Assembly (NCBI GenBank): GCA_049290235.1 | Contig: JBATNG010000034.1 | Coordinates: forward strand, 3,686-67,685 | DNA from: Candidatus Moraniibacteriota bacterium | GTDB taxonomy: Bacteria > Patescibacteriota > Minisyncoccia > Moranbacterales > UBA1568 | Direction: 5' to 3' | DNA: 64,000 bases | Shown here: positions 1-64,000 of the stretch, piece by piece | How the letters are laid out: the number at the start of each line of letters is the position of its first letter | How positions within the stretch are numbered: the stretch's first letter is position 1 | Made by a program: the position numbers and the translations under genes | The notes under the pieces: generated by a model | What the model was told of the DNA's origin: nothing | Seen by the model: the letters and a program-made list of their open reading frames with translations, nothing else | Databases searched by the model: none

Positions 1-2
1 AG

Positions 3-1217
3 GTGAATGTCCGTCTCCGCGAGTTCCTCCAGTCGAAGGAGTTCCGCGAACGGCACTCGAACCTGACCATCATCCTCGGTCAGGATGTCTCGGGGCGTCT
101 GGTGTATGCGGACCTCGGTCGGATGCCACATCTCCTCATCGCTGGGACGACTCGCTCGGGGAAAAGTGTCTGTATCAATACCCTCATCCTCTCGCTCCTT
201 TATCAGAACTCACCCGAAGATCTGAAACTCATCTTCGTCGATCCGAAACGGGTCGAGCTGTCGCTCTACAAGGGTATCCCGCATCTGAAGACCGATGTCA
301 TCGTCGATAATCACAAAGTCGTGAATGCGCTGAAGTGGGCGGTCGGTGAGATGGAGCGGCGCTACAAAGCGCTCGAGGCCGTCGGGTCGAGGGATATTTC
401 CTCGTATCGTGAAAAGCTGGCCCGCGGTGAGAAGAAGCGGGTCGTCGATACTGAGTCGAGCGAGGTCCGCGAAGAGGAACTCGCCCCGATGCCCCAGGTG
501 GTCATCGTCATCGATGAGATGGCGGACCTCATGGTGGCCCACGGCAAGGAAGTTGAATCATCGATCATTCTCCTCGCACAGAAAGGCCGAGCAGCGGGTA
601 TTCACCTGGTGCTCGCAACCCAGCGTCCCGAGGTAAATGTCGTCACGGGTCTCATCAAGGCCAACATGCCGGCGCGGATTTCCTTCAAACTCAAATCCAA
701 TGTCGATTCGCGGACCATCCTCGATACGGGTGGAGCCGAGAAACTTCTGGGCAATGGCGACATGCTCTATTCTTCGGCCGAGACATCGACTCTTCAACGT
801 ATTCAGGGCGTATTTGTTTCGGAGGATGAAGTTGAAAAGGTGGTGCGTTTTCTCGAGCGACAAAAAGTTGAAAAAGGAATGGATGAGATCGGTGAGGATT
901 TCGGCGGGGGAGATGAACACCCGATCGACCTCGACGGTGTCGGTGAAGCGGATGAGGATGAACATGATCCGATCTATCAAGCCGCAAAAAAACTTGTTGT
1001 GGAAACGCAGCGTGCGTCGACGACGTATCTCCAGACATTTCTCAAAATCGGCTATCCGAAAGCGGCGCGGGTCATGCAGACGCTCGAGCAGCGCGGTGTC
1101 GTCGGGCCGGAGGTGAACAAGAAGCGCGAGGTGATCCTGAAAACTCTCGAGGAGGGGAAACAGTATGGTGACGATCCACTGTCGGATCAGGCGGCGCGAG
1201 AAAAGTGGCAACTCTAG
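3..1217 (+). CDS. ftsK: DNA translocase FtsK/SpoIIIE, C-terminal motor and gamma (winged-helix) domains; 5' end truncated by the window
   Basis: Walker A 'GTTRSGKS', the 'VVIVIDEMADL' DEAD-like box and a C-terminal gamma-domain-like segment 'TYLQTFLKIGYPKAARVMQTLEQRGVV'. The ORF runs off the 5' edge. Confidence 0.85.
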   Translation: MNVRLREFLQSKEFRERHSNLTIILGQDVSGRLVYADLGRMPHLLIAGTTRSGKSVCINTLILSLLYQNSPEDLKLIFVDPKRVELSLYKGIPHLKTDVIVDNHKVVNALKWAVGEMERRYKALEAVGSRDISSYREKLARGEKKRVVDTESSEVREEELAPMPQVVIVIDEMADLMVAHGKEVESSIILLAQKGRAAGIHLVLATQRPEVNVVTGLIKANMPARISFKLKSNVDSRTILDTGGAEKLLGNGDMLYSSAETSTLQRIQGVFVSEDEVEKVVRFLERQKVEKGMDEIGEDFGGGDEHPIDLDGVGEADEDEHDPIYQAAKKLVVETQRASTTYLQTFLKIGYPKAARVMQTLEQRGVVGPEVNKKREVILKTLEEGKQYGDDPLSDQAAREKWQL

Positions 1218-1323
1218 TGAAGCTCGGAAAGCATGAGTCTCAAACCACGACGAGGATATTGTCGGTTTGATTTTTTCTCCGTAATACCGTATTCTTGATT
1301 CTCTCTTCTAGGTTCACATCGTT

Positions 1324-2304
1324 ATGACTGATGGATTTGTTCGCAAGAAAGTCGAATCGCTGACTCTCGGGGAAAAACTGAAAAAACTCCGGCAACAGTA
1401 CCGCATGAGTTATGCTGAGATCGCCAAGGCGACTCGGATTCAGGCCAAATATCTGGAATACCTCGAGAACGGGGAATATGAAAAGTTGCCGGCGGAAGTC
1501 TATGTCAAGGGGTTTTTGAAGAGCTATGCGCGGCACCTTGGTCTCGAGGATGAGGCGTTTCTGAAGCTGTACGAGAAGGAGAAGCATATCCGGGAGAATC
1601 TCGGCCAGGAAGCGGTCGCGTCGACAGCGGTCCGATACCCGGCGATGAACGTATGGATTATCACGCCGCGGACGGTTTTCATCATACTCCTTACGCTGGT
1701 CTTGGGTGGGACGTTCACGTATCTCTTTGCTGAGTTCCGGAGTTTTGTCGCTGAGCCGCGTCTCCTCATCACAGAGCCGCTCTCGGGGGCGACACTCCCG
1801 GGGTCCGCGATCACTTTGCGGGGACAGACTGATCCAGGGACGGTCGTGACAGCGAACGGCGAGCCGGTTTTTGTCACGGATACGGGCGAGTTCAGCGAAG
1901 AGATCACACTTCAACAGGGCATGAATCGTATCGTCGTCCGGGCAACCAACCGTTTCGAAAAAATGAAAGAAGCGACGGTCACGATCGAGAGCCGTCCCGA
2001 GAACAGTCCCTCTACACCGACCACCGAGCCTCCTTCGTCAGGCTTTACGTTCACCGTCCGAGCCGTCGGGGAAGCGGTAGATGTCACACTTGCGAGCGGC
2101 GAAACGGTGTTGTATAGTGGCACTCTGCTCCCCGGGAAAGAGCAGCGGTTTGCTGGCCTCATTGATCCAGTGCGACTGTCGACCGACGATGCGTCGCACA
2201 CGGAGACAAGTTTCGATGATGGTCCAGCTGAGCTGGTTGGGAAAGAAGCCGTCCCTGTCAGTGGGAAGATATATACAAAGGATGCGGTCAGTGCTAATCC
2301 ATAA
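1324..2304 (+). CDS. XRE-type HTH membrane protein, RodZ-like
   Basis: N-terminal HTH 'LTLGEKLKKLRQQYRMSYAEIAKATRIQAKYLEYLENGEYEKLP' followed by one TM helix and a Pro/Thr-rich extracytoplasmic tail. This is the RodZ architecture. Confidence 0.55.
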   Translation: MTDGFVRKKVESLTLGEKLKKLRQQYRMSYAEIAKATRIQAKYLEYLENGEYEKLPAEVYVKGFLKSYARHLGLEDEAFLKLYEKEKHIRENLGQEAVASTAVRYPAMNVWIITPRTVFIILLTLVLGGTFTYLFAEFRSFVAEPRLLITEPLSGATLPGSAITLRGQTDPGTVVTANGEPVFVTDTGEFSEEITLQQGMNRIVVRATNRFEKMKEATVTIESRPENSPSTPTTEPPSSGFTFTVRAVGEAVDVTLASGETVLYSGTLLPGKEQRFAGLIDPVRLSTDDASHTETSFDDGPAELVGKEAVPVSGKIYTKDAVSANP

Positions 2305-2316
2305 ATCCACATGTGT

Positions 2317-3339
2317 ATGGCCAAGGAAAAAGCAGTCAGTAATGGGAGGAAGAGTGTCGACGCGGTTGTCGACGAGATCAAGGGGAAGTTTGGTGAGGGG
2401 ATGATCATGAAACTCGGCGATGTCCGGAAGGTGGATGTCGAGGCGATTCCGACGGGATCGCTGTCGCTCGACATCGCGCTCGGTATCGGCGGTGTCCCGC
2501 GCGGTCGGATCGTCGAAGTCTATGGTCCGGAGTCATCTGGCAAGACGACACTGACACTTCACACCATCGCCAATGCTCAGAAGGCCGGTGGGGTCGCCGC
2601 GTTCATCGATGCCGAACACGCCCTTGATCCTGAGTATGCCAAGCGTATCGGCGTGAATGTGAACGAACTCCTCATCTCGCAGCCGGACTCGGGTGAACAG
2701 GCGCTCGATATCGTCGAGACACTGGTCCGCTCAAACGCGGTGGATATCATCGTCATCGACTCGGTGGCGGCACTTGTGCCGCGGGCAGAGATCGAAGGTG
2801 AGATGGGCGATCAGCATGTCGGCCGGCAGGCGCGACTCATGAGTCAGGCCCTCCGGAAATTGACGGCGATCATCTCTCGGTCGAACGTCGTCGTGGTTTT
2901 CATCAATCAGCTGCGCATGAAGATCGGCGTCATGTTTGGTAATCCCGAGACGACGACGGGTGGCAATGCGTTGAAGTTCTACTCCTCGGTCCGGATTGAG
3001 GTGCGCAAAAGCGCTCAGGTGAAAAAGGGTGAAGAAGTCGTCGGCAACCAAGTCAATGTGAAGGTCGTGAAAAACAAGGTTGCCCCACCATTTCGAACGA
3101 CATCGTTCTTCATCATGTACAACGAAGGCATTTCCTGGAGCGACGATGTCCTCGATACCGGCGTGAAGTATGAAGTCATCAAGAAACAGGGGAACACCCA
3201 TTCGTTCGGCGAGGTGAAGCTCGGCGTCGGGCGCGAACAGACGCGGGCCTTCCTCAAGGAGAATCCAAAGGTGGGGAAAGAGATCGAGAAGGCCATCTGG
3301 AAGCGGGTGAAAGAGCTCGAACTGGAGGCATCGAAGTAG
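2317..3339 (+). CDS. recA: Recombinase RecA
   Basis: '[20 protein letters not shown]', '[12 protein letters not shown]' and 'IVIDSVAAL' are unmistakable RecA motifs. Start taken at the second ATG (MAKEK...). Confidence 0.95.
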
Positions 3340-3351
3340 GAAAATGACAAA

Positions 3352-3376
3352 AGAGGCTCTCCTGGGCCTCTTTTTG
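3352..3376 (+). terminator. Rho-independent terminator after recA
   Basis: Hairpin agaggc-tctcctgg-gcctct followed by TTTTT. Confidence 0.5.
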
Positions 3377-3391
3377 TATGCGGTATAATGA
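3377..3391 (+). promoter_or_regulatory. Extended -10-like element TGCGGTATAATGAG, copy 1; copy 2 at 20687-20703 upstream of ftsA
   Basis: The same 14-15-mer containing TATAAT occurs at 3377-3391 and 20687-20703, each just upstream of a gene start. Confidence 0.3.
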
Positions 3392-3395
3392 GAAT

Positions 3396-4676
3396 ATGCG
3401 TATCAAAACAAACAAGCATCGCTTGATTCCTTTTTTTGTCTCCCTGCTTTCGATCTGGGGGGTTGTCTGGAGCGTGCCGCTGGTTTCAGCTCAAGATGAT
3501 CCGGACGAGATCAAAGATGATATCTCGGATGTTGAAAAGAAACTCAAAGCGGCTGAAGCCAAGAAGAAGGCGTTGGAATCTGAGTTGGCAGGGATCAATG
3601 CCTCATTGTCTTCCACTCAGCGGGCTATCGCTGAGGCCCAGATCAAGATCCAGCAGGCAGCCAATACTATCGAGCGCAAGGAAGCGGAGGTTGCTCTACT
3701 GGAAAGGCAGATCGAAGGGAAAAAGGAAATCATCACCGGACTCATGCGGGAGTTGTACTATCAGGGGGAGTGGCCATTGCCGCGCGTTTTGGTCGCCGAG
3801 GAGCGGTTCACCGACGTGGTCAATGACCCGGACAAGCTTCTGACCGTCGGGGAGAAGATCTCGACGGCGCTCGATTCGCTCTCTTTGACCAAGGCAGATA
3901 CCGAGTCAGAGAAGCTCTCGCTCGAGGATGCGAAGAAGGACCATGAGACGCTGCTTCAACAGAAGGCTGTCGAAAAGATCGCCCTCGTCTCTGATCAGCA
4001 AGAGACGCTCGGAGATGTCGAAGATGTCGCCAAGACAGTGTCCCGATTGAGTAAAGAACTGAACGAATTGCAGAGCGACTTGAACGCGCTCACCGGTGGG
4101 TCGTATGATGCAGGGGACATCAAGGAAGCCGTCACGTACGCCAGCGGAAAGACGGGTGTGCCGAAGGGTTTCCTCATGGGTATGCTGAAGATGGAGACCA
4201 ACCTCGGCAAAAACGTCGGCGGTTGCACCTATGCCGAAGTAGAGAAGGGTGCAGAGTCACGCTACAAGTCGGGCAAACTTTCCAAGGCTTCCTGGGCGAC
4301 GTTTCAGCGTCGACGCGAAGTCTTCAAGTCGATCACGAAGGAACTCGGTTACGATTACAAAAAGAAAAAAGTTTCCTGTAATCCGAGTGGCTACACGGGG
4401 ACCGGCGGTGCGATGGGTGTGGCGCAGTTCATGCCGGACACCTGGATGGGGTACAAGTCGCAGGTCGCTTCAAAGACTGGCCACAATCCGCCGGATCCGT
4501 GGAACCTGACCGACGGTGTGATGGCGATGGCCACCAAACTGTCCAAGACACCGGGTGTCACGAGCGGGAGTCGGAGCGCCTGGAAGAAAGCGGCGGCCTC
4601 ATATCTCGGCACGAGCTATGCCCCCTATATCAACGGTGTCCTCTACTGGGCGGACAACTACAAGAAGCTTTTCTAA
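3396..4676 (+). CDS. Secreted coiled-coil protein with a C-terminal lytic-transglycosylase-like domain
   Basis: N-terminal signal/TM 'LIPFFVSLLSIWGVVWSVPLVSA', a long Lys/Glu coiled coil, and a C-terminal 'GAMGVAQFMPDTW' matching the G-x-MQFMP-TW motif of SLT/MltB-type murein transglycosylases. Confidence 0.5.
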   Translation: MRIKTNKHRLIPFFVSLLSIWGVVWSVPLVSAQDDPDEIKDDISDVEKKLKAAEAKKKALESELAGINASLSSTQRAIAEAQIKIQQAANTIERKEAEVALLERQIEGKKEIITGLMRELYYQGEWPLPRVLVAEERFTDVVNDPDKLLTVGEKISTALDSLSLTKADTESEKLSLEDAKKDHETLLQQKAVEKIALVSDQQETLGDVEDVAKTVSRLSKELNELQSDLNALTGGSYDAGDIKEAVTYASGKTGVPKGFLMGMLKMETNLGKNVGGCTYAEVEKGAESRYKSGKLSKASWATFQRRREVFKSITKELGYDYKKKKVSCNPSGYTGTGGAMGVAQFMPDTWMGYKSQVASKTGHNPPDPWNLTDGVMAMATKLSKTPGVTSGSRSAWKKAAASYLGTSYAPYINGVLYWADNYKKLF

Positions 4677-4725
4677 CTTGAGACGAGTAGTTTTTTACGC
4701 CGGATAAAAATTATACCCAAGTACT

Positions 4726-5760
4726 ATGCAGCAGCTCGGTCAGATTGGAGAAAACGCAGGCCATCTCCTCACTCGAGGCGTTCGGTCTACTTTGATTATC
4801 GTCTTGCTTCTTGCGTTACCGGTGATCACCCACGCCGCCACGTGGTATCTGAACGAAAACGAATCTGGTACCGTCGGCAGTAGTCTGGGCGCTGGAAACA
4901 CGTCGGCTGGCCCGTATTTTTTCGAGTATTGGTGCCCTGGTCCGGTGACATGCGGTGGTGAAACTGCTACGTATCAGTCTGCAGGTGGGCGTCCGAGTGG
5001 AGGAAAGTTCGTGCAGTTTCACAACTACAACTTGCAGCACGACTATAACTACCAGGCGTACAATGGGTCAGCATTGTATGGGAGTTCAACATTCTCGGCC
5101 GGGAGTCCAGCGTCGCTGGCCAACGGTAGCACGGTCTATTGGGGAGCGTTCATTCGCTATCGGCGTGTCGGTAGCATCGATGTGTTTCACGATACGGGTG
5201 AACCGGATAGTTATTCCAAAATGTTAGAGATCGATGGTGACAACCTCCGTCATATGATCTTGTCAGGCTATGCGAACAGTCCGGGTAATGGACAAAACCA
5301 TAAGTTCACGTATCAGAACTACGTGAGCCCAACCTATTGCCCCAGTTGTGGCCCATCACCGGGTGTGTTCTGGCCGGCCGAAATGCGTCAGAATGTCGCG
5401 CCGTACACATACCCCAATCTGTACATGGTGGATTACGACAAGTGGTATGCGGTCGTCGCGAGAGTGACATTGGATAACGGATATAATGGCCGATTGCAGC
5501 TCTGGATCAATGGTACACTCGTCTCAGACTATACTGGACGCACGCTTGAGAATGCCGGCGGTGCAACACTGTCGAGGATCAATGGAAACGGCACGGTCGC
5601 TCAGCCGGCGTACGACGCGCCAGAGCACTACTATGACATCGATGGTATCTTTGCCACTGATAGCCTGACATTTTTGCAAAACAACGGATACTTTGCTGAT
5701 CCGGAAGGGAGTGCCGACACTACCCCACCCGCTGCGCCGGCGAGCCTTGCTGTAGAGTAA
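4726..5760 (+). CDS. Secreted hypothetical protein, possibly lectin/glycoside-lyase-like fold
   Basis: N-terminal signal anchor 'TLIIVLLLALPVITHAATW' and a Gly/Asn/Tyr/Trp-rich beta-rich composition. No confident family assignment. Confidence 0.4.
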   Translation: MQQLGQIGENAGHLLTRGVRSTLIIVLLLALPVITHAATWYLNENESGTVGSSLGAGNTSAGPYFFEYWCPGPVTCGGETATYQSAGGRPSGGKFVQFHNYNLQHDYNYQAYNGSALYGSSTFSAGSPASLANGSTVYWGAFIRYRRVGSIDVFHDTGEPDSYSKMLEIDGDNLRHMILSGYANSPGNGQNHKFTYQNYVSPTYCPSCGPSPGVFWPAEMRQNVAPYTYPNLYMVDYDKWYAVVARVTLDNGYNGRLQLWINGTLVSDYTGRTLENAGGATLSRINGNGTVAQPAYDAPEHYYDIDGIFATDSLTFLQNNGYFADPEGSADTTPPAAPASLAVE

Positions 5761-6030
5761 TCGAAGGCGGGCGGGCTTGGGCGTAAACTGAGGTTGTGGT
5801 CTCGGTACCACACTCGGTGCCGCTTCTGCAGAGATGATGTCCTGAGACAGCACTTTTTCTGAAGCTACTGGACGAAATTGATGTGATGGCTTGCCACAGT
5901 CGCTACTCGAGAGACGTGGCTTGCCAAGGGACAGATACTCTGATACCATCAGGCAACAACTGAGAAAGTCCGACAGATTCCCGCTCTGAGCCAGTCGAAG
6001 AGATAGGAGTCCGCCCGTCCCGCTGACTTT

Positions 6031-6052
6031 CCCGATTGTTCTCGGGTTTTTA
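6031..6052 (+). terminator. Rho-independent terminator ending a 290-nt non-coding stretch upstream of rpsF
   Basis: cccga-ttgttc-tcggg followed by TTTTT. Confidence 0.45.
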
Positions 6053-6086
6053 TTTACTTTAGTAACCATTTATTAGCTGATTCAGT

Positions 6087-6617
6087 ATGCGTGAGTACGA
6101 ATTATTTTATTTGATCGGAGAGGGGAAAGAGCCGATGCTCGATTCTATCCGGGCCGAAGTCGAAGGAATCTGTCGTGAAGAGGGAGCGGAATTCCTCGCG
6201 CCTGAGACTCAGGATAAGCGCAAGCTCGCGTATGAAGTCGAAGGGGAGACGCGCGGTATCTATATCGCTCGTCGGTTTACTTTGCCCGACAAGAGCGAAC
6301 TTTCTGCCAAGGAATTTGATGCCGAGATGGCCAAGGGGGATGCTATCACTCGGCTCCATCGAAAGTTCTCGCTGTCGAAGACGGTGCTCCGCGTGCTCAT
6401 CCTCCGGGCGGACACGTTGCCCGAGCTGAAACCGATCGAGCGCACCGAGTATACTAAGAAAGACCCGCGGGCTCGTGGCGCTTTCCGACGCGAACGACCG
6501 ATGGGCGAACCGCGAGGCGGCGCGACTCCGGCCATGCCAGCCACCCCGGCTGCCCCAGTCAAAGAGGCGAGCAAGGAAGAGATCGACGCTCAACTGAAAG
6601 CAAAGCTCGATATCTAA
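6087..6617 (+). CDS. rpsF: 30S ribosomal protein S6 with a C-terminal extension
   Basis: 'MREYELFYLIGEGKEP...KLAYEVEGETRGIYI' is an S6-like N-terminus and the gene has the rpsF-ssb-rpsR context. The tail is basic/Pro-rich. Confidence 0.8.
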   Translation: MREYELFYLIGEGKEPMLDSIRAEVEGICREEGAEFLAPETQDKRKLAYEVEGETRGIYIARRFTLPDKSELSAKEFDAEMAKGDAITRLHRKFSLSKTVLRVLILRADTLPELKPIERTEYTKKDPRARGAFRRERPMGEPRGGATPAMPATPAAPVKEASKEEIDAQLKAKLDI

Positions 6618-6661
6618 TTTTGGTCTTTACGTGCAGAGCGTAATTCTTAAGACACAGAGCT

Positions 6662-7138
6662 ATGAATGTGAACAAAGTCATCCTCGTCGGTCGACTCACC
6701 CGCGATCCGGAGATCCGGACGACACCGACTGGACAGAGTGTCGCGACCATCGGTATGGCGACGAATAATTTCTGGACCGACAAGAGTGGCCAGAAGCAGG
6801 AGAAGACCGAATTTCACACGGTCATCCTCTGGGGGCGGCAGGCGGAGATCGCCGGGCAGTACCTCACCAAGGGCCAGGAACTCTTCGTCGAGGGTCGGCT
6901 CCAGACGCGTGAGTACACCGCCAAGGACGGCAGTCAGCGCCGGACAACTGAAGTCGTCGGTGAGAACATGCAGCTTGGCTCGCGGGCGCAAGGTACGTCG
7001 GCGGGTGGCAGCCCTCGGGCGCAATCAAGTACCCCGGCGGCAGCGTCCAAGAATGCTGCACCGGTCAATGAAGAGGAGATCCCAACCATCAATCTCGATG
7101 ATGAAAAGGAAATCAAGATCGAAGACGTCCCGTTCTAA
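6662..7138 (+). CDS. ssb: Single-stranded DNA-binding protein
   Basis: OB-fold 'KVILVGRLTRDPEIRTTPTGQSVATIGMATN...HTVILWGRQAE' and an acidic C-terminal tail ending in DVPF. Confidence 0.9.
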   Translation: MNVNKVILVGRLTRDPEIRTTPTGQSVATIGMATNNFWTDKSGQKQEKTEFHTVILWGRQAEIAGQYLTKGQELFVEGRLQTREYTAKDGSQRRTTEVVGENMQLGSRAQGTSAGGSPRAQSSTPAAASKNAAPVNEEEIPTINLDDEKEIKIEDVPF

Positions 7139-7243
7139 ATGAACTGGCCACGAGCAACCTGTAACCAACAACAAGCACAGAATATCCTGTTTCCTCAGAA
7201 AGACGAAGAAGCTACCAGCTAAATCTCTACCAGCTAAATCTCT

Positions 7244-7444
7244 ATGACCCTCGACCAAGACTCGCGGAAGAAACTCGGCCGCATCGACTACAAGGACGCG
7301 TATTTCCTCCGCCGTTTCCTCAATTCCCAAGGAAAGATCTATCCGCCGAAGCGGTTTGGCCTGACTTCGACTGAGCAGCGCAATCTGGCGCTCGCGATCA
7401 AGCGCGCCCGGTTCATGGCACTTATCCCCTACGTGGTGAAATAA
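7244..7444 (+). CDS. rpsR: 30S ribosomal protein S18
   Basis: 'IDYKDAYFLRRFLNSQGKIYPPKRFGLTSTEQRNLALAIKRARFMALIPY'. Confidence 0.9.
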   Translation: MTLDQDSRKKLGRIDYKDAYFLRRFLNSQGKIYPPKRFGLTSTEQRNLALAIKRARFMALIPYVVK

Positions 7445-7489
7445 TCAACCAACGACCAACGGCTGACAACCTACAATCAATACTTTTGT

Positions 7490-7849
7490 ATGGAACAGTT
7501 TCGGTTTTTGGATTGGCCGGTGTATCGATCCGCCCAAGAACTTTTTACTCTCGTTCTGGGATTGGTTCAGGCGCTGCCAAAAGAGTACCGGTATGACTTG
7601 GGGAGTCAACTGGTGCGCTCATCATTCTCGGTAGTGCTCAATATCGCCGAAGGAAGTGGTAAGTCGTCAGACAAAGAGATGAATCGTTTCTTGGAGATTT
7701 CCCTTGGCTCACTCTATGAGACACTTGCAGCAGCGGAGACTCTTCAGGGGATGAAGCTCGTCAGTAGAGAAGAGTTCGTTCTCGTGCATGAGAGAGCCAG
7801 CGGGATCGCAAAACAAATTGGTGGTTTCAAAAAGAAACTAGATTCATAA
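7490..7849 (+). CDS. Four-helix-bundle protein (23S rRNA intervening-sequence protein / Avd-like family)
   Basis: 'SFSVVLNIAEGSGKSS...FLEISLGSLYETL' is a typical PF05635-type motif. Same family as the DGR Avd at 44357-44776. Confidence 0.7.
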   Translation: MEQFRFLDWPVYRSAQELFTLVLGLVQALPKEYRYDLGSQLVRSSFSVVLNIAEGSGKSSDKEMNRFLEISLGSLYETLAAAETLQGMKLVSREEFVLVHERASGIAKQIGGFKKKLDS

Positions 7850-7886
7850 GTCGTCGGTTGTCGGTTGTAGTTAGTAAGTTATTTTT

Positions 7887-8444
7887 ATGCTCAATCTCAC
7901 GGAAATCAAAACCGGCAAGCGCATCCTCTGGAACGAGGAGCCGTATGTTGTCGTGGAATATCAGCATAGCTTCCTCGGTCGCGGCGGGGCGGTGATGCGG
8001 ACGAAACTGAAAAACCTCTTGTCCGGTGCGATTATCGATTACACCTTTCAGGACAAGGACAAGGTAGAGGAAGCCGAGGTCGCCAAGTCGAAGGCGCAGT
8101 ACCTCTATCATACGGGTGACGAGTACTCATTCATGAATATGGAGGACTACGACCAGTTCACGCTCGACAAGAGCGTCCTCGGGCCGCTCGCCGAGTACCT
8201 CATCGATGGGACCGAAGTGACGATGCTGAATTGGAATGGGCGACCGCTCAATATCGAATTGCCGATCAAGATGACCTTCACGGTGTTGGATGCGCCGCCT
8301 GGGATAAAGGGCGATACGGCTTCGGGCGGGGACAAAGTCGTGACTCTCGAGACAGGCATGACACTCACCACCCCACTTTTCATCAAGACGGGAGACCGCG
8401 TCATCGTCAACACGGAAAAGGGGACCTACGTCTCCCGCGCCTGA
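7887..8444 (+). CDS. efp: Elongation factor P
   Basis: 'IKTGKRILWNEEPYVVVEYQHSFLGRGGAVMRTKLKNLLSG', three-domain length. Confidence 0.9.
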   Translation: MLNLTEIKTGKRILWNEEPYVVVEYQHSFLGRGGAVMRTKLKNLLSGAIIDYTFQDKDKVEEAEVAKSKAQYLYHTGDEYSFMNMEDYDQFTLDKSVLGPLAEYLIDGTEVTMLNWNGRPLNIELPIKMTFTVLDAPPGIKGDTASGGDKVVTLETGMTLTTPLFIKTGDRVIVNTEKGTYVSRA

Positions 8445-8588
8445 GCGTAGAAACAGTGGCTCCGAAGGCCTGCTCACCGATCAGAAACGAGCGGCTTTTC
8501 CTTTAGATAAGCCAAGAGCAGTCTTGCCAAGGAGTCAGGAAAACCGTATACTGGAACTAGTGTTTGGGCTGGCAAGTACCTTCCTCTG

Positions 8589-8966
8589 ATGCAACTCCAC
8601 ACCGTAGTCATCATCCTTCGGTTCATTGCGCTCGTGGCCCTCGGCGTCCTCGGCGTTTTCATTTTTGGAGTTGATCCGGTGACACTCACGATCGCAGGAC
8701 AGACGCTCTTTTTCTTCTCGCTGTGGCTCTTGGCTACGGCTATCGTGACACTCGGACTCGTCTCACTCGCTCGTCTCTTCCTCGCTGAACCAGCCGCTCA
8801 GGCGTATCTTGGCGGCGCTTTCCGCCAGGGGGCGCTCATCGGGGTCTATATCGCCGGCATGGCGCTCACCCAATTCCTCGGGTATCTGGTCTGGTGGGTA
8901 GCACTGCTCGCGCTCGCCTTTATCCTCCTCACCGAGTTCACGATCCGACAATTCAATCGCTCATAG
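8589..8966 (+). CDS. Small polytopic membrane protein (about 4 TM), hypothetical
   Basis: Hydrophobic helices throughout; no homolog recognised. Confidence 0.4.
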   Translation: MQLHTVVIILRFIALVALGVLGVFIFGVDPVTLTIAGQTLFFFSLWLLATAIVTLGLVSLARLFLAEPAAQAYLGGAFRQGALIGVYIAGMALTQFLGYLVWWVALLALAFILLTEFTIRQFNRS

Positions 8967-8981
8967 ACTCCCTTTATTCTT

Positions 8982-11042
8982 ATGGCCAAACCGAAAGCAG
9001 CTGACAATTATAACGCCAAGTCCATCCAGGTCCTGGAGGGGCTCGATCCAGTCCGGAAGCGTCCGGGCATGTATATCGGTGGGACCTCGCCCGAGGGCTT
9101 GCATCACCTGATCTGGGAAGTGGTGAACAACTCTATCGACGAAGCGATGGCCGGGTACTGTGATGAGATTATCGTGCGGCTCCTGCCGGACAACTGGGTT
9201 GAAGTCATCGATAATGGCCGCGGTATCCCGGTAGAGATCCATCCTCAGACAAAAAAATCAACACTTGAAACGGTACTCACGGTGCTGCATGCCGGCGGCA
9301 AGTTCGGCGGTGAGGGCGGTTACAAGATCTCCGGCGGTCTCCACGGCGTCGGCGTATCGGTTGTTAATGCTCTGTCTCTCCATACGCGTGTGACGGTAAA
9401 GTTGCAGGGGAAGATCTGGGTACAGGAATTCAAGCAGGGCAAGCCGAAGGCGAGCGTGAAGTCGATCGGCAAATCCGACCAGACCGGGACGACAGTCGCG
9501 TTTCAGGCCGACCCCGCGATTTTCCCCGAGATCGCCTACAGCTGGTCGAAGATCCTCGAATATCTCCGCTATCAGGCTTTCCTCACCAAGGGGGTGAAGA
9601 TTCATTGCGAGGACCGACGCAAGGTCCTGACCGAAACAGACGAACACTTGGCGGTCCGACATGGCTTCTATTTCGATTCCGGTATCATTTCATTCGTGAA
9701 ATTTCTGAACCGCGGCAAGGACGTGAAAAACGACATGCCGTTCTACGTAGAAAATACCATCGATGATATCTATGTCGAGGCGTCGCTTCAATACACGGAC
9801 AGTTTCAAGGAGCATATGTTCTGTTTTGCTAACAATATCGTGAATCCCGGCGGTGGGACGCATGTGACCGGTTTCAAGATGGCCCTGACTCGGGTCATGA
9901 ATGACTACGCGAAGAAAAATAATCTCATCAAAGAGAAAGAAGGCGCCTTTTCCGCGGAAGACCTCCGTGAAGGGCTGACGGCGGTCGTCTCGGTCAAGCT
10001 CGCGAACCCGCAGTTCGAAGGTCAGACCAAGGACAAGCTAAACAATTCCGAAGTTCGCGGGGCAGTGCAGTCTGTTGTCACCGAAGCCTTCGCTGATTAC
10101 CTCGAGACACATCCGAACAGCGCTCGCGCGATCGTCGATAAGTGCGTCCTGACGGTTCGGGCCCGGATCGCGGCACGCGCCGCCAAAGACGCTGTCATCC
10201 GTAAAGGCGCCCTGGAGGGGATGACGCTCCCCGGCAAGCTCGCTGACTGCTCGAGCCGGGATGCGAGCCGTTCCGAGGTGTACATCGTCGAGGGCGATTC
10301 GGCCGGCGGTAGTGCCAAACAGGGCCGGAACCGCGAATTCCAAGCCATCCTGCCACTCCGAGGCAAGCTCGTGAACGTCGAGAAGACAACCATCGACAAG
10401 GTCGTGAAGTCCGATACGCTGAAGCCGATCATCATCGCGCTCGGGGTCGGGATCGGTGAGACACTCGATATCTCGCGCCTCCGTTACCACAAGGTGATCA
10501 TCATGGCGGACGCCGACGTCGACGGGTCACATATCCGGACGTTGCTCCTGACTTTTTTCTACCGCTACTACGAAGAACTCGTCCGAGGCGGTTACATCTA
10601 CATCGCGCAGCCGCCACTCTATCGTCTGCAAAAAGGGAAAGACATCCGTTACTCGTATACCGAGGAGGAGAAAGACCGAGTCGTCGAAGAGATGAAGGCG
10701 ATCGCGGAAGCCAACAAGACTGCTAAAGCCGCAAAAAAGAAGGCCACCGAAGCAAAAGAAGAAGCCGTCGCCGAGGTCCCCGAGAACGCTGAGGCCAACA
10801 GCGAAGGCGGGGAAAACGTCTTCGGCATCAATATCCAGCGGTACAAAGGTCTCGGAGAAATGAACCCGGAACAGTTGTGGGAAACCACGATGGACCCGGA
10901 TCGTCGGCTCATGCTGCAGGTCACGATCGATGATGCCGAGGAGGCCGACCGACTTTTCGATATCCTCATGGGCAATGAAGTCGAACCGCGTCGTCGTTTC
11001 ATCCAGACGCATGCGAAGAACGTAAAGAACCTGGATGTGTAA
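8982..11042 (+). CDS. gyrB: DNA gyrase subunit B
   Basis: 'PGMYIGGTSPEGLHHLIWEVVNNSIDEAMAGYCD', 'GGKFGGEGGYKISGGLHGVGVSVVNALS', TOPRIM 'EVYIVEGDSAGGSAKQGRNREFQAILPLRGK', and a Lys/Ala/Glu-rich insert near the C-terminus. Confidence 0.9.
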   Translation: MAKPKAADNYNAKSIQVLEGLDPVRKRPGMYIGGTSPEGLHHLIWEVVNNSIDEAMAGYCDEIIVRLLPDNWVEVIDNGRGIPVEIHPQTKKSTLETVLTVLHAGGKFGGEGGYKISGGLHGVGVSVVNALSLHTRVTVKLQGKIWVQEFKQGKPKASVKSIGKSDQTGTTVAFQADPAIFPEIAYSWSKILEYLRYQAFLTKGVKIHCEDRRKVLTETDEHLAVRHGFYFDSGIISFVKFLNRGKDVKNDMPFYVENTIDDIYVEASLQYTDSFKEHMFCFANNIVNPGGGTHVTGFKMALTRVMNDYAKKNNLIKEKEGAFSAEDLREGLTAVVSVKLANPQFEGQTKDKLNNSEVRGAVQSVVTEAFADYLETHPNSARAIVDKCVLTVRARIAARAAKDAVIRKGALEGMTLPGKLADCSSRDASRSEVYIVEGDSAGGSAKQGRNREFQAILPLRGKLVNVEKTTIDKVVKSDTLKPIIIALGVGIGETLDISRLRYHKVIIMADADVDGSHIRTLLLTFFYRYYEELVRGGYIYIAQPPLYRLQKGKDIRYSYTEEEKDRVVEEMKAIAEANKTAKAAKKKATEAKEEAVAEVPENAEANSEGGENVFGINIQRYKGLGEMNPEQLWETTMDPDRRLMLQVTIDDAEEADRLFDILMGNEVEPRRRFIQTHAKNVKNLDV

Positions 11043-11054
11043 AGCGCTTCGATT

Positions 11055-11300
11055 ATGAAAGGCCATGTCGTACCACTACCCGCAGGTGCCCCGAAAGAGG
11101 GCGAGGTTTACCAGCACTACAAAGGTGATACGTATCGTGTGAAGTCTCTCGCCTTGCATTCCAATGACGAAGAATGGATGGTGGTCTATGTACCGCTGTA
11201 TGAGTATCCGGCAGCACCGCTTTTTACCCGGCCGCTCCGTGAGTGGCGCGAAGCGGTGGAGTGGGAGGGGAAGACGGTCGAACGGTTTACAAAAATGTGA
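11055..11300 (+). CDS. DUF1653-like small protein
   Basis: 'GEVYQHYKGDTYRVKSLALHSNDEEWMVVY' resembles DUF1653. Confidence 0.5.
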   Translation: MKGHVVPLPAGAPKEGEVYQHYKGDTYRVKSLALHSNDEEWMVVYVPLYEYPAAPLFTRPLREWREAVEWEGKTVERFTKM

Positions 11301-11424
11301 GCAGGATTAAGAGAGTCAACAAAACCCTCTTTCTTCTTGACGAGAAATATCCAAAGCTGTAGAGTGTGAAGTCCTTGGAATCAAGGGCAAGTTCTTCAAC
11401 CAACCGAAAGAAGAGAGGTGGAAA

Positions 11425-11961
11425 ATGACTGACCCAGTATATATTCAGGGGGCAACAGTTTCTGGTGTCATCGCTGCCGTCGACCGTGTGCTGACCGTGG
11501 CGAAAGAACTCCTCGACCAGCGAGGTCGGCCGGATTGCACCGGCGGCTACTTTACCTGGACATTTGATGATGGCGCGCCGATCATCGCGGGTCTCTTGTG
11601 GGGGTTTATGCCGCTTGATAAAGCGCTTAAGCGTCAAGAGTTTGCGCTCGAGAAGGCAACTCGGCTTGCACTGCATCACATGCACCTGACCAGCTACCGG
11701 AGCCGTAATCCCAAGGCCACGGTCGTGATCGATGGCGAAGAGGTGCTGCGTCCGCGTTGGGGTGGTGCGATCCGAGCGGGTAAATACCTGCTGTCATTCT
11801 CTGGCTTCCCCGAGAAGTGGGACGAGGCAGCGATGTTCGCCCTGGCCATCAAGCTCGGCTGGATCAATCAGGAAACCGTGTTTCGGCGCATCAGTGCCAA
11901 GCGCAATCCGCACCTGCGGCCGCTCCTCGAAGCGTGCATCTGGGTCGAATACAAAGACTGA
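11425..11961 (+). CDS. Hypothetical protein
   Basis: Clean ORF with RBS-like aagagaggtgg upstream; no recognisable family. Confidence 0.35.
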   Translation: MTDPVYIQGATVSGVIAAVDRVLTVAKELLDQRGRPDCTGGYFTWTFDDGAPIIAGLLWGFMPLDKALKRQEFALEKATRLALHHMHLTSYRSRNPKATVVIDGEEVLRPRWGGAIRAGKYLLSFSGFPEKWDEAAMFALAIKLGWINQETVFRRISAKRNPHLRPLLEACIWVEYKD

Positions 11962-12112
11962 ACCCCGTCGCGTGGTCATAGAAACTTTTCGAGAGCCTGA
12001 CCAGCTCTCTTTCTTTTTGTCTGGAAGCAGTGTTGACCGGATCTTTTCCTTCTGGTACACTACTTTTGCTCGGAAATTGCTGTTGCAAAGCCTTTTTTGC
12101 TAGAATAACGGC

Positions 12113-12436
12113 ATGAAACCAAACCTCGAAAACCTGAAAGCGCTCGTTCACTGCCCGGTCTGCAGCAAAGAGTACCGGCCAGCCAAGATGCTCCTCCTCG
12201 ACCAGGAAGACAAGCGCTCGACGCTCCATCTCACCTGTGAGGCTTGTGGTGCCTCGACCTTGGTCTATGTCTCGATGTCGCCAGTCGGGGTCATCTCCAT
12301 GGGAGTGCTGACGGACCTGGAGCAGAGCGAGGCCAAACGGCTCTTCAAAGGTGAAGCGATCTCGAGTGATGAAGTGCTGACGGTCCACCAGTTCCTGAAG
12401 GAACATCATGGCGGTGTCGACGAACTCATCCGTTAG
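12113..12436 (+). CDS. Hypothetical zinc-ribbon protein
   Basis: CPVC...CEAC cysteine pairs. Confidence 0.35.
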   Translation: MKPNLENLKALVHCPVCSKEYRPAKMLLLDQEDKRSTLHLTCEACGASTLVYVSMSPVGVISMGVLTDLEQSEAKRLFKGEAISSDEVLTVHQFLKEHHGGVDELIR

Positions 12437-12477
12437 ACAAGCCAGAGCAATTTTTTTAAACTCTACTGACAAGCCGT

Positions 12478-13173
12478 ATGGACATCTTGAAACTGAATGT
12501 GCTCGAACGAAAGGAAACAGGCAAGGCGCTCGCCAAGCTCCGTGAAGATGGCTTCATCCCCGCGGTCCGCTATGGCCACGGCCAGCCCTCGATGAACATC
12601 GCCGTCCGCTTGATCGATTTCACCAAGCTGTACAAGGCGGCTGGTGAGAGTACGCTCGTCGAACTCTCTACTGATGGGCAGAAGTCAGTGAATACACTCA
12701 TCCATGACGTCCAGGTGGATCCGTTGACGGGTCGTTTCACGCATATCGATTTCTACCAGGTGAACATGAATGAGGAAATCGAGACCGATGTCGCGCTCGA
12801 ATTCACCGGTGAGTCTCCAGCGGTGAAGGCACTCGGTGGTGTGCTCATCCGCAACCTCGACGAGGTGAAGGTGAAGTGTCTCCCGAAAAATTTGCCCCAC
12901 TCATTTGTTATCGATCTTGCCCAGCTCGTGGACTTTGACAGTCAGGTGAAAGTCTCCGATATCGTCCTGCCCGCGGGCGTGGAGATGCTCGACACTCTCG
13001 ATGCGATTGTCGCGACGGTCATGCGGCCACGCACCGATGCTGAGATGTCGTCCCTCGAAGAAAAAGTCGAGATGGATGTGACCAAGGTGGAGGGTGTCGT
13101 GAAGGAAACACCTGAAGGCGCCGCTCCAGCCGAAGGTGGTAAGCCAGATGCCAAGAAAGAGGAAAAGAAATAA
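12478..13173 (+). CDS. rplY: 50S ribosomal protein L25 / general stress protein Ctc
   Basis: 'LERKETGKALAKLREDGFIPAVRYGHGQPSMNIAV...HIDFYQV' with an acidic/lysine C-terminal tail. Confidence 0.85.
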   Translation: MDILKLNVLERKETGKALAKLREDGFIPAVRYGHGQPSMNIAVRLIDFTKLYKAAGESTLVELSTDGQKSVNTLIHDVQVDPLTGRFTHIDFYQVNMNEEIETDVALEFTGESPAVKALGGVLIRNLDEVKVKCLPKNLPHSFVIDLAQLVDFDSQVKVSDIVLPAGVEMLDTLDAIVATVMRPRTDAEMSSLEEKVEMDVTKVEGVVKETPEGAAPAEGGKPDAKKEEKK

Positions 13174-13292
13174 CCTCTCCCTTCTCAATCTAGCAAAGAA
13201 GAGGCCCGCTCGGGGCTCTTTCTTTATTCATTGACAAACCGCTTGAGAAATGTAACTATCAGGCGGCCCATTTCACTCAGAGGAGGAAAGTC

Positions 13293-13682
13293 ATGGGAAT
13301 AATCGGTAGGACCCTTGTCAAGGGGGTAGTCGCGCTGTCAACGGGCATCTGCATCGTGATGGTTTCGGTCATGGTTGGCTACGTGGTCTATGACCACAAC
13401 ATGGCGGCCGGGGAAGTGAGCCAGTGGGCGGAACTCCAGGCTTTGTCCATGGGGACAGCCGCCTATCTCGGCATCATCTGGGGGATCCTGTGGGTCAGCG
13501 AGGAGACGAAGTCCATACTACACCTGGTACTGACCTTCATTTTTCTACCACTGGTCATCATCGTTGTCACCGCGTTCTTCGCAGTGCCGATCGGCCTCAG
13601 TCTCTTCATCCTTGCCATTATCGCGGCACTCGCGGTCTACAAAGTAGTATTCCACGAGGCAGTACAGCAACGGACAGCCTGA
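13293..13682 (+). CDS. Small membrane protein (3-4 TM), hypothetical
   Basis: Hydrophobic helices, followed by a hairpin/T-run terminator at about 13722-13745. Confidence 0.4.
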   Translation: MGIIGRTLVKGVVALSTGICIVMVSVMVGYVVYDHNMAAGEVSQWAELQALSMGTAAYLGIIWGILWVSEETKSILHLVLTFIFLPLVIIVVTAFFAVPIGLSLFILAIIAALAVYKVVFHEAVQQRTA

Positions 13683-13986
13683 AAAATTTGCGCCACGCGC
13701 ATTAGCCGACAGCTCCCCACTGTCGGCCTTCTTCTTTGCTTGGATTGACAGGACGACTCGCTCGCGCTAGGGTGGGGGGAAAATAAAACGGTCTCTATGA
13801 GAAGTGGCTTGGAGTATAGGCTTCCGCCGAGAGCGTTCGGGTGATACCCTCCTATCGCCCGTCCCTTGCGAAGTCAGGCCTGTGCAAACAGACTTTTCTT
13901 CGGCTGTCGGCGGAATCCTGTTCTTCAAAGACACTATTAAACCGGCCATCGGCCGGCTTTTTTTGTCCACTCTTATTTCTATCGAA

Positions 13987-14580
13987 TCAAGTCGCGAGGC
14001 GGGATCGGAGCACTTTCTCCATCTCGGTGAACAGCGCCTCGAGTTTTGTATATTCTTCGTCCGAGAGATGTCCGAGCACATAGTCGTGGCTCGGGATGCC
14101 CGCTCGCACCGATACGCCTGGCTCTCGGAGCGTTTCGGGCGGGCAGATTCTGACGACCTCAGCCGGTCGACCGATACCGAGTCGGAGGCGGCAGAAATCT
14201 TGGGTGCCGAGCACATCGATGATATCTTGGACGCCATTGTGTCCGGCGGAGCGGGAGGACTCGGTCGTCCGCAACACGCCGGGCGCGAGATCGAGGTCGT
14301 CGTGGATGACGATGAGTGAGTGCGGATCAAGCTTGTAATATTCGAGAATGGCGCGGACCGCTCGACCAGATTCATTCATGAAGGTGGTGGGCTTGGCGAG
14401 GATGACTTTCTCTCCGTCGAACAGACCGGAAGAAATCTCGGCCGAAAACTTTGCCTCTGGCCGAAAGGGTGGCATGTCGAAACTTCGCCGGAGTGAGTCG
14501 AGGGCGAGGAAACCGATATTGTGCCGAGTCCGGTCGTATTTCGGACCGGGATTACCGAGGCCGATGATGAGAGTGGTCAT
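13987..14580 (-). CDS. pth: Peptidyl-tRNA hydrolase
   Basis: 'LIIGLGNPGPKYDRTRHNIGF...GHNGVQDI'. Confidence 0.9.
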   Translation of the reverse strand: MTTLIIGLGNPGPKYDRTRHNIGFLALDSLRRSFDMPPFRPEAKFSAEISSGLFDGEKVILAKPTTFMNESGRAVRAILEYYKLDPHSLIVIHDDLDLAPGVLRTTESSRSAGHNGVQDIIDVLGTQDFCRLRLGIGRPAEVVRICPPETLREPGVSVRAGIPSHDYVLGHLSDEEYTKLEALFTEMEKVLRSRLAT

Positions 14581-14591
14581 AGTCTGAGCAT

Positions 14592-16136
14592 CTAGTGAGC
14601 GAGCGGGTTTTTCTGCGGCGCGAGCGGTTCCTGGAAGTCCAGGTCACTGATGGACGTATCAGTCCGGTCGAGCGTGGGCAGGGTGAGTGTGTCCGTTCTG
14701 AGATAGAGGAGTACGAGATCCGTGTCCTCCGAAGCAGTCTGATCACCTGGGGGCAGCGTCCCGGGAGTGAATCCGTAGCGAGCGATGAGGCCGTCGAGCG
14801 TGTACGGTGTCCTGAGACCGCTGACATCCTGTATCATAGCTGTTCCCTCGCGCGTATCCAAACGATTGTCGCTTTGAAGTTTGACCGATCGTGCGGGGAA
14901 GGTGTCGCGGATGTCGGCGGCGAGCGCCTCGGCGCCAGAGCGGTAGCGCGGAGTCGTGAGGATGAGGATCCGGGCCGCTTCTCCCTCTATCGCTGTGCGT
15001 CGTCGTTCCCGCTCTCGTTCATCGAAGAGGTGGCGGCTCACGTCACGAATTTCGTCCCAGGTACCGCTCCGCGGGACGAGGATGAAAGCGCGGACACCAT
15101 CGGCCTCGATGTGCGAAACGCGTAAGAGACTTTCTTTCTTCCAGGCATCGACGACGACGGTGGAGATGTTTTGCGTATCGAAGTGCTGAGCGAGTCCGAT
15201 GAAACGTCCGATCGCTTCGGGCGGGACATCGGTGGTGATGCTGTCGCCCAAGCTTTCGAGGAAGCTGGAGAGCGTGAATGGGTTGAGGAATGTCGGAAGA
15301 GACCAGGCACGTTCGCGGACTGCCTGGATAATCGCCTGTTGCCGTTTTGTCCGGCCGAAGTCGCCTTCGGGATCATCATGACGCTCACGTGCATACTTCA
15401 GAGCGGTTTTTCCATCGAGTTTTTGCCACCCTTTCTTCAACTCGAAAGTTTCATAGCTGTAGTTTTTCCCGGGGTAGCGCGAGTCGGAAATGTCACGCGT
15501 TACGTCGACTCGGATGCCGCCGAGCGCGTCAATCATCCGTTCGAAGCCGTCGAAGTCGATCATCGCAGTGTAGTGGATCGGCAGACCCGTCATCTCGGCG
15601 ACGCTCCCGCGGAGGACGTCCATCCCGATGCCTTCGTTCAGCCCGATCTGATAGAGAGAATTCAGTTTCGTGGAGAGTCCGGTACCCGGAATCGGCGCGA
15701 ACAAGTCACGGGGAAGCGAGAGGAGGCCAACCCGTTTCTCTTTCATATCGAGCGAGAGGAGCATGACAGTATCCGTCAGGTTGCGGCCGGGGTATTTCTC
15801 ACCGGCCCGGCCGAGGAGGAGGATGTTCACTCGCCCCTCTGATTCGCCCGCCAGGGTCTGGCCGGTACCGAGGAGCGAATCGCCCATGATGCGGATGCCC
15901 TGAAAGAAGGAAAGTTCGCGATTTTCGAAGTGGAGCGATCGCGTGAAACGAGTGCCGATAACGAGCGAGATGCCCGCGAGGAGGAGACAAACGGCGATCA
16001 CCAAGCCCGTCAGCCGGAGAAAGCGTCGTCGGCTCGAAACACGAGGCCGGACTGGGGCAGCAAGCACCGTCTTGCCGAGAGAAAAATTCTCAGGGTGGTG
16101 AGCGGCCGGGTCAGTGTTTCGGTGATAGTGATTCAT
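14592..16136 (-). CDS. LytR-CpsA-Psr (LCP) family cell-envelope phosphotransferase
   Basis: N-terminal TM anchor then 'GRVNILLLGRAGEKYPGRNLTDTVMLLSLDMKEKRVGLLSLPRDLF', the LCP core. Start moved to an internal ATG (MNHYH). Confidence 0.8.
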   Translation of the reverse strand: MNHYHRNTDPAAHHPENFSLGKTVLAAPVRPRVSSRRRFLRLTGLVIAVCLLLAGISLVIGTRFTRSLHFENRELSFFQGIRIMGDSLLGTGQTLAGESEGRVNILLLGRAGEKYPGRNLTDTVMLLSLDMKEKRVGLLSLPRDLFAPIPGTGLSTKLNSLYQIGLNEGIGMDVLRGSVAEMTGLPIHYTAMIDFDGFERMIDALGGIRVDVTRDISDSRYPGKNYSYETFELKKGWQKLDGKTALKYARERHDDPEGDFGRTKRQQAIIQAVRERAWSLPTFLNPFTLSSFLESLGDSITTDVPPEAIGRFIGLAQHFDTQNISTVVVDAWKKESLLRVSHIEADGVRAFILVPRSGTWDEIRDVSRHLFDERERERRRTAIEGEAARILILTTPRYRSGAEALAADIRDTFPARSVKLQSDNRLDTREGTAMIQDVSGLRTPYTLDGLIARYGFTPGTLPPGDQTASEDTDLVLLYLRTDTLTLPTLDRTDTSISDLDFQEPLAPQKNPLAH

Positions 16137-16306
16137 TGCTTTATGTAAGCCATCCCTCGCTCTTGAAATCAGGCGTAAATGGTGGTACAATGGGGTTGTT
16201 TTCTTGTCGTTTCGAGCGGTCTTTTTCCGTTTTGGTTACTCCATTTCACTTCCGGTGCGGCTGTTCCGACAGCTCCTGATCACATAGCTCCCGACACAGG
16301 TATCGT

Positions 16307-16939
16307 ATGGCAGAAAATACACCTATCACTATCACACCGACCCCGGAGCGTCCGGATGAGGAGTATCTCTCGACAGGAGCGCTGCTGCTTGAAATGGTGA
16401 AGATCCTCGTTCTGGCCGCGGTAGTCATTATACCGATTCGGGCTTTTTTGTTCCAACCGTTCTTTGTTCAGGGATCGTCGATGGAGCCGAATTTTGACGA
16501 TGGCGAATATCTCATTATCAGCGAATTCGGCTACAAACATACGCGGATACCAGGGGTGAATGTCGAGACGAATCCCTTTCGTGAGCTCACCCGTCAGGAA
16601 CCACTCGTGTTCCGCTTTCCGCGGGACCCGTCTCAGTTTTTCATCAAGCGCGTCATCGGACTGCCGGGAGAAACGGTTGAGATCAAGCGGGGGAAGGTGT
16701 ACATCTTCAACACGGTGCATCCAGACGGGTATGCTCTCGACGAATCCGCCTATCTCGATCCGGCTGTGAAAACTTCAGATCTGGGCCCGACCAAGGTGGC
16801 TGATGACGAATACTTTGTCATGGGTGACAATCGGGCGTTCAGTTATGATTCCCGGGTGTTCGGCCCGATAAAGAAGAACGCGGTTATCGGACGGGTGCTC
16901 CTCCGGGCTTGGCCGGTTTCTGATCTGACGCTCTATTGA
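16307..16939 (+). CDS. lepB: Signal peptidase I
   Basis: 'VQGSSMEPNF', 'FIKRVIGLPGETV', 'YFVMGDNRAFSYDSRVFGPI'. Confidence 0.85.
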   Translation: MAENTPITITPTPERPDEEYLSTGALLLEMVKILVLAAVVIIPIRAFLFQPFFVQGSSMEPNFDDGEYLIISEFGYKHTRIPGVNVETNPFRELTRQEPLVFRFPRDPSQFFIKRVIGLPGETVEIKRGKVYIFNTVHPDGYALDESAYLDPAVKTSDLGPTKVADDEYFVMGDNRAFSYDSRVFGPIKKNAVIGRVLLRAWPVSDLTLY

Positions 16940-16955
16940 TCCACACTGTTGTCCC

Positions 16956-18521
16956 GTGAATCTCATTTTTAATGCCGCGCATATGGCTAAAGCGATGAAG
17001 AAGAAAGAAACGAAGAAAGCGCCCGTGACGAAGAAGTCATTGGCCCAAGCTCGCCACACGGCCAGTGTCCGGAAAAGCGTCTCGCCGGTTGTTGTTTCCG
17101 AACCGGTAAAAAAGCCGGCGCCGACGAATCCGCAAGAAGAGATTCTCCTGCAGGCCCTGCGAGGGATGCGAGATATCTTGCCGGATGAGCAGCCGTATTG
17201 GGAGCGTGTGCGGCGCATTCTCTCGCATGCCCAGCTGGAATACGGCTATCGTCGCATCGATTTACCGATGGTCGAGTTCGCCCACCTGTATCTGCGCACC
17301 CTCGGCGAAGGGACGGATATCATCGACAAGGAAATGTATGTGTTCAATACGCGCGGTGGGGATCGGGTGGCGCTGCGTCCCGAGATGACGGCGGGTTTGT
17401 GTCGGGCGTATATCGAGCATGGGATGAGCGTCTTGCCGAAGCCGATAAAGCTGTTTTCAATGGGCTCGCTGTTCCGATACGATCGTCCGCAGGAGGGACG
17501 GTACCGCGAGCACACCCAGGCGAATTTCGATGTGTTCGGGGAAGAGGATCCGATTCTCGATGCCCAAGTTATCCAGCTCGCCTTCCGGGTGGTCCGGGAT
17601 CTCGGACTGAAGAACATCGAATTCCAAGTGAACTCGATCGGCACGCCCGAATCGCGCCGCGACTATGAGAAGGTCCTCGTTCGTTATCTGGAGAGCCAGA
17701 AGCATCGGCTCTGCCAGAACTGCAAAGAGCGGCTCGCGACGAATCCGATGCGCATCCTCGACTGCAAAGAAGAAAAGTGCATCCAGATCACGACACACGC
17801 TCCGCAATCGCTCGACTATCTCGATCAGGAATCCCGCGATCATTTCAAACGTCTCCTCGAATACCTCGATGAGCTCGAGCTCCCATACGTCATCAATACG
17901 CGTCTCGTCCGTGGTCTCGATTATTATACCCGGACCGTTTTCGAGATCCGTTCGACGGATAAGGAAGGACGGACCTATTCACTCGGCGGTGGCGGCCGCT
18001 ACGATCGTCTCGTTCAGGCACTCGGCGGCGAGACGACCCCGGCCATCGGCTTCGGTCTCGGTCTCGACCGGATCATCCTCGAGATGAAACGCACACAGGT
18101 GAAACCCTATGTCGAGCCGAAACCCCGTGTCTTCCTCGCTCAGCTCGGCGATATGGCGAAAAAGAAATCACTCCGGCTGTTCTCCGACCTCGAGAAAAAC
18201 GGTATCCTCATCGCTGAGTCATTCGGTCGCGGGACGCTGAAGTCGCAGCTTCGTGTCGCGCATCGGATCGGTGTTGAAGTGACGATTATCATCGGCCAGA
18301 AGGAAGCGCTCGATGGTACAGCGATCGTGAAGGATATGGTGTCCGGGACGCAGGAAACTGTCATGCAAGACAAACTGGTGGATGCGGCCAAGAAGATATT
18401 GAGGGCCAACACTGCTCTGATGGGACCGAACGGCATCCCTTTGCCGAAGCCGGATGAGGATGACGAGGAGGAAGAAGAGAAAGAGCGGCTTGAGAAAGAG
18501 AAGCGCAAGGCCAAGGAATAG
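16956..18521 (+). CDS. hisS: Histidine--tRNA ligase with Lys-rich N-terminal and acidic C-terminal extensions
   Basis: 'LRGMRDILPDE', 'YRRIDLPMVEF', the class-II motifs and an anticodon-binding domain. The real start may be an internal ATG (MAKAMKKK). Confidence 0.9.
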   Translation: MNLIFNAAHMAKAMKKKETKKAPVTKKSLAQARHTASVRKSVSPVVVSEPVKKPAPTNPQEEILLQALRGMRDILPDEQPYWERVRRILSHAQLEYGYRRIDLPMVEFAHLYLRTLGEGTDIIDKEMYVFNTRGGDRVALRPEMTAGLCRAYIEHGMSVLPKPIKLFSMGSLFRYDRPQEGRYREHTQANFDVFGEEDPILDAQVIQLAFRVVRDLGLKNIEFQVNSIGTPESRRDYEKVLVRYLESQKHRLCQNCKERLATNPMRILDCKEEKCIQITTHAPQSLDYLDQESRDHFKRLLEYLDELELPYVINTRLVRGLDYYTRTVFEIRSTDKEGRTYSLGGGGRYDRLVQALGGETTPAIGFGLGLDRIILEMKRTQVKPYVEPKPRVFLAQLGDMAKKKSLRLFSDLEKNGILIAESFGRGTLKSQLRVAHRIGVEVTIIIGQKEALDGTAIVKDMVSGTQETVMQDKLVDAAKKILRANTALMGPNGIPLPKPDEDDEEEEEKERLEKEKRKAKE

Positions 18522-18527
18522 TCCGCT

Positions 18528-18875
18528 ATGAAAACGGTTTTCGAGAAAATCCGCGACCGAGAGATTCCCAAGGAGTTCTTGTACGAGGACGATGAGATCA
18601 TGGCGTTCCATGACATTCATCCCATTGCTCCCGTGCATGTCCTCATCGTTCCCAAACGAGTGATCGTTTCGATCGCTGAGATGAGTGATGAGGATGTGCC
18701 GGTGGTGGGGCGGATGTTCCGAGTGGCGCGGGACCTGGCTCGAGACTTGAAGATTTCGGAAAAAGGGTATAAGCTATTGTTCCGGGTGGGCCAGGACGGC
18801 GGACAGGAAATCCCGCATCTCCACCTCCACCTCCTTGGCGGAGCCAGGCTCTCGGGAAATATTCACCCCGTGTAA
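18528..18875 (+). CDS. HIT-family (histidine triad) protein
   Basis: 'HVLIVPKRV' and the triad 'HLHLHLLGG'. Confidence 0.85.
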   Translation: MKTVFEKIRDREIPKEFLYEDDEIMAFHDIHPIAPVHVLIVPKRVIVSIAEMSDEDVPVVGRMFRVARDLARDLKISEKGYKLLFRVGQDGGQEIPHLHLHLLGGARLSGNIHPV

Positions 18876-18978
18876 ATAACTAACAACATATAACCAACAA
18901 CCCACAACAAAGAGCAGTATCAGCTTGAGTTGTTGTCGGTTGCAAGTTGTGGGTTGAACCCAGAGAAAGGAGGTCGCT

Positions 18979-19230
18979 ATGATTTACATCAAACGAAAAG
19001 AGAAGGAAACCGCGGAAAGTCTCATCCGGCGTTTTTCACGCCGCGTCCAGCAGTCCGGCGTCTTGAAACGCGTCCGCAAACTGCGCTTCCGCCAGGAAGA
19101 GCAGAGCCGTCCGAAGCGCCGCGACGAAGCCCTCTATAAAGTGAAGATTCGCAAAGAAATCGGCCGCTTGAAGAAGCTCGGCAAGTTCGATGAGGATGCC
19201 CTTCGCGACATCAAGAAGAAGATCCGTTAG
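18979..19230 (+). CDS. rpsU: 30S ribosomal protein S21
   Basis: 'IKRKEKETAESLIRRFSRRVQQSGVLKRVRKLRFRQEEQSRPKRR'. Strong aggaggt RBS. Confidence 0.8.
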   Translation: MIYIKRKEKETAESLIRRFSRRVQQSGVLKRVRKLRFRQEEQSRPKRRDEALYKVKIRKEIGRLKKLGKFDEDALRDIKKKIR

Positions 19231-19368
19231 GGCTTTTAGATTTGACGATCCGCTTTGTCGCTCCCTGCGCGCTTCGCTCGGCGTATGCCTCTGATACGTC
19301 TTGCTCCGTGCTCGGGAGCTTCGCGCGGCTCATCCAAATCTTTTGAGGCCCCCGTAACACACATACCT

Positions 19369-28871: not shown

Positions 28872-30386
28872 TTGAACGGTCGGGCCAAAGCGGGGCGCGT
28901 CGATACGGATATGTCGCGATGGTTGATGAGCGGAGTACTCGGACTCATGGGTGGTATGGCGCTGTCGGCCTGGACCGGAGCGCAGGCTGTGGTGTTTGGG
29001 TTGCTGTTGCTGGTTATGCTGATCATCGTCGGCAGCCTGCTCCCGAATCGGCAGAACATCATGCTGGGGGGAGTGAGTGTCGTGGCGCTGTGGCTGGGGA
29101 TAGCGTGGTACGCCCATGCGTTTGAGCGCTGGCATACATTGCCAGAGACGGTGGAATATACGGGTCCGGTGGAGATCATCGAGCGCGGCGAAGTGAAAGT
29201 GTTTTACCGTCCGCTGACGCTCCGGCCGATCGACGAGACGTGGTCGGGCGGGGATATCCTCTATCGGGCGCCGATCGATATGGCTGGTCAGCCGGGCGGG
29301 CGGCTGGATTTTCAGTGTGTTTTGTCACGGCCCAAGAATTTTGAACCAGGCTTCGATTATCGGTTGCTCCTCGCGACGCGCGGCACGGGCTATGTCTGTG
29401 AACGGGGAGGGAGTGCCACTGAGCTGCCGGATAGAGACTCGCATCTCCGGACGGCGCTCTATCGGATCCAGTCTGGATTCCGGACGCGGATCACGGCACT
29501 CATCCCGGAGCCGGAAGCCGGGCTCCTCGTGGGGCTGCTCATCGGCGGGAACGATACCCTCGCTCCCGAGACAAAGGCCGCATTTGCGCGTGCCGGACTG
29601 TCACATATCGTCGCGGTTTCTGGGTACAACATGAGCGTCGTCGCTGAGGGGCTGGTCATCCTCGCACTGGTCTTCGGGCTCTGGCGGCGCTTTGCCGTCG
29701 GACTGGCGGTCATCGGTCTCGCGGGGTTTCTGCTGATCATCGATGGATCGGCGGCATCGCTTCGGGCGGCGCTCATGGCTTGGCTCGCGTTTGGTGCCTA
29801 CTTTGTCGGCCGGCCGGCAGCGTCGTGGAATGGATTGCTCCTCGCCGGCGCATCGATGCTCGTCATCAACCCGCTCCTGATCCGCTTCGATGTCGGTTTC
29901 CAGTTGTCCTTTCTAGCAACCCTGGCACTCCTCGTCTTCGCTCGCTCATTCGAAACCTTCGAGTGTTTCCGTCATTGGTACGGCAAACTTGCGGCCTTGT
30001 TCCTCACGACCGTCATCATCGAACTCTTCACCTTGCCAGTGATCGGCTCGACGTTCGGCACGGTCTCGCTCATCGCACCCGTAGCAAACGTCATCGTCCT
30101 TCCGCTCGTGCCGTTCGCCATGTTCGTCGGTACCGGGATCATCGCGGTGTCGGCTCTCTGGCCAGGTCTCGGCTTTCTCTTCGTTCCGCTCGTGTGGCTG
30201 CCACTCACGGCGATCATTCGGACGGCCGAGGAGCTGGCGAGCATCCCGTGGTCGAGTCTCGATCTGTCGCGTGTGGGGCTCGACATCGGGGCAGTCTTTG
30301 CGGTACTCTGGTATGCCGGTTTAGGGATCGGGGTTTATCAGCTTGAGAAGCGACGCAAACGTTATGTATTGGGGATGGATCACTAA
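28872..30386 (+). CDS. comEC: ComEC/Rec2 competence channel, N-terminal and polytopic competence domains
   Basis: 'LSHIVAVSGYNMSVVAEGL' and at least 9 TM helices. Ends 44 nt inside the next ORF, in a different frame. Confidence 0.75.
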   Translation: MNGRAKAGRVDTDMSRWLMSGVLGLMGGMALSAWTGAQAVVFGLLLLVMLIIVGSLLPNRQNIMLGGVSVVALWLGIAWYAHAFERWHTLPETVEYTGPVEIIERGEVKVFYRPLTLRPIDETWSGGDILYRAPIDMAGQPGGRLDFQCVLSRPKNFEPGFDYRLLLATRGTGYVCERGGSATELPDRDSHLRTALYRIQSGFRTRITALIPEPEAGLLVGLLIGGNDTLAPETKAAFARAGLSHIVAVSGYNMSVVAEGLVILALVFGLWRRFAVGLAVIGLAGFLLIIDGSAASLRAALMAWLAFGAYFVGRPAASWNGLLLAGASMLVINPLLIRFDVGFQLSFLATLALLVFARSFETFECFRHWYGKLAALFLTTVIIELFTLPVIGSTFGTVSLIAPVANVIVLPLVPFAMFVGTGIIAVSALWPGLGFLFVPLVWLPLTAIIRTAEELASIPWSSLDLSRVGLDIGAVFAVLWYAGLGIGVYQLEKRRKRYVLGMDH

Positions 30387-31212
30387 ATCGGCTATTGTCG
30401 GATTTCTCGCGGCTCTCGTTTTCATCTTCGGGCTGTGGCTGTACGGTATCCATGTGGATGCGAATGAGACACACATCGTCTTCCTCGCGGTGGGCCAGGG
30501 AGATGCCATCCTCATCAGTCAGGGGATGAATCAGATCGTGATCGATGGCGGGCGTGACGGGCGGTTGCTTCTCTCGCGGCTCGGTCGCCATGTGCCGTTC
30601 TACGATCGGACTATCGAGGTCCTCATCCCGACACATCCCGATGCGGATCATATCGGCGGACTGTCGGCTCTGCTCGAACGGTATCGGGTGAAGACCGCAC
30701 TCGACACCGGCGCTCGGACGGACACGAAGTCAGCTTTTCTCTTTTATCGTGACTTGGAACATGAAGGGGCATCACTCATCCCGGCGGTGCGCGGAGCATC
30801 GGTCGCGTTACCGCGCGGCGGGAAGCTTACGGTCCTCTATCCGAATACGCCGTTGCCGGAGGATGTGTCCGAGACGAATGAGGGGAGTGTGGTGGCACGC
30901 TTCGAGTATGGTGAGACGAGCTTTCTCTTCACGGGGGACCTCCCGGACGAGGAGCAGTTTATCCCGGATCTGGGTCAGGCCGATGTGCTGAAGGTTGCTC
31001 ATCACGGCTCCCAGTATTCGACGAGTGATGCCTTCCTTTCGCTCATCCAGCCTGCGGAAGCCGTCGTTTCCGTCGGCAAGAACACGTATGGACATCCTTC
31101 TTCGGCGGTCTTGGAGCGGCTCCAGGCACACGGAGTCAGCGTCTCACGGACTGATACCGAGGGTGACATTGTGTACCGTTGTCGAGAGCGCCTCTGCCAG
31201 CGGATAGAGTAA
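30343..31212 (+). CDS. MBL-fold metallo-hydrolase (ComEC C-terminal beta-lactamase-like domain) as a separate ORF
   Basis: 'HIVFLAVGQGDAILI', 'PTHPDADHIGG', 'FTGDL', 'KVAHHGS'. Normally fused to ComEC. Confidence 0.7.
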   Translation: MRSDANVMYWGWITKSAIVGFLAALVFIFGLWLYGIHVDANETHIVFLAVGQGDAILISQGMNQIVIDGGRDGRLLLSRLGRHVPFYDRTIEVLIPTHPDADHIGGLSALLERYRVKTALDTGARTDTKSAFLFYRDLEHEGASLIPAVRGASVALPRGGKLTVLYPNTPLPEDVSETNEGSVVARFEYGETSFLFTGDLPDEEQFIPDLGQADVLKVAHHGSQYSTSDAFLSLIQPAEAVVSVGKNTYGHPSSAVLERLQAHGVSVSRTDTEGDIVYRCRERLCQRIE

Positions 31213-31346
31213 ATCCACACCGCAGAGCAGTTGGTTGTGATGTGCGCGGCGAGTGTGGCATAAAAAGTGGGTCCCGACTTGCGGAAAACAGCCTTTCGTG
31301 TTAGAGTCCCAGCGTAATCGTTTTCCCCTAAGAATAGAGAAGGCTT

Positions 31347-31955
31347 ATGGTTGATGCACACCCGAAGAAAGAGCGCACCCTCGTTATCCTGAAACCAGAC
31401 GCGATTCAACGTTCACTGATCGGAGAGGTTATCCGCCGGATCGAACGGACCGGTTTGAAACTCGTCGCGGTGAAGTTCATGATCGCCAAGGAGGAACAGT
31501 GCTGGGAACACTACCAGAAGAATGACGAATGGTACCTGAAGAAAGGGCAGCGCGTGATTGAAGATCGCAAGGCGCATGGCCTGCCGATCGAGGAGGAACC
31601 GATGGAATACGGCAAAGACATCATCCGCACCATCGTCGAATATATGACATCAGGACCAGTCCTCGGTCTCGTGGTAGAGGGTCTGGGTGCGGTCGCGATC
31701 ACGACCAAGCTCGTGGGGAGCACGGAGCCGAGTACCTCGGACGTCGGGACGATCCGGGGGGATTTCACGATCGATACCTACAGCCTGTCCGCGATCGACA
31801 ATCGCGCGGTCCGGAATCTCATCCATTGTTCCGACAGTCCCGAGGAGGCCGGGCGCGAGATCGCCATCTGGTTCAAGCCCGAGGAACTGATCAACTATCG
31901 CCTCGTTCAGGAGCAGATTCTGTACGATGTGAACCTCGACGGCATCCTCGAATAA
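31347..31955 (+). CDS. ndk: Nucleoside-diphosphate kinase with an insertion of about 50 aa
   Basis: 'ERTLVILKPDAIQRSLIGEVI', 'NLIHCSDSPEEAGREIAIWF'. 202 aa against the usual ~140. Confidence 0.85.
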   Translation: MVDAHPKKERTLVILKPDAIQRSLIGEVIRRIERTGLKLVAVKFMIAKEEQCWEHYQKNDEWYLKKGQRVIEDRKAHGLPIEEEPMEYGKDIIRTIVEYMTSGPVLGLVVEGLGAVAITTKLVGSTEPSTSDVGTIRGDFTIDTYSLSAIDNRAVRNLIHCSDSPEEAGREIAIWFKPEELINYRLVQEQILYDVNLDGILE

Positions 31956-31975
31956 GTCTTTTCGATAGAGTGGAA

Positions 31976-32000
31976 AGAGCCTGAAACAAGGCTCTTTTTC
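31976..32000 (+). terminator. Rho-independent terminator after ndk
   Basis: agagcc-tgaaacaa-ggctct followed by TTTTC. Confidence 0.5.
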
Positions 32001-32153
32001 GTACCCCCTTGCAAAAAAATCCATGGGGTATAGGATAGCGTATATTTCTCGGTCGGTGACCGGGGGATAGGCGGTAGATGTAGTACTGACAAGATTACGT
32101 CTGCCAGGATTGTTCTTTCGAAGGCATGAGCCTTCACAGTTGAGGAGTGTCCC

Positions 32154-32372
32154 ATGACAGATCAGAAAGGAGGCGAGCTGCCCAGCTTGACCTCAGACTC
32201 CCAAGCTGCCGACCCTTCCGCTTCATCCACAGATAATCATCGAGCCCGTGTATTTGACTTTGACCTCGATGATACGGTGAACGGAAATCTGGTTGACACA
32301 CCGAAGCGTGCTCGTAGCCATGGTTTCCGTTTCAGGAGCGGGCTGCCGACTTTAGATCCGGATAAGAAATGA
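32154..32372 (+). CDS. Small hypothetical ORF (72 aa); may be spurious
   Basis: Good RBS (gaggag) but acidic low-complexity product. Lies in an RNA-rich spacer. Confidence 0.25.
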   Translation: MTDQKGGELPSLTSDSQAADPSASSTDNHRARVFDFDLDDTVNGNLVDTPKRARSHGFRFRSGLPTLDPDKK

Positions 32373-32521
32373 CGGAGGATCAACCGTCTTGGTCTCAGGA
32401 CCACATGGCCCCGTAACACGGTGTCCATGGAAGGAGCCCCCACAAGGGACTCCTTTTCATTTCTGCTCATGTTTGATATCCTCACTCTGTTTCAAATGTG
32501 GTTCTCCGAGAGTAATAATTG

Positions 32522-32595
32522 CGGGCTGTAGTATATCGGCAGTACGCGTGCATGGGGTGCACGTAGGCCGGGTTCGATTCCCGGCAGCCCGACCA
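32522..32595 (+). tRNA. tRNA-Pro (anticodon GGG)
   Basis: Hand-folded cloverleaf. Acceptor CGGGCTG/CAGCCCG, D-arm GTAT/GTAC, anticodon stem CGTGC/GCACG with loop ATGGGGT (anticodon GGG), T-arm CCGGG-TTCGATT-CCCGG, discriminator A, encoded CCA. Confidence 0.85.
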
Positions 32596-32648
32596 TTCGG
32601 CTTCATCTTCGCTTTCGCTCAGATTGCGCTCATGATCTTCGACTGAGT

Positions 32649-32957
32649 ATGAAGAATGAAGTTTTGAGAAATCTGCTAGGAGTCGAATGTCCTGAGCCTG
32701 TCGAAGGAAAAGCTTTCGTGTATCTGCTTCTCTGCCGAGATCAGAGCTACTACTGCGGATCGACATCGAATATGCAAAACCGTTTTGAGGAGCATCAGTC
32801 AGGGGAGGCCTCGCAGTGGACGAAAACGCGCCGACCAGTAAGACTCGCTTATTGTGAAATGCTTGACTCTTTGGCGCTTGCGTATCGTCGCGAGAAGCAA
32901 ATCAAAGGCTGGACAAGAGAAAAGAAGGAAAAACTTGTGCGAGGAGTATGGAACTAG
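32649..32957 (+). CDS. GIY-YIG nuclease-family small protein
   Basis: 'FVYLLLCRDQSYYCGSTSNMQNRFEEH' GIY-YIG motif, adjacent to a tRNA. Confidence 0.75.
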   Translation: MKNEVLRNLLGVECPEPVEGKAFVYLLLCRDQSYYCGSTSNMQNRFEEHQSGEASQWTKTRRPVRLAYCEMLDSLALAYRREKQIKGWTREKKEKLVRGVWN

Positions 32958-33054
32958 TCCAGTAGATTGGCTGAATAGTCTGATCGTTAAAAGAATACTC
33001 CGGCAGCTCAGATATGGTACAATAGAGCTGTAAGTTTTCACTTAGCTTGTCCGT

Positions 33055-33816
33055 ATGGAGACCCCGTATCTGTCGGTGCTTATTCCTGCATATAAAGAAG
33101 GGGAGCGCATTGGTCATAATCTGCTGGAGATCGACCGCTATCTGAAAGGGAAGTCGTTCACCTATGAGATTGTCGTCATCGTCGATGGCTCGCCCGATGA
33201 CACGGCCAAGATTGCCGGGAATTATGCGCTCACTATACCGCATCTCCGCGTCATCAATAATCCCGAGAACCACGGCAAGGGCTTTGTCGTGCGTCAGGCG
33301 CTGCTCGAAGGCAAAGGCGAATACCGAGCCTTCCTTGATGCGGACGGATCGACTTCTATCACTCACCTCGATGCCTGTCTGCCGTTCTTCCAAGAAGGGT
33401 ACGATGTCGTTATCGGTTCGCGAAAGATCGAAGGATCCTTCATCCAGATCCATCAGCCGCGTCACCGTGAAATCATGGGCGAGGGAGGTAATTGGTTGAT
33501 TCGTATCGTCTTGGGCCTCTGGAATTTCCCGGACACCCAGTGCGGTTTCAAAGTCCTCTCGGCTCTAGCCGCTGAGACGGTGGCGAGTCGGATGGTGGTT
33601 GACCGCTTCGGTTTCGATTTCGAACTGATTATCCTCGCCGAGAAACTCGGATTCAAGATCAAGCAGATCCCGGTCCGTTGGATGAATGAGGAAGGATCGA
33701 CCGTGAGCCTGACGGGCCCGAACGGTTTCATCCAGGTCCTGATCGATCTCTTCAAGACGAAGTGGCGGCTTTTGACGGGCCGATACCGGATCGGTGAGTT
33801 CAAACGTCCGGCCTGA
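33055..33816 (+). CDS. Family 2 glycosyltransferase (polyprenyl-phosphate sugar transferase-like)
   Basis: 'LSVLIPAYKEGERIG', 'EIVVIVDGSPDDT', 'DADGS'. Confidence 0.8.
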   Translation: METPYLSVLIPAYKEGERIGHNLLEIDRYLKGKSFTYEIVVIVDGSPDDTAKIAGNYALTIPHLRVINNPENHGKGFVVRQALLEGKGEYRAFLDADGSTSITHLDACLPFFQEGYDVVIGSRKIEGSFIQIHQPRHREIMGEGGNWLIRIVLGLWNFPDTQCGFKVLSALAAETVASRMVVDRFGFDFELIILAEKLGFKIKQIPVRWMNEEGSTVSLTGPNGFIQVLIDLFKTKWRLLTGRYRIGEFKRPA

Positions 33817-33850
33817 ACTCCGGACACAGAGAAACAAGAACATCAACATC

Positions 33851-34888
33851 ATGGCCGCCGAAACAGACACTCAAAAAGAAAAAAAAGAACGCTCCGTCTC
33901 AGAACTCCGACAAGATATCGTGACCGGAGACTGGGTCATCGTCGCGACGGCTCGGGGCAAACGGCCGGATGATTTCGTTGCGCCGGAGCGAGCCGTAGGT
34001 GCGGCCAATCCGGATATCTTCGAAGATCCAGAGGCGAGCGGCCAGGAGGGGGACACGCTCATCTACATGCGGCCGGACGGGGACTGGAGCCTGCGCGTAT
34101 TTCCCAACAAGTATCCTGCGGTATCACGTTCAAATGGCCGACCCAAGTCACTGGCGGACGGCCCGTACTTCGGTATGTCAGCAGTCGGGTACCATGAAGT
34201 GATCGTCACGCGCGATGCTAAACGTTCGATTGCCGCGCTCGAAACCTGGCAGGTAGCCGAACTGCTTGACGCCTACCAGGATCGATACCTTTCGCTGATG
34301 AACAAGGCGAGTGTCAACTACATCCAGATCTTTCATAACCACGGCCAGGAAGCGGGCGCATCCGTCCCACATCCACATTCGCAGCTCATGGCCATCCCGG
34401 TCGTGGCACCGTATGTCGAATCGATCCTCTCTGGTGCCGAGCGCTTCTACAAGAGTCATCGCCAGCGTGTTTATGGGGTGATGGTCGACTATGAACAAGA
34501 GAAGAAGAAACGGCTCGTTTTCGAGAATGATGATTTTGTCGTCTTTGCACCGTATGCGTCCCGCGTCGCCTTCGAACTGTGGGTCGTAGGGAAGCGTCCG
34601 AACCCGTACTTTGAGCGGATTACTGACGAAGAGAAGTTTTCTTGTGGTGAGGCGCTTCAGAAAGCACTCCAGTCGATTTATCACGGGCTCGGTGATCCGG
34701 CGTACAACTTTTATCTCTACACCGCACCGTGCGACGGCAAGGATTATCCACATTTTCAGTGGCATATCGAGATCGCGCCGCATACCGCGACGTGGGCAGG
34801 CTTCGAACTCTCGACAGGGATAGAGATCTCGACGATCGAGCCAGAAAAAGCGGCCGCCTTTCTCCGACAGAAATTGGAGAGCGCCTAG
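33851..34888 (+). CDS. galT: Galactose-1-phosphate uridylyltransferase-family (HIT-like) protein
   Basis: 'IFHNHGQEAGASVPHPHSQLMAIPVV'. Start taken at an internal ATG (MAAETD). Confidence 0.7.
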   Translation: MAAETDTQKEKKERSVSELRQDIVTGDWVIVATARGKRPDDFVAPERAVGAANPDIFEDPEASGQEGDTLIYMRPDGDWSLRVFPNKYPAVSRSNGRPKSLADGPYFGMSAVGYHEVIVTRDAKRSIAALETWQVAELLDAYQDRYLSLMNKASVNYIQIFHNHGQEAGASVPHPHSQLMAIPVVAPYVESILSGAERFYKSHRQRVYGVMVDYEQEKKKRLVFENDDFVVFAPYASRVAFELWVVGKRPNPYFERITDEEKFSCGEALQKALQSIYHGLGDPAYNFYLYTAPCDGKDYPHFQWHIEIAPHTATWAGFELSTGIEISTIEPEKAAAFLRQKLESA

Positions 34889-34891
34889 CAT

Positions 34892-35668
34892 ATGCTACCC
34901 TTTTATGTGATCGGGAACCTGAAGATGCATCTCCTCAACCGTGATGAGGTGAGTGAATATCTGTCGCAGCTTCGTCGGGAGTCAGCGGGCAAGACCTTTG
35001 CTCATACGCGGGGAGTGATCGCTCCGCCTGCCATCCATCTCCATGCATTCAGTCATCTCCCGGCCGGGTTCACACTCGCTGCTCAGAACATGGCATGGGA
35101 AACGAAAGGGGCCTTCACCGGAGAAATTTCTCCGGTGATGTTGCGCGATGCCGGTGTCGGGCATGTCATCCTCGGTCACAGCGAGCGGCGGGCGTATGCT
35201 GGCGAGACGGATGCACTCGTCGCTTGCAAGACCCGGCTCGCTCTGAAAGAAGGGATCATCCCGATCGTCTGTCTCGGCGAGACGGCGGAGGAACGTCAGC
35301 GGGATCAGACGATGGCCATCATCGAACGGACGGTTCGGACGGTGTTCGATGGCCTGTCGCCGCTCTTGGCCGAACGCGTGATCATCGCGTATGAGCCGCG
35401 CTGGGCGATCGGTACAGGAGAGACACCGACGACAACAGATATCCTTCAGGTGAAGGTATATCTCCGCAAGCTGCTCTCGAGTCTCTATGATCCCGGCCTC
35501 GCAGAACGAATCACGGTCATCTACGGCGGATCAGTCAAGGCCGCTGCTCTCGCATCGGTCTCTTGGGAAGCCGAGCTATCCGGTGTCCTCGTCGGCGGGG
35601 AGAGTCTGTACCCGCGTGAGCTCGTGAAGATGATGCTCGATGCAGAGAAGCATTTCAGTCAGGGATAA
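34892..35668 (+). CDS. tpiA: Triosephosphate isomerase
   Basis: 'VIGNLKMHL', 'IAYEPRWAIGTGETPT'. Confidence 0.9.
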   Translation: MLPFYVIGNLKMHLLNRDEVSEYLSQLRRESAGKTFAHTRGVIAPPAIHLHAFSHLPAGFTLAAQNMAWETKGAFTGEISPVMLRDAGVGHVILGHSERRAYAGETDALVACKTRLALKEGIIPIVCLGETAEERQRDQTMAIIERTVRTVFDGLSPLLAERVIIAYEPRWAIGTGETPTTTDILQVKVYLRKLLSSLYDPGLAERITVIYGGSVKAAALASVSWEAELSGVLVGGESLYPRELVKMMLDAEKHFSQG

Positions 35669-35677
35669 CAACGGCCT

Positions 35678-36538
35678 ATGCATATATCAGCCAAGAAAAT
35701 TCTGACCGAGGCACATACAAGGGGGTATGCTGTCGGTGCGTTCAATACCGTCAACCTCGAAACGACCTGGGCAATCTTGGAGGCGGCAGCTGAGCGGCGC
35801 TCGCCCGTCATCATCCAGATGACCGAGAAGACGTTTCAGTATGGCGGGGGGCATGCCATGTACCACTTGGTGAAGAATATCGCAGATTTTTATTTTCCCG
35901 ATATCCCACTCGCGATCCATCTCGATCACGGGCGCAATTTGGCTGTCGTCCGCGAAGCGCTCGCGATCGGCTTCAAGTCAGTGATGATGGATGCGTCAAC
36001 GCTGCCGTATGAAGAAAACATGGAGTCGACCGCAGCAATCGTCCGGGAAGCCCATAGCAAGGGGGCAGCCGTCCAGGGCGAGCTCGGCAATGTCCCGTAC
36101 AAAGGCGAAGTGGCGGATATGGAGCATATGGATTGGGACAAATATATGACGAATCCGGCTCAGGCGGACGCCTATGTTCGGACGACGGGCGTGGATACGC
36201 TCGCGGTCGGCATCGGAAATGCGCACGGCTCTTTCCCGGAACGGCCGGAACCGGATTTCGATCGCCTCGCCGCGATCCAGGAGCGCATCAAACTCCCGCT
36301 CGTCCTCCACGGTGCGTCGGATTGGGAGGGAGAGAAAGTCGCGCGCGTCATCAGTCTCGGTATCGCTTGCTTCAATGTCGAGACCGCGACGAAGACGGCG
36401 TTCATCACGACCTTGCGCGAGACCCTACCGACGAATGAAGCCGTGGATATTCGGAAGATCCTCATGCCCGCCCGGGAAGCATTTCGTGAGGCGGTGAAAC
36501 AAAAGATGGATCTCTTTGGTTCAACCGGAAAAGCCTAA
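35678..36538 (+). CDS. fba: Class II fructose-bisphosphate aldolase
   Basis: 'GYAVGAFNTVNLET', 'LDHG', 'MMDAS', 'GELGNV'. Confidence 0.85.
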   Translation: MHISAKKILTEAHTRGYAVGAFNTVNLETTWAILEAAAERRSPVIIQMTEKTFQYGGGHAMYHLVKNIADFYFPDIPLAIHLDHGRNLAVVREALAIGFKSVMMDASTLPYEENMESTAAIVREAHSKGAAVQGELGNVPYKGEVADMEHMDWDKYMTNPAQADAYVRTTGVDTLAVGIGNAHGSFPERPEPDFDRLAAIQERIKLPLVLHGASDWEGEKVARVISLGIACFNVETATKTAFITTLRETLPTNEAVDIRKILMPAREAFREAVKQKMDLFGSTGKA

Positions 36539-36555
36539 ATACATAAGCATCTCCT

Positions 36556-37560
36556 ATGGAAAAGAAGCGGATTGCCATCAATGGTTTCGGACGGATCGGG
36601 CGAGCAGCCTTCAAGATCGCGCTTGAAAAGCCGGAGCTCGTGGTCGTGGCCATCAATGATCTGACAGAAGCGAATATCCTGGCTCACCTCCTCGCGCACG
36701 ACACAGCCTATGGCCAGTATGCGAAGAGTGTCGTCGCTGGCGACAAGAAGCTCATCGTCGATGGTCAGGAGTACCCGGTCTATGCTGAACCGGATCCATT
36801 GAAGCTCCCCTGGAAGGACTTGGCCGTCGATGTCGTCCTCGAATGCACGGGCCGCTTCACAGACAAGGATGCTTCGGCCCAACATATCACGGCGGGGGCG
36901 AAACGGGTGGTGCTTTCAGCACCGTCGAAAGGCGATGATGGATCAGTACCGACATTCCTCTTGGGCGTCAATGCGGACCAGTATGCCGGTGAAACCGTCA
37001 TTTCCAATGCGTCATGTACGACGAATTCGCTCGCCCCGATCGCGAAGGTGATCCATGAACGCTTCGGTATCGAGAAGGCGCTCATGAGTACCATCCATTC
37101 TTATACCGCGGATCAGACCCTGCAGGACGGTCCGCACAAGGACTTCCGTCGCGCTCGAGCAGCGGCACAGAATATCGTCCCGACGACGACGGGTGCAGCG
37201 ATCGCCGTTACGCAGGTCATTCCAGAGCTGAAGGATCGTTTTGACGGACTGTCGTTCCGGGTCCCGACGATCGTGGTTTCACTGACCGATTTCACATTTC
37301 TCTTGAAGCAGAAGACGACCGTCGAAGAGATTAATACTGCCTTGACTGAAGCAAGTCGCAATCCGCGCTTCGCCCATGTGCTCGATGTCACAACTGAACC
37401 GCTCGTCTCATCTGACTTCATCGGTAATCCGCATTCCGCTATTGTGGATTTGTCGCTCACCAAGGTGATCGATGGCGATCTCGTGAAAGTTGTCGCGTGG
37501 TATGATAACGAATGGGGCTACTCGAACCGCCTCGTCGAGATGGCGTCTTTGGCAAAGTAA
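36556..37560 (+). CDS. gap: Glyceraldehyde-3-phosphate dehydrogenase
   Basis: 'IAINGFGRIGR' and the catalytic 'ASCTTNSLAP'. Confidence 0.95.
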   Translation: MEKKRIAINGFGRIGRAAFKIALEKPELVVVAINDLTEANILAHLLAHDTAYGQYAKSVVAGDKKLIVDGQEYPVYAEPDPLKLPWKDLAVDVVLECTGRFTDKDASAQHITAGAKRVVLSAPSKGDDGSVPTFLLGVNADQYAGETVISNASCTTNSLAPIAKVIHERFGIEKALMSTIHSYTADQTLQDGPHKDFRRARAAAQNIVPTTTGAAIAVTQVIPELKDRFDGLSFRVPTIVVSLTDFTFLLKQKTTVEEINTALTEASRNPRFAHVLDVTTEPLVSSDFIGNPHSAIVDLSLTKVIDGDLVKVVAWYDNEWGYSNRLVEMASLAK

Positions 37561-37581
37561 AAATAAAATCAGTAGGACGAT

Positions 37582-39171
37582 ATGTATGACGTCCTTATCA
37601 AGAACGGGACTTTGATTGATGGCTCCGGGGAGCCGATGTTTCAGGGTGACCTGGCTATCCAGGAGGATCGGATTGTCGCCATCGGCAATGTGAATGGTGC
37701 GGCAGAACGCGTCATCGATGCCACGGGCAAGTATGTTACCCCCGGGTTCATCGACGTGAACAATCATTCGGATACGTATTGGCAACTCCTTGCGTTTCCG
37801 GAATTGGAGAGTCTCCTGTACCAAGGAGTGACCACTATTGTTGGAGGAAATTCCGGTTCATCGCTTGCCCCGCTCACACGTGCCGACATCATCCGTTCGA
37901 TCCAGAAGTGGACCGATGTCAGCCGGGTCAATTTCAATTGGCTGACCCTCGAAGAGTTCCTGATGGCCGTGGAGAAGCGTCGGCCGGCAGTGAACTTCAC
38001 GACGCTCGTCGGCCACGGGACGCTGCGGCGCGGAGTGATGAAGGACGAGACACGCCCTATTCATGATACCGAAGTGGAAGTCATGGAGCGGCTCTTGAAG
38101 CAGGCGCTGCGCGAGGGGGCGATCGGTTTTTCGACAGGGCTCCTCTACACCCATGCGCGCGGGGCGCATATGAATGAGATCCTCCGTCTCGTCGAGCTGC
38201 TCCGTGGAGGCAAAGGGGTCTATGCGACGTATGTCCGGGACGAGGGGAAGGGTCTCATCTCGGCGGTGGAGGAAGCGGTGACAGTCGCTCGGAAGTCGAA
38301 GGTGCCGCTCCACATCTCCCACCTCAAGGCAGTCGGAGAAGAGAACTGGCCACTCATGGATGAGGCGTTCAGTCTCATCGAGACGGCCGCTCTCGATCAG
38401 CTTGATATCAGTTTCGATGTTTACCCTTACACGGCAACCGGATCGGTGCTGTATACTTTTCTCCCGACTTGGATCACGGAAAACGGCGCGCGATTGATGA
38501 TCGCTCGCCTCCGCGATGGAGCCGTCCGTGACGCGGTGGTTGCTGAGATGAAGCAGAACGGGATCGATTACTCGTCGATGATTCTCGCCGTTACGAATAT
38601 CGGCAAGATGTTGACTCGTCGCAAAGTGTCCGATATCGCGAACCTGCATGGCAAACCGCCAGAGGAAGTCATCATCGACGTACTCCTCGCAAGTGAAGGC
38701 CGTGCGATCGTCTCACTCGAAACACTCTCGGAGAAAAACGTCCAGAAAGCAATCCGGCATCCGTTTTCGATCGTCAGTTCAAACGGTTCAGGCTATAACC
38801 TCGGGCATGCCGAAACGGGCGAGCATGTTCATCCGCGAAACTTCGGGACGTTTCCTCGTGTCTTTGCCGAGTACGTCCGGCGACAGCAATCGCTCTCGTG
38901 GGAGGAAGCGGTCCACAAGATGACTGGCAAACCGGCCAAAAAATTCAAGTTGACTGGTCGGGGGTTTCTCACCGTGGGCGCCATGGCGGATATCGTTGTC
39001 TTCGACCCGGAGACCATCGCTGATCAGGCGACCATGGAGGAACCATACCAGTACGCGACTGGTGTCGAAGCGTTGCTCGTGAATGGGATTTTGACGATTG
39101 AGAACGGGGTGTATAATGGCAAGCGACCTGGCCATGTCTACCGCAAACCGCATTCCTGGCTGCCTTGGTAG
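37582..39171 (+). CDS. D-aminoacylase-family amidohydrolase (N-acyl-D-amino-acid deacylase-like)
   Basis: 'MYDVLIKNGTLIDGSG...DRIVAIG...VTPGFIDVNNHSD'. The first His of the usual HxH metal motif is replaced (NNH). Confidence 0.7.
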   Translation: MYDVLIKNGTLIDGSGEPMFQGDLAIQEDRIVAIGNVNGAAERVIDATGKYVTPGFIDVNNHSDTYWQLLAFPELESLLYQGVTTIVGGNSGSSLAPLTRADIIRSIQKWTDVSRVNFNWLTLEEFLMAVEKRRPAVNFTTLVGHGTLRRGVMKDETRPIHDTEVEVMERLLKQALREGAIGFSTGLLYTHARGAHMNEILRLVELLRGGKGVYATYVRDEGKGLISAVEEAVTVARKSKVPLHISHLKAVGEENWPLMDEAFSLIETAALDQLDISFDVYPYTATGSVLYTFLPTWITENGARLMIARLRDGAVRDAVVAEMKQNGIDYSSMILAVTNIGKMLTRRKVSDIANLHGKPPEEVIIDVLLASEGRAIVSLETLSEKNVQKAIRHPFSIVSSNGSGYNLGHAETGEHVHPRNFGTFPRVFAEYVRRQQSLSWEEAVHKMTGKPAKKFKLTGRGFLTVGAMADIVVFDPETIADQATMEEPYQYATGVEALLVNGILTIENGVYNGKRPGHVYRKPHSWLPW

Positions 39172-39261
39172 CTGAATGCTGATTTTTTCCAATGGCTGGC
39201 TTCGCTCTCGGCGCTCATTTTCGGAGCACAGTCAGGGTGAATCTACCGGCACTATTTCTGT

Positions 39262-40680
39262 ATGCTGAAACACGACTGGTTCAAGGGGAAACGCATTACG
39301 GTTTTCGGTATTGGCCTCAATCGAGGTGCTTTGGGGACGATCAAATTCCTCATCGAGGCAGGGGCCCGCGAGATCATCGCGACCGATATCAAAACGAAAG
39401 CGGATCTCGAACCGACACTGCGAGAACTCGCGAAGTACAAGAATATCACCTATGTCCTGGGGCAGCATCGGCCCGAGGATTTCACGCACGCTGATATGGT
39501 CGTGAAGAATCCGGTGATTCCTTGGACGAATGAGTACATCAAGCTCGCGCTGACTCATCATGTGCCAGTCGAAATGGACGCGAGCTTGTTCGTCCAGCTG
39601 ACCAAGCGGCCGATGATCGGTGTCACTGGGACCAAGGGCAAGACGACGACCGCCTCGCTCATCGCTCATATCCTGGAACAGTCGGGGAAGGACATCGTCC
39701 GAGCCGGTATCAGTCAGGTCGGTTTCCTGGATGCCTTGGCACGCGTGACGAGTCAGTCGACGATTGTCGCGGAGCTTTCTTCCTGGCGACTTTCCTCATT
39801 TACCCCGCATGCCTATTCACCCTCGGTGGCAGTCGTGACCAATATCTACCCTGACCACTTGAATTATTACAAAAAAATGTCGGCCTATGTCGCCGACAAA
39901 GAAATCATCTTCCGTCACCAAAAGCCGACGGACACGCTCGTCTTGAATCATGACAATGAAGGTGCCCGATCCTTTGCTGCCAAGGCGAAGAGTCAGGTGG
40001 TTTGGTTCTCCGAGCGTGAGCTGACCGAAGGGGAAGGTGTGTTCCTCCGATCGGGCAGTGTGTATGAACGGACGGCCGCCGGTGAACAGGCGCTCTTTCC
40101 TTGGCCCGAGATAGCGCTCCTCGGCGGACACAATCGGAGTAATATCCTCGCGGCGATTGCTGTGGCCCGGACACAAAGCATCGCCCCGGCGACTATCGGT
40201 GCCGCTCTCGTGACGTTCAAAGGCGTACCGCATCGACTGGAGCAAGTCGGAGAGCACTCCGGGGTGCGTTTTTACAATGACTCGGCGGCGACCATGCCAG
40301 AAGCAGCGGTGGCTGGTGTCCGCGCGTTTGATGCCCCGGTGATTCTCATCGCGGGCGGAGCCGACAAGGCCTGCGAATATACAGAACTCGCCCGTGTTTT
40401 CGCGACCGAACCGAAGGCTGTCGTATTGCTGCAGGGGACGGCGACCGAGAAGCTCCTACCGCTCATGGAAAAAGCGGCTCAGGCCGCCGGGAAGTCAGGA
40501 GTCTTGTTCCCGGTGGTTACGAGCATGGAGGATGCACTTCGTGTCGCCATGGAGGAAGCGCAGTCTGGGGACGTGGTACTGCTTTCACCCGGAGTCGCGA
40601 GCTTCGGCCTGTTCCAGAACGAGTTTGATCGGGGGGATCAGTTTCGCTCCGGGGTGAAGCGGCTCTTCGCCACAGGATAA
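39262..40680 (+). CDS. murD: UDP-N-acetylmuramoylalanine--D-glutamate ligase
   Basis: 'IGVTGTKGKTTTASLIAHIL' and the Mur ligase middle and C-terminal domains. Confidence 0.9.
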   Translation: MLKHDWFKGKRITVFGIGLNRGALGTIKFLIEAGAREIIATDIKTKADLEPTLRELAKYKNITYVLGQHRPEDFTHADMVVKNPVIPWTNEYIKLALTHHVPVEMDASLFVQLTKRPMIGVTGTKGKTTTASLIAHILEQSGKDIVRAGISQVGFLDALARVTSQSTIVAELSSWRLSSFTPHAYSPSVAVVTNIYPDHLNYYKKMSAYVADKEIIFRHQKPTDTLVLNHDNEGARSFAAKAKSQVVWFSERELTEGEGVFLRSGSVYERTAAGEQALFPWPEIALLGGHNRSNILAAIAVARTQSIAPATIGAALVTFKGVPHRLEQVGEHSGVRFYNDSAATMPEAAVAGVRAFDAPVILIAGGADKACEYTELARVFATEPKAVVLLQGTATEKLLPLMEKAAQAAGKSGVLFPVVTSMEDALRVAMEEAQSGDVVLLSPGVASFGLFQNEFDRGDQFRSGVKRLFATG

Positions 40681-40733
40681 TTGACAGTCGCGCCGGTGAG
40701 GGGTACGATACCCCCAGAGGGTATATACACTAT

Positions 40734-41015
40734 ATGGCTGCAAACTTGGTGACAAAAAAGAAGCGCGGGAGAGTAAAGCCATCATCCGATGCGATTCTCG
40801 CGCGCATCGCCCGGATTGAGGGACAGCTACGTGGTATCCGCCGCATGGTCGAAGAGAAGGATGAATGTCTCGATATCATCGCCCAGATTTCGGCGATCCG
40901 CGAAGCAGTCGCGATGCTCGGCGTCGAACTACTGAAGGATGATTTTGTTTGTAAGTGGGAGGGGAAGAAGAAAATTGACGAGGCTTACCTGAAGAGCCTG
41001 TTCAAGATGCAGTAG
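40734..41015 (+). CDS. CsoR/RcnR/FrmR-family metal-sensing repressor
   Basis: 'LRGIRRMVEEKDECLDIIAQISAIREAVAMLGVELL' (DUF156 family). Confidence 0.75.
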   Translation: MAANLVTKKKRGRVKPSSDAILARIARIEGQLRGIRRMVEEKDECLDIIAQISAIREAVAMLGVELLKDDFVCKWEGKKKIDEAYLKSLFKMQ

Positions 41016-41101
41016 TCAGTTGGCGAGTTAACAAGTTGATCGGTTGAAAAGTTTTCTCGCTTGCAACCCGTTAACTTTTTAACTTGTGAATTTCAGAAAT
41101 C

Positions 41102-42019
41102 ATGTACGACTGTATTATCGTGGGCGGAGGTCCAGGTGGCGTTGCGGCGGGGGTCTATGCAGCGCGGAAGCAGATGAAGACGCTTTTTATCACCGAAAAC
41201 TTTCTCAGTCAGTCCGTCGTGTCAGCGTCGATCGAAAATTGGATCGGGACGGTGACGATTCCGGGCTGGGAATTCGGTCAGGCGCTCGAGAAGCATTTGC
41301 GTGCCCAAGAAGGACTCGAGATAAAAATCGGCGAACGTGCCACGAGCTTGGCTGGGCTTCCAGCTGGCGGCTACCGGATCACAACCGATAAGGGTGACTA
41401 CGAGACCAAAACCCTCATCATTGCGACTGGTGGTCGGCACCGTCACTTGGATATTCCAGGCGAAGAAAAGTTCAATGGCAAGGGTGTCGTGTACTGTTCG
41501 ACCTGCGATGCGCCGTTCTTTCGCGCAAAGAAAGTCGCTGTCGTCGGGAGTGGCAATTCCGCCCTGGAAGCCGTCGAGGACCTCTTGCCCTATGCAAATG
41601 AGATCGTGCTGGTGGTCCGAGGGAGCGAGTTGAAGGGCGACAAGGTAACGCAAGAAAAAATCCTCGCTTCACCGAAAGTGAGTGTCATCTACAATGGCGT
41701 CACGCAAGCGATTCTCGGCGAGGAGAAAGTCACCGGCCTGCGCTATCAGGATAAGGACACAACCGAATCGAAAGACATCACCCTCGACGGTGTCTTCGTC
41801 GAAATCGGCATGGTGCCGAACACCGAATTTGCAAAGGGTGTACTCGAGCTCAATGAGCGCGGGGAGATCATCCTCGATACGCGCCGGGCGACGACTTCGA
41901 AGCCCGGCATCTTCGCGACCGGGGACGCGACCGATGCACCGTACAAGCAGAACAATATCTCGACTGGCCTCGGTGTCACCGCTGCGCTGGCCGCGTATGA
42001 CTTCGTGAGAAAGGGGTAG
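41102..42019 (+). CDS. trxB: Thioredoxin reductase
   Basis: 'YDCIIVGGGPGG', redox 'CSTCDAPFF', 'VAVVGSGNSALEAVEDL'. The last ~20 codons are duplicated at 42963-43060. Confidence 0.9.
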   Translation: MYDCIIVGGGPGGVAAGVYAARKQMKTLFITENFLSQSVVSASIENWIGTVTIPGWEFGQALEKHLRAQEGLEIKIGERATSLAGLPAGGYRITTDKGDYETKTLIIATGGRHRHLDIPGEEKFNGKGVVYCSTCDAPFFRAKKVAVVGSGNSALEAVEDLLPYANEIVLVVRGSELKGDKVTQEKILASPKVSVIYNGVTQAILGEEKVTGLRYQDKDTTESKDITLDGVFVEIGMVPNTEFAKGVLELNERGEIILDTRRATTSKPGIFATGDATDAPYKQNNISTGLGVTAALAAYDFVRKG

Positions 42020-42076
42020 TAAAGACTTTCAACCATTGAAAAATCACGGTTTTCTGCTAGAATAAGGGGAGAAACG

Positions 42077-42358
42077 ATGTACTCTATGAGTCAGAATGCT
42101 GCTTTGAATTCATTCGTCAAGTCTCGACCGTACCTTGTGTGGTATGTGAAAGACATCGAACAATTGTCCGAATCATCGATCGTCGAGCATACGTTGAACT
42201 ATGGAAATTGGAGGGACGTTCAGGAACTCGTAGCGCTTCTCGGTAGGGAGAAAACAGCCGAAATCTATTCTTCCCAGAGAAAAGGGAAGAGAAATAACTA
42301 CCGACCCACTATTTCTCACTATTTCGATTTGTATTTCTCCCGTCATGCTACATGCTGA
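42077..42358 (+). CDS. Small ORF upstream of and overlapping the AbiEii-like toxin; putative cognate antitoxin
   Basis: 93 aa, 14-nt overlap with the toxin start, low GC. No recognised domain. Confidence 0.35.
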   Translation: MYSMSQNAALNSFVKSRPYLVWYVKDIEQLSESSIVEHTLNYGNWRDVQELVALLGREKTAEIYSSQRKGKRNNYRPTISHYFDLYFSRHATC

Positions 42359-42962
42359 AATCCTTTCAGAAGGACAGAGAGCGCTGTTGCCGCTGTTGCG
42401 GAAGCTCCATGATAGTTTCGGTTTAGTCGGTGGTACGGCTATCGCGCTCCATATCGGCCATCGCGAATCCGTTGACTTCGACCTGTTCACCACTGAACCG
42501 CTTCGCACCGACATGCTCCGAAGTGCCATCGTGTCTTTCGGGAAAAATATCCGTACGCTCGTCGATGAATCAGACGAGTACACGACGCTTGTCGATGGGG
42601 TGAAACTCACATTCTTGCGGTATCCTTTCCCGCTCGACTACCCCGTCGAATGGGACGGTATCGCAAGGCTTCCGGATCTTCTCACGCTTTCGGCGATGAA
42701 GGCCTACGCGCTTGGACGGCGAGCCAAGTGGAAGGACTATGTCGATCTCTGTTTTGTTATGGAAACAGGGCATTCATTACGCGATATCGCGCAGAGAGCC
42801 GAGAGTATCTTCGGCGACGAGTTCAATGAGAAGAATTTCCGTTCGCAACTTTCGTACTTCGACGATGTCGATTATTCTGAGGCGGTCATCTACCGTCCCG
42901 GCTTCGAGCGAAGCGATGAGGATATGCGGACGAAACTGACCGAGTTCAGTCTGGGTGAATAG
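42345..42962 (+). CDS. AbiEii/AbiGii-family (DUF1814) nucleotidyltransferase toxin
   Basis: N-terminal 'FGLVGGTAIALHIGHRESVDFDLF' is the DUF1814 NTase signature (GG[ST]AL...R.S.D[IL]D). Confidence 0.65.
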   Translation: MLHAEILSEGQRALLPLLRKLHDSFGLVGGTAIALHIGHRESVDFDLFTTEPLRTDMLRSAIVSFGKNIRTLVDESDEYTTLVDGVKLTFLRYPFPLDYPVEWDGIARLPDLLTLSAMKAYALGRRAKWKDYVDLCFVMETGHSLRDIAQRAESIFGDEFNEKNFRSQLSYFDDVDYSEAVIYRPGFERSDEDMRTKLTEFSLGE

Positions 42963-43060
42963 CGACCCGCGCCGTACAAGCAGAACAATATCTCGGCTGG
43001 CCTCGGCGTCACCGCTGCGCTGGCGGCGTATGACTTCATCCGCAAAGGCGGCACACACTA
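42963..43060 (+). pseudogene. Displaced trxB 3'-terminal fragment (native-codon-usage copy)
   Basis: Translates to RPAPYKQNNISAGLGVTAALAAYDFIRKGGTH*. Followed by a strong terminator. Confidence 0.7.
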
Positions 43061-43093
43061 GCTGGATAGCGAGTAGATGTGTAGCTCGTAGTA

Positions 43094-43117
43094 AGAGGCT
43101 CTAGATAGCCTCTTTTT
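43094..43117 (+). terminator. Rho-independent terminator (original trxB terminator)
   Basis: agaggct-ctagat-agcctct followed by TTTT. Confidence 0.5.
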
Positions 43118-43323
43118 CGCGCTCGAATACATTACCCTAGACAGAAACAGGAAAAAGGTGTATAATGGATTGTTCGTTAAAAATCCTGATTTTTGCCAGA
43201 GCAGCCAGCGCTTCTTCGTCCTTCGATACCAACATAGGACAGAAAAGAAGACTTTGCTGCTCTGGCAAACTCACGTTGTGAGAGCCTTGAGCACGGTGAA
43301 AACCTATCATAGGAGAAAGCACC

Positions 43324-43893
43324 ATGTCTCAAATCGCAGAATTCCACGCCGCCATCCTGCAAAACCTCCCGGATCTCACTTCGCAAGAAATGCAGGAATG
43401 GATTGGACCGCGCCGTGCGACCTTACAGGCGGCGTTGGCACGGGTGTTGGCTGGGTACCGCCAAATTGCCCTTGATTACCGCCTCACACTCGAGCAGATG
43501 ATCGCCCTCGGTTGCTACGACAGGAAGAACAGCGACATTACGGCCGAACGCTTCCCTTTGGTGGGCAGCGGCGTGGCTGAGCTCGAGACGAAGCCATTTC
43601 ACTTCAACAAGCGTGTCTCGTCGGAGTCAGCAATCCAGCTGATCGCGGCCGCCGACCCGGTACGTCCTTGGCAAGTAGCCAAGATCGAGCACGGGCTCCG
43701 CTATGGGGCCGCCTATCCAGAGGAACAGCGCCAGTTCCCGATCGTGATGCTCGGTTCTTCCTGCCAGGTGTACGGCAGTCGCTGCGTGTCAGTTCTCTGC
43801 ACGGATGTCTCCGAGCGGGACCTGGACCTCGACTTCTGGGACGGTGAGTGGTTTGCCCGCTGCCGTTTCCTGGCCGTTCGCCCGGTGCTCTGA
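43324..43893 (+). CDS. DGR target (variable) protein, 189 aa; the VR encodes the C-terminal ~40 residues
   Basis: Good RBS (aggaga). The C-terminus '...GSRCVSVLCTDVSERDLDLDFWDGEWFARCRFLAVR' is encoded by the VR. Confidence 0.8.
   Translation: MSQIAEFHAAILQNLPDLTSQEMQEWIGPRRATLQAALARVLAGYRQIALDYRLTLEQMIALGCYDRKNSDITAERFPLVGSGVAELETKPFHFNKRVSSESAIQLIAAADPVRPWQVAKIEHGLRYGAAYPEEQRQFPIVMLGSSCQVYGSRCVSVLCTDVSERDLDLDFWDGEWFARCRFLAVRPVL
43755..43881 (+). repeat. DGR variable repeat (VR)
   Basis: 127-bp ungapped alignment to TR 44231-44357 with 18 mismatches, all where TR has A (VR has G or T). The last 22 nt, ctgccgtttcctggccgttcgc, are identical (IMH-like). Confidence 0.85.
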
Positions 43894-43935
43894 ACCTGGA
43901 GCCTTTGGGACAGCACTCTGTTCCTTTGGCCCTTC

Positions 43936-43972
43936 CCGCCGTATGCATGCATACGGCGGTCTTCTTTTTTCT
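43936..43972 (+). terminator. Perfect 24-nt palindromic hairpin plus T-run downstream of the VR
   Basis: ccgccgtatgca|tgcatacggcgg followed by tcttcttttttctg. Confidence 0.5.
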
Positions 43973-44230
43973 GATACAGTAGAGATGACAAATGAAAAAT
44001 CCATGGTTACGGCTGTGGGTAATTTGTCCGCATGCTGCAGAGTGAGAGTCGGGACGGCTACGGCTTTCTCGAGTGCGCTCGGCGGAATGTTCTCAAAAAC
44101 AGAGACAAGTTGGTGTGAGGTGCTCGGTAACAGATAAGGTTACGAATACGATACAGCCCTGAGAATTTTCCTCTGCTTTTCGGTGGGTGTATGGATCAAG
44201 GGGCGGTGGTACGGATGGTACCCTACACAT

Positions 44231-44357
44231 TTCTTCCTGCCAGATGAACGGCAATCGCTACGTGTCAGTTCTCAACACGAATGACTCCAAGCGGAACCTG
44301 AACCTCAACAACTGGGACGATGAGTGGAATGCCCACTGCCGTTTCCTGGCCGTTCGC
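44231..44357 (+). repeat. DGR template repeat (TR)
   Basis: The counterpart of the VR. The ORF predicted over it (44187-44387), Asn-rich with AAY codons, is not a gene. Confidence 0.85.
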
Positions 44358-44776
44358 TACTCTTCCTGTTTCTCCTGGTATGTGTGACCAGGAGTTTTGT
44401 TTATGAGTTGGCGCCTCCATCCGCCGAGCATCCGACCAATCTCCCCAAGTTGTTCGGCGAGGTAAGCGTACTTGCCATTATCGAGCGCTCGGGTATCCCA
44501 AGCGAGCTGTAATAGGAGTTTCAAAAGGTCAACCCGCGAGATGGCCCTGTTGATGAGGAGTTGCTTTTCGGTTGTTTGTGAGTAGCTCGCCAGGAAACAA
44601 TACTCGATAGTGAGGAGAAATATATCATCAATCTTCGATCCTATGGTGAAGCGCCGGGCTTTCGGAAAGTGGACGAGATATTCCTGCCAAATACCGTACG
44701 CGTCTTTGAGCTTGAGTACTACGGGGATGAGCTTTGGTTGCAGAAGGTTCGGGGGGGGGGTATTCTGTGAGGGCAT
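44357..44776 (-). CDS. avd: Avd-like accessory variability determinant (four-helix-bundle)
   Basis: C-terminal ~120 aa 'LKDAYGIWQEYLVHFPKARRFTIGSKIDDIFL...AISRVDLLKLLLQLAWD...EIGRMLGGW' match the Avd/PF05635 pattern. Start uncertain (M111 or M117 of the long ORF). Contains a C10/G10 tract encoding PPP. Confidence 0.65.
   Translation of the reverse strand: MPSQNTPPPNLLQPKLIPVVLKLKDAYGIWQEYLVHFPKARRFTIGSKIDDIFLLTIEYCFLASYSQTTEKQLLINRAISRVDLLKLLLQLAWDTRALDNGKYAYLAEQLGEIGRMLGGWRRQLINKTPGHTYQEKQEE
44751..44760 (+). repeat. G10 homopolymer at the avd 5' end, 20 nt upstream of the RT start codon
   Basis: Ten G at 44751-44760. Confidence 0.9.
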
Positions 44777-44779
44777 ACA

Positions 44780-45781
44780 ATGAAAAAACTCCATAACGCT
44801 TATCAGAATATCATCTCTGTCGAAAATTTGCTCGATGCGTGGCGAGAATTTGTGAGGGGGAAGAAAAAGAAGTGCGATGTGCAGGCGTTTCAGTATGCGC
44901 TCACTGATAATATTCTTGCACTTCATGCTGATTTGAAAAGCAAGGCCTATGTCCATGGTGGTTACGAGGCCTTTAAGGTCTCTGATCCGAAACCCCGCCA
45001 TATTCACAAAGCCTCCGTCCGCGACCGGATCCTCCATCACGCCTTGTATCGTGTCCTCTATCCGTACTTCGACCGGGCCTTCATCGCTGACTCGTACTCT
45101 TGTCGGATTGGGAAGGGAGTACACCGATCCCTCAATCGTTTTCGATCATTTGGCCGGAAAGTATCGAACAATCACACTCGAACGGTCTGGATACTCAAGT
45201 GTGATGTCAGAAAGTGCTTTGCTTCGGTCGATCAGGACGTTCTCATGAACATCCTCAAAAAACACATTGCTGATCCGGATACACTCTGGCTGCTGGAAAG
45301 AGTCATTACTAGCTTTGATTCAGGAACACCTGGCCGAGGGCTTCCTCTTGGCAATTTGACTTCGCAACTCCTCATCAATATCTATCTGAATGAGCTCGAC
45401 CAGTTTGTGAAACAGCAACTGAAAGCGAAGTACTATATCCGGTATGCAGATGATTTCGTCGTTTTTTCCAAAAATAAAGACGAGTTGAAAAATATACTCA
45501 TTCTGATGGATGTGTTTCTCAGACTCAATCTCTGCTTCGAACTTCATCCGGACAAAGTGTTCATCAAAACCATCGCAAGCGGTGTGGACTTCCTCGGCTG
45601 GGTGCATTTCCCTGATCACCGTGTCTTGCGGACGACGACCAAGCGAAGGATGTTTCGGAGATTGAGTGAGAAGAATATCGAGTCGTATCTCGGATTGCTT
45701 TCGCATGGGAATGGGTTGAGGTACGAGATAGAGAGAATAGCTTTGACAGAGGGGGTAAAACCTGCTATACTGGGAGAGTAA
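44780..45781 (+). CDS. DGR reverse transcriptase
   Basis: RT domains with 'LPLGNLTSQLLINIYLNELD' (the DGR-type [ILV]GxxxSQ motif) and the catalytic 'YIRYADDFVVF'. 333 aa, typical DGR RT size. Confidence 0.9.
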   Translation: MKKLHNAYQNIISVENLLDAWREFVRGKKKKCDVQAFQYALTDNILALHADLKSKAYVHGGYEAFKVSDPKPRHIHKASVRDRILHHALYRVLYPYFDRAFIADSYSCRIGKGVHRSLNRFRSFGRKVSNNHTRTVWILKCDVRKCFASVDQDVLMNILKKHIADPDTLWLLERVITSFDSGTPGRGLPLGNLTSQLLINIYLNELDQFVKQQLKAKYYIRYADDFVVFSKNKDELKNILILMDVFLRLNLCFELHPDKVFIKTIASGVDFLGWVHFPDHRVLRTTTKRRMFRRLSEKNIESYLGLLSHGNGLRYEIERIALTEGVKPAILGE

Positions 45782-45791
45782 AAGAAGTAAG

Positions 45792-45820
45792 AAACGGGTG
45801 AAAGCCCCGTTTTCTTTTTT
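45792..45820 (+). terminator. Rho-independent terminator after the RT
   Basis: aacggg-tgaaag-ccccgtt followed by TTCTTTTTTT. Confidence 0.5.
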
Positions 45821-46054
45821 TACATCGTTCTTGTGCCAAAATAAAATAAACACAAAAAGAAAAGCGCGAAAACGCTTTCAACCAATTTTGGAACAGGTGT
45901 CCCTGTCCCACGCGGCAGCACTAATAGAGGCCTGCCGCCCACATCAATGATTCCGCTCTCGGCTCCGGCTGATGGGCGGATTATCATTTCTGGCCCAGAA
46001 AATAGGCCTTTTCCCGCCTTGAAAGAAGCCCTCGTTCGAGCTATACTCGGGGTT

Positions 46055-47317
46055 ATGGAAGTCTTTCGTATCCAAGGTGGAAAGCGGCTTGCCGGAGCTA
46101 TTCCCGTCTATGGTTTGAAGAACGCAGCGACGCCGATCATCGCGGCGACGCTCTTGTCTCGTGAGCGTTCGGTGCTCGAGAATATGCCGCGGATCGAGGA
46201 TGTGTTCCGCATGCTCGAAATCGTCGAGAGCCTGGGAGCGACGGTCGAGTGGCGAGGTGAGCGCACGGTCGCCATCACGCCCGCTGAGATTGACCCGGCG
46301 CGCGCTGACCAGGACAAGGTGAAGCGGCTCCGTTCGTCGATCTTGCTCCTCGGGTCGCTGTCGGCGCGCTTTGATCGATTTGAACTGCGACAACCGGGTG
46401 GCTGTGTCATCGGGGCGCGGCCGGTGGATACGCATGTCGATGCTTTGGCCAAGCTCGGTGTCGTCATCACGACAACCGAAAAGGGGTATGCGGTTGATGC
46501 GAGCGAACGTTGTCCTGGGAAGGTTGTCCTGAGAGAGATGTCGGTCACCGCGACCGAGAACGCGATGATGCTCGCAGCCCTCATTCCAGGACAAACGGTT
46601 ATCAAGATCGCGGCGTGTGAGCCGCATGTTGTCGACCTCGGACACTTCTTGGAGAAGATGGGTGCTCGAATTACTGGCCTCGGGACACATACGATCACGA
46701 TCATGGGGAAATCTGAACTCAGTGGTGCGACCCATGCCATCATACCGGATCACAATGAAGCCGCGACCTTCCTCGCTCTGGGTGCGGCAACAGGGAGTGA
46801 GATCACCGTCGAGCACGCACGCGAAGATGATCTCGATATCGTTTTGGAAAAGTTGAAAGAATTCGGTGCAAGTTTCACGATCACTCCAGATGCTATCACC
46901 ATTCATCCAGCACAGCCGCTTCGGGCCGTAACGAAAATTGATACGCGGCCATACCCGGGCATCCCGACGGATATCCAGGCACCGCTGGCCGTATTGGCGA
47001 CGCAAGCTGAGGGGGAGACGCTCATTTTTGATACGATGTTCGAAGGCCGCTTTAATTATGTAGCGGAGCTCGAAAAAATGGGGGCAAAGCTGACGGTGCT
47101 CAATCCCCATCAGGTACTCGTTCATGGGCCAATCGCTCTCAAGGGTACGGTGATCAAGAGCTACGACCTGCGGGCCGGGGCATCGCTCATCATCGCGGCG
47201 CTCGCGGCGTCAGGCGAGACGATTATCGAGGATATCTATCAAGTCGATCGTGGCTATGAAGCGATCGAAGAACGCCTCTCGGCAATCGGTGCGAGTATCA
47301 TCCGCGAGACGAGATAA
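46055..47317 (+). CDS. murA: UDP-N-acetylglucosamine 1-carboxyvinyltransferase
   Basis: 'FRIQGGKRLAGAIPVYGLKNAATPIIAATLL', EPT fold. Confidence 0.9.
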   Translation: MEVFRIQGGKRLAGAIPVYGLKNAATPIIAATLLSRERSVLENMPRIEDVFRMLEIVESLGATVEWRGERTVAITPAEIDPARADQDKVKRLRSSILLLGSLSARFDRFELRQPGGCVIGARPVDTHVDALAKLGVVITTTEKGYAVDASERCPGKVVLREMSVTATENAMMLAALIPGQTVIKIAACEPHVVDLGHFLEKMGARITGLGTHTITIMGKSELSGATHAIIPDHNEAATFLALGAATGSEITVEHAREDDLDIVLEKLKEFGASFTITPDAITIHPAQPLRAVTKIDTRPYPGIPTDIQAPLAVLATQAEGETLIFDTMFEGRFNYVAELEKMGAKLTVLNPHQVLVHGPIALKGTVIKSYDLRAGASLIIAALAASGETIIEDIYQVDRGYEAIEERLSAIGASIIRETR

Positions 47318-47329
47318 CCACGATACTGT

Positions 47330-48343
47330 ATGCAGTGGCTGATTCGGAAAATCGGTATCGATTTGGGGACGGCGAATACGCTCGTGTTTGTGCCGGGCGA
47401 GGGGGTCGTCATCAATGAACCCTCGGTCGTCGCTATTTCCCTTTTTGAGAACAAAGTCCTCGCTGTCGGCAATGAAGCCAAAGAGATGCTCGGACGCACG
47501 CCGGATACGATTGTCGCCAGTCAGCCGCTCCGGGATGGAGCGATCGCTGATTATCGAGTGACTGAGGCGATGCTCAAGTACTTCATCAACCGGGTGATGG
47601 GCCGAGTGCGTTTCATCCGTCCCGAGGTTGTGCTTTCAGTCCCGGCGGGCATCACTTCGACTGAGCGGCGTGCGGTCGTCGATGCGGCGATGAAGGCGGG
47701 AGCCAAAGCGGCCTATGTCGTGAAAGAGCCTGTCCTCGCGGCGATCGGCGCAGGCATCCCAATTCACACCGCGCAGGGAAACATGATCATCAATATCGGC
47801 GGCGGGACGTCCGAGATCGCCATCATCTCGCTCGGGGGTATCGTCGCCTCGCACAGCGCTCGGGTCGGCGGGAACAAGATCGACCAAGCCATCAGCGACT
47901 ATATCAAGCGCAAGTACAGTCTGGCCATCGGCGACCGGACAGCCGAGGAAGTGAAGATCGGCATCGGTTCGGCGATCGCTCAGGTGAAAGAAGACCACAT
48001 GGAAGTGCGGGGCCGTGACCTGATGGGCGGGTTGCCAAAGACGATCACCTTGTCGTCGAACGAAGTGACGGAAGCGATCCAGGATGAACTGCGTGAGATC
48101 ATCCATGTCATCAAGCAGGTGCTCCAAGAGACGCCGCCAGAGCTCGCGTCGGATATCATGGACAAGGGCATGGTGCTCTCGGGCGGGACGGCGCAGCTGC
48201 GCTATCTCGACCAGCTCATCGCCAAGACCATCAATGTGCCGTGCTATGTCGCGGATGATCCGGCATTTTGTGTGGTGAAGGGGACGGGTATCGTCCTCGA
48301 AAATCTCGATACCTACAAGCGCAGCTTGATGCTTGGTAAATAA
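47330..48343 (+). CDS. mreB: Rod shape-determining protein MreB
   Basis: 'IGIDLGTANTLVFVPGEGVVINEPSVVA', actin fold. Confidence 0.9.
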   Translation: MQWLIRKIGIDLGTANTLVFVPGEGVVINEPSVVAISLFENKVLAVGNEAKEMLGRTPDTIVASQPLRDGAIADYRVTEAMLKYFINRVMGRVRFIRPEVVLSVPAGITSTERRAVVDAAMKAGAKAAYVVKEPVLAAIGAGIPIHTAQGNMIINIGGGTSEIAIISLGGIVASHSARVGGNKIDQAISDYIKRKYSLAIGDRTAEEVKIGIGSAIAQVKEDHMEVRGRDLMGGLPKTITLSSNEVTEAIQDELREIIHVIKQVLQETPPELASDIMDKGMVLSGGTAQLRYLDQLIAKTINVPCYVADDPAFCVVKGTGIVLENLDTYKRSLMLGK

Positions 48344-48382
48344 CGAACAACGAACAACCGACAACGTACAACAAAATTCAGA

Positions 48383-49549
48383 ATGGGGTTGAGGTTGTTG
48401 GCGGTAAGTTATAAGTTGTCGGTTATGAAAATTGGTATTGATGCTTCGCGGGCCTTCCTTCGTCGTCGGACGGGGATAGAGGAGTACAGTTATCAGGTCA
48501 TCCGTCATCTCCGAGCGGAGCTTCGGGATCAGACGGTGGTTCTCTATGTCCGGAAGAAACTTGAAATCCGAAACTCGAAACTCGAAATGACGGTGCCGGA
48601 TATTGATTTCGACCTCCCGCCGGAGTGGCAGGTGAAGGGCTTGTGGGCACCGCGCTTCTGGACGCAAATTCGACTCTCGCTCGAGATGCTCTGCCATGCG
48701 CCGGACGTGCTCTTTGTCCCAGCTCATACGGTTCCGCTCATCCATCCTCGGAAAACAGTGGTCACGGTTCACGGGCTCGAGTATGAATTTTCGCCTGAGA
48801 GCTATGGGTTCTGGGAGCGGCTCTATATGCGCTGGTCAATCCGGTTTTCGGTGCGAGTGGCTGACCGGGTGATCGCCGTTTCCGAAAATACCAAACGCGA
48901 TCTGATGCGGCTGTACGCTGTGCCAGAGAAAAAGATCCAGGTTATTTACGAAGGTTTGAGTCAACCTACAACCTACAACCTACAACCTACGACCGAAAGC
49001 GAGCCCCCATACTTTTTATTTATCGGTCGTTTGGAGACGCGGAAGAATATCGTGCGGATGATCGAGGCGTTTGAGATATTCAAAGCGAAGACAGGTCTAG
49101 CCCATACGCTCGTCCTCGCCGGTAAACCGGGTTTCGGATACGAGGCGATTCGCTACAAGCTACAAGCTACAAGCTACAAGCAAGATATTCATGAGCTCGG
49201 GTACGTGAGCGAAGAAGAGAAGTGGGAATTATTGAAAGATGCTGAAATATTCCTGTTCCCGTCGCTGTACGAGGGTTTCGGCTTGCCAGTGATCGAAGCA
49301 CAGAGTGTCGGTGTGCCGGTCATTACTGCCAATACATCATCACTCCCGGAGGTGGCGGGGGAGGGCGCGGTCCTGGTGAACCCGCTCGACTCAGGCGAGA
49401 TAGCCGAGGCGATGGAGATGCTGGTCACCGACCCCGAGAAACGGGCTGATATAATAGAAGAAGCGACCCGGAATGTGGATCGCTTCGGTTGGGCGCAGTG
49501 CGCCAAGGGGGTGGCTCAGGCGGTTGGACGACCCTCGTTATCGGGATAA
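48383..49549 (+). CDS. Family 4 (GT-B) glycosyltransferase containing two in-frame heptanucleotide tracts
   Basis: C-terminal 'FLFPSLYEGFGLPVIEAQSVGVPVITANTSSLPEVAG'. Repeat tracts at 48963-48990 and 49153-49180. Confidence 0.8.
   Translation: MGLRLLAVSYKLSVMKIGIDASRAFLRRRTGIEEYSYQVIRHLRAELRDQTVVLYVRKKLEIRNSKLEMTVPDIDFDLPPEWQVKGLWAPRFWTQIRLSLEMLCHAPDVLFVPAHTVPLIHPRKTVVTVHGLEYEFSPESYGFWERLYMRWSIRFSVRVADRVIAVSENTKRDLMRLYAVPEKKIQVIYEGLSQPTTYNLQPTTESEPPYFLFIGRLETRKNIVRMIEAFEIFKAKTGLAHTLVLAGKPGFGYEAIRYKLQATSYKQDIHELGYVSEEEKWELLKDAEIFLFPSLYEGFGLPVIEAQSVGVPVITANTSSLPEVAGEGAVLVNPLDSGEIAEAMEMLVTDPEKRADIIEEATRNVDRFGWAQCAKGVAQAVGRPSLSG
48963..48990 (+). repeat. (AACCTAC)x4 heptanucleotide tandem repeat inside the GT4 gene
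   Basis: Perfect 4 x 7 nt; encodes PTTYNLQPT. Confidence 0.9.
49153..49180 (+). repeat. (GCTACAA)x4 heptanucleotide tandem repeat inside the same GT4 gene
   Basis: Perfect 4 x 7 nt; encodes YKLQATSYK. Confidence 0.9.
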
Positions 49550-49785
49550 CGAATCTCTGAGAGACTGGTCCCGAGGTCGTGCTCATAGAGTCGCCGGATG
49601 GCATTGAGCTCAAATGATATGATCTCCAATGCCTCGGTTCCCCTGATGGCTCGTGTTTTGGACTCCCTAACCGCTTTGTCAATGAGAGAGCCAATCAACC
49701 ATGCGTTCAAGAGAGCGAATCCGACGAAAGCCAGGAGGAAAAGAAAAAGAACCAGGAGGAGAGAATTGAAGAAATAGTCGGACAT
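49516..49785 (-). CDS. Small single-TM hypothetical protein (convergent with and overlapping the GT4 3' end); uncertain
   Basis: 'MSDYFFNSLLLVLFLFLLAFVGFALL' TM helix. Confidence 0.3.
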   Translation of the reverse strand: MSDYFFNSLLLVLFLFLLAFVGFALLNAWLIGSLIDKAVRESKTRAIRGTEALEIISFELNAIRRLYEHDLGTSLSEIRYPDNEGRPTA

Positions 49786-49888
49786 GGTTATGTCTCCTAG
49801 ACGAAGGTTAATGGGGTTGGTAAGGTTGTTCGCGGATTTACGAACACTGTATAATAGCATAGAAATATCATAAAGTCAAGGATACGAT

Positions 49889-51028
49889 ATGGGCGAAAAT
49901 AAGCCACAAAAGATACCATCGGCGGAGCCGAAAAGAATAGCTCTGGCGCATGATTTTCTCCTCGCGTGGGGCGGAGCAGAACGGACGTTCAAGGTGCTCG
50001 CGGAGGCGTACCCAGAGGCGCCTATTTATACTTTGCTCGCTGACCCGGCTTTTGTCGCGCAGCACTTCCCGGGGCGCGAGATCCGCACTTCATTCCTCCA
50101 GAAATTCCCGGCTTGGCTCCGCCGGCGGCATCGCTGGCTTTTGCCCCTGTATGCGATCGCGGTCGAGGCGATTGACCTGCGAGACTTCCCGTTCGTCATC
50201 TCTTCCTCGGGGGCATGGATGAAGGGGCTCGTGACCCGGCTCCATACGCGGCATATCGCCTATCTCCATTCGCCCATGCGCTATGTCTGGGATAGTCAGG
50301 AGCGGTACCTGCGTGAGATCGGCCGCGAGCGGAATTTGCCGCTGCGGATATTCTTGTCATACCTGCGTGTCTGGGATCGTCAGTCAGCCGAGCGTCCGGA
50401 TACGTTGCTTGTCAATTCGGATTTTACTCGGCGGCGAGTCGAAAAGTACTATCGGCGCGATTCGACGGTCGTGTATCCCCCAGCGAATGTCCTTCAGGAA
50501 CGAGAGCCGGTGGAAGCCGCCGCGAAAAAGGAATACTTTCTCATCGTCGCGCGGCTCACGCGGTCCAAGCGTGTCGATCGGGTGATCGAGGCCTTCAATC
50601 GTCTCGAGTTGCCGCTCATGGTCATCGGAACGGGTCCAGAGGAGCAGGTACTGCGTGAACTGGCGGGACCGACGATTCGGTTTGCGGGAGCGGCGAGCGA
50701 TCGGGCGCTGGCTTTAGCCTACAGTCACGCGCGTGCCATCATCCAGCCAAGCGAGGAAGACTTCGGTCTCGTTGTCGCCGAGGCGCTGTCCTTTGGTGTC
50801 CCGGCGATCGCGCTCTCGAGTGGGGCGGCCACTGAACTCGTCGAACCAGGCATCACGGGCGAGCTGTACACTGGGAGTACGCCGGAGATGATTGCGGATG
50901 GTGTCCGACGATTCCTAGAACGAGAAAGGCTGTACCAGGCTGAAGCGCTGCGCCAACGGGCAAGCAGATATAGTCGTGAACAATTTCTCGCGGGTGTCCG
51001 GGCCGCAGTGGATCAATATCTGGCATAA
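49889..51028 (+). CDS. Family 4 (GT-B) glycosyltransferase
   Basis: 'EDFGLVVAEALSFGVPAIALSSGAATELV'. Confidence 0.8.
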   Translation: MGENKPQKIPSAEPKRIALAHDFLLAWGGAERTFKVLAEAYPEAPIYTLLADPAFVAQHFPGREIRTSFLQKFPAWLRRRHRWLLPLYAIAVEAIDLRDFPFVISSSGAWMKGLVTRLHTRHIAYLHSPMRYVWDSQERYLREIGRERNLPLRIFLSYLRVWDRQSAERPDTLLVNSDFTRRRVEKYYRRDSTVVYPPANVLQEREPVEAAAKKEYFLIVARLTRSKRVDRVIEAFNRLELPLMVIGTGPEEQVLRELAGPTIRFAGAASDRALALAYSHARAIIQPSEEDFGLVVAEALSFGVPAIALSSGAATELVEPGITGELYTGSTPEMIADGVRRFLERERLYQAEALRQRASRYSREQFLAGVRAAVDQYLA

Positions 51029-51042
51029 AACGATCAACATAT

Positions 51043-51909
51043 ATGGATATCTGCGGGCACGAGACGATACGAGCGAGACTCCGCCGGATGGCCGACTCAG
51101 CTGTCATGCCGCAGAGCTTTCTCTTTGCCGGACCACGCCAACTCGGGAAATTCCTCGTCGCGCTCGAATTCGCACAGAAGCTGTCGGGAGCACAAGGTTC
51201 GGCGGAAGATGTGACGGGTGACGTGCTCGTTATCGGAAGACGGGAGCGATCGGATGACAAGGCATCGAAAGCCGCCGGACTGTCGGTCAGCGATATCCGC
51301 CATGCCGAAGCTTTCCTCTCGCGTTTCCCTGGAGGAGGGAAGTACCGAGTCGTCATCATCGATGAAGCGGATCAGTTGACGCACGCTGCCGAGAACGCGC
51401 TATTGAAAATTCTGGAAGAACCGAATTCGACGTCGGTCATCATCCTCGTGACGCATGTGCCGGGGCGATTGTTGCCGACCGTTCGATCGCGGTTGTTTAC
51501 CGTGGCTTTTGCTCCGCTCGCGCCGGAAGAACTGCAATCTCATTTCCCGAAGGTCGATGTACCGGACTTCTTTTTTTCGCTTGGGCTTCCGGGACTCATC
51601 GAAGAGGCGGCCGTCGATCCGATGGCATTTGCGCAGAAGAAAGAGCTGCTGCGGGGATTGTTCCGGCTCTCGCGACTCACTTGGGCCGAGCGGCTATCGC
51701 TCGCCGAACGGTTGGCGAGCCAGTCAGACGATCTCCCGGGACTTTTGGAACTGTGGCTGATCGGCTTGGAACGGCAGCGAGGTGAGCAGGCGATGCAGTC
51801 AGTCGCTTTTGTCACGTTTCTCGATCGCGTCCTCGAGACACTGGATCAGGTTTCGCAGAGAGAAGGGAATCCGCGGCTCATGCTGGAAAGACTGTTTACG
51901 TATGCCTAG
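51043..51909 (+). CDS. holB: DNA polymerase III delta' subunit
   Basis: 'FLFAGPRQLGK', 'VVIIDEADQLTHAAENALLKILEEP', 'PTVRSRLF'. Confidence 0.8.
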   Translation: MDICGHETIRARLRRMADSAVMPQSFLFAGPRQLGKFLVALEFAQKLSGAQGSAEDVTGDVLVIGRRERSDDKASKAAGLSVSDIRHAEAFLSRFPGGGKYRVVIIDEADQLTHAAENALLKILEEPNSTSVIILVTHVPGRLLPTVRSRLFTVAFAPLAPEELQSHFPKVDVPDFFFSLGLPGLIEEAAVDPMAFAQKKELLRGLFRLSRLTWAERLSLAERLASQSDDLPGLLELWLIGLERQRGEQAMQSVAFVTFLDRVLETLDQVSQREGNPRLMLERLFTYA

Positions 51910-52072
51910 AGCCTATCTCAGAGTTCTCTTTCCTACTTACCGGCAGGCAGGCGTCGCGAACGTTCAGTATTGCGAGCGAACATTATGAAAAACGAGGAGG
52001 AAATAGGAGCGTTATTGTGACGAGTTTTGAGAAATGTGCAGCTGAATATGGAATTTTGAGATAAGTTCGAGT

Positions 52073-53026
52073 ATGTTCAAACGGAAAAATTCGGGCCGAT
52101 CGAAAATGTTCGAAGACGCGATGCTCGCTCGCAAGGGGAAACCGCTCCGTCGTCGCATCCCTGCGAGCAGTTCACCGTCGCCCAGGTGGATCTCGCTTCT
52201 ACTTTGGTTGGCCTTTGCGCTCGTCGGTGGGTATATCCTCTTTTTTTCACCAGCACTTCATATCCAGGAGATATCGGTTGAGGGCGAGAGTATCATCCCG
52301 TTCGCTGAATACCAAACGGCGGCGGAGACTGAAATGACTGGGACGTATTTCAGTTGGCTGTCAAAACGCAATTTTTTTCTTGTCCCGTCGGCAGCTATCG
52401 AACGTGCACTCCTTGATCGTTTTCCACTCCTCTCTCAACTTTCTGTCGAGCGGCGGTTTCCTGATCGCATCACACTGCGTCTGACAGAGCGCCCGGTGAT
52501 TCTGCACTGGTGTGCCGGCGGTCCGTGCTATGGCGTGCGGGACGGCCGAGCAGTCGTTATCGGACAGGCGGATGAGAGTCGGTATGCGACGGTCAGACTC
52601 TCAGTCATCGACGGGAGCGCTTTACCGGTGAATCTTGGGGAGTCTATCCCTGTCGATCAGTATCTCGAGACATTTCGAATCGTCCATGAACAGTTGCCGA
52701 AGATCGTCACGGGCACGGTCGACCGTGAGGCAGTGACTCCTTCGCGCCACTCAGGGGAATTGGTACTCTCGCTGGAGGAGGGCTGGCGATTGACCCTCTC
52801 GGTCGAGCGTCCACCCGAGGAAAGTCTGGGGATGCTGAAAATATTTTTGGACGAATATGTGCGCGGTGGCAAGGAACGTTCCCAACTCGCGTCCGTCGAT
52901 CTCAGAGTTGAAGGAAAGGTTTTTTATGCTGAGCGTGGCGGGTCGACCGCAGAGGCAGTGGTCCCCACGACGACCGATCCAGAAGAAAAGCCAGTCTTGA
53001 AGAAAAAGAAAAAGAGCAGTGAGTAG
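52073..53026 (+). CDS. FtsQ/DivIB-like cell-division protein (single TM plus POTRA-like domain)
   Basis: Basic N-terminus, TM 'WISLLLWLAFALVGGYILFF', then 'IQEISVEGESIIPFAEYQ'. Confidence 0.5.
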   Translation: MFKRKNSGRSKMFEDAMLARKGKPLRRRIPASSSPSPRWISLLLWLAFALVGGYILFFSPALHIQEISVEGESIIPFAEYQTAAETEMTGTYFSWLSKRNFFLVPSAAIERALLDRFPLLSQLSVERRFPDRITLRLTERPVILHWCAGGPCYGVRDGRAVVIGQADESRYATVRLSVIDGSALPVNLGESIPVDQYLETFRIVHEQLPKIVTGTVDREAVTPSRHSGELVLSLEEGWRLTLSVERPPEESLGMLKIFLDEYVRGGKERSQLASVDLRVEGKVFYAERGGSTAEAVVPTTTDPEEKPVLKKKKKSSE

Positions 53027-53050
53027 TCGCTCTTTTCCTTAGACATCTGC

Positions 53051-55003
53051 TTACCGCGATGATTCGGCTCGAGCGGAGATTTCCTCGGCGCTGATATAGT
53101 ACACGAAGATGGAATCGCCGACACGGAAGTCGGGCTTCCGACCACGCAGCCAGTTATAAGAGAGTTCGCCGGGCTCGAGGGGTTTGTACCAGTTCTCTTG
53201 GAGGAAACCAATCGAGAGACCGTACCAGCCGGCTTCGGGTGCGAGGTGTGAATGCCATCCCTGGTGGTACTGTCCGAGCTGCCACGCCGGGTTGGACCCG
53301 CCGAAGTAATCGACCCGGATGGTATCGATTGTCTGGTCTTTGGGGGTGGCCATCGCACGGAACGGTTCGCACAGCGGTGTCTCGAATTGTTTTTCGACAC
53401 ATTGGTTGTAGTTATCCACGAAACCGCGGAGGCGTCGGAGGTCTTGACCCCAATCATAGTTCGAGTCAGTCACATACTGGTAACCGTTTTCATGTCCACC
53501 ACCGATGATATTGAAGTACGAGAGGTAGCTCGGGTAGGACCAGACAGGGATAGCGATGATCGAGAAGGTCGCGCAGGCCAGGAAAATACGGAGCGTCCGA
53601 TGCGTTGCAGGGTGTTCGTTCTCGCGCTTCAGTATATCGAAGACCACCTTGGCGACGAGGACATAGAGGAAGGGGAGAATCGGGAAGAGGTGGCGGTAGC
53701 CGATATTGAGATTGCCGGTGATGCTGACGTAGCTATAGAAGAGGACAAAGAACACCATCAAGTACTGCGTGATTCGTTCGCGAAATGACGTCGCGATGAC
53801 GGAGAGGAGACTGACGCCGTCTCGCTGGACGAGTGAGCGAGCGATGCGATAGAGGGCATAGAGCGATGTCGTGACGAGGAGGAAGAGCATCGGCAGAGTC
53901 TCTTTCAGGACGAAGACGACGGGGAAATAGAGCGAGGAGGCTTGCTTGGAGACTTCACCGAGGAAGTAGAACGTATTGCCGCCGGCGACCCGGGCGAACA
54001 CCATGAAAACCCCGAGGAAGTATTCGGCGAACGGTTTCAGCAGAGCTGAGCTGCTCATGGCGATGACGCTGGTCTCGGCGAGGCGGCCAATGAGTTTGGT
54101 GTTCGGGAATTGCGCCCGCGCGATTTCGGCGATGACTTCACCCGGCATTTGCGCGGTATTGAAGAAGTACAGGATCCAGATCGCGATGAAACAGACGACG
54201 ACGCTCCCCATGTACTTCAGACCGTAGAAGAAGGCGTTTTTCAGTCGACGTTTCCAAGCACCTGGGACGGTTTCGACGGTGAGCGCGAGTCCATAGAGCA
54301 CGGCAAACATTCCAAAAATCGGGAAGAGCAGCACCGCTGAGAACTTCGCGAGTTGGGCGAGGCCGAGAAAGAGTCCGGACCAGAAAATGTTCTGCGGACT
54401 CGGATTTTTCAGGAAACGAACGAAGAAGTAGAAGGCAAAGAACATGAAGGCGGCGATGCCAATATCGGTCGTGACGTAGTGACTGTGACCGATGATATTC
54501 GGATCGAAGAAGTAGAGGAGGGCAGCAAAGAGACCGGCAACGGTTCCTGCCAACTCTTTGGTCCAGCGGAAAATGAAGAAGCCGAGGAGAAGCGAAACGA
54601 GAATGAAGGGGAAGCGCGCCCAAAAGGTCACGAGATTGGCATCGTTGCCGTTTTGGTGGAGGAGTTTGTCGCCGAATGCCCACTGCGCGAGGCCCCAGGT
54701 CCGGGCTGGTCCCTCCGGGAACGTGGAGAGATCAAGCCAATCACCACTTTCCCATAAGGGATCGCTCTTGGGCATGGCGGGATTGAGTGGGAGGAGAGCG
54801 AGTCCGGCCAAATCTTTCAAGAGAGGCGGGTGTTCGGGATTGATGCGCATGTCCTGATACTGCACGTAGCTGTAGCCGGCGGGGATATGTGCCTTTTCAT
54901 CCATCGTGGTCGACTCCTGATAGGAGATCAAGATGGAGAGAGCAAAAAAAGCGACCATCATGAGGGCGAGGCACTGCGGTGCGAGACGTTTCAAGTTTTC
55001 CAT
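53051..55003 (-). CDS. GT-C membrane glycosyltransferase (GT39/PMT-like)
   Basis: First-loop 'TTMDEKAHIPAGYSY...EHPPLLKDLAG' (DE motif plus HPPL) and at least 10 TM helices. Confidence 0.7.
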   Translation of the reverse strand: MENLKRLAPQCLALMMVAFFALSILISYQESTTMDEKAHIPAGYSYVQYQDMRINPEHPPLLKDLAGLALLPLNPAMPKSDPLWESGDWLDLSTFPEGPARTWGLAQWAFGDKLLHQNGNDANLVTFWARFPFILVSLLLGFFIFRWTKELAGTVAGLFAALLYFFDPNIIGHSHYVTTDIGIAAFMFFAFYFFVRFLKNPSPQNIFWSGLFLGLAQLAKFSAVLLFPIFGMFAVLYGLALTVETVPGAWKRRLKNAFFYGLKYMGSVVVCFIAIWILYFFNTAQMPGEVIAEIARAQFPNTKLIGRLAETSVIAMSSSALLKPFAEYFLGVFMVFARVAGGNTFYFLGEVSKQASSLYFPVVFVLKETLPMLFLLVTTSLYALYRIARSLVQRDGVSLLSVIATSFRERITQYLMVFFVLFYSYVSITGNLNIGYRHLFPILPFLYVLVAKVVFDILKRENEHPATHRTLRIFLACATFSIIAIPVWSYPSYLSYFNIIGGGHENGYQYVTDSNYDWGQDLRRLRGFVDNYNQCVEKQFETPLCEPFRAMATPKDQTIDTIRVDYFGGSNPAWQLGQYHQGWHSHLAPEAGWYGLSIGFLQENWYKPLEPGELSYNWLRGRKPDFRVGDSIFVYYISAEEISARAESSR

Positions 55004-55038
55004 AACACGTCGATGATTGGGTGAATTAGAGGAGATGT

Positions 55039-56658
55039 CTAGGAAGGGAAGCGGAGGACAGTGAATTCGCTCGTCGTACCGGGGTAGAGATCGATCTGTT
55101 CCACTCGGACGTTCGGTCGCAGTTTCTTCAAACGCTCGATGATCGACTCATCCCGATGCATCAGGATGATGAGGCTATTCTTGGTCCGGATGTTGGTCTC
55201 GGGTGTCAGGTAGACGAGATTCTCGATCTTGCCGGCGGTGAGGAACTTGATCGGTTGGGCAGAAACCGGGAGTCCATCCTCCATGATTCGCCCACCACCG
55301 TTGGTGACGATGTATTTCATCGTGTCGTCTGGCAGGCTCATTGCATAGACGGCCATATTGCGGAAGTTCTGATTGAAGGCCCCGTGTTGGTTCGGGTTGT
55401 GGTTGAAGAAGACGAAGTACTTGGTCAGATTGAAAGCCGCGCCGAAGAAAATCCCGAAGGCAAGGAGTGAATACAGTGCGACGCGGCTGCTAGCGAGCGA
55501 GAGACGGGCGCGGTTCACGACCCAGATGATGGGGATGAGGGCGATGAGGTAGACGGGCATCTGGGTGCCGATGGCCCGCAGTGCATGCGGGAGGCCTTCT
55601 TCAGTCAGAAATTCGGGCATGAGCATGACGAAGAAGGCTGAGAGGAGAAACCAGTTGCGGACCAAACGTTCGTCTCGGAGCTTCTCACGGAAGCGGAGGC
55701 CGATGAGCTTGACCGTCTCCCAGATGATATACAGGAAACCCGTGAGGAAAAACGCTCCCGTCACGGGATCGAGGATCGGGTAGGGCGGATAATTGTGTCG
55801 CCAGTTTTGATCGCCCCAGAAATTGTATTTGATCAGAGAGAGACCAAAGGTTTTGCCAAATGTGCCCCAGAAGTCACCCTTATTGATATCGGGGGAAAAG
55901 ATGGAGACGGCTCCGGTGCGCGAAGAGAAGTGATCGGGGTGGATATAAAAATCATAGAACATTGGTGCGGCCGTGATGAATGCCCCGAGGAGAAACGTGA
56001 GTCCATGCTTCCAGTAGCGGGCGAGGAAGCGCTCATAGGTGAGAAGGAGAGCGGGGAGGAGTGCGATCAGGATGAGCGGCGCGAGTCGGAATGCGACATA
56101 GGTGTGGAGACCGGTACCGAGGAAGAGGCCGGCCACGAGGAAGTCACGGAGTCGATTGGTCCGGAGCCCGCGGAAAAAGAAATAGAAAGAAAAGGTGAGG
56201 AGGAACGTCACCATGATCGCCCGGAAGCCGATCCGCGAGAAGTTGATGGCCCAGTAACTGGTGGCGAGGAGAAAAGCGGCGATCAGGGCATACAATCGGC
56301 GCGCGAAAAGTTCTCGCGCGAGGAGGAATATCCCGAAAACGGCGAGCGTCCCGAAAACGACGGACCAAAACTTCAGGACGGGCACGGTATTGCCGAAGTA
56401 TTTGACGGCCAGTGCCTGGAGATTGATGAAGAGCCCTTCGCGGCCGTAGTTGTTCGTATAGAGGAGGCGGTAGTTGCCGGTCTCATTAGCGAGGAGCGCG
56501 TCGGTGCCATTAGTTGCCTCGTCCGGATAGAGGCCAGCGGGCAGCGAATCGAGGTGATAGACCCGGACGAACAGGGCGAGGACGAGGATCGCGAATAAAA
56601 TACAGGGAACCACGCGCTCGGTCCATCGCTTGTCCGGGTGTGCAGTATCAGACAACAT
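55039..56658 (-). CDS. GT-C membrane glycosyltransferase (ArnT/GT83-like)
   Basis: 'AGLYPDEATNG' DE motif after TM1; polytopic. Confidence 0.7.
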   Translation of the reverse strand: MLSDTAHPDKRWTERVVPCILFAILVLALFVRVYHLDSLPAGLYPDEATNGTDALLANETGNYRLLYTNNYGREGLFINLQALAVKYFGNTVPVLKFWSVVFGTLAVFGIFLLARELFARRLYALIAAFLLATSYWAINFSRIGFRAIMVTFLLTFSFYFFFRGLRTNRLRDFLVAGLFLGTGLHTYVAFRLAPLILIALLPALLLTYERFLARYWKHGLTFLLGAFITAAPMFYDFYIHPDHFSSRTGAVSIFSPDINKGDFWGTFGKTFGLSLIKYNFWGDQNWRHNYPPYPILDPVTGAFFLTGFLYIIWETVKLIGLRFREKLRDERLVRNWFLLSAFFVMLMPEFLTEEGLPHALRAIGTQMPVYLIALIPIIWVVNRARLSLASSRVALYSLLAFGIFFGAAFNLTKYFVFFNHNPNQHGAFNQNFRNMAVYAMSLPDDTMKYIVTNGGGRIMEDGLPVSAQPIKFLTAGKIENLVYLTPETNIRTKNSLIILMHRDESIIERLKKLRPNVRVEQIDLYPGTTSEFTVLRFPS

Positions 56659-56729
56659 TTCGTTTTTGTGTTCTTACCTGTTAAAATTATAGCAAATAGG
56701 CTTGGAAAAAGAAAAAATGTAAAGACAGG

Positions 56730-58430
56730 ATGGAACTTATGTCAGATTTGGAAGGTGGGCCGTTCGCAGAGAAACTGAAGGGAGCGATTGCGGGACGAGT
56801 GATCCCCAAGGCTTCAAGCGTAGAGGGACCGGCAATTGCTGACCCGGTTCTTTCGGCTGACAGTAAATCAGGACGGAGAGCACCAGAAGGGAAACCGGAG
56901 AGGGAAAAGTATGAAGGGAAAGGCGGATCAGTTCCAGGACGGGCAATCCATCATCGGGGCGGTTTGGGAACGTGGGCTGAGACGTCGACCTTAGTTTCGG
57001 TTGAGACACAGGTGGAGGGTCGAAACGAGAAAGGACACAATCCTCAGGAACTGATGGACAATATTGAAAAGGCACATACCCTCTTAATGGCCTTGGCATT
57101 GGAACACCCTGAAGCAGAGCTGGATATCAATGGTCAGAATTTCCAGGATTCCGTCAGGGCCGACCTCGAAAAGGCAAAGCAATCAATTGCACCGTATCTC
57201 GAACCTGGAGACTTATCGGAAGTGAATCGTTCGGCAGCCTACTTGGATGCTATTGATACCCTCCGGACGGTCCAGGTGAATTTTGAAGACTATATCAAGG
57301 CGATCCAAGCAGTGATCGAATCGGTTCGTCAAGAGGAAAAATCGAAAGACAGTCGTCAGGCTGCAAGTTTGAAGCCTACTCGCCCGTCCGTTGGAAGAGA
57401 AGAAGATCGTAAACCTGGGTCACGGCGAGGGCGTGAGGGAAGCGCGGTGTCTTCGAGCAGAAATGTGGAAGGGGAAAAGAGTAAGGACGGACCATTAGTG
57501 CAGTCGGTTGAAGTTGAGCCTGGTGAGAGTATCGAGGAAAAAGTCGCGAAGCTGGGGGAGCTCACTGCACGATGGAAGACGCTTCATTCAGGATTTCCTA
57601 AAGACTATCTCTTACATGCAATCAGGAAGGGGTGGAAGGGTGATCTCCCGATGATGAAAGCGGGAGAGTGGTTGAAATCGGGCACTGATCCGAAGAAATG
57701 GAATGCCGACAAACGAGTACATTTTGAAACAAATGTACTCGTTCCAATGGAGAAGTGGGTCATGAAAGCGGAGAAAGCTGCGCCAAAATTGCGTGAGAAG
57801 TGGCAAGAATCGAGAGATGCGCAGGAAAGGAAAAAAACATCACCTGATACGCTCGTTGCTTTGGAAAAGGAGATGCCTCAACCAGTTGTAGTTGAAGCAT
57901 CGGCAGAAGCCGCACCTGCCGTCTCGGTTGGAGAACCAGTGGTTGTCGAGGATCAGTCAGCTGCTGCTCTAGGGGCCGGAGCGGAGCCTACTGTCGTTGC
58001 GACCGATATCCAAAGAGAGCCAGATGCGCCGGATCAGTCTGATCCTGCGATAGCACCTCTTCCGGCGGGAGACCAGGCAGTACTTCCTGATCCGGTTGAA
58101 GCAAAGCCAAAAACAAATGTGAGTGAGATTCGAACTGGCCGTCCCATTGTTGATATCGAGGATTTGACGGCATGGGAACGTTCGGCGGAACAGAACCAGT
58201 TGCGGCGAGAACTGTTCTCGTTGAGAGATAGCTTCGTTTCTCGTCTCGAAGAGCAATTGCGGGAGAAGAAAAAAGATCCTGCAGAGTGTGCACCTGCGAT
58301 TTCACAGGCACTCAGATTGTATCTCTTGGCAAAGATACCGGTAGTGATAGGCAAAATTGAACTCACTGCTTCCGATACAGGGACACTTATGGGAGAATTG
58401 ATGGGAGAAGACCCTGTGAACAAATCCTAG
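56730..58430 (+). CDS. Large hypothetical acidic/lysine-rich protein (566 aa)
   Basis: Long ORF with low-complexity coiled-coil-like composition. No family recognised. Confidence 0.45.
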   Translation: MELMSDLEGGPFAEKLKGAIAGRVIPKASSVEGPAIADPVLSADSKSGRRAPEGKPEREKYEGKGGSVPGRAIHHRGGLGTWAETSTLVSVETQVEGRNEKGHNPQELMDNIEKAHTLLMALALEHPEAELDINGQNFQDSVRADLEKAKQSIAPYLEPGDLSEVNRSAAYLDAIDTLRTVQVNFEDYIKAIQAVIESVRQEEKSKDSRQAASLKPTRPSVGREEDRKPGSRRGREGSAVSSSRNVEGEKSKDGPLVQSVEVEPGESIEEKVAKLGELTARWKTLHSGFPKDYLLHAIRKGWKGDLPMMKAGEWLKSGTDPKKWNADKRVHFETNVLVPMEKWVMKAEKAAPKLREKWQESRDAQERKKTSPDTLVALEKEMPQPVVVEASAEAAPAVSVGEPVVVEDQSAAALGAGAEPTVVATDIQREPDAPDQSDPAIAPLPAGDQAVLPDPVEAKPKTNVSEIRTGRPIVDIEDLTAWERSAEQNQLRRELFSLRDSFVSRLEEQLREKKKDPAECAPAISQALRLYLLAKIPVVIGKIELTASDTGTLMGELMGEDPVNKS

Positions 58431-58434
58431 GACT

Positions 58435-61400
58435 ATGGAATCAAAACCCACAATAATGAATGGAGGTGTTGAGGCACCATCAAGCGCTCAGGAGATAATT
58501 GATACATTTCTGGCGGAGGAATTAGCTGCGATCGAACCAAAGACCGCTACTCCTGCGGCGGCTGATGCTGTGCCACCTGCTAAGCCGGAGCCCACTCAGG
58601 AGGAAGTAGATGCGTATCTGGAAAAATTGGAAAAGGATAGGAAGGGAGTTAGTCCGTTTGGGTATGACAAAGCTCAAGTCGAGCGAGCAGAGGATGAAAT
58701 GCAGGCGAACAATCGAATCGCTGGACGTTCCAAAGAAGACCCGCTCATAGTTCTGCCTGAAGAAGGGAAAATAGACGGTGCGGATCCGAGCCTTTCGCTA
58801 GGTGTGGCAGATCCGGGAGAGGATGGGGAGGATTTAAAAACGAACATGGATGCTGCTGTGGATGACCCTGGAGTCACTACATCTCTACCTCTGCCAACTA
58901 TCGAGCCTTCTTCCATCATCGAAACAGGAAAGAAGTCGAGAAAGAAGAAGAGTGTTCCGAGTTCGGCACCGGCAGCACCTGATGTGACTGGGTCGACCGC
59001 GCAGGTCGGGGAGCCAGATCCCAAGCCGGTATCTTCCGAGGCGGGAAGGTTTAAACTTCCAAAAATAAAAAAAGGTGAATCAATAAAGCTTCGGGCACCT
59101 GATGGCACTGTTCATACCCTAGCGCATAAAGCGAGCGGGTACTGGATCTCAAAAGAAGGGGACTCGAAAGAAGCTTCTATCGCATTGTCGAGTGCCAGAC
59201 AGCATGCCAAGGACGGTGGATGGGTGCTCCTGAAAGAAGGTTCGGGAGTAGTTGGGGCGGAACCTGATGCTCAAGCGCCGAGTCCAGATGCGGCGGCAAC
59301 ACCCAAAGCTGATCCGATCGAACCAGATGCTGCGACCACAGTGCCGCAAGCAGAACCGCTTCCACAGCCGTCAGTGGTCCCGCGAGTTGAACCAATTCAG
59401 ACGCCTGAACCACTACCGATACTAAATGGGGTGGATATCGCGACGGCACTCGTTCTTCTCGATGCTGGAAGCAAACTCGTTTACCGACGGGAAAATGGCA
59501 CGGAGATACGAGTCCAAAAAGAATCGGAGCAATACTGGGTCTACGAAAAGGATGATTCTGGATTCGTCACGGTAGATGCTCTTGGTTTGGAAGATATGGC
59601 AGAGCGTGAGGGCTGGCAATCAGTCGAGGCGCTACCCTTGTTGGGTGCGCAGGGTGAAGCTAAGCCAGACGTGGCGGAGCAAGATGCCAAAATTGCCAAG
59701 TTCCGGGAAGCGGTGACCGCCGCGCGGACCGCTTTCATCACGGCCGAGGAATCGCAAGGGAGCTCTTGGAAGAAGCTGATGCAGACATTTCGCACGCTGA
59801 AACATCGCGAGTCCGATGATCATGATATCCAAGCCTATCACAATGCTTATGATCAGGCTGTCTTGGCGCTGCTGGCGGCTGAGCTGGAGAAATTGAAACA
59901 GTCGGGCTTGAGTTTGCAACAGCTTCGGCCGGAGATGGCCGCGCTCATCCGTGAGTCCCAATTCGACGAGGCCGAACGGATCTATACTGAGCGTCGACAG
60001 CAGCGACTCGAGAAAACAAATCAGTCGCTCGGTGAGAAGTTGGACGCCCGTTGGAAGGAAACGATCGGTAGCCTCGAAGCTGAGGCGGGGAAAGGGGAGA
60101 AATGGAAGCAATACATCAAGTATTTCCTCGGTGCATCGGCCACCTTGGGCAAAGCGGCTGCCCAGGGAATAGAGAAACTCGGTCAGGCCAACAATGAGTT
60201 CTCGAAGAAATATGGCAAGTATATCCTGATCGCGACCGTCACGGTGGGTGGGGCAGTCGCGCTTGGAGCAGCCACAGGAGGAGTGGCATCGGTCGCGATC
60301 GGTGGACTGGCTTTGAAGCGCTTGTTGGGCGGGGCAGGGCTCGCGGTCGGGCTCGAAGGAGGGATGAATTATCTGGTGAATACTCGCCGCGACAAGAAAC
60401 GGGAACGAGTCGAAGTGGACCAAGCAGGGTTCTTCCGGGCGATGGAGGATGAACAGGAAACCAGGGAAGTCGCGGCGATAGCCAAAGGGGAAACCATGAG
60501 TCAGGAAGTCGACCTCTCGCAGCTCGAGGTGTTCTTGAAAGCGGAAGCTGCCAAGGCGCGGAAGGGCGAAGGGGCAAGGCGACGGAATGAACTGTTGCGG
60601 AAATCGGGCGCCGTCTTTGCTGGCGCGCTACTTGGATCGGGAGCCCTATCCCATCTCGCCCATGGATATTTCAGTGGTTCGACTCAGGCGGCGCTTGAAA
60701 CGGCTCCGACCGCGGGGGGTCCCGTAGCCGAAGCCTCGATCCCTCAGTCGGGAACAATACCTATAGAACAGGCCGTACCGGATACTGCCGTCGGTGGTCC
60801 ACAGGGCGGCGTAGCCCCAACCATTGACGGTGCAGCAAGGACGGGTATCCCATTAGATTTTGTGTCGGATGGAGCAGAGGGTGCACCGACAGTACCGTCG
60901 ACCGAACAGAGTCTCGGTCTCACTGATAAAGCTAAGGATTTCATCGCGAGTCATGATGTGAAGCGCGGTGACAGTATCTGGAAGCTGGCAAAGGGTGCGG
61001 TCAAGGATGTGCCGGACATGGATGAGCGCGCGTCAAATCGATTTGCCAAACTCGTCGAGTTGAAACTGCAAGCAAAACTTGATGCTAGTCCGGATATGGC
61101 GCGCGCCGCTGGCTTCGTCGCGGGTCCCGATGGGAAATTTTCTCCTAGCTATATCCAGGCGGGAGCCAAGCTTGAACTCGGCAAGCTCATCTCGGCGGAT
61201 GAGATGAACAAACTCATCGAAGAAGCCAAGGGTAGTGCGCCGATCGAAGTTGCGGCACCAACTGGACCATCAGCCGATGTATCTCCAGGGAAGGGTGGCG
61301 GGATTACACCTGATACTGTGAGCAAACCCGCGGGAGGCAGAGACATTTACCCACGTCTGGTCAAGGCTTTTGAAGAAAGCCAAGCTGCCAGTGCGGCTGG

Positions 61401-61923
61401 TCGACTCGAGTCCGTCATAGTCCCGGATGATGCCGTGGATGGCGTCGTCGAGCTTCGTCCGGAAACAGAACTTTTAAGTCCGACCGGCAACGTAATGACC
61501 TATGTCGAGAGCTTGCCAGCCGACGCTCAGAAAGATATCTTCCGAAACTTCAAACATGTCTCAGAGCAGATCTTTCGAACGGATGAAGTAATGAATACTG
61601 AAGGGTATGATCGGAACTTCAACCCGATTTCGCAGACCGAACTCGCGAAGGCGAAACTAGCCGTTGTGTTATCGAACCACGACGCACTCGTGAAGAACCC
61701 GCTTTCATCTTATGACCGGGTGAAGAATCCACTGCACTGGTCGCAGATGGAAACGGTCGCGAAACTCTCGAAAGCAGCCGGGAAAACATTCGGAACTGAA
61801 CTCGCTCGTGCCCGAACCGGGGAATCGATCCAGGAGTATGTGCTCCGTGTCGTGGCGTTGGCGGGGCATGAAGGCAAAGCGATCCCTGGGTTCCTTAGTA
61901 ACTCTCTCCGATCTCAACGCTAA
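58435..61923 (+). CDS. Giant hypothetical protein (1162 aa) with Pro/Ala/Thr/Glu-rich linkers and a Gly/Ala-rich hydrophobic segment
   Basis: 'PDAQAPSPDAAATPKADPIEPDAATTVPQAEPLPQPSVVPRVEPIQTPEPLP' and 'YILIATVTVGGAVALGAATGGVASVAIGGLAL'. Starts 5 nt after the previous ORF. Confidence 0.5.
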   Translation: MESKPTIMNGGVEAPSSAQEIIDTFLAEELAAIEPKTATPAAADAVPPAKPEPTQEEVDAYLEKLEKDRKGVSPFGYDKAQVERAEDEMQANNRIAGRSKEDPLIVLPEEGKIDGADPSLSLGVADPGEDGEDLKTNMDAAVDDPGVTTSLPLPTIEPSSIIETGKKSRKKKSVPSSAPAAPDVTGSTAQVGEPDPKPVSSEAGRFKLPKIKKGESIKLRAPDGTVHTLAHKASGYWISKEGDSKEASIALSSARQHAKDGGWVLLKEGSGVVGAEPDAQAPSPDAAATPKADPIEPDAATTVPQAEPLPQPSVVPRVEPIQTPEPLPILNGVDIATALVLLDAGSKLVYRRENGTEIRVQKESEQYWVYEKDDSGFVTVDALGLEDMAEREGWQSVEALPLLGAQGEAKPDVAEQDAKIAKFREAVTAARTAFITAEESQGSSWKKLMQTFRTLKHRESDDHDIQAYHNAYDQAVLALLAAELEKLKQSGLSLQQLRPEMAALIRESQFDEAERIYTERRQQRLEKTNQSLGEKLDARWKETIGSLEAEAGKGEKWKQYIKYFLGASATLGKAAAQGIEKLGQANNEFSKKYGKYILIATVTVGGAVALGAATGGVASVAIGGLALKRLLGGAGLAVGLEGGMNYLVNTRRDKKRERVEVDQAGFFRAMEDEQETREVAAIAKGETMSQEVDLSQLEVFLKAEAAKARKGEGARRRNELLRKSGAVFAGALLGSGALSHLAHGYFSGSTQAALETAPTAGGPVAEASIPQSGTIPIEQAVPDTAVGGPQGGVAPTIDGAARTGIPLDFVSDGAEGAPTVPSTEQSLGLTDKAKDFIASHDVKRGDSIWKLAKGAVKDVPDMDERASNRFAKLVELKLQAKLDASPDMARAAGFVAGPDGKFSPSYIQAGAKLELGKLISADEMNKLIEEAKGSAPIEVAAPTGPSADVSPGKGGGITPDTVSKPAGGRDIYPRLVKAFEESQAASAAGRLESVIVPDDAVDGVVELRPETELLSPTGNVMTYVESLPADAQKDIFRNFKHVSEQIFRTDEVMNTEGYDRNFNPISQTELAKAKLAVVLSNHDALVKNPLSSYDRVKNPLHWSQMETVAKLSKAAGKTFGTELARARTGESIQEYVLRVVALAGHEGKAIPGFLSNSLRSQR

Positions 61924-62147
61924 CAAAAAGCAGAAACAAGCGCTTGTCTCATAAAATATCCAGATTTCGGCTGAAAACCTCTCAACGCTCGTCAGGGTAT
62001 CAAGGTAGCCCTCCCTGCCCGAAATGCTACGCATACCGTTGCAGGCGGGCTCACGTTTCAAGCTTTTCCTCTCGAAATCTGAATATTTTCTCGAGACATG
62101 AGATTTGAGAGCGTTACTTATGCTAAACTAATAGAAAATAGATACCT

Positions 62148-62450
62148 ATGGATATCGACTACTCGAAAATCGAAGCGGAACTCATCGAATCGCTCGCGCT
62201 CGCGGGTTTGCCGAAGCCGAAGCAAGAAGAGCTCCTCGCCAAGATGCTCGAAGCACTCCTGAAGCGGATCTTCATGGAAACAATGGAGCGGCTCGGCGAA
62301 CAGGGGATGACGGACTACGAAGCACTCATCGAGACGGCGCCATCCGAGGCGGCAGTCGGGAAATTCCTCGACGAGCGTATCCCGGAGTATAGTACGTTTG
62401 TCCAGCATATCGTCGATCAGTTCAAGAAAGATATCAAAGCGACGGTCTAA
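62148..62450 (+). CDS. Small helical hypothetical protein (100 aa)
   Basis: Clean ORF. No family recognised with confidence. Confidence 0.4.
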   Translation: MDIDYSKIEAELIESLALAGLPKPKQEELLAKMLEALLKRIFMETMERLGEQGMTDYEALIETAPSEAAVGKFLDERIPEYSTFVQHIVDQFKKDIKATV

Positions 62451-62454
62451 CGGT

Positions 62455-62859
62455 ATGTGGGAATTCCTCTCTCGAAAAAAAGAAACGCCGCTGGTCATCG
62501 CCGAACCGACGGTTTCGACTCCACCGGTGCCAGAGGGTGCCCCCGTCGTCGAACAGGCGACCGAACAGGCGACGGAGCAGGTGAATGAAAAGTATGCTGC
62601 TATCTTGTCTCAGACGGGTGGCCAGAGTGCTCCGTCGGATGGTGTGGTCAGCGATGATGCGAGTCAGGTGAGTCAGGCGACGGATGCGGCGAGCCGCGTG
62701 ACGCAGCTCGTCGAGCTCGCCCAGGTGAAGGGAGTCGCCCACGCTGTAGCGGTCGCTCGCAAGTTGAATGATTTCTATGTCCTCGACACGATGCATGACG
62801 AACTCGCCGACCGGCTCTATGAAGCACTGAAGGCGAAGGGGCTGATCCAAGGAGAATAG
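62455..62859 (+). CDS. Small hypothetical protein with a TEQA-type 12-nt tandem repeat
   Basis: Start taken at MWEFLSRKK. Contains gcgaccgaacag repeated about 2.5 times at 62555-62590. Confidence 0.35.
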   Translation: MWEFLSRKKETPLVIAEPTVSTPPVPEGAPVVEQATEQATEQVNEKYAAILSQTGGQSAPSDGVVSDDASQVSQATDAASRVTQLVELAQVKGVAHAVAVARKLNDFYVLDTMHDELADRLYEALKAKGLIQGE

Positions 62860-62880
62860 GATTCAACAAAAACAAACAGC

Positions 62881-64000
62881 ATGCTCTCCGAATTCGATTT
62901 GAATGTCGTGCTCCTTCCGTTGGCATACCTTTCGGGCCTGCTCGCTTTTGTTTCGGGGATTTTCCTCGTCGTGAAGAGTTTTCTCCTGATACGGTTTGAA
63001 GTTTCGCAATCGCTCAATCTCGATCTCGAGACTGTCCAGGTGAGCAAGAAGACGGTCGCAGACGGCGCCTCGCATACGGCCGAGGAATGGCGCGAAGAAA
63101 TCCGCGCGATGGACCAACTCCTCGCTTCGCTTGCTTCACTGAAACGTCATTTTCCTTGGTGGAAGCGTCTTTTTTTTGAGCCACCGCATGTTGTTTTTGA
63201 GATTGCGAACCCATCTTCGAGTGAGGAGATCTTCTTCTACTTGTCGGTCCCAAAGCATTATCGGGAGAGCGTGGAGAAGCAAATTCATAGTTTCTTCCCA
63301 CAATCCGCGATCGAAAAGGTACCGGACTATACGATCTTTTCGCCCACAGGTGAGACGGCGGTCTCTCTTCTCGAACTTTCAGCGGGATTCGCCCTGCCCT
63401 TGAAGACATACAAGACGCTCATGGTGGATCCTCTGAATGAGATCTCCAATGCGCTCTCCAAACTCGAGACCGTGTCCGAAGGAGCGGCCATCCAGATCGT
63501 CCTCGCTCCGGCACCGGCTGGGTGGCGCCATGGTAGTCGACATATCGCACAGAAAATGCAGGAGGGGAAGCGGCTCAAGGACGCGCACCCTGAGTCGTTT
63601 GCCACGATGGTAGGGAAGTCCGCACTACAGGGCGTCACTCATGTCGTCTTGCAGCAGGATGCGAAAGAACAGCGCCAAGAGGAGAAGAAACCGGTCGCCC
63701 TGACGCCGGAGGAACAGGAGCTCGTGAAGACGATTGACGCCAAGGCCAGTCAATCTGCGTTTTCTGTGAATATCCGTCTCCTCGCTTCCGCTGCGACCAA
63801 GGACCGGGCTGAGGCCATCTTGAGTCACCTAGAGAACGCGTTCTCCCAGTTCGAAAACCCTGAAGTGAACCGTTTCCGAGTGAAAAAGCGTTTGTCTACA
63901 AAGAAGGCTGCCTATCACTATATTTTCCGCAATTTCGATCCGGAGGCGGCCATGGTCCTGTCCTCAGATGAGGTGGCAAGCTTTTTCCACTTCCCGATTT
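62881..64000 (+). CDS. Membrane-anchored hypothetical protein, 3' partial (runs off the window); absent from the supplied ORF track
   Basis: Manual translation from ATG 62881 gives 373 codons without a stop: MLSEFDLNVVLLPLAYLSGLLAFVSGIFLVV (TM) ... FEIANPSSSEEIFFYLSVPKHYRESVEKQIHSFFP. Confidence 0.5.
   Translation, partial: MLSEFDLNVVLLPLAYLSGLLAFVSGIFLVVKSFLLIRFEVSQSLNLDLETVQVSKKTVADGASHTAEEWREEIRAMDQLLASLASLKRHFPWWKRLFFEPPHVVFEIANPSSSEEIFFYLSVPKHYRESVEKQIHSFFPQSAIEKVPDYTIFSPTGETAVSLLELSAGFALPLKTYKTLMVDPLNEISNALSKLETVSEGAAIQIVLAPAPAGWRHGSRHIAQKMQEGKRLKDAHPESFATMVGKSALQGVTHVVLQQDAKEQRQEEKKPVALTPEEQELVKTIDAKASQSAFSVNIRLLASAATKDRAEAILSHLENAFSQFENPEVNRFRVKKRLSTKKAAYHYIFRNFDPEAAMVLSSDEVASFFHFPI

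Follow-up and report, generated by a model that had tools for sequence, protein, structure and literature searches.

A self-contained toxin-antitoxin cassette in the duplicated tail of a Moranbacteria reductase gene, probably inserted by homology-anchored import without a recombinase

The window, which is the whole 64-kb stretch of DNA analysed here, harbours a toxin-antitoxin (TA) cassette that was probably added within the final ~80 nt of a TrxR-like gene by homology-anchored import, without a recombinase. We give this reading a probability of about 0.6. The cassette (42020-42968) is a self-contained unit of 0.95 kb, composed of promoter, antitoxin and toxin. It is located between an upstream (U) and a downstream (D) copy of the gene tail (Table 1), and between the repeats there are two TA genes only and no recombinase. 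The same insertion mode recurs across the TA family in CPR bacteria.

Table 1. Features of the reductase gene and of the inserted cassette, in positions of the window.
Feature	Position	Strand	Evidence
TrxR-like (AhpF C-terminal-type) FAD-dependent disulfide reductase, 305 aa	41102..42019	+	Pfam, NCBIfam
U copy of the gene tail, functional 3' end	41936..42015	+	Direct repeat, five-genome tail alignment, AGA codon
Left arm of the cassette with its own promoter	42020..42076	+	Promoter scan, extended -10 TGCTAGAAT
Putative antitoxin, 93 aa, DUF6922-like, all-alpha	42077..42358	+	Sub-threshold DUF6922, gene order, AF2
Toxin, 205 aa, MenT/AbiEii (DUF1814) nucleotidyltransferase	42345..42962	+	Pfam AbiEii, PADLOC, AF2, Foldseek
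Right junction cgaccc, from toxin stop to D copy	42963..42968	+	Identical in L090
D copy, native tail remnant	42969..43060	+	Repeat 42969-43048, then native last codons GGTH and stop to 43060
Native intrinsic terminator of the reductase gene, now behind the toxin gene	43093..43118	+	8-bp hairpin and U run

The reductase ORF ends in ...ISTGLGVTAALAAYDFVRKG, with its TAG stop codon at 42017-42019. Its product matches Pfam Pyr_redox_2 at 1e-37, and the homologue search found it 100% identical to P0001, which is annotated as Candidatus Moraniibacteriota, whereas looking up its exact sequence gave no record. The NCBIfam scores of 307 bits for AhpF and 262 bits for TRX_reduct are both below the equivalog cut-offs, so 'trxB, essential', as an earlier sequence-only reading had named the target, is an approximation for a TrxR-like, AhpF-C-terminal-like gene. 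Among the matches listed, ISAG is present in 29/29 closest orthologues, and 28/29 extend beyond RKG, the exception being P0027 with an RKQR end. Tails of the type RKGK… are found naturally in reductase orthologues further away. A second tail copy, upstream of the cassette, keeps the reductase gene whole.

The repeat search revealed one 80-nt direct repeat (41936-42015 and 42969-43048), 89% identical, with a core of 63/66 identical nt (95.5%) and a longest exact stretch of 24 nt. Comparison of the 64-kb window with itself gave two pairs only at E<1e-6, the tail repeat and the VR/TR pair of the adjacent DGR, and the tail repeat is no chance match. Both the recurrence of the tail after the toxin stop and the presence of a DGR, as proposed by the sequence-only reading, were thus recovered. 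The toxin stop codon occupies 42960-42962, and the stretch downstream of it, 42963-43060, reads RPAPYKQNNISAGLGVTAALAAYDFIRKGGTH followed by a stop. At the C-terminus, …VRKG in the U copy stands against …IRKGGTH in the D copy. The D copy lacks its own start codon and follows the toxin stop in the same reading frame, and therefore it is probably untranslated. The strong terminator claimed after the D copy is also real. A simple scan missed it, yet it is conserved after the single tail in two relatives with an empty site (L004, L005), and it is present behind the D copy in L009 as well.

The left arm of the cassette carries a sigma-70-like promoter at 42036-42063 (TTGAAA-16-TAGAAT with TG; 10/12 matches in the promoter scan), and the motif TTTTnTGCTAgAATAAGGG also precedes cassettes elsewhere, at L074 and L181. 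The GC content is 36.8% in the left arm, 43.6% in the antitoxin gene and 52.9% in the toxin gene, compared to 54.7% in the window. Both cassette genes had been described as low in GC, which is correct for the antitoxin gene and not for the toxin gene. The involvement of the reverse transcriptase of the DGR was rejected, because the cassette has its own promoter and other repeat-flanked loci have no reverse transcriptase nearby. The two genes are bicistronic, with the antitoxin gene first and its 3' end overlapping the toxin start by 14 nt.

The toxin (about 204-205 aa) is full length for its own family. The earlier assignment of this product to AbiEii was confirmed with Pfam (PF08843, 41.2 bits, cut-off 22.5), where residues 20-68 only are aligned, and PADLOC detected AbiEii at 2e-6. 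The AF2 model has a pLDDT of 94.4, and its best Foldseek matches are JHP933, MenT1, MenT4 and MenT3 (E 1e-6 to 4e-4). The nucleotidyltransferase motifs GG[T/S]…DxD and K…R…KDxxD are present in the toxin family. Among 37 family members, no variation was seen at G30, T31, D44, K119, R126, K128, K130, D131 and D134, and at least 90% of the members have D46. No match was obtained in NCBIfam for toxin or antitoxin, in the PDB sequence search for the toxin, the toxin profile or the antitoxin profile, or in Rfam over 41900-44500. Judging from its family, the toxin should stop translation by adding nucleotides to tRNA 3' ends.

The 93-aa protein is a putative antitoxin, a role suggested by gene order and fold. 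A homologue is encoded immediately upstream of the toxin in 164/165 loci, and some homologues are fused to an RHH domain. The antitoxin had been expected to be AbiEi/COG5340; Pfam, NCBIfam and PADLOC gave no match to it, AbiEi included, and it is DUF6922-like, with a sub-threshold similarity (E 8.5e-4) that is likewise sub-threshold in 37/46 homologues. The AF2 model (pLDDT 90.4) consists of five helices and has no fold match in the PDB, and a literature search for 'DUF6922' returned nothing. The cassette defines an unstudied DUF6922-like antitoxin for MenT/AbiEii-type toxins. By analogy with related systems, the antitoxin should restrain the toxin, which would make the cassette hard to lose and possibly a defence by abortive infection.

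Empty sites were found in two Moranbacteria lineages, L004 (ERR8482633) and L005-L008 (JGI). In these the tail is single (RKGSTH or RKGGAH, then stop) and is followed directly by the terminator that stands behind the D copy in the window. Filled sites with the same architecture are present in two other lineages, CP064975.1 (L009) and L090-L092. The neighbouring genes encode an amidohydrolase, MurD, a CsoR-like protein, DGR components, MurA and MreB, and the genes called over about 5 kb around the site include no recombinase in the window, L009 or L090, though one might act in trans. The comparison of empty and filled relatives, a check suggested by the earlier reading, confirms its proposal that the insertion rebuilt the 3' end of the gene with a TA module only and no recombinase. 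An assembly artefact, i.e. a chimeric join of two strains with a false duplication, is hardly credible. Short-read contigs of two other assemblies do break at 42014, at the end of the U copy, but independent assemblies share the architecture, namely the 74.9-kb NCBI contig of the window, two JGI samples and the 1.2-Mb single-contig CP064975.1, and three further contigs, 100% identical, cover the right junction. L093 was considered as a circular form and rejected, since its ends overlap by 30 nt, as expected when a k=31 unitig breaks at the 44-nt exact repeat of that strain.

The cassettes of the window and L090 are 95-100% identical, whereas their flanks are about 80% identical, which indicates that the cassette moves horizontally. 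Over the upstream genes and the 5' two-thirds of trxB, identity between the two is about 64-85%, and the closest relative of L090 by its flanks is L004 (88%), which has an empty site. The trxB gene is a mosaic, with rampant homologous recombination at the locus, and homologous recombination in the flanks carries the filled allele from one Moranbacteria lineage to another. Among other family members, L175 has a cassette that is missing in L177, the adjacent upstream gene being 82% and the downstream DNA 98% identical. It is very improbable that cassette and duplication are an ancient vertical feature, ancestral to the Moranbacteria clade and deleted in the lineages with empty sites. The window and L009 share the filled site with flanks about 78% and cassettes about 70% identical, and a deletion between the two copies would be clean. 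However, this explanation disagrees with the contrast between cassette and flanks in the window and L090. In addition, the remnants are intact frames with nearly all differences synonymous and with their own lineage signature, and they are therefore young in each lineage. The empty sites suggest that the cassette can be lost cleanly by recombination between the tail copies.

The two copies differ in origin, in agreement with the earlier claim that the downstream copy is native and the upstream copy imported. The D copy matches the tails of the empty-site relatives and is followed by the same DNA. The D copies bear lineage-specific native signatures, and that of L090 resembles the empty allele of L004, while the right parts of the U copies of the window and L090 are identical. 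The Arg codon AGA accounts for 2/116 Arg codons in host core genes vs 4/23 in the cassette, and the last codons of the U copy use AGA. From its sequence, the U copy is a mosaic of a native left part and a right part that moves with the cassette. With hand-checked reading frames, the differences between U and D copies comprise 30 synonymous vs 18 non-synonymous ones, and 36/58 are at third codon positions (p = 7e-6). The stop or start codons at the boundary also differ between the copies, with TAA/TAG in L019, TGA/TAG in L027 and GTG/ATG in L058. In L175 the spacer has diverged, whereas the coding part and the terminator stem are conserved.

These differences bear on a true long target-site duplication, in which the cassette enters a staggered double-strand break, with nicks 18-106 nt apart, whose ends are then filled in. 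This is an unexplained mechanism proposed for restriction-modification (RM) systems, and it implies that both copies are native and identical at first. Variable, locus-specific repeats are compatible with it, 100% identity is seen in several pairs, terminators and promoters among them (L136, L120, L115, L140), a precedent exists (PMC2853133), and in the window the similarity of U and D ends exactly at the start of the cassette-specific sequence. Nevertheless, we consider it unlikely. A decaying remnant is expected to show 28-38% synonymous differences (p = 5e-4 vs 38%), and the observed ones are mostly synonymous or at third positions. The foreign AGA codon and the different C-terminus of the U tail, the unequal boundary codons, and the diverged spacer of L175 beside a non-functional coding remnant that was kept argue against it as well.

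The TA family comprises at least 576 loci among GTDB species representatives. We took 114 dereplicated homologous cassettes from CPR genomes and metagenomes and found locus-specific direct repeats of 18-106 nt flanking 18 of them, compared to 3/365 shifted controls (odds ratio 22.6, p = 1.4e-9). This result was replicated in two independent collections. Inverted repeats at the cassette loci were not enriched over the shifted controls. The flanking repeats duplicate the 3' or 5' ends of genes, terminators or promoters; they are unrelated between loci and have no common core, and the cassettes of the family have no terminal inverted repeats and no conserved ends. In L136, L120, L115 and L140 the repeats are 100% identical short duplications of terminators or promoters. 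Of the hits in the shifted windows, L046 reflects a tandem duplication of paralogues and L081 falls in DNA without ORFs, and neither is a cassette. A metagenome scan with the toxin, used as a replication set only, gave a best identity of 59% and no close relatives. Read-through of the toxin stop into the tail remnant was rejected, since the remnant is in frame at no more than 3-4 of the 6-7 loci, a share without statistical significance.

The many targets and variable repeat lengths across the family point to recombination with long target duplication and to no site-specific integrase mechanism, and the earlier comparison with islands at tRNA genes was dropped. Site-specific integration would make the cassette a leftover from an island that had an integrase, or a CIME-like element mobilised in trans, with the 3' end of the gene included in its attP. 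In favour of it, the rebuilt gene end resembles the product of an integrase, the same site is filled in at least three diverged lineages, and a 24-nt exact core is common to both copies. Nonetheless, this explanation is quite improbable. No recombinase is present in or near the element in the filled genomes, the same minimal two-gene unit is found everywhere, and the targets are unrelated, with repeats of 18-106 nt and no common core. The right junction is also unlike between the window and L009, and terminal inverted repeats or conserved ends are missing.

Therefore, the most likely mechanism is the homology-anchored import of the cassette together with the neighbouring gene end. The donor would have been a relative with the cassette already directly behind the orthologous gene, and its DNA would have been taken up and anchored in the reductase gene by homologous recombination. 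The other end would have joined a few dozen bases upstream in the recipient, possibly by one-ended homologous plus illegitimate recombination, or by Campbell-type integration of a circle. The end of the U copy (…VRKG, with its AGA codon) arrived with the cassette, and the original tail (…IRKGGTH) and terminator were left downstream as a remnant, at which the toxin transcript now ends. No donor-like arrangement, with the cassette right behind the reductase gene and no remnant, was found. However, recombination at the locus alone could give synonymous-type differences between U and D after another kind of insertion, L136, L120, L115 and L140 are equally explained by duplication at a staggered break, and the natural competence of the hosts is an assumption.

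The genomes of CPR/Patescibacteria are tiny, few mobile elements can be recognised in them, and the routes by which they gain accessory genes are poorly known. In the present case, an abundant TA family is repeatedly inserted at gene termini, with the neighbouring genes kept intact by the duplications and no mobility enzyme. With two tail copies, the insertion can be undone cleanly, and a presence/absence polymorphism at a core gene would result. Tentatively, the CPR TA family may be a recombinase-free selfish cassette, with a captured gene end, terminator or promoter as homing arm, that relies on host recombination and is reversible and harmless to its target.

Similar to AbiE type IV TA systems and the M. 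tuberculosis MenAT systems (PMC7450476, PMC10435456, PMC11375011), the cassette has the DUF1814 fold, the catalytic motifs and an overlapping upstream antitoxin gene. The invariant G-G-T of the toxin is in the same core motif as the MenT1 phospho-acceptor T39, a likeness at motif level. Unlike in these systems, the toxin is short (about 204 aa), with the N-terminal motif alone aligning to Pfam AbiEii, and in place of AbiEi (COG5340, wHTH) or a recognisable MenA, the antitoxin is a DUF6922-like helical protein of ~90 aa with no solved relative. MenAT toxins add nucleotides to tRNA acceptor ends, and their antitoxins induce auto-phosphorylation of the toxin or bind it (PMC7450476, PMC11375011).

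As in integrase islands and CIMEs at the ends of tRNA or protein genes, the 3' end of the target is present twice, with a functional copy that belongs in part to the element and a native end displaced downstream. In contrast to them, there is no recombinase and no common att core, the repeat length is variable, and the targets are many, including 5' ends, promoters and terminators. De Vries and Wackernagel, and Prudhomme et al., both in 2002, reportedly described homology-facilitated illegitimate recombination and insertion-duplication (Campbell-type) integration in naturally transformable bacteria. The proposed insertion resembles these in that foreign DNA enters by one-sided homology and the place where the non-homologous end is joined sets the outcome. 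In the classical cases recipient DNA is mostly deleted, whereas the surviving products here have short duplications, a plausible reason being the lethality of deletions in compact CPR genomes.

The closest parallel is the 'insertion with long target duplication' of RM systems (2000, Gene 259:99; Furuta, Abe & Kobayashi 2010, PMC2853133), known mostly from naturally competent species (PMC2853133). Both concern a small addiction-type module with no mobility gene that is present or absent between related genomes. In both, the module is flanked by direct repeats that are specific to the locus, measure tens to hundreds of bp, occur once in the empty genome and often overlap the 3' end of a gene, and these flanking repeats are statistically enriched relative to other genes. 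With regard to the criteria of the Kobayashi laboratory, the insert is absent from relatives aligned on both sides (L004, L005-L008), the direct repeats are longer than 30 bp (80 nt, 89%) and single-copy in the empty genomes, and there is no mobility gene; the cargo, however, is a TA pair and no RM system. The TA-cassette repeats also differ in bearing the imprint of an imported orthologous gene end, and the hosts are CPR/Patescibacteria. The nucleotidyltransferase toxin does not cut DNA, and therefore the DNA breakage by the cargo that Furuta et al. invoked cannot be the cause. No paper describing such an insertion of TA systems was found in the literature searched. The present case extends 'insertion with long target duplication' from RM systems to a non-DNA-cutting toxin, which speaks against DNA breaks made by the cargo and in favour of taken-up DNA being recombined by the host. 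If the selfish-cassette reading is true, it would, together with the RM precedent, point to a general, cargo-independent spread of addiction modules among naturally transformable bacteria with compact genomes.

Profile matches (Pfam Pyr_redox_2, 1e-37) point to a TrxR-like or AhpF-C-terminal-like flavoprotein disulfide reductase as the product of the ORF upstream of the two-gene cassette (42020-42968). Its NCBIfam scores, 307 bits for AhpF and 262 bits for TRX_reduct, lie below the equivalog cut-offs; therefore trxB, the name used in the sequence-only reading, is only approximate. The host is a CPR bacterium, Candidatus Moraniibacteriota, and an NCBI MAG protein encoded on a 74.9-kb contig matches the reductase at 100% identity. 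The reductase ends in …ISTGLGVTAALAAYDFVRKG, with the stop ending at 42019. A CsoR/RcnR-family metal-sensing repressor is encoded directly 5′ of the reductase (40734-41015) and is kept in all related loci.

Features of the cassette and its surroundings (window coordinates)
Feature	Position	Remarks
Reductase ORF	41102-42019
Left arm, 57 nt, AT-rich	directly 3′ of 42019
Sigma-70-type promoter, good	42036-42063	TTGAAA-16-TAGAAT, TG in front
93-aa ORF (putative antitoxin)	42077-42358
205-aa ORF (toxin), TAG stop	42345-42962	14-nt overlap with 93-aa ORF
Second reductase-tail copy	starts six bases past toxin TAG	reads APYKQNNISAGLGVTAALAAYDFIRKGGTH, then stop
Terminator-like 8-bp hairpin and U run	43093-43118	3′ of second tail copy
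Leader promoter, strong	43138-43269 region	TAGACA-17-TATAAT, 11/12; leader of DGR target gene
Inverted repeat, 25 nt, 84% complementary	43192-43216 / 43245-43269	3′ of leader promoter
Complete diversity-generating retroelement (DGR)	43324-45781	adjoins cassette
DGR VR	43755-43881	3′ end of 189-aa ORF
DGR TR	44231-44357
DGR RT	44780-45781

The cassette was inserted with duplication of its target and without a recombinase. The repeat search aligned 41936-42015 with 42969-43048 (80 nt, 89%; core 63/66 identical), and in the 64-kb self-comparison no pair reached E<1e-6 apart from this one and the VR/TR pair of the neighbouring DGR. Both the duplicated tail around the toxin-antitoxin genes and the lack of a recombinase between the copies, as read from the sequence, were thus confirmed. 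Short-read contigs from SRR28060537 and GCA_049663145.1 (L001/L002, equal to 42014-43710, and L003) start precisely at 42014, in the final bases of the upstream tail, and end within the DGR VR gene. Since no exact 31-mer is common to both tail copies in this strain, the left break suggests that strains differ at the junction.

Reductase homologues were searched, and the DNA around the closest ones was inspected. Empty sites were present in two lineages, L004 (protein 93% identical) and L005-L008 (89%). Their single tails end in RKGSTH or RKGGAH and a stop, and run directly into ctggatagcgagtagatgtgtagctcgtagtaagaggctctaga.agcctcttttt, exactly the DNA 3′ of the window's downstream copy. Filled sites were also present in two lineages, CP064975.1 (L009, 88%) and the JGI contigs L090-L092, in agreement with the integration proposed earlier. 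No duplicated tail without cassette was found among the reductase relatives examined. In L009, a 1.2-Mb single-contig assembly, the cassette encodes 90-aa and 206-aa proteins between repeats of 50 nt (96%). That the window's arrangement is an artefact is extremely improbable.

Among the closest orthologues listed, 29/29 carry ISAG, not ISTG, and 28/29 extend past RKG, the exception (protein P0027) ending RKQR; therefore the downstream copy is the ancestral tail, still in native surroundings. When all the tails were aligned, downstream copies showed signatures specific to each lineage, that of L090 resembling the empty-site tail of L004, its nearest relative, including GSTH and stop. Upstream copies have a mosaic make-up, and over the right part (GTCACC…GTGAGAAAGGGGTAG with the promoter arm) the window and L090 are identical; the L009 copy ends RKGKKK, and the RKG end of the window is one AAG→TAG change away. 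Tails beginning RKGK are natural in more distant orthologues. The Arg codon of the window's upstream tail is AGA, which accounts for 2/116 Arg codons across five core genes of the flanks versus 4/23 in the cassette. Therefore, the end of the functional copy was imported, and the earlier assignment of the downstream tail as native holds.

We consider homology-anchored import, in which the cassette arrives with the end of an orthologous gene, the most probable route (roughly 0.6). One-ended homologous recombination with an illegitimate join would bring in gene end and cassette, or a circle carrying both would integrate in Campbell fashion. In eleven coding cases, 30 synonymous and 18 non-synonymous codon changes separate the upstream from the downstream copies, with 36/58 nucleotide differences at third positions (p = 7e-6); therefore both copies evolved as coding sequence. 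Repeat boundaries lie inside stop or start codons differing between copies (TAA/TAG, TGA/TAG, GTG/ATG), and at locus L175 a spacer has diverged, with the non-functional coding remnant and the terminator stem on its two sides conserved. These features, with the AGA codon and the RKGK-type tail, favour gene-end import and stand against duplication at a staggered break followed by decay. The latter is unlikely overall, although it fits several short, 100% identical duplications equally well. Frequent recombination at the reductase locus could also have made import-like patterns after the fact.

Insertion with target duplication recurs across this toxin-antitoxin family. Its toxins are very numerous: scoring 8,000 candidates gave 7,747 protein clusters at E≤1e-5, and there are at least 576 loci in GTDB species representatives, nearly all CPR. 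We fetched 80 genome and 80 metagenome loci; an antitoxin homologue lies directly 5′ of the toxin in 164/165 loci. A search of the 300 nt flanking each cassette on either side (E<1e-5) detected direct repeats at 18 of 114 dereplicated loci, compared with 3 of 365 shifted control positions in the same loci (odds ratio 22.6, Fisher's p = 1.4e-9), a result obtained separately in both collections. Inverted repeats were not enriched (1/114 vs 0/365). The repeats (18-106 nt, 84-100% identical) are unrelated from locus to locus, and copy 3′ ends of upstream genes (L019, L027, L074, L089, L175), 5′ ends of downstream genes (rpiB-like in L013 and L058, L073, pilD in L178), terminators (L136, L169, L175) or promoters (L111, L115). 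Reductase locus aside, the toxins nearest to the window's belong to other Moranbacteria loci, two with such duplications. An integrase, acting in trans or since lost, is a rather improbable agent; no conserved terminal motif was found across the cassettes compared, and the left arm holds little beyond the extended -10 promoter TTTTnTGCTAgAATAAGGG.

Related cassettes L178-L181 lie in a type IV pilus gene cluster, between pilin and prepilin peptidase genes. Of these, L178-L180 show a duplication of the peptidase gene's first ~46 nt, and their antitoxin ORF is apparently truncated (31 aa); L181 has a cassette at the same site and no remnant. L086 is a complex case, with direct-repeat blocks of 61 nt and 106 nt in swapped order across the cassette (3530-3718 / 4684-4856), the 106-nt block having inverted termini TATAGACTTT…AAAGTCTATA.

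The cassette spreads horizontally. Between window and L090 it is 95-100% identical, versus 64-85% for most of the reductase and upstream genes; L004 is the closest relative of L090 by flanks (88%), yet has an empty site. Recombination among these lineages has made the reductase gene a mosaic, and a purely vertical feature is very unlikely. Locus L177 carries two cassettes (1508-2355, 3242-4115) around a single 210-aa gene, the first missing from the near-identical genome L175. Between the two, the adjacent upstream gene is only 82% and the downstream DNA 98% identical; this cassette came in together with a neighbouring gene allele. In L092 (1-750), the reductase 3′ part and cassette are 99.95% identical to L090 (3080-3830) and joined to a different 5′ part; the resulting 490-aa ORF may represent a full-length AhpF-like gene, a rearrangement or a chimeric contig.

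The 205-aa toxin exceeds the Pfam AbiEii threshold, the aligned part being the N-terminal motif only. It carries its family's invariant residues, and its structure, predicted with confidence (pLDDT 94.4), most resembles JHP933, MenT1, MenT4 and MenT3/TglT, which upholds the AbiEii identity. MenT toxins extend tRNA 3′ ends with added nucleotides and prevent aminoacylation (PMC7450476, PMC10435456); by analogy, this toxin should do the same. The AbiEi assignment of its 93-aa partner failed, since Pfam, NCBIfam and PADLOC gave no match except a sub-threshold one to DUF6922, seen in 37/46 antitoxin homologues. A five-helix structure is predicted for the partner (pLDDT 90.4), and no fold relative was found in PDB. 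MenA1 induces MenT1 auto-phosphorylation at T39 (PMC11375011); as a speculation, the putative antitoxin might act likewise on invariant Thr31 of the toxin. Since the native terminator is now 3′ of the toxin, transcription from the reductase gene probably runs on into the cassette where it sits today. The native tail remnant continues in the toxin's frame directly past its stop, with no intervening stop, in the window (42960-43060), L009 (6869-6990), L074 and L175; this is not so in L019, L027 and L089, so the arrangement is probably chance.

The DGR noticed beside the cassette proved to be a complete element with target ORF, VR, TR and RT. Every TR/VR mismatch (18/18) is at an adenine of the TR (11 A→G, 7 A→T). 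L009 possesses bAvd and RT at the corresponding place, and L005 a target-like gene and no RT. The inverted-repeat arms in the target-gene leader (tttgccagagcag…ctgctctggcaaa) are conserved in L004, L005 and L009, and had no Rfam match.

As a single case the window locus is tidy and accounted for; the part worth pursuing is the recurrence across the family. Our literature search found no paper describing insertion with long target duplication for toxin-antitoxin systems, and none mentioning DUF6922. Such insertion is described mostly from naturally competent species, its mechanism being unexplained (PMC2853133; summarised in PMC3874152). In those cases the cargo is a DNA-cutting restriction-modification system, whereas here it is a MenT/AbiEii-type toxin-antitoxin pair. 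Similar to AbiE, the toxin is of AbiEii type, but its antitoxin is not AbiEi and the pair is non-canonical; some of the antitoxin's homologues carry a fused RHH DNA-binding domain, like classical antitoxins.

Follow-up and report, generated by a model that had tools for sequence, protein, structure and literature searches.

Among described diversity-generating retroelements (DGRs), the closest to the locus presented here are those of the Patescibacteria (CPR), namely B3 of Wu et al. 2018 (PMC5758913) and DGR clade 2 of Roux et al. 2021 (PMC8144416). In the B3 architecture, which accounts for 90% of CPR DGRs, the TR is followed by a reversed avd and then by the reverse transcriptase (RT) gene (PMC5758913). 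The window, by which we mean the whole 64-kb stretch of DNA that was analysed, shares with the CPR DGRs the gene order, the reversed avd, the host group, the small target, the chromosomal cassette, the C-terminal VR and the adenine-only divergence, and its core anatomy shows no difference from theirs (PMC5758913, PMC8144416). The host is Candidatus Moraniibacteriota, a name attached to proteins that match the RT, and part of the target, at 100% identity. Since the gene order is that of B3 and the host is of this group, the cassette is of an already known kind. The cassette itself is ordinary: this clade and architecture, as well as small targets lacking signal peptides, have already been described (PMC5758913, PMC8144416). 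We are highly confident that the locus is a chromosomal DGR of the Patescibacteria (CPR) clade, arranged as target/VR, TR, avd (on the opposite strand) and RT (Table 1).

The DGR of Bordetella phage BPP-1 (mtd-avd-TR-brt; 10.1101/2023.10.23.563531) has in common with the window a homologous RT (6.9e-43), Avd, adenine mutagenesis and a TR rich in AAY codons. In both, the target has a C-type-lectin fold, the TR is immediately followed by a stem-loop, and a duplex borders its 5' end. The two differ in the placement of avd, which in the window is found past the TR and on the other strand, and in the layout of the RNA. The Bordetella structured RNA (Sp, ~140 nt) lies 3' of the TR, whereas the structure in the window is mostly 5' of it. 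In Bordetella, the two sides of the stop duplex come from opposite flanks of the TR, one upstream and one downstream, whereas the segment 5' of the TR in the window covaries with a partner ~100 nt further upstream. Unlike Bordetella, the window has a terminator-like hairpin 14 nt after the TR. Finally, the Bordetella DGR belongs to a phage, while the window has a cellular host and its target is not a tail fibre.

Table 1. Positions of the DGR and its associated elements in the window
Feature	Position	Strand	Remarks
Promoter-like site of target gene	43138-43166	+	TAGACA, 17 nt spacer, TATAAT; 11/12 consensus matches; kept in relatives
Hairpin in target 5' UTR	43192-43269	+	Arms 43192-43216 and 43245-43269; inverted repeat of 25 nt, 84% complementary
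Target gene	43324-43893	+	189 aa; N-terminal two-helix segment, then predicted C-type-lectin-fold domain
VR	43755-43881	+	Residues 145-186 of the 189-aa target; aligned with TR
Invariant GC-rich VR 3' end, IMH-like	43860-43881	+	Counterpart in TR at 44336-44357
Spacer, stop codon to hairpin	43894-43935	+	CTTGG/CTTTGG-like motifs
Perfect 24-nt palindrome and T-run	43936-43969 (palindrome 43936-43959)	+	10-bp stem, 4-nt loop; z = -4.3
Extended -10 box of TR RNA (TGaTACAGT)	43972-43980	+	TGnTA(t/c)A(c/g)T kept in most relatives; inferred promoter
Structured 5' leader of TR RNA	43987-44230	+	Helices H1-H7
Leader helices H1; H2	43987-93/44022-28; 43999-44007/44012-20	+	
Leader helices H3; H4	44040-43/44077-80; 44049-59/44062-72	+	
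Leader helices H5; H6; H7	44113-24/44217-28; 44127-31/44139-43; 44156-60/44200-04	+	
TR	44231-44357	+	30 adenines in 20 codons; ~1e17 possible protein variants
avd, accessory variability determinant	44357-44776	-	139 aa
Post-TR hairpin and U-tract	44372-44404	+	14 nt after TR; overlaps avd 3' coding end on the other strand
G10 homopolymer	44751-44760	.	C10 in avd sense; codons 6-9 (T-P-P-P); 19 nt upstream of RT ATG
DGR RT	44780-45781	+	333 aa; LGNLTSQ, YADD; RVT_1 match 7e-23
Terminator-like hairpin and T-run after RT	45791-45820	+	

An earlier note on this DNA had claimed a gapless VR/TR pair with adenine-specific divergence, and our re-alignment over 127 nt reproduced both its coordinates and its pattern. 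VR and TR differ at 18 positions, at every one of which the TR base is A (11 A>G, 7 A>T), and no A>C was seen among these substitutions of the window VR. No non-A position differs, and 12 TR adenines are unaltered. The likeness between the two repeats stops abruptly at either border of the alignment. When the TR is read in the VR frame, 29 of its 30 adenines fall at codon positions 1 or 2 and ten of its codons are AAY; all the altered VR codons (15/15) are non-synonymous. The final 22 nt are as they had been described, identical in both repeats (22/22) and 68% G+C, with divergence starting immediately after them; by analogy, the VR 3' end would function as the IMH. The ORF called over the TR had been dismissed as an artefact, and we agree, because it sits inside a strongly covarying RNA and has no family match. 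An A-to-N tolerant scan and tblastn found no second VR, target, RT or leader copy in the 64-kb window.

The RT was expected to be of the DGR type, and both signatures were found in it: LGNLTSQ, an instance of I/LGxxxSQ (motif 4), and YADD, an instance of YxDD. Its best solved relative is the 328-aa RT of 8ub7 (6.9e-43), which we take to be the Bordetella phage bRT, judging by its length and the aligned sequence; group II intron RTs matched at 1e-16. At E <= 1e-60 the RT has at least 7,927 homologs. An Avd-like protein had been placed between TR and RT. The gene is real, but it lies on the minus strand and is divergent from the RT, so that the two genes stand head to head with their ATGs 3 nt apart. 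At its other end, the avd stop codon shares 1 nt with the last TR base. The protein matched PF22296 (bAvd) at 5.5e-11, above the curated cut-off, and NF033474 (DivGenRetAVD) at 3.9e-17, under its cut-off, while a comparison of its sequence with solved structures gave no match. Avd homologs in relatives are 37-85% identical to it and have the same place and orientation as in the window.

Like anatomy was found in 18 related loci, with VR/TR pairs of 126-135 nt, 7-26 A-type mismatches (14-26 in 17 of the loci) and 0-2 mismatches of other types. The order trxB, target, TR, avd, RT, murA recurs in relatives, with mreB next where the sequence extends, and, judged by this recurring synteny, the DGR resides on the chromosome. 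When two contigs that encode identical RT proteins were compared over 2.5 kb, 25 sites differed; the VR accounts for 23 of these, 21 are at TR adenines, and one is a G-tract indel. A second identical-RT group has 15 VR differences. The VR has diversified between strains of these sister elements.

The TR lies within a discrete RNA of ~410 nt (~43987-44400, the probable ends), whose 245-nt 5' leader is strongly backed by covariation. The extended -10 motif lies 6-7 nt ahead of the first RNA helix. With all 10 helices of the RNA taken together, pairing holds in 91.9% of cells, as against 40-50% in slid controls, and 46 of the 71 pairs changed on both sides, a number reached by none of 500 shuffles. 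The strand of the RNA is fixed by invariant G-U pairs. A search with nhmmer found the leader in every related cassette with sufficient upstream sequence, excepting L026, L036 and L062, and in the window copy every helix is intact. The RNA has no family match in Rfam. The post-TR hairpin (helix 10) has compensatory changes in 4/6 pairs; four relatives have the stop codon of avd within this hairpin, and therefore coding cannot explain its conservation. Its positional analogue is the Avd-binding stem-loop (10.1101/2023.10.23.563531), and the hairpin may, by this analogy, be the terminator of the TR RNA, an Avd-binding stem-loop, or both. H5, which abuts the TR 5' end, is by its position a candidate stop duplex, and the roles of the other individual helices are likewise putative. 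When leader segments were searched for a primer duplex with the TR 3' end, only short, non-covarying candidate pairings were found.

The target is small, lacks a signal peptide, a transmembrane segment or a known domain, and had been singled out for a fold check of its C-terminus. Structure prediction gave a C-type-lectin (CLec) fold carrying the VR at the C-terminus, and the target is probably a small, cytoplasmic binding protein of this fold. Its family comprises 7,686 representatives (clusters at 50% identity) and has no Pfam model; a comparison with a viral structure library gave nothing significant. The target has no detectable sequence similarity to TvpA (2y3c), Thermus TaqVP (PMC6328139) or nanoarchaeal AvpA, and differs from all three in its distinct N-terminal two-helix segment. 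The hairpin in the target 5' UTR is preserved, with compensatory changes, in L067, L069, L076 and L072, and has no match in Rfam. In the spacer that follows the stop codon, CTTGG/CTTTGG-like motifs occur in 2-6 copies in most relatives, while an automated count gave none in three.

Herein, we propose how these parts would work together. A ~410-nt non-coding RNA would be made from its own extended -10 promoter and would consist of the 245-nt folded leader, the 127-nt TR and the 3' hairpin. The RT, with Avd, would copy the TR into cDNA, with misincorporation opposite the 30 template adenines. The cDNA would then replace the VR and so recode as many as 20 codons in the target's C-terminal strands, giving ~1e17 possible variants.

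One further element of the cassette bears on the control of this process. The G10 homopolymer, a tract conserved across the family, leaves avd in the ON frame in the window, and it is the sole G/C run of >= 8 in the 64 kb. One subclade carries (CT)10-12 in place of the G tract, and a second group shows a G10 versus G9 length difference, all of this length polymorphism being that of relatives and not of the window's own population. With the SSR contingency loci of Neisseria, Haemophilus and Campylobacter (PMC3315296, PMC5084427) the cassette has in common a poly-G/C or dinucleotide tract in the first codons, a length that varies between otherwise identical sequences, and a mixture of in-frame and out-of-frame strains; it thus has the marks of such a locus, a 5' coding repeat that is polymorphic in length and whose length sets the frame. 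The gated gene is different, being an accessory factor of a targeted mutator here and a surface structure or restriction-modification gene in the SSR contingency loci, and the switching here is predicted from sequence comparison. The tract suggests a candidate phase-variable control of mutagenesis. Slippage of G10 would shift Avd in and out of frame and would thereby turn mutagenesis on and off; it might also retune the RT 5' region. At any time, only a subpopulation would diversify the target. Taken as a whole, a CPR DGR mutator gated by a slipping poly-G/(CT)n tract at the avd/RT starts, together with an RNA scaffold that lies mostly 5' of the TR and is permuted relative to Bordetella, is a reading that we put forward tentatively, as coming close to an even chance but falling short of it.

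The tract may not be an on/off switch at all. It could be a divergent avd/RT promoter or 5'-UTR spacer, a site of transcriptional slippage that provides a constant low level of Avd, or an H-DNA-forming purine/pyrimidine tract, or its length differences could be sequencing errors, and we take this to be a serious possibility, although on the doubtful side. The tract is 19 nt upstream of the RT start and, in some relatives, within the called RT ORF; three of five identical-RT groups have no tract-length polymorphism; and homopolymers are error-prone in sequencing, such that the length differences could partly be assembly errors. However, two unrelated repeat types, with opposite purine/pyrimidine strands, occupy one spot, which argues for repeat instability and against a sequence motif, and, across 564 kb of related loci, 26 of the 27 repeats of this kind are at the avd-start position. 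Contigs that otherwise show zero differences over 1.3-2.6 kb carry tracts of G9, G10 or G11, and of these only G10 yields an ATG-started, full Avd; in the ON/OFF census, roughly one locus in two is a single step off the avd frame. An internal start may bypass the tract in L084-L086, where an ATG downstream of it gives a 110-aa Avd, whereas the window Avd has no ATG before residue 117, and no GTG or TTG was seen in the residues just past the tract. The other feature with a disputed role is the palindrome, which the earlier note had set about 40 nt downstream of the VR as a DGR homing hairpin. The perfect 24-nt palindrome and its T-run are present, but they begin 42 nt past the stop codon and 54 nt past the end of VR/TR homology. 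In the Bordetella element the VR-side hairpin is nearer to the VR than this. Because relatives keep a covarying GC hairpin with a T-run, the palindrome is first of all an intrinsic terminator, and a role as a homing cruciform is a possible second one. We find it an evenly balanced matter whether it is solely a rho-independent terminator of the target gene, with no part in retrohoming. Its GC stem and T-run are those of an ordinary terminator, the TR RNA promoter begins directly after it, and the layout is common to most relatives, ~13 of 18 of which carry, 54-85 nt past the VR, a GC hairpin that ends in a T-rich tail and differs in stem sequence; in a published survey, high-confidence inverted repeats followed the IMH in only 34% of DGRs (PMC5758913). 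Conversely, the stems, at 8-15 bp, are of unusual length and rich in GC, and their loops have 4 nt; in Bordetella and Legionella, efficient homing is reported to require a hairpin of this form (PMC5758913). A dual role, in termination and homing, is possible.

The two remaining alternatives concern the element as a whole. It could be a fossil, descended from a DGR whose diversification has ended, with past activity preserved in the VR pattern. Scanning metagenomes for the window IMH sequence recovered only relatives ~65% identical, exact look-up of the window RT and Avd sequences found neither, and the one other assembly of the window population is interrupted from 54 nt upstream of the VR to 45 nt beyond the G tract, a break that is no more than suggestive; neither scan nor assembly yielded a near-identical second copy of the window VR. 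Loss of the DGR core is common in the family: the closest target homologs (L057, L067) as well as L003 have no TR-avd-RT but retain the target along with some or all of the leader. Activity in the CPR clade is under average in published surveys (PMC8144416). Nevertheless, we consider a fossil unlikely: the ORFs, the RT catalytic motifs and the RNA helices are all intact, avd is in the ON frame, and the 127 nt contain zero non-A mismatches, which a decaying pair would gather, as L038 and L045 have. The window DGR is predicted to be currently active. Far less credible is that the locus is no DGR, but a group II intron, retron or defence-type RT lying by chance beside a diverged direct repeat. 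Among NCBIfam models, the RT best matched those for group II introns, Drt and retrons, each at a score far under its cut-off, and Rfam searches of the region, at gathering thresholds and at E <= 1, matched neither an intron RNA nor a retron msr/msd RNA. The probability that 18 random mismatches would all land on the 30 TR adenines is 2.7e-14, the match to bRT is 27 orders of magnitude better than that to group II RTs, the LGxxxSQ motif is present, Avd adjoins the RT, and the arrangement recurs with A-only divergence in 18 loci. Group II intron or retron identity is ruled out by these observations, and the probability left to a chance pairing of this kind is negligible.

The clade already has thousands of members, to which the cassette adds one more well-formed case. 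Neither a 245-nt structured leader 5' of the TR nor a repeat tract at the avd start was found described in PMC5758913, PMC8144416 or the literature searched, and no regulator of DGR activity turned up in that literature. Its family combines a strongly covarying 5' domain with no more than ~40 nt of RNA past the TR, which makes it a natural test of whether the architecture of the DGR RNA is permutable. The cassette offers a clean reference both for the regulation of the mutator and for the generality of the RNA-guided priming known from Bordetella. The CLec-fold target family, which has no Pfam model, is borne by organisms that depend on host cells. Were the switch real, slippage within the essential avd gene would give a costly targeted mutator a simple means of bet-hedging regulation.

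Re-alignment of VR with TR gave an ungapped alignment of 127 nt, with a sharp end of the homology on either side. All 18 mismatches fell at TR adenines (11 A>G and 7 A>T), another 12 TR adenines were identical in VR, and no difference occurred at any other base, exactly the A-only divergence that an earlier note on this DNA had claimed. Random placement of 18 mismatches would put every one of them on the 30 TR adenines with a probability of 2.7e-14. In the frame of the target gene, 29 of the 30 TR adenines occupy codon positions 1 or 2 and TR holds ten AAY codons; each of the 15 changed VR codons encodes an altered amino acid, and with A-to-N changes in the 20 codons that contain adenines, ~1e17 proteins were computed to be possible. 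The 3'-terminal 22 nt of the two repeats do not differ and are 68% G+C. No further copy of the window's own VR was found in the sequence collections searched; present-day activity of this cassette is what we infer.

The RT matches RVT_1 (7e-23) and carries the LGNLTSQ and YADD motifs, which bears out its earlier reading as a DGR-motif enzyme. Its nearest solved structure is the 328-aa RT of entries 8ub7-8ube (6.9e-43), which, from its length and aligned sequence, we take to be the Bordetella phage DGR RT; matches to group II intron RTs were weaker (~1e-16). The Avd-like protein proposed between TR and RT is real, as its bAvd match attests, but the strand was wrong: avd lies on the minus strand. 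The NCBIfam model DivGenRetAVD also matched it (3.9e-17), under the model's cut-off. The ATG codons of avd and RT stand head to head, 3 nt apart, and the avd stop codon overlaps the final TR base by 1 nt. The DGR interpretation was right, except for the avd strand and the weight given to a hairpin downstream of VR.

A 100% identical RT protein and a 100% match to target residues 1–126 are both named from Candidatus Moraniibacteriota MAGs, and the MAGs that supplied target homologs are all of Patescibacteria type. With the order target, TR, (avd), RT, the cassette corresponds to ‘Architecture B3’ of Wu et al. (PMC5758913); DGR clade 2 of Roux et al. is cellular and CPR-restricted, and its targets typically have neither transmembrane nor known domains (PMC8144416). 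Because the cassette has the B3 order and fits clade 2, it belongs to an already-known type and is an ordinary CPR B3/clade 2 DGR. At least 7,927 RT homologs were found at E <= 1e-60, and the target family comprises 7,686 representatives (50% identity clusters), and some members have the C-type-lectin-like domain two or three times in tandem, in proteins of 320–570 aa (P0174-P0178, P0187, P0192 and others).

Target homologs were located in 56 genome loci, and ~22 of these keep the window's gene order. An A-tolerant self-alignment recovered a VR/TR pair of 126–135 nt in 18 of these ~22, with 7–26 A-type mismatches (14–26 in 17 of the 18) and 0–2 others. Two contigs whose RT proteins do not differ from each other (75% identity to the window RT) show 25 differences within 2.5 kb: 23 in VR (21 at TR adenines), one elsewhere and one indel in the G tract. 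In another identical-RT group, 15 VR positions differ. The relatives confirm the cassette anatomy and show VR diversification activity. The synteny trxB, target, TR, avd, RT, murA recurs in relatives at 67–75% RT identity, with mreB beyond murA where the sequence is long enough; therefore, the cassette is a long-term chromosomal resident.

Several observations concern the surroundings. A rve-family transposase gene adjoins sister cassettes (locus L069, 3500-4648, between RT and murA; L072/L073, position 1 to ~850). The window's population has a second assembly, GCA_049663145.1, 100% identical over window 42014-43701 (L066) and 44806-46307 (L068); its sequence is interrupted from 54 nt ahead of VR to 45 nt past the G10 tract, and both break points are near the two predicted hypervariable sites. 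Directly upstream of the DGR, the final 80 nt of the trxB-like gene occur twice (89% identity). The two copies enclose a gene for an AbiEii toxin and one for a weakly DUF6922-like partner, an arrangement that resembles the insertion of a small toxin-antitoxin module at the 3' end of trxB. In L084-L086, loci of a different DGR lineage, the target likewise has an AbiEii gene in front of it. A strong promoter-like site precedes the target gene, and the 5' UTR of ~150 nt contains a long hairpin that shows compensatory changes in relatives and has no match in Rfam; this region may be a regulatory leader. G+C falls to 0.41 at window 24001-25000, against a window average of ~0.55.

The layout of the VR-TR interval was defined by aligning 18 loci. 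The CTTGG/CTTTGG-like motifs occur in 2–6 copies ~8–9 nt apart, in the same place in most relatives, and persist in loci without the DGR core. The earlier note had placed the palindrome that follows where DGR homing hairpins occur, and gave it too much weight. In most relatives, the GC hairpin has another stem sequence, lies 54–85 nt from VR and carries a T-run.

Features of the DGR cassette and its upstream flank (window positions)
Feature	Coordinates	Strand	Remarks
Duplicated trxB-like 3' end	41936-42015 and 42969-43048		80 nt
AbiEii toxin gene and DUF6922-like partner	42077-42358, 42345-42962		
Target 5' region	43138-43320		promoter-like site
Target 5' UTR hairpin	43192-43216/43245-43269		
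Target gene	43324-43893		
VR	43755-43881		
CTTGG/CTTTGG-like motif spacer	43894-43935		target stop codon to terminator hairpin; 18-locus alignment
GC hairpin and T-run	43936-43959		24-nt palindrome; next element 3' of spacer
Extended -10 box (TGnTAtACT)	43972-43980		3' of GC hairpin
Conserved leader	43987-44230		~245 nt, up to TR; strong covariation
Helix H5	44113-44124 with 44217-44228		
TR	44231-44357		
Post-TR hairpin, then TTTT	44372-44404		14 nt 3' of TR; covarying
avd	44357-44776	minus	Pfam bAvd 5.5e-11
G10 tract	44751-44760		
RT	44780-45781		

RNAalifold predicted ten helices across the TR RNA from 15 sequences. By explicit count, 91.9% of the cells in these helices are paired, against 40–50% when partners are slid by 1–3 columns; 46 of the 71 pairs have changes on both sides, and none of 500 shuffles reached any of these measures. 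Since several G-U pairs are invariant, the plus strand is the one that folds. H5, with compensatory pairs at 9 of 12, ends 2 nt short of TR. The avd stop codon falls inside the post-TR hairpin in four relatives, so avd coding cannot explain that hairpin. The TR RNA matched no Rfam family. A leader HMM found a single copy in the 64-kb window and detected the leader in each related cassette whose available upstream sequence is long enough, except L026, L036 and L062.

In Bordetella, a stem-loop directly 3' of TR grips Avd, a duplex of TR-5' sequence with the 3' spacer stops cDNA synthesis, and the cDNA is primed from the spacer; for 207 of 278 DGRs, Handa et al. predicted putative counterparts of these elements within a span of 40 nt upstream and 100 nt downstream of TR (10.1101/2023.10.23.563531). 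By position, hairpin 44372-44394 would fit the Avd-binding stem-loop and H5 the stop duplex. Unlike the Bordetella RNA, however, the window family has the covarying partner of the TR-proximal strand upstream, its structure lies mostly 5' of TR, and its 3' hairpin is terminator-like. Because of these three differences, we propose a discrete TR RNA of ~410 nt whose layout would be permuted relative to that of Bordetella. A primer duplex was looked for in this RNA and none was identified.

The G10 run is the sole G/C homopolymer of at least 8 in the window and forms avd codons 6–9 (T-P-P-P). A repeat recurs at this site across the family (L001/L002, L069-L075 and others): most relatives have G6–G13, one subclade has (CT)10–12, and in one MAG the site lies inside a run of Ns; in 564 kb of related loci, the site holds 26 of the 27 such repeats. 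Four contigs of one identical-RT group carry G11, G9, G10 and G11 and are otherwise identical over 1.3–2.6 kb; G10 alone gives an ATG-started full-length Avd. A second group has G10 twice and G9 once, while three others are monomorphic: G8 (five contigs), G9 (three) and G10 (three). In roughly half of the loci avd is out of frame; one repeat unit more or less brings an upstream start back into frame. The window's avd is in the ON frame; it offers no other ATG ahead of Avd residue 117, and no GTG or TTG was seen in the codons directly beyond the tract.

This is the sequence signature of a contingency locus. Since cDNA synthesis in Bordetella requires Avd, the simplest reading is that the tract switches mutagenesis on and off stochastically. 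Alternatively, the tract, which lies 19 nt ahead of the RT ATG, might affect RT through a promoter or 5'-UTR; it might also cause transcriptional slippage or form H-DNA, or the length differences might be sequencing errors. Our literature search, of incomplete coverage, found no link of DGRs or avd to repeat-mediated phase variation.

A further alternative is that the window copy is a fossil that no longer diversifies. In the loci of the closest target homologs (76–78% protein and 84% nucleotide identity), the terminator and the initial 80 nt of the leader still follow the target, and other sequence then takes the place of the TR-avd-RT segment; in L003, the whole leader is followed by nusA. 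‘Orphan’ homologs (L057, L067, L003, L010, L019, L024, L025, L050) keep the target with a full or partial leader and no TR-avd-RT, which indicates recurrent loss of the DGR core. Such frequent loss among relatives keeps the fossil reading alive, but in the window copy the ORFs and RNA helices are intact, avd is in frame, and VR and TR show no non-A mismatch. L057 and L067 have their leader stub joined to a gene-less copy of a VR-downstream spacer and hairpin. These two strains have flanks ~99–100% identical and target genes 94% identical overall, with heavy differences in VR and in the N-terminal helical region as well, a pattern that suggests diversifying selection or recombination outside the DGR's reach.

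In conclusion, the interest of this DGR lies in two family-wide and directly testable features, the repeat tract and the structured TR RNA, both of which are displayed by the clean copy in the window.

Follow-up and report, generated by a model that had tools for sequence, protein, structure and literature searches.

A conserved simple sequence repeat at the avd/RT junction of CPR DGRs as a putative slippage switch of mutagenic retrohoming

The described DGRs that are closest to the one studied here are those of CPR bacteria with the TR-(avd)-RT architecture, called B3, which makes up 90% of all CPR DGRs (Wu et al., 2018, Nucleic Acids Res 46:11, PMC5758913). They share with our locus the CPR host, the order target gene with VR, TR, antisense avd and RT, and A-specific differences between TR and VR (PMC5758913). 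The text of that paper mentions indels for TR and VR only, and no homopolymer or other repeat at the avd/RT junction. The DGR of Bordetella phage BPP-1 (mtd-avd-TR-brt) likewise has an RVT_1 reverse transcriptase with (I/L/V)GxxxSQ and YADD motifs, a protein of the bAvd family, a TR/VR pair with A-to-N changes and a hairpin 3' of VR.

Simple sequence repeats (SSRs) that act as contingency loci are known from other bacteria. In Neisseria (hmbR, hpuAB and pgtA) and in the poly-G genes of Campylobacter, a G/C tract of 8–14 nt lies within the first few codons. Gain or loss of one base shifts the reading frame, the tract length varies among near-identical strains, and many sequences are out of frame. 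In Haemophilus influenzae a single repeat lies between the divergent genes hifA and hifB, and one slip can affect both. A literature search found no report of phase variation in CPR bacteria. The repeat described below is also absent from the literature that we covered on DGRs, Avd or CPR bacteria in connection with repeats or phase variation; Paul et al. 2017 (Nat Microbiol) lay outside this coverage.

The window, by which we mean the whole 64-kb stretch of DNA analysed, comes from the CPR bacterium Candidatus Moraniibacteriota and contains a complete DGR consisting of a target gene with VR, a TR, an antisense avd and an RT. The features of the locus are as follows:

43324..43893, + strand: DGR target gene from the ORF listing, 189 aa, with VR at the C-terminus
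43755..43881, + strand: VR, inside the target ORF, 127-nt match to TR
43936..43969, + strand: GC-rich palindromic hairpin and T-run 3' of VR, stem CCGCCGTATGCATGCATACGGCGG with 10 pairs, then TCTTCTTTTT
44231..44357, + strand: TR, 127 nt
44357..44776, - strand: avd, 139 aa plus stop, ATG at 44776 and stop at 44357-44359
44372..44404, + strand: hairpin CTCC-stem-GGAG followed by TTTTGTTTAT, 14 nt past TR and within the 3' end of the antisense avd
44738..44766, + strand: weak sigma-70-like promoter candidate for RT, TTGCAG, 17-nt spacer including G10, TATTCT
44751..44760: G10 simple sequence repeat (C10 on the avd strand), proposed slippage switch
44780..45781, + strand: DGR reverse transcriptase (RT), 333 aa plus stop, LGNLTSQ and YADD motifs, Pfam RVT_1 81.8 bits
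45791..45823, + strand: terminator-like hairpin 3' of RT, from the hairpin scan

TR and VR differ at 18 of 127 nt, and all 18 mismatches (18/18) are found at TR adenines, so that 18 of the 30 A's but none of the 97 other bases are changed in VR. All 18 differences fall on codon positions 1 and 2 of the target gene. VR is the only other copy of TR in the window according to blastn, and the target gene has no family match in Pfam or NCBIfam. The hairpin that follows VR could be a cruciform or terminator element as in other DGRs.

DGR-type RTs combine the RVT_1 fold with an (I/L/V)GxxxSQ motif 4 and a YxDD catalytic motif. The RT of the window has homologs in CPR bacteria that are counted in thousands. 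Its best NCBIfam match is a group II intron RT, under the cut-off of that model, in profile libraries that include no DGR-specific RT model. The Avd-like identity that had been proposed for the antisense gene, the translation of which contains the motifs HFPKARRFTIGSKID and EIGRMLGGW, held up in HMM searches: Pfam bAvd scored 43.3 bits (cut-off 40), and NCBIfam DivGenRetAVD scored 62.5 bits (E=3.9e-17), which is below the 80-bit equivalog cut-off of this model. The domain begins at about residue 18 (the DivGenRetAVD alignment covers residues 18–121), while residues 1–17 form a leader that contains the repeat. The locus is thus a DGR by its A-specific TR/VR pair, the position of VR at the 3' end of the target gene, its RT and its Avd.

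The coordinates bear out the arrangement given in the preliminary description, with TR and RT on the + strand and avd between them on the opposite strand, divergent from RT. The start codons of avd and RT are only 3 nt apart. The avd stop codon had been placed directly against the 3' end of TR; the two are indeed adjacent, and more exactly they share one base, the last of TR. The layout had also been called non-canonical, but it is not new: it is the published B3 architecture, and it was found in every one of the 117 relatives with a detectable avd (63/63 genome loci and 54/54 metagenome loci). The window therefore holds an ordinary B3 member without novelty in its layout. It differs from BPP-1, where avd is co-directional with TR and RT and lies upstream of TR, as is the case in 41/41 phage relatives. 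In BPP-1 the priming site is located in the spacer RNA between TR and brt, whereas here the antisense avd fills that space. A conserved hairpin with a U-tract after TR is a further difference from BPP-1.

This hairpin at 44372–44404 has a folding energy of -17.3 kcal/mol (z = -2.3) and was flagged as terminator-like in the scan. A hairpin with a T-run was found at the same site after TR in 36 of 62 relatives, compared to 1 of 62 in a control region, and compensatory changes were seen in five of its seven pairs. A scan of positions 43000–46200 against Rfam gave only a sub-threshold chance match to a snoRNA and no family for the hairpin. It probably represents the 3' end or terminator of the TR RNA. 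With a conserved hairpin and U-tract of this terminator-like kind immediately behind TR, a transcript that reads from TR through the antisense avd into RT is less likely.

The G10 tract lies in the 5' coding region of avd, as had been described. In the avd frame it reads ACC CCC CCC CCG and encodes Thr-Pro-Pro-Pro at residues 6–9 of Avd. It is also located upstream of the RT ATG, at a measured distance of 19 nt and not the 20 nt first given. The tract is the sole G/C homopolymer of at least 7 nt in the 64-kb window, where about 11.7 would be expected from the base composition, and G/C runs are avoided elsewhere in this genome. Simulation of other tract lengths showed that G10 gives the 139 aa Avd, G9 an 18 aa product and G11 a 49 aa product, and that G7 and G13 also keep the Avd frame. 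No ATG, GTG or TTG is present between the G tract and the Avd domain in the window. As in known SSR contingency loci, we thus find an uninterrupted repeat (a G/C run of about 8 nt or more) placed in the 5' part of an ORF, here avd. The exact-protein look-up with the RT identified no further contigs of the window strain, nor did a flank pattern with variable gap among metagenome contigs, and the only other contig with an identical RT (L081) begins inside RT and does not include the junction.

Simple repeats at the avd/RT junction are common among the relatives. Counting SSRs in the 110 nt that precede the RT start, they were found in 55 of 74 species-level CPR genome loci and in 55 of 75 metagenome loci. 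Elsewhere, only 20 SSRs were found in 587 kb (binomial P for junction enrichment ~1e-112), and five of these 20 are themselves junction repeats at truncated contig ends. None of 80 phage DGRs with the canonical co-directional avd has a repeat 5' of RT. The junction repeats comprise G7–G14 (44 loci), (GT)n (5 loci), (GA)n (4 loci) and (CT)n (2 loci), plus one (GTCT)4, and the dinucleotide repeats have 5–28 units. On the RT tree (GA)n arises twice and (CT)n arises twice. Uninterrupted tracts are kept across RTs that are only 45–70% identical. The encoded peptides vary between PPP, SLSL, THTH and RERE. It is the repetitiveness as such that is conserved, and not a given sequence or peptide. A selected poly-proline peptide was ruled out, both by the SLSL, THTH and RERE peptides of other clades and by the use of a pure C run rather than mixed Pro codons.

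The length of the repeat differs between very closely related contigs. We used 13 unbiased groups of near-identical contigs (at least 99.67% identity across 900 nt that are free of indels), and in 7 of the 13 groups the repeat length was the sole indel. These groups had G8/G9, G14/G9/G9, G10/G9, G11/G9/G10/G11, G10/G10/G9, G11/G9 and (GT)7/(GT)6, respectively. Among contigs L082–L085 the tract is the only difference across 1.2–2.6 kb. The repeat length was invariant in the other 6 of the 13 groups, which mostly consist of contigs from the same project. Two look-up sets (P0017 and P0019) were left out as evidence for stability, because their called RT ORFs cross the tract and an exact-protein look-up then returns one length only. 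Errors of sequencing or assembly at homopolymers could account for part of the variation in length from one assembly to another, but the dinucleotide cases and the case of G14 vs. G9 are not typical of such errors.

The reading frame of avd differs between relatives with and without a repeat. An in-frame avd ATG was found in 27 of 28 repeat-free relatives compared to 28 of 90 repeat-bearing ones (31%; Fisher p = 2.4e-10), although upstream ATGs lie antisense to conserved RT codons and the presence of an ATG is therefore weak evidence of its use. The single repeat-free exception carries (GTCT)4. By repeat type, 21/67 loci with mononucleotide repeats and 7/23 with dinucleotide repeats were in frame. 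For 33 of the 90 repeat-bearing loci the Avd frame does not contain any ATG, GTG or TTG. Many relatives have a TTG 4–8 nt past the tract, which could allow initiation independent of the tract and hence a leaky switch.

Taken together, the G10 tract is probably a conserved hypermutable SSR, i.e. a contingency locus, that acts on Avd and thereby gates mutagenic retrohoming, and possibly it also switches RT. The ON/OFF switch on avd and the RT upstream region suggested in the preliminary description finds strong comparative support in the conserved position of the repeat, the replacement of one repeat type by another, the length differences and the frame statistics; we infer from these that slippage is the cause, and that it has an effect on the Avd protein and on mutagenesis. 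Slipped-strand mispairing at replication would alter the tract length. With G10 (or G7 or G13) a full-length Avd would be made, while one base more or less would lead to a stop after 18 or 49 codons. In the DGRs that have been studied, RT needs Avd for cDNA synthesis, and each slip should therefore be a heritable and reversible toggle, off or on, for mutagenic retrohoming at the target gene. To our knowledge this dependence has been established in Bordetella and a few other DGRs, and not in CPR elements. A population would then always hold diversifying and "locked" cells together. Since the tract is so close to the RT ATG, and is inside the RT ORF in some relatives, RT expression may shift at the same time. 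RNA polymerase could also slip on the C10 template and make ON and OFF less distinct. Compared to the Neisseria and Campylobacter loci, which act on surface or restriction-modification genes, the controlled gene would here be an essential accessory factor of targeted hypermutation, the host belongs to the CPR, and the switching is a prediction from sequences.

The tract might instead act mainly on RT, as a promoter spacer, an upstream element or the RT 5' end, with its length tuning or switching RT transcription or translation and the avd frame effects being secondary. This would be transcriptional phase variation as seen at porA and opc in Neisseria and at hifA/hifB in H. influenzae. At hifA/hifB, however, the repeat is an intergenic (TA)n that alters the -35/-10 spacing, whereas in the window only 3 nt separate the two genes and the repeat is part of the avd ORF; unlike at hifA/hifB, the junction repeat is also inside the RT ORF in some CPR clades. 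In 14 of 49 loci a TAnnnT hexamer immediately follows the G tract on its 3' side, compared to 0–3 at other offsets, and the candidate TTGCAG-N17-TATTCT spans the tract of the window. Its hexamers match only 7 of 12 consensus positions and do not appear in the output of the sigma-70 scan, promoter rules may differ in CPR bacteria, and the -35-like hexamer coincides with conserved antisense Avd codons (Leu-Pro), which confounds it. The distance from the tract to the RT ATG is 13 nt in several relatives, consistent with a leaderless transcript driven by such a -10, and 17 of 61 loci do not have a canonical RT start after the tract, the RT frame crossing it as Gly-Gly-Gly (e.g., L271 and L086). 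What a main action on RT leaves unexplained is why Avd is in frame in 27 of 28 repeat-free relatives and in only about one third of the repeat-bearing ones. We consider it unlikely as the main explanation, and an effect on RT is compatible with a switch on Avd as an additional effect. A role of the tract as a Shine-Dalgarno sequence for RT was ruled out, as it lies 13–50 nt from the ATG.

Polymerase stuttering or ribosomal frameshifting on C10/G10 might alternatively yield a fixed small fraction of in-frame avd product, which would set the Avd dosage and not constitute a heritable DNA switch. Homopolymers of at least 9 nt are slippage sites for bacterial RNA polymerase, as in Thermus dnaX and the poly(A) tracts of endosymbionts, and roughly two thirds of the assemblies have avd out of frame although the loci otherwise look intact and conserved. 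Still, di- and tetranucleotide repeats substitute for the homopolymer in several clades with the same one-third fraction in frame, and we know of no such repeats acting as transcriptional slippage sites. DNA length differences were moreover seen directly between near-identical contigs, and an effect at the RNA level appears even less probable than one centred on RT. Very improbable, and largely refuted, is that the tract has no function at all, whether as an artefact of sequencing or assembly or as a neutral mutational by-product, for instance of a lineage poor in mismatch repair or of decaying DGRs. Homopolymers are error-prone in short-read data, many of the related contigs have low coverage, and some terminate at the repeat. 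Yet more than 110 independent assemblies carry a repeat at the same position; they come from many projects, and one of them is a curated complete genome (L023, CP011209). This excludes an assembly artefact, which had been considered at the outset, as regards the existence of the tract, while the length of 10 is that of this assembly. A functionless tract also does not fit with its absence at the equivalent place in all 80 phage DGRs, the depletion of G/C runs elsewhere in the window, the persistence of uninterrupted tracts between diverged RTs, the TR/VR pairs that are still A-specific, or the ON frame of nearly all repeat-free relatives.

The slippage switch on Avd might extend well beyond the window. 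We lean slightly towards a contingency repeat that is common to head-to-head avd and RT genes throughout the CPR/Patescibacteria and gates DGR mutagenesis as a two-tier form of bet-hedging. Most populations would then be OFF at any one time, and lineages would either reinvent the repeat time and again (G, GA, GT, CT or GTCT, sometimes inside RT) or lock the element ON by losing it. The repeat also bears on annotation: roughly two thirds of these avd genes either look frameshifted or escape the gene callers, and the repeat is a place where contigs break. The regulation of DGRs is largely unknown, and an element that is always on would erase useful variants and add mutational load. If true, a slippage switch on Avd and RT would be a simple solution that needs no regulator and is suited to CPR bacteria with their reduced genomes. 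The two classic strategies of localized hypermutation in bacteria, SSR phase variation and DGRs, would moreover be connected in a way not reported before.

The region at 43.3-45.8 kb of the window is a complete diversity-generating retroelement (DGR), and its parts are directly seen at the following positions:

43324-43893, + strand: target ORF of 189 aa, with the VR at its end
43755-43881, within the target ORF: VR, matching the TR
43936-43969, 3' of the VR: perfect GC-rich palindrome, then a T-run
44231-44357, + strand: TR, 476 nt downstream of the VR
44372-44394, + strand: hairpin followed by TTTTGTTTAT (to 44404), 14 nt past the TR, within the 3' end of the antisense avd
44776 down to 44360 (stop codon 44357-44359), - strand: avd of 139 aa, between TR and RT
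44751-44760: G10 run, read on the avd strand as ACC CCC CCC CCG (Avd residues 6-9)
44780-45781, + strand: RT, with a Pfam RVT_1 match and LGNLTSQ and YADD in its translation

The TR/VR pair spans 127 nt with 18 differences, all 18 at TR adenines and at codon positions 1-2 (changed in VR: 18 of 30 A's and 0 of 97 other bases). All elements of the preliminary description were found in the sequence: TR and RT on the + strand, avd on the - strand and divergent from RT, and the G10 run. The Avd similarity it had proposed held up in profile searches, where the product scored above the gathering score of Pfam bAvd and matched NCBIfam DivGenRetAVD with E=3.9e-17, yet below the strict cut-off of that model. 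The avd stop codon, described as abutting the TR 3' end, overlaps the last TR base. The G10 tract does lie inside the avd 5' coding region, but its distance from the RT ATG is 19 nt, not 20 nt.

The avd and RT ATGs are back to back with 3 nt between them. Both in the window (44776-44794) and in relatives the leader ATGs of avd are the reverse complement of codons at the beginning of RT; for example, the antisense of MKKLH reads MEFFH, with CAT (His) giving ATG. Since there is essentially no intergenic DNA between these head-to-head ORFs, which abut or overlap, the promoter of each gene must be inside the other. Directly downstream of RT is murA (EPSP_synthase family, 45947-47317), as also in several relatives (L089-L094), which suggests that the DGR has a stable, chromosomal position in the lineage and is not phage-borne.

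Searching species-representative genomes with the RT of the window gave 80 loci, essentially all in metagenome-assembled genomes of CPR/Patescibacteria. The avd gene lay immediately upstream of RT on the minus strand in 63/63 genome loci with a match to the window's Avd, and in 54/54 metagenome contigs. The layout, presented earlier as non-canonical, is thus the norm for the lineage and already has a name, architecture B3 or "TR-(avd)-RT", which makes up 90% of the CPR set of Wu et al. (2018; PMC5758913). In 80 phage DGR loci used as a control, whose RTs are more distant (27-42% identity), avd was instead co-directional and upstream in all 41 loci where it was detectable.

The hairpin 3' of the TR recurs with a T-run at this place in 36/62 relatives, compared with 1/62 in a control region. 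It has a conserved shape (CTCC...GGAG-TTTTGTTT) with compensatory changes in 5 of 7 base pairs, and matched no Rfam family. It looks like a candidate intrinsic terminator, or another functional 3' element, of the TR RNA in CPR DGRs, and as a terminator-like structure would argue against a transcript running from TR through antisense avd into RT.

The G10 tract is the sole G or C homopolymer of at least 7 in the 64-kb window, where base composition predicts ~11.7, so such runs are otherwise avoided. In an alignment of the 100 nt that precede the RT start in each relative, most had a G run at this position, and many of the rest had (GA)n, (GT)n or (CT)n there. A junction repeat was observed in 55/74 genome loci with enough upstream sequence and in 55/75 independent metagenome contigs, and in 0/80 of the canonical phage loci. 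The genome set has 44 G-runs (7-14 long, mode 9-10), 5 (GT)n, 4 (GA)n and 2 (CT)n. The remaining 587 kb of this set contains 20 comparable repeats (binomial P about 1e-112), of which 5 are themselves junction repeats at a truncated contig end. On an RT neighbour-joining tree poly-G occurs throughout, (GT)n forms one clade, (GA)n and (CT)n arise twice each, and the repeat is lost several times; (GTCT)4 is seen at one locus. The encoded peptides differ (PPP, SLSL, THTH, RERE), which speaks against a peptide motif as the conserved feature, while the varied repeat types at one position argue against a sequence-specific RNA or DNA signal. With sequence and peptide both varying at a fixed position, the slippery repeat itself is what is conserved.

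Some loci have such repeats elsewhere. L070, which lacks a junction repeat, has a G10 at 3644-3653 in the avd 3' tail past EIGRMLGGW, on the TR-proximal side. L050 and L061, also without one, have (GA)11 (~4584) and (AG)9 (~4536), respectively, within the RT ORF, immediately ahead of its conserved GxPxGNLTSQ motif; judged by position, the slippery repeat has moved here into the other essential gene of the DGR. Contigs L011, L013, L022, L038 and L056 start precisely at the junction repeat or inside it, e.g., (CT)28 in L013, which points to assembly breaks at a site that is hypervariable or of low complexity.

The Avd profile alignment begins at residue 18 of the window's protein, and in the window no ATG, GTG or TTG lies between the tract and the Avd domain. 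Translation must therefore initiate ahead of the tract, at the ATG at 44776. In repeat-free relatives the Avd ATG is found either a few codons ahead of a conserved (D/L)(I/L)P(I/V)(F/L) motif, or following a leader of 7-24 codons. Avd was in frame with an upstream ATG in 27/28 repeat-free loci, the exception being the (GTCT)4 locus, compared with 28/90 (31%) repeat-bearing loci (Fisher p = 2.4e-10; mononucleotide subset 21/67, dinucleotide subset 7/23). A canonical start was wholly absent from the Avd frame in 33 of these 90 loci. One third is the fraction expected under random repeat length, and the frame looks randomised. As Avd is near-universally intact where there is no repeat, the upstream ATG is probably the real start and Avd under selection; by the same frame counts, loss of the repeat leaves a lineage fixed in the ON frame. 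Simulated tracts in the window gave 139 aa for G10 and 140 aa for G13, 18-19 aa for G9 and G12, and 48-49 aa for G8 and G11. The window's element, as assembled, is thus predicted to be ON. In L271, the relative closest to it (RT 87% identical), the tract is G9 and avd is OFF.

Length polymorphism was observed among near-identical loci. All fetched loci that shared at least 99.67% identity, free of indels, over 900 nt on the RT side formed 15 groups, of which 2 were left out as the look-up method could return one tract length only. Repeat length differed in 7 of the remaining 13: G8/G9; G14/G9/G9 (a curated complete Wolfebacteria genome and two metagenome contigs, respectively); G10/G9; G11/G9/G10/G11; G10/G10/G9; G11/G9; and (GT)7/(GT)6. 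In four contigs (L082-L085) the tract was the only difference across 1.2-2.6 kb. By this comparison repeat length appears unstable. In L094-L096, the near-identical set most similar to the window (RT 75% identical, junction sequence nearly the same), an intact 139-aa avd was called with G10 and none with G9. Automatic gene calls in L082-L110 have avd missing, truncated to 80 aa or with a non-canonical start codon, and RT lengthened to 350-374 aa by an upstream extension across the tract; with such inconsistent models, public annotation of these DGRs is unreliable at the junction.

The tract might also be read as a promoter control centred on RT. A TAnnnT hexamer adjoins it in 14/49 poly-G loci, with 0-3 at any other offset, and in the window TTGCAG (44738-44743) and TATTCT (44761-44766), separated by a 17-nt spacer that includes the G10, form a weak sigma-70-like candidate. 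These hexamers match 7/12 consensus positions and were not reported by a promoter scan, and we regard control of this kind as unlikely to be the main explanation. In 17/61 loci a canonical RT start is absent past the tract and the RT frame runs through it as Gly codons, which places a single repeat inside both head-to-head ORFs in those clades. It is thus plausible that the tract acts on RT simultaneously with Avd. Slippage at the RNA level setting Avd dosage seems quite improbable; both this and RT-centred control could coexist with a contingency locus. An assembly artefact, which had been raised as an option for the G10, is countered by the position-specific repeats in the two sets of relatives, which secure the existence of the tract, and we consider an artefact or a neutral by-product very improbable.

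The ON/OFF switch proposed earlier gains strong comparative support from the conservation, the turnover of repeat types, the length polymorphism and the avd frame statistics; its RT part is only plausible, and the switching itself we infer. DGRs, their B3 layout and SSR phase variation are already known; neither full-text literature searches nor the text of Wu et al. (2018; PMC5758913) yielded a conserved SSR that gates a DGR.

The window may hold a second contingency locus. A GT4 glycosyltransferase ORF (48383-49549, + strand; Pfam Glycos_transf_1, E=1.6e-34) contains three heptanucleotide tandem arrays (GAAACTC x4.6, CAACCTA x4.7 and GCTACAA x4.3), with a fourth (AACGAAC x4.4) just upstream; the arrays span 48342-49181, and a change in unit number would frameshift the gene.

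To our knowledge, a requirement of the RT for Avd is known only from the Bordetella system, and we assume it for the CPR RTs. The junction repeat is probably a contingency locus. Replication slippage in vivo would alter tract length, and this change would turn the Avd protein, perhaps also RT, on or off; the state of Avd, and perhaps of RT, would in turn set mutagenic retrohoming on or off.

Follow-up and report, generated by a model that had tools for sequence, protein, structure and literature searches.

Results

The gene at 48425–49549 on the forward strand of the window (the whole 64,000-nt stretch analysed here) encodes a 374-aa GT4-family glycosyltransferase with the Pfam domains Glycos_transf_1 and Glyco_transf_4, and lies among envelope-related genes in the order murA-mreB-GT4-GT4-holB-POTRA protein-PMT_2. 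AlphaFold predicts a GT-B fold for the product (pLDDT 84.9), and the best relatives in the Protein Data Bank are GlgM and MshA (E about 1e-15). We place the start codon at ATG 48425 (MKIGIDASRAF), where orthologues and the NCBI call P0002 agree on MKIGID; an earlier ATG at 48383, selected by the ORF finder, falls within a leader hairpin and is probably not used. Searches around the locus for Rfam families, sigma-70 promoters and intrinsic terminators found none. The host is an uncultured ultra-small CPR bacterium of the Moranbacteria. The gene and its leader contain the following features:

48344..48372, + strand: leader CA-rich arm, degenerate heptamers cgaacaa cgaacaa ccgacaa cgtacaa
48389..48424, + strand: leader GT-rich arm, ggttgag gttgttg gcggtaa gttataa gttgtcg gtt, adjoining the start codon
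48425..49549, + strand: GT4-family glycosyltransferase gene, 374 aa (from ORF, Pfam, orthologue starts and AlphaFold)
48556..48587, + strand: site A, decayed array, GAAACTC-like, 4.6 copies by TRF with 80% matches, encoding KLEIRNSKLEM
48962..48994, + strand: site B array, (CAACCTA) x4.7 by TRF with 96% matches, encoding QPTTYNLQPTT
49152..49181, + strand: site C array, (GCTACAA) x4.3 with 100% matches, an exact 30-nt run encoding RYKLQATSYKQ

Exact period-7 runs of at least three copies occur at two places in the 64-kb window, the 29-nt run at 48962–48990 inside site B and the run at 49152–49181 that makes up site C, which confirms the two four-copy heptanucleotide tracts that an earlier note on this DNA had placed inside the coding sequence. 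No exact runs of at least three copies were found in the window at periods 5, 6 or 8–12, and by arithmetic a self-match of at least 22 nt at one lag has a chance expectation of about 64000 x 4^-22, roughly 4e-9. The earlier note had called the tracts in-frame, a description that does not hold for the units themselves: each is read in all three frames to give the 7-aa periodic peptides QPTTYNL and YKLQATS, and the ORF simply stays open throughout. On the predicted structure, site A forms the tip of a beta-hairpin (DSSP E51-63/E66-70), site B is a disordered linker joining the two Rossmann domains, with residues 197–205 below pLDDT 50, and site C is a helix end or loop in the C-terminal domain. 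Bypass during translation and intron-like removal of the arrays were both rejected, as all intact alleles are open and in frame across them.

The window allele is ON, as is each known copy of the gene in the window strain, with no difference in unit number; these include the identical alleles in L001, L002 and P0002 (NCBI MAG), and SRR28060978 and SRR28060537 are among the source samples. Simulated gain or loss of one unit in the window arrays yields products of 209–258 aa in place of 374 aa, bearing out the prediction that a change in unit number frameshifts the gene. Alleles L084 (93% nucleotide identity) and L083 have the same length as the window allele and differ by point substitutions only. 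None of the eight OFF products predicted for one unit more or fewer was matched exactly in a 15-billion-protein collection, which holds about 4 contigs of the strain, and in a metagenome scan for variants within the window species no relative exceeded 72% identity.

Upstream of the start codon lies an 81-nt spacer (48344–48424), longer than the 40 nt first proposed for a heptamer-built spacer because translation starts at ATG 48425; the array itself is real, and TRF detects it at 48342–48372 (AACGAAC x4.4, period 7, 83% matches). The GT-rich arm is a near-complement of the CA-rich arm, including an exact 10-bp complement (aaccgacaac/gttgtcggtt), and in the minimum free energy fold the two pair into an 81-nt imperfect hairpin with a loop of about 10–16 nt. 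The RNA fold of this leader (about 48335–48435) has an energy of -24.9 kcal/mol and z = -3.2; the two-arm architecture is likewise found in L003, L041, L048 and L064/66, and 25 of the 47 foldable spacers of orthologous loci have z < -2. L064 and L066, whose genomes are 99.1% identical, have leader arrays that are 14 nt, or exactly two units, apart in length. The heptamers of the window leader are too degenerate for ready slippage and form a hairpin arm. Complementarity of arrays to their own leaders had a mean rank of 0.45 (p = 0.21), and RNA pairing between leader and array was rejected as a regulatory mechanism of general reach.

The hairpin loop of the window leader contains no PF05635/TIGR02436 ORF. 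At the equivalent leader position, L083, L084, L086, L027, L031 and L053 carry a PF05635/TIGR02436 four-helix-bundle (Avd-like) ORF, and a further four-helix-bundle ORF with complementary arms lies elsewhere in the window at 7445–7886; the TIGR02436 protein is encoded at 7490–7849 there and at 313–693 in L084. Among the examined loci and the window, six of eight four-helix-bundle genes sit directly upstream of the GT4 gene with heptamer arms on both sides; most orthologous loci have no such gene nearby. Insertion of these genes is preferentially just upstream of the GT4 gene and always with complementary heptamer arms. Heptamer arrays of imperfect sequence are also present in the leaders of rpsR, nrdR and mreB and form arms flanking four-helix-bundle genes, and 16 species that have no GT4 leader (spacer 1–11 nt) still have arrays. 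The site B arrays of L027 (two copies), L059 and L089 enclose a 21-nt palindrome, CCCGCCTGCCGGACGGGCAGG, after which the array resumes in phase; this palindrome is absent from the window.

The earlier note had also drawn attention to a diversity-generating retroelement (DGR) in the same genome. It is present in the window at 43.3–45.8 kb, with a reverse transcriptase at 44780–45781 and bAvd, but has no detectable link to the arrays. The sole VR/TR-like pair in the window (43755–43881 / 44231–44357) lies beside the reverse transcriptase, a VR/TR test of the window found no second copy of the GT4 arrays, and L120–L122 have orthologous arrays yet lack this DGR at the corresponding trxB-murA position. 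With no VR/TR copy of the arrays, and arrays in loci without the DGR there, a connection between the two was ruled out.

We compared about 115 orthologous Moranbacteria loci, including 81 species-level loci (1.38 Mb) and 33 independent metagenome loci, and scored a period-7 array at a threshold of at least 19 of 21 lag matches. In the species-level loci, 60 of 62 period-7 arrays sit in the 1.1-kb GT4 gene or its 120-nt leader, and arrays of other periods number 0–2; at lower stringency, 92 period-7 arrays fall inside the GT4 gene or leader versus 23 outside. The same gene-specific pattern recurs in the 33 metagenome loci, and no near-perfect period-7 arrays were found in the coding sequences of many flanking genes. 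Array-bearing GT4 orthologues appear in metaSPAdes, MEGAHIT and Logan assemblies.

The arrays occupy conserved sites and differ in sequence, with 37 distinct units and a median array length of 35 nt; they are not conserved protein-coding sequence in orthologues. Site A carries perfect arrays in L027, L041, L054 and L056, site B has 30 arrays across 26 species, and site C has arrays in 21 species. Spacing at site C is 19 aa in 77 of 81 orthologues, so that length is near-invariant while the unit changes and a conserved K-x-Q-x-S pattern is retained; constant length with a changing unit would be most easily explained by -1/+1 cycles through OFF states. Site B has length modes of 23 and 30 aa, which are three units apart. 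Flanks that are 90–100% identical enclose unrelated arrays in several sets of alleles (L020/L026/L011/L018, L036/37, P0080/P0153 and P0031/P0142), and these comparisons indicate that array turnover is far faster than that of the flanks. Unit similarity within a genome is weak (2.17 vs 2.58 mismatches, p = 0.035).

Repeat number is not invariant among strains, and in two Moranbacteria species other than that of the window it differs by single units. The alleles L060 and L123/124/125 are 100% identical over 1,095 nt but for one CAGGAAT unit at site B (5 vs 4 copies), and the 4-unit allele, present in three separate assemblies whose neighbouring arrays are intact and identical to those of L060, splits the GT4 gene into 253 + 109 aa. 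The L060-type strain is represented in ERZ27282949, ERZ27283032 and ERZ27268128. Alleles L126 and L127, from two samples processed by one pipeline, have different unit numbers: they match everywhere as far as the end of site B apart from a single CAGTCAA unit (3 vs 4 copies), and L127 is 7 nt short and frameshifted at site C, which is otherwise length-invariant. Natural split products measure 253+109, 201 and 259 aa, and one added unit gives a full-length ORF again in five of five split alleles examined. These single-unit differences between otherwise identical, frameshifted alleles indicate that slipped-strand frameshifting operates in this GT4 gene family. The proposal of a phase-variable locus is thus partly borne out: split genes occur in two other species, and the window strain and its closest relatives (L001, L002, L084 and L083) are invariant and ON.

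All clear unit events are deletions relative to intact alleles, with no +1 allele and no reversal seen. In several samples the consensus sequence assembled is an OFF allele, and loss of the enzyme is therefore tolerated. Orthologues in the genome collection were intact in 80 of 80 cases, these being the best-scoring 80 of 406 and thus a set biased to intact genes; a search with the N-terminal half as query revealed the split alleles. In the split alleles L128 and L129, runs of A7-8 adjoin the array, and a 1-nt indel is possible instead of a unit change. Heptamer slips were ruled out as the cause of truncation in L120/P0164, which have homopolymer indels, and in P0167 and P0168, which have 1-nt or poly-A indels.

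Discussion

Lineage-wide occurrence, restriction to one gene and a change of unit at fixed sites are what a contingency locus should show. We consider it rather likely that the two tracts, the decayed tract and the leader repeats are the heptanucleotide simple sequence repeats (SSRs) of a contingency-type locus common to the Moranbacteria lineage. In such a locus, nascent and template strands would misalign by one 7-nt unit within a 4–5-unit array during replication, and, as the unit length is not divisible by 3, translation of the glycosyltransferase would end prematurely, ahead of or inside the C-terminal donor-binding domain (OFF), until a compensating slip in the same array restored the frame (ON). 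Repeated -1/+1 cycles would homogenise the array and turn over its unit sequence while the site stays fixed, with possible hosts for arrays limited to three peptide-tolerant surface segments, the beta-hairpin tip, the interdomain linker and the helix end. Leader arrays would be free of the frame constraint, and a change in their unit number would alter the hairpin adjoining the start codon. We further infer slippage of the arrays in the window at a useful rate, reversible switching and selection for it, for example to vary an envelope glycan seen by phages or host cells. Counting against a switch, the arrays have only 4–5 units; the heptanucleotide switches of Haemophilus have 6–38 (PMC2651432).

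The arrays may instead be STRR-like selfish or neutral microsatellites whose frameshifted alleles are ordinary deleterious mutations or incipient pseudogenes with no selected switch, an account we judge unlikely but deserving of serious attention. Imperfect arrays in the rpsR, nrdR and mreB leaders and in the four-helix-bundle arms would fit a genome-wide mutational preference for period 7, and confinement of arrays to disordered or surface segments, deletions as the sole events seen and an invariant window strain all agree with neutrality. The most perfect arrays should then be intergenic, yet 60 of 62 near-perfect ones belong to one gene and none lies in the coding sequences of many flanking genes, site C arrays have been re-homogenised at constant length, and independent OFF alleles stand at consensus frequency in several populations. 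It is improbable that in-frame diversification of the three surface loops, through three-unit slips, unit turnover and recombination, is the selected function and frameshifts a by-product, even though the site A, B and C peptides are replaced wholesale and in frame between near-identical alleles, the 23- and 30-aa modes of site B are three units apart and mosaic identity profiles break at arrays (for example, L083 vs the window). It is not obvious why a cytoplasmic GT-B enzyme should vary a disordered linker, and retention of K-x-Q-x-S suggests that the site C peptide is constrained. Moreover, a 3n unit would vary peptides without the risk of frameshift, as in the 9-mer PTD repeat of Gracilibacteria (PMC6851277), and exclusive use of a non-3n unit argues that frameshifting is the point.

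Two further accounts give the arrays a molecular partner. Arrays, Avd-like four-helix-bundle genes and the nested 21-nt palindrome might form a lineage-specific repeat system in which a pentameric protein recognises arrays of about 5 x 7 nt, as RNA or DNA, and generates, homogenises or reads them, so that turnover and ON/OFF changes would be enzymatically targeted in place of replication slippage; we regard this as quite improbable. We hold it to be highly improbable that the roughly 35-nt (5 x 7) arrays are a nucleic-acid platform, bound by a trans factor such as the pentameric Avd-like protein encoded beside the gene in some relatives, or pairing with the GU-rich arm of the leader and so governing translation or cleavage by RNase III. 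Such a platform would accommodate the median array length of 35 nt, the position of six of eight four-helix-bundle genes directly upstream of the GT4 gene with heptamer arms, and the finding that, for the window, L003, L048 and L060, none of the 82 leaders compared complements the intragenic array better than the gene's own. That complementarity is not general, however, the 37 units differ between and within genomes, the 16 leaderless species have arrays, most loci have no four-helix-bundle gene nearby, and the Rfam search gave no match. Assembly or sequencing artefact is an extremely unlikely source of the unit-number differences. Tandem repeats are prone to mis-assembly, and the truncation of several other alleles clearly stems from homopolymer errors or 1-nt indels, but arrays of about 35 nt are far below the final k-mer (k141 contigs), an identical 4-unit allele was assembled independently in three samples with its neighbouring arrays intact and identical to L060, two samples of one pipeline gave different unit numbers, and arrays are present in assemblies from metaSPAdes, MEGAHIT and Logan.

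In Neisseria and Campylobacter, phase-variable glycosyltransferase genes carry homopolymer tracts. The corresponding SSR genes of H. influenzae carry tetranucleotide tracts of the lic2A/lgtC/lex2 type (PMC2651432). Like these pathogen genes, the Moranbacteria GT4 gene has a non-3n repeat inside its ORF, frameshifts on unit gain or loss, a tract over-represented relative to the genome and a unit number that varies between strains, here in orthologues. Its unit is 7 nt, whereas theirs are 1–5 nt, and its arrays have only 4–5 copies and lie three to a gene at structurally permissive loops in mid-gene, in contrast to a single tract near the 5' end; the locus is also conserved, with unit turnover, across an order-level environmental CPR lineage. 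Heptanucleotide SSRs of H. influenzae include TGAAAGA x13-38 in hmw promoters, AATTTTG x14 inside hmw1A and AACAACC x1-13 at TonB-dependent receptor genes (PMC2651432, sections 3.5 and 3.19). Both systems place 7-nt units upstream of genes, where those of H. influenzae modulate expression, and within ORFs, where they cause frameshifts, but the Moranbacteria arrays are far shorter, those in the leader form a hairpin as inverted pairs, and the gene family and organism are different. A hypervariable gene of a Gracilibacterium carries a 9-mer (PTD) repeat for which slipped-strand mispairing has been invoked (PMC6851277); this too is a repeat-based variable gene in a CPR bacterium, but its 3n repeat always remains in frame and varies the protein instead of switching it off.

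The STRRs of cyanobacteria are dispersed and mostly intergenic, in genomes with many PF05635 four-helix-bundle genes. These heptanucleotide repeats, with small dispersed repeats (SDR) nested inside them, were reportedly described by Mazel et al. in 1990 and Elhai et al. in 2008 (cited in PMC3116915). The Moranbacteria arrays resemble STRR/SDR in the lineage preference for tandem 7-nt units, the small palindromes nested in arrays (L027, L059 and L089) and the presence of PF05635 genes in the same genomes, but differ in that a single coding gene holds most of the perfect arrays and is frameshifted by them. In the roughly 20 kb viewed per genome, dispersal of the STRR type amounts to imperfect arrays in several leaders, with near-perfect arrays in one gene. 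Intervening sequences of 23S rRNA can likewise carry a PF05635 (Avd-like) ORF. The PF05635 family is related to the Avd protein of DGRs (PMC10053308). As in these intervening sequences, a long stem of complementary arms encloses the four-helix-bundle ORF (L083, L084, L086, L027, L031, L053 and window 7445–7886); unlike them, the element lies in mRNA leaders and its arms are built of heptamers, and the copy upstream of GT4 in the window has no ORF.

SSR contingency loci are considered characteristic of host-adapted pathogens. The lineage described here is environmental and probably episymbiotic, and full-text literature searches found neither SSR on/off switching nor heptamer arrays reported for CPR/Patescibacteria. 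One glycosyltransferase from an envelope-related neighbourhood carries slippage-prone arrays at three fixed sites across an order-level lineage, and frameshifted alleles are dominant in some natural populations. The locus provides a clean natural example of long-term array persistence through unit turnover, and connects heptamer arrays with the PF05635 four-helix-bundle genes, themselves unexplained. If switching is adaptive, these ultra-small cells would stochastically vary a glycan, plausibly under pressure from phages or host cells.

Heptanucleotide arrays in a Moranbacteria glycosyltransferase gene

The Candidatus Moraniibacteriota (CPR) window contains exactly two exact period-7 runs of at least three copies in 64 kb, and no exact run of at least three copies at periods 5, 6 or 8–12. 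Both runs, already pointed out in an earlier note, lie inside one open reading frame assigned by Pfam to glycosyltransferase family 4 / group 1, which also holds a decayed array and follows a degenerate one:

48342-48372 (+), degenerate period-7 array in the leader, the spacer after mreB
48556-48587 (+), decayed intragenic period-7 array (site A)
48962-48994 (+), site B array, CAACCTA x4.7 as extended by Tandem Repeats Finder (exact period-7 run 48962-48990)
49152-49181 (+), site C array, GCTACAA x4.3 (exact period-7 run)

Translation begins at ATG 48425 (MKIGIDASRAF), in agreement with orthologues and the NCBI gene call, and the spacer is therefore 81 nt long and not 40 nt as noted earlier, although its heptameric make-up stands. 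CA-rich heptamers occupy the first half of the spacer and a GT-rich near-complement the second, and RNA folding pairs the halves as a hairpin reaching to the start codon (−24.9 kcal/mol, z = −3.2). We found no Rfam families, promoter-like sites or terminator-like sites around the locus, and because the latter two are missing the glycosyltransferase is probably co-transcribed with murA–mreB. The heptamer units are read in all three frames and encode peptides with a 7-aa period, among them QPTTYNL and YKLQATS.

We analyzed 80 orthologous loci from species-representative genomes, the best-scoring 80 of 406 matches, most with ~10 kb of flank per side. Exact tandem runs of at least three copies in the fetched loci numbered 54 for period 7 and 0–5 for each of periods 5, 6 and 8–15. 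With near-perfect arrays defined by 19-of-21 lag matches, 60 of 62 period-7 arrays fell within the 1.1-kb glycosyltransferase gene or its 120-nt leader, just two lay in the remaining ~1.3 Mb of orthologous loci, and other periods gave 0–2 arrays. Looser stringency placed 92 period-7 arrays inside the gene or leader and 23 outside, mostly in leaders adjoining start codons, and 33 additional loci from metagenome contigs repeated the pattern. The arrays are a lineage-wide property of the glycosyltransferase gene, with a median length of 35 nt and 37 distinct units, each rich in A and poor in G on the sense strand, at four places:

Leader, 5 arrays
Site A, residues 45-56, 4 arrays
Site B, residues 179-195, 30 arrays in 26 species
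Site C, residues 241-254, 21 species

An AlphaFold model of the enzyme (pLDDT 84.9) puts site A at a beta-hairpin tip, site B in a disordered linker between domains (pLDDT < 50) and site C at a helix end or loop, so arrays are confined to positions at which the protein can accept an arbitrary peptide.

Repeats also occur at other genes. CA-rich heptamer-like arrays abut the start codons of rpsR (window 7205-7245; agctaccagctaaatct x2) and nrdR (28345-28402; ctactcc ctaccag ttaccag ctacaag ctaatag ctaaccc), with no obvious Shine-Dalgarno sequence, and comparable arrays stand ahead of mreB in several further species. Among the very few non-heptamer arrays is a period-8 array, AACAATGA x4, just downstream of the glycosyltransferase on two related contigs (L094:3178-3213, L096:1380-1415). 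Heptamer arrays ~1.5 kb past the glycosyltransferase start (L098:3516-3552; L109 and L110:3527-3565) lie in or before a neighboring second GT4 gene, which may also be array-bearing in some lineages.

Single-unit differences split orthologous genes

The earlier note had proposed a phase-variable gene. Around the window itself the proposal found no support: near relatives (L001, L002, L084, L083) have unchanged unit numbers and differ by point substitutions only. All of the best-scoring 80 of 406 orthologues are intact, a choice that favors intact genes. A protein search with only the N-terminal half of the enzyme brought up numerous truncated products encoded on long contigs, their lengths clustering just beyond site B or site C. 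In three separate MEGAHIT assemblies (L123, L124 and L125), site B lacks one of the five CAGGAAT units of the intact locus L060, with no other difference over 1,095 positions, and the gene with the four-copy array is broken into pieces of 253 + 109 aa. A second species supplies L126 and L127, which are one CAGTCAA unit apart at site B (3 versus 4 copies) and show no other difference between a point 100 nt before the gene and the end of site B; the 3-copy array frameshifts L126, and L127 is 7 nt short at site C (50 nt versus 57 nt in intact genes), where 77 of 81 orthologues share a spacing of 19 residues. One added unit gives a full-length frame again in split alleles of the L123–L125, L126 and L127 types, and also in L128 and L129, in which A7-8 runs adjoin the array and the cause of the split is ambiguous. 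The truncation in L120 is not a heptamer slip and reflects homopolymer indels. L064 and L066, themselves 99.1% identical, are exactly two units apart in the leader array. These DNA comparisons resolve the matter in favor of slippage among orthologous alleles, with differences of one unit that break the frame. These differences are unlikely to be assembly artefacts, given that the arrays are far below the final k-mer in length, the 4-unit allele was assembled three times and nearby arrays on the same contigs are intact. Simulated gain or loss of one unit in the window gene yields products of 209–258 aa; the window allele is ON (full-length).

Array turnover and recombination

Orthologous alleles with flanks 90–100% identical often carry arrays at sites A, B and C that are nevertheless wholly different in unit, and at sites A and B such alleles also differ in array length (loci L020/L026/L011/L018, L036/L037 with a 21-nt difference, and L027/L029; proteins P0080/P0153 with a 29-aa insert, and P0031/P0142). 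Site B length has modes at 23 and 30 residues, three units apart. Site C combines constant length with a K-x-Q-x-S pattern, corresponding to CAA every 7 nt with the other four positions variable, and successive −1/+1 slips passing through OFF (frameshifted) states are the simplest explanation for its re-homogenization without change of length. Identity profiles are mosaic with breaks at arrays, as in L083, which matches the window at 95–100% up to site B and at 52–87% beyond (gene positions ~570 onward). These breaks place recombination breakpoints at the arrays, or at segments around them, and indicate that recombination too carries arrays from lineage to lineage. Nucleotide identity likewise changes abruptly at arrays in L011/L018/L020/L026. 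In L108 (1369-1595), an unrelated RsmA/KsgA-like coding sequence follows the site-C array (AAATTCA x4) in place of the glycosyltransferase C-terminus, attributable either to rearrangement at this array or to a chimeric assembly joined across an array common to both sequences.

Leader hairpins and associated elements

The mreB–glycosyltransferase spacer varies between 1 and 476 nt across species; of the 47 spacers short enough for folding, 25 have z < −2, and several are clearly CA-arm/GT-arm hairpins made of heptamers. In L083, L084, L086, L027, L031 and L053, the arms surround a 94–126-aa reading frame whose product belongs to the TIGR02436/PF05635 four-helix-bundle family, a relative of DGR Avd (PMC10053308). 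The fetched loci and window together contain eight such genes, six of them in this leader. The window leader is an 'empty' hairpin, and a complete element of this arm-and-gene kind occupies window 7445-7886, its arms pairing around the reading frame in the minimum-energy fold in the manner of 23S rRNA intervening sequences:

7445-7480, CA-rich heptamer arm
7490-7849, TIGR02436/PF05635 four-helix-bundle gene (82 bits), between rpsR and efp
7850-7886, complementary GT-rich arm

The 3′ arm in L083, L084 and L086 is CAACCTACAAGCTA, with units matching the two intragenic arrays of the window. The window, L003, L048 and L060 stand at the extreme for pairing between an intragenic array and its own leader, which is not a general rule (mean rank 0.45, p = 0.21). 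Site-B arrays of three species hold one and the same 21-nt palindrome, CCCGCCTGCCGGACGGGCAGG, nested in frame (L027:10572-10592 and 10625-10645; L059:10569-10589; L089:540-560), with the heptamer array resuming on both sides; the palindrome occurs nowhere else among 122 loci searched. This arrangement recalls Nostoc, in which heptamer arrays contain small dispersed repeats.

The window also carries a DGR between trxB and murA:

43324-45781, DGR
43755-43881, VR-like copy, at the end of ORF 43324-43893
44231-44357, TR-like copy, 86% identical to the VR-like copy
within 44357-45124, bAvd-like match in a minus-strand ORF
44780-45781, reverse transcriptase

In other species (L121), trxB and murA adjoin without an intervening DGR. 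The trxB 3′ end is copied as an 80-nt direct repeat (41936-42015 and 42969-43048, 89% identity) flanking an AbiEii-like toxin ORF (42345-42962), a layout that suggests an inserted island of toxin–antitoxin module and DGR with a duplicated target.

A contingency-type reading of the locus

The main rival explanation takes the arrays for STRR-like microsatellites that permissive loops tolerate and the OFF alleles for plain deleterious mutations. The placement of sites A–C is compatible with such tolerance, but perfect arrays are extremely gene-specific and independent OFF alleles occur at consensus-level frequency. As lesser rivals, the arrays could serve loop diversification or act as an RNA- or protein-binding platform.

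The arrays and their gene-specificity are observed directly, as are frameshifting single-unit polymorphisms in orthologues. The best-supported reading is a simple-sequence-repeat (SSR) contingency-type locus. Slipped-strand mispairing would alter a 4–5-unit heptamer array by one unit and truncate the glycosyltransferase (OFF), and a compensating slip would return the full-length enzyme (ON). This would be the mechanism of phase-variable glycosyltransferases in Haemophilus, Neisseria and Campylobacter; heptanucleotide units in Haemophilus occur upstream of genes as well as within them (PMC2651432). In contrast to those pathogens, the Moranbacteria arrays are short, number three in mid-gene, occupy conserved sites with non-conserved units across an order-level environmental lineage, and are associated with hairpin and four-helix-bundle elements. 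Neither heptamer SSRs nor SSR switching in CPR bacteria turned up in full-text literature searches, and the closest CPR case, a Gracilibacterium 9-mer repeat, is always in frame (PMC6851277), whereas a heptamer unit change in Moranbacteria shifts the frame. We infer that the window's own arrays slip at a useful rate, providing a glycosyltransferase switch that would be reversible and under selection.

Follow-up and report, generated by a model that had tools for sequence, protein, structure and literature searches.

Organisation of the locus

The window analysed is a stretch of 64,000 nucleotides from a Candidatus Moraniibacteriota contig. It carries two ORFs for polytopic GT-C glycosyltransferases, GT-C1 (53051-55003, 650 aa) and GT-C2 (55039-56658, 539 aa), which the original prediction had described as mutually divergent; they are in fact arranged in tandem, both on the minus strand. 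The divergence lies between this pair and the plus-strand genes for two large proteins, A566 (56730-58430, 566 aa) and B1162 (58435-61923, 1162 aa), and the region separating them (56659-56729) is AT-rich and 71 bp long as read from the sequence. A promoter and terminator scan returned counts no higher than those in shuffled sequence.

A566 and B1162 head an operon which continues on the plus strand with a 100-aa DUF5663 protein (62148-62450; Pfam PF18908, 1.7e-6), a 134-aa protein with no significant family match (S134, 62455-62859) and a VirD4/TraD/TrwB-like ATPase. The ATPase gene begins at 62881 and overruns the window end at 64000, so that its translation here covers the N-terminal 373 of approximately 830 aa. 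The original prediction stopped at 61923, and the DUF5663, S134 and ATPase genes were consequently missed. In all four of the closest relatives the order is B, DUF5663, a gene of approximately 135 aa and the ATPase, with intergenic gaps of 4-20 bp within this run.

On the other side, the gene for an FtsQ-like POTRA protein (52073-53026, plus strand; Pfam POTRA_1, 9.2e-7) is convergent with GT-C1 and is the last of a murA-mreB-GT4-GT4-holB-ftsQ block, the order of which is kept in loci L001 and L005-L007 as well as in the majority of the 80 loci fetched for comparison. The two GT4 genes and the FtsQ/POTRA gene do, by Pfam, adjoin the GT-C pair as had been predicted, but the GT2 gene named along with them lies 19 kb away. 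An LCP (LytR-CpsA-Psr) gene is also present in the window, which is consistent with wall glycopolymer synthesis. A DGR tied to the large proteins was considered and rejected, the variable repeat lying within a 189-aa ORF at 43324-43893.

The tandem GT-C glycosyltransferases

Both GT-C ORFs are real genes with Pfam PMT_2 matches and conserved first-loop DE motifs, in agreement with the original prediction. GT-C1 matches PMT_2 at 4.1e-13 and also PMT (PF02366) with 28.4 bits, above the gathering cut-off of 22.7, and its loop-1 residues D35, E36, H58, P60 and K63 are invariant in 56 homologues. Its AF2 model (pLDDT 88, pTM 0.90) was compared with the PDB using Foldseek, the check that had been proposed; the top 31 matches are all GT-C enzymes, with Pmt4 best (9i5k_A, E 2.8e-5), followed by STT3, AglB, ALG9, PglB and ArnT (E 2.1e-3), although the scores of Pmt4 and STT3 are nearly equal. 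At the sequence level neither the single sequence nor the GT-C1 profile found a match among PDB sequences, and there is no HMMER-level similarity to solved PMTs.

The description of these enzymes as PMT/ArnT-like holds in its first half for GT-C1 and not in its second. GT-C1 shares with actinobacterial Pmt (GT39) a GT-C fold of approximately 12 TM helices and the loop-1 DE motif, and its HPPxxK spacing equals that of Pmt H159-P160-P161-x-x-K164. Residues H159, P161 and K164 are conserved in Pmt of S. coelicolor, while ArnT has K85 at the position of the histidine (PMC8698208). The histidine at this position (His58) where ArnT has lysine, together with Pmt4 as the best fold match, indicates that GT-C1 is PMT-like and not ArnT-like. 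In the fold search ArnT (GT83) also comes after PMT and OST, and GT-C1 has no match to the NCBIfam ArnT equivalog model, although both GT-C1 and GT-C2 score best on PMT_2 (PF13231), the wider superfamily to which ArnT belongs. Lipid A production is not expected in CPR bacteria. GT-C1 differs from actinobacterial Pmt in its C-terminus, as neither GT-C has a Pfam match to PMT_4TMC or MIR domains at E<=0.01, and the usual C-terminal part is replaced in the AF2 model by a soluble α/β domain of approximately 160 aa with an invariant TDSNxDWGQD motif. By sequence and predicted structure, GT-C1 is a putative PMT/GT39-like GT-C glycosyltransferase; its homologues bear the name GT39 family at NCBI.

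GT-C2 matches PMT_2 at 1.8e-10 and scores 18.9 bits against Pfam PMT, under the cut-off of 22.7. Its NCBIfam matches to Agl23 and ArnT are weak and both far under their cut-offs (the ArnT equivalog gives 16.5 bits where 567 are required), and a single-sequence search of PDB sequences found nothing. It is 31% identical to GT-C1 across 97 aa. Among 52 homologues, residues Y44, P45, D46 and E47 show at least 95% conservation; HPPxxK is absent, and N70-x-G-R-E-G-L stands in its place. Judged from sequence, GT-C2 is a distant PMT_2 paralogue of GT-C1 and shares the GT-C assignment.

The GT2 gene 19 kb from the pair (33055-33816, plus strand) encodes a 253-aa candidate polyprenyl-phosphate hexose synthase. 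It matches Pfam Glycos_transf_2 (3.9e-21), the NCBIfam dolichyl-phosphate hexose transferase model (7.6e-13, under its cut-off) and, in the PDB, Pyrococcus DPM synthase (5mlz, 4.6e-13) and GtrB (5ekp, 6.5e-8), and could supply a lipid-linked sugar donor to the GT-C enzymes. A DPM1/GtrB-like GT2 is encoded here too, as in the actinobacterial systems of Pmt with Ppm1 (S. coelicolor Pmt and M. tuberculosis Rv1002c).

The large proteins and the ATPase operon

A566 is a real gene with homologues, and its product is mildly acidic as predicted (D+E 96, K+R 80). It has no TM segment by hydropathy, no signal peptide (the N-terminus is hydrophilic) and no match in Pfam, NCBIfam or PHROG; lacking a membrane segment, it is taken to be a soluble cytoplasmic protein by default. 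It is the fastest-evolving gene of the block. Identity to the L001 orthologue is 47%, compared with 93% for the ATPase, and against L008 the values are 92% for the ATPase, 87% for the GT-C, 41% for B and 25% for A566.

B1162, likewise a real gene with homologues, also lacks a signal peptide and has a hydrophilic N-terminus. Its topology was predicted from hydropathy and K/R flank counts over 32 homologues, and is N-in: approximately 590 N-terminal aa, containing two small β-rich domains and a helical bundle, would be cytoplasmic, followed by a hydrophobic hairpin at 592-642, a charged cytoplasmic loop, a TM segment at 724-745 and approximately 415 C-terminal aa which are predicted to be external and to consist of two folded domains and two disordered linkers. 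Low-complexity linkers had been predicted for this protein and are present, as is the Gly/Ala stretch, which is the hairpin itself, but the description as a giant low-complexity protein is too simple for the AF2 model, which has six confidently folded segments with four long disordered linkers between them (411 residues have pLDDT <50). No match to B1162 was found in Pfam or, with a profile, among PDB sequences, and Foldseek searches of the PDB with the AF2 model gave nothing better than E 0.05, those matches being long-helix noise. A LysM domain was considered because of a LysM-like VKRGDSIWKLAK at 842-852, which recurs in some homologues, and set aside as it has no Pfam or Foldseek support.

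These features bear on the suggestion that the GT-Cs are dedicated protein O-glycosyltransferases, with A566 and B1162 as specific substrates forming glycosylated fibres or an S-layer. Linkers rich in Pro, Thr, Ala and Gly are a context found in actinobacterial Pmt substrates, and the predicted external linkers of B1162 (747-830 and 941-1006) are of this kind; the PMT-like character of GT-C1 would also fit, and hypervariability and mosaicism, both seen here, are typical of exposed proteins. A location outside the membrane is accordingly predicted for the C-terminal part of B1162, and an enzyme-substrate link from the GT-Cs to its C-terminal linkers is at most a possibility. A role as surface substrate is not supported for A566, which has neither signal peptide nor TM segment, or for the N-terminal part of B1162, which is predicted to be cytoplasmic although the majority of the Pro/Ala/Glu linkers, and the region that varies most, lie there. 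Ser and Thr together make up only approximately 12%, and no S-layer (SLH) or cell-wall-anchor domains were detected by Pfam in either. Known S-layer and O-glycosylated surface loci resemble this one in having glycosyltransferases beside large, fast-evolving proteins with Pro/Ala/Thr-rich linkers; here, however, there are no signal peptides, SLH domains or anchors, A566 is predicted to be a soluble cytoplasmic protein, and the operon includes a VirD4-like ATPase.

The ATPase has a hydrophobic N-terminus which would act as a membrane anchor, and DUF8128 is listed for it in the JGI annotation. As the P-loop ATPase domain lies beyond the window end, assignment to the T4CPs was judged on the full-length orthologue from L001, which matches Pfam TrwB_AAD_bind (33 bits, cut-off 20.5), TraG-D_C (25.6, cut-off 22) and DUF87, NCBIfam TraD/VirD4/CedD and, weakly, the PDB entries for TrwB (1e9r) and DotL. 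On these matches the ATPase is a membrane-anchored VirD4/TraD/TrwB-like protein, sharing the N-terminal anchor and P-loop ATPase of T4CPs and differing from them by a DUF8128 region of approximately 350 aa. Identification as FtsK was rejected; the canonical FtsK is at 3-1217, and the FtsK_SpoIIIE match of the ATPase has an E-value of only 0.14. Known T4SSs have no counterparts of A566, B1162, DUF5663 or S134, and the Pfam families for VirB4, VirB6, VirB8 and relaxase were not found among genes called within 10 kb in loci L001, L002 and L005-L007.

By analogy with VirD4-recognised effectors, in which a variable N-terminal region is combined with a conserved C-terminal domain for recognition, A566 and B1162 could be cargo or effectors recognised by the T4CP-like ATPase via a conserved C-terminal domain. 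Their genes lie directly upstream of that of the ATPase, they lack Sec signals, and they show extreme divergence with mosaic alleles; in the B family approximately 380 N-terminal aa are variable and a conserved block lies C-terminally (profile positions 1040-1126). On the other hand, A566 and B have no conserved C-terminal domain in common, the TM segments of B1162 are conserved among homologues, and its conserved C-terminus is predicted to be outside and so away from a cytoplasmic ATPase. With channel genes such as virB4 also missing from the loci with Pfam annotation, this reading is given only a slim chance of being correct.

Conservation in Moraniibacteriota and relationship of the two units

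Relatives were collected by a genome-contig scan, from which the best 80 of 481 were taken, all of them from class Moraniibacteriota; a scan of viral contigs gave no relatives. Conservation of the gene neighbourhood, which had been proposed as a check, was found: of the 53 loci fetched, 52 have a GT-C gene within 10 kb upstream of the ATPase, and counting the window makes this 53 of 54. S134 directly precedes the ATPase in 53 of 54 loci and DUF5663 comes straight after the B gene in 41 of 54, the window being counted in both; in L074 DUF5663 is fused to the B protein. DUF5663 yielded only 52 close homologues in a word-index search, and no literature on it was found. The spacer between GT-C and ATPase varies from 12 bp to 7.9 kb and holds zero to three hypervariable, mosaic proteins, and the identity pattern of B1162 alleles is itself mosaic.

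The GT-Cs and the large proteins do not always occur together. Both GT-Cs are kept where there is no large protein (L042 and L066), and B is kept without GT-C2 in L070, L075 and L077. The two families also differ in their distribution, as 2893 GT-C1 homologues were detected against 126 cluster representatives of the B1162 family in 1.84 billion proteins. These patterns speak against dedication of the GT-Cs to the large proteins, and even with class-wide adjacency in its favour the O-glycosylation proposal set out above is judged quite unlikely. A literature search on Patescibacteria with GT39, mannosyltransferase or S-layer returned nothing, and one on Moranbacteria with glycosyltransferase nothing relevant.

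The adjacency could alternatively mean that the two GT-C genes and the ATPase operon belong to a single integrated envelope apparatus, co-regulated from the divergent promoter region that they share; a glycosylated trans-envelope structure used in attachment to hosts or in DNA exchange would be an example. In L042 the end of the GT-C2 gene is only 12 bp from the S134-ATPase genes. As a synteny control, the downstream neighbours of the ATPase were examined and are conserved in 35 of 48 and 25 of 48 loci. The GT-C/ATPase adjacency may thus be plain general synteny, which is strong in the class; it does nevertheless exceed that of the downstream neighbours, and the 71-bp intergenic region would allow co-regulation, so that a functional link is possible. 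The genes are on opposite strands, however, the promoter scan was no better than shuffled sequence, in L058 and L069 the upstream flank of the ATPase contains no GT-C, and five loci lack GT-C2; an integrated apparatus is for these reasons regarded as unlikely.

The reading preferred here, to which we give about an even chance, is that of two adjacent units, each conserved in class Moraniibacteriota and functionally independent of the other. The first would be the GT-C pair, as tandem polyprenyl-phosphate-sugar-dependent enzymes at the end of the envelope and division block that runs from murA to ftsQ. They would most likely glycosylate general envelope acceptors on the external side of the membrane, either a wall glycopolymer or proteins that are exported or lie in the membrane, using a donor made by a GtrB/DPM1-like GT2 such as that at 33055-33816. 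The second would be the divergent operon, comprising at least one hypervariable soluble protein, which in this window is A566, the mosaic three-TM B1162, DUF5663, the 134-aa protein and the ATPase; the last, of hexameric type, may power DNA or protein translocation at the membrane, and B1162 would be its membrane partner.

A dependence on host-cell contact is assumed for CPR/Patescibacteria. A more speculative proposal, and a distinctly improbable one, is a Moraniibacteriota-specific envelope machine in which the orphan VirD4-like ATPase, DUF5663 and the 134-aa protein drive or assemble the hypervariable, recombining membrane protein and the GT-C pair O-glycosylates the external C-terminal part of that protein, giving a glycosylated contact or translocation apparatus suited to an episymbiotic lifestyle.

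The annotation by adjacency is corrected, as the locus does not resemble an S-layer or O-glycosylation cassette. If GT-C1 does glycosylate proteins, Pmt-type O-glycosylation would extend beyond Actinobacteria to the CPR. The locus also provides a defined genomic context for one family of orphan VirD4-like ATPases of Patescibacteria, in which the fixed operon of DUF5663, the small protein and a slot for mosaic, fast-evolving large proteins represents a concrete set of ATPase partners. VirD4 homologues of the orphan type are common across Patescibacteria, only 148 of the 5,713 found being near virB4 (PMC12102498), and the ATPase described here is likewise without virB4 nearby in the loci with Pfam annotation. 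Full-length relatives of this ATPase, at 21-23% identity, are also carried by Bacillus/Geobacillus phages (G gp156, CP-51 gp91 and TP-84 gp48).

Gene order and the GT-C enzymes

The best-supported reading of the locus is that of two adjacent conserved units; the first would be a general envelope glycosylation pair, GT-C1 (650 aa) and GT-C2 (539 aa), and the second an orphan T4CP operon with hypervariable partner proteins. On the plus strand, murA (45947-47317), mreB (47330-48343), two GT4 genes (48383-49549 and 49889-51028), holB (51043-51909) and an FtsQ/POTRA gene (52073-53026) precede GT-C1 (53051-55003) and GT-C2 (55039-56658), which lie on the minus strand. After a gap of 71 bp these are followed, again on the plus strand, by the genes of the two large proteins, A566 (56730-58430) and B1162 (58435-61923), a DUF5663 gene (62148-62450), a 134-aa gene, S134 (62455-62859), and the ATPase gene, which starts at 62881 and continues past the window end. 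The GT-C genes and their quoted motifs are thus present as in the original prediction, but the genes are in tandem and not divergent from each other; its locus stopped at 61923 and so missed DUF5663, S134 and the ATPase, and the GT2 gene it placed nearby exists, but 19 kb off (33055-33816). An NCBI entry from Candidatus Moraniibacteriota, P0002, is a fragment of B1162 at 100% identity, and GT-C1 and DUF5663 have close homologues under that organism name as well, which places the window in a CPR/Patescibacteria genome.

Both GT-C proteins match Pfam PMT_2, and GT-C1 passes the PMT model too; the other family matches of GT-C2 (Pfam PMT, NCBIfam) are sub-threshold. With 31% identity over 97 residues they are only distant paralogues. 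Of the 2893 homologues detected for GT-C1, the best 120 share 47-100% identity with it; almost all of these come from Moraniibacteriota, and NCBI lists them as 'glycosyltransferase family 39'. Its AlphaFold model, based on 56 homologues, was confident (pLDDT 88.4, pTM 0.90). It comprises approximately 12 TM helices, the first loop being long, and ends in an α/β domain. The top Foldseek matches of this model in the PDB were all GT-C enzymes; Chaetomium Pmt4 came first (E 2.8e-5, TM 0.55 on target), with STT3/AglB, ALG9, PglB and Pmt1-Pmt2 close behind and ArnT (2.1e-3) and AftA ranked lower. This ranking proves the GT-C fold for the predicted structure, and does not tell PMT from OST.

Sequence says more about the type of enzyme. 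In the loop motif D35-E36 + H58-P59-P60-x-x-K63, residues D35, E36, H58, P60 and K63 are invariant among the 56 homologues and P59 is kept in at least 90%. The conserved loop-1 residues of S. coelicolor Pmt are D113, E114, H159, P161 and K164, and H159 is the equivalent of ArnT K85 (PMC8698208); H58 thus corresponds to the PMT-type His. Given this residue, and the lower Foldseek rank of ArnT, GT-C1 does not group with the lipid-A arabinose transferases; such a grouping would have counted against the original prediction. As it has no match to PMT_4TMC in Pfam and no similarity to solved PMTs at the HMMER level, GT-C1 is best described as PMT-like, its membership of GT39 falling short of proof. 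In GT-C2 a Y-P-D-E-A-x-N motif is almost invariant (52 homologues) and HPPxxK is absent. Both are further members of an already known kind of enzyme. The best matches of the GT2 protein were a dolichyl-phosphate hexose transferase, Pyrococcus DPM synthase (5mlz, 4.6e-13) and GtrB, so that it could plausibly produce the lipid-linked sugar donor on which GT-C enzymes depend.

The large proteins A566 and B1162

Neither protein was matched in Pfam, NCBIfam or PHROG. A566 has a hydrophilic N-terminus and no hydrophobic segment. B1162 has no signal peptide, and family-averaged hydropathy (32 homologues) revealed two conserved hydrophobic stretches, one of hairpin length (592-642) and one at 724-745. 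Basic residues per sequence number 4.9 before the hairpin, 5.5 after it, 6.9 just before 724 and 1.4 after 745, which by the positive-inside rule suggests that the N-terminus is inside, that 643-723 would form a cytoplasmic loop and that the C-terminal ~415 residues would be external. The AlphaFold model of B1162 is modular (mean pLDDT 64.6). Its confident parts are two small β-plus-helix domains that resemble each other (210-265 and 335-395), two helical segments (413-550 and 640-740) and the segments 830-935 and 1010-1150; disordered linkers lie at 96-204, 268-332, 746-827 and 941-1006. Foldseek returned nothing credible for it. With the predicted topology, an enzyme acting outside the membrane could reach only the two C-terminal linkers.

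The large proteins diverge faster than their neighbours. Identity to the orthologues of the relative L001, at the distance of L008, was 92% for the ATPase, 89% for DUF5663, 87% for GT-C1 and GT-C2, 59% for S134, 41% for B and 25% for A. The B family (B1162 and its homologues) has only 126 members among 1.84 billion cluster representatives by profile search; conservation is limited to profile positions ~385-510, 550-760 and 1040-1126, and the N-terminal ~380 residues are variable. Furthermore, the closest pair switches along the alignment: in columns 1-250 the window protein is 83-100% identical to the homologue P0001 (98-100% beyond column 50) and 8-43% to P0003; in columns 600-700 it is 92-98% identical to P0003 and 50-72% to P0001; and in columns 700-950 P0001 and P0003 are 78-100% identical to each other and the window is 25-54% identical to either. 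B alleles are mosaics, which points to recombination between lineages.

At 61895-62122 the window carries an insertion of ~208 nt that L002 and other relatives lack. Through it the final four codons of B1162 are exchanged (…GFRMLN becoming …GFLSNSLRSQR), and the gap to DUF5663 grows to 224 bp, against 16 bp otherwise. The inserted DNA has terminal inverted repeats and folds as a long, imperfect hairpin (z -5.4 for the plus and -6.3 for the minus strand). It is single copy in the window, occurs in no fetched locus and is unmatched in Rfam; a MITE-like element may be its origin.

The ATPase operon and its conservation

In the four closest relatives the genes after B are always DUF5663, one of 134/135 aa and, where the contig is long enough, one for an 830-aa protein, with gaps of 4-20 bp between them. 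JGI annotates this protein as DUF8128 with TrwB_AAD_bind, DUF87 and TraG-D_C. A full-length orthologue scored above the Pfam cut-offs for TrwB_AAD_bind and TraG-D_C, and weakly matched TraD, VirD4, CedD and CedB models and TrwB and DotL chains; the N-terminus is hydrophobic. Its identity as FtsK was rejected, as the window has a separate gene at 3-1217 for a canonical FtsK, motor and gamma domain included. Full-length relatives with 21-23% identity are found in phages (Bacillus phage G gp156, CP-51/JL/Shanette and Geobacillus TP-84; phrog_5156 at 1.8e-88). The phage homologues, which include TP-84 gp48 (L088, 5857-8121) and CP-51 gp91 (L089, 5749-8484), are located in early or replication regions, and in CP-51 a 'replication initiation by nicking' gene directly follows. 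A survey of Patescibacteria found 5,713 VirD4 homologues, just 148 of them near virB4, and its authors suggested that such proteins were possibly exapted for other functions (PMC12102498). The window ATPase belongs to this orphan population, and its operon is an orphan T4CP variant with uncharacterised, lineage-restricted partners. From the T4CP analogy and the phage context, we lean towards an ATPase that would translocate DNA or protein at the membrane, with B as its putative membrane partner.

In one locus (L074, 4839-7361) a B-type protein continues into a DUF5663 domain (residues 735-831, E 1e-21) within one ORF of 840 aa, owing either to a natural gene fusion or to a frameshift in the assembly. 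This lends weak support to a B-DUF5663 partnership.

Conservation of the neighbourhood was determined in 80 loci from GTDB species representatives, the best 80 of 481 relatives found with an ATPase alignment as query, all Moraniibacteriota-type with ATPase identities of 60-92%. They were annotated with purpose-built HMMs, and counts were restricted to the 53 that have 9 kb or more of upstream sequence (54 once the window is added). GT-C1 or GT-C2 lies upstream of the ATPase in all of the 53 except L058; including the window, GT-C1 was found in 51/54, GT-C2 in 49/54, the 134-aa gene in 53/54 and DUF5663 in 41/54. The gene order is therefore kept class-wide, but the slot for the large proteins is variable: the GT-C pair is 12 bp to 7.9 kb from DUF5663/S134, with 0-3 large hydrophilic proteins between, the last of which as a rule lacks a signal peptide and has TM segments midway along its length. 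As a control, downstream neighbours of the ATPase were also kept in 35/48 and 25/48 loci, even by weak two-sequence HMMs, so the GT-C/ATPase adjacency is compatible with general synteny of the class and is no proof that the two are functionally linked.

Possible acceptors of the GT-C enzymes and other features of the window

The GT-C genes and the large proteins are decoupled in some loci. Both GT-Cs directly adjoin the S134-ATPase genes in L042 and L066, where the large protein is absent; L070, L075 and L077 have a B-type protein and no GT-C2; L065 and L076 have neither GT-C2 nor a B-type protein. An obligate pairing is therefore disfavoured. The proposal that the large proteins are substrates fails on predicted topology for A566 and the N-terminal two-thirds of B1162, and survives only for the predicted external C-terminal linkers of B1162, which GT-C1 might O-glycosylate. 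A wall glycopolymer is a live alternative acceptor: the window encodes an LCP (LytR-CpsA-Psr) protein (14592-16190, minus strand, E 1.2e-39), implying that this organism attaches wall glycopolymers to its peptidoglycan, and also has the two GT4 genes. The original observation is thus partly confirmed and its interpretation partly supported.

Elsewhere in the window, a low-GC (0.49) insertion at 41936-45900 separates a thioredoxin-reductase-like gene from murA, genes which adjoin in three relatives (L005-L007). It holds an AbiEii-like ORF (42345-42962) and a diversity-generating retroelement (43324-45781). The 3' end of the reductase gene is duplicated over 80 nt at 89% identity, and the two copies (41936-42015 and 42969-43048) lie on either side of the AbiEii-like ORF. 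In the retroelement, a 189-aa ORF (43324-43893) carries the variable repeat (43755-43881) at its 3' end; the other parts are a template repeat (44231-44357) and a 333-aa reverse transcriptase (44780-45781; RVT_1 7e-23). The repeats, each of 127 nt, share 86% identity, and the template copy has A at every one of the ~18 mismatches. ComEC is present as two overlapping ORFs, one (28872-30386) with the Competence domain and the other (30343-31212) with the metallo-β-lactamase domain; the arrangement may reflect a frameshift, a gene split or a programmed overlap. A HipA-like kinase ORF (23595-24554) follows ftsZ.
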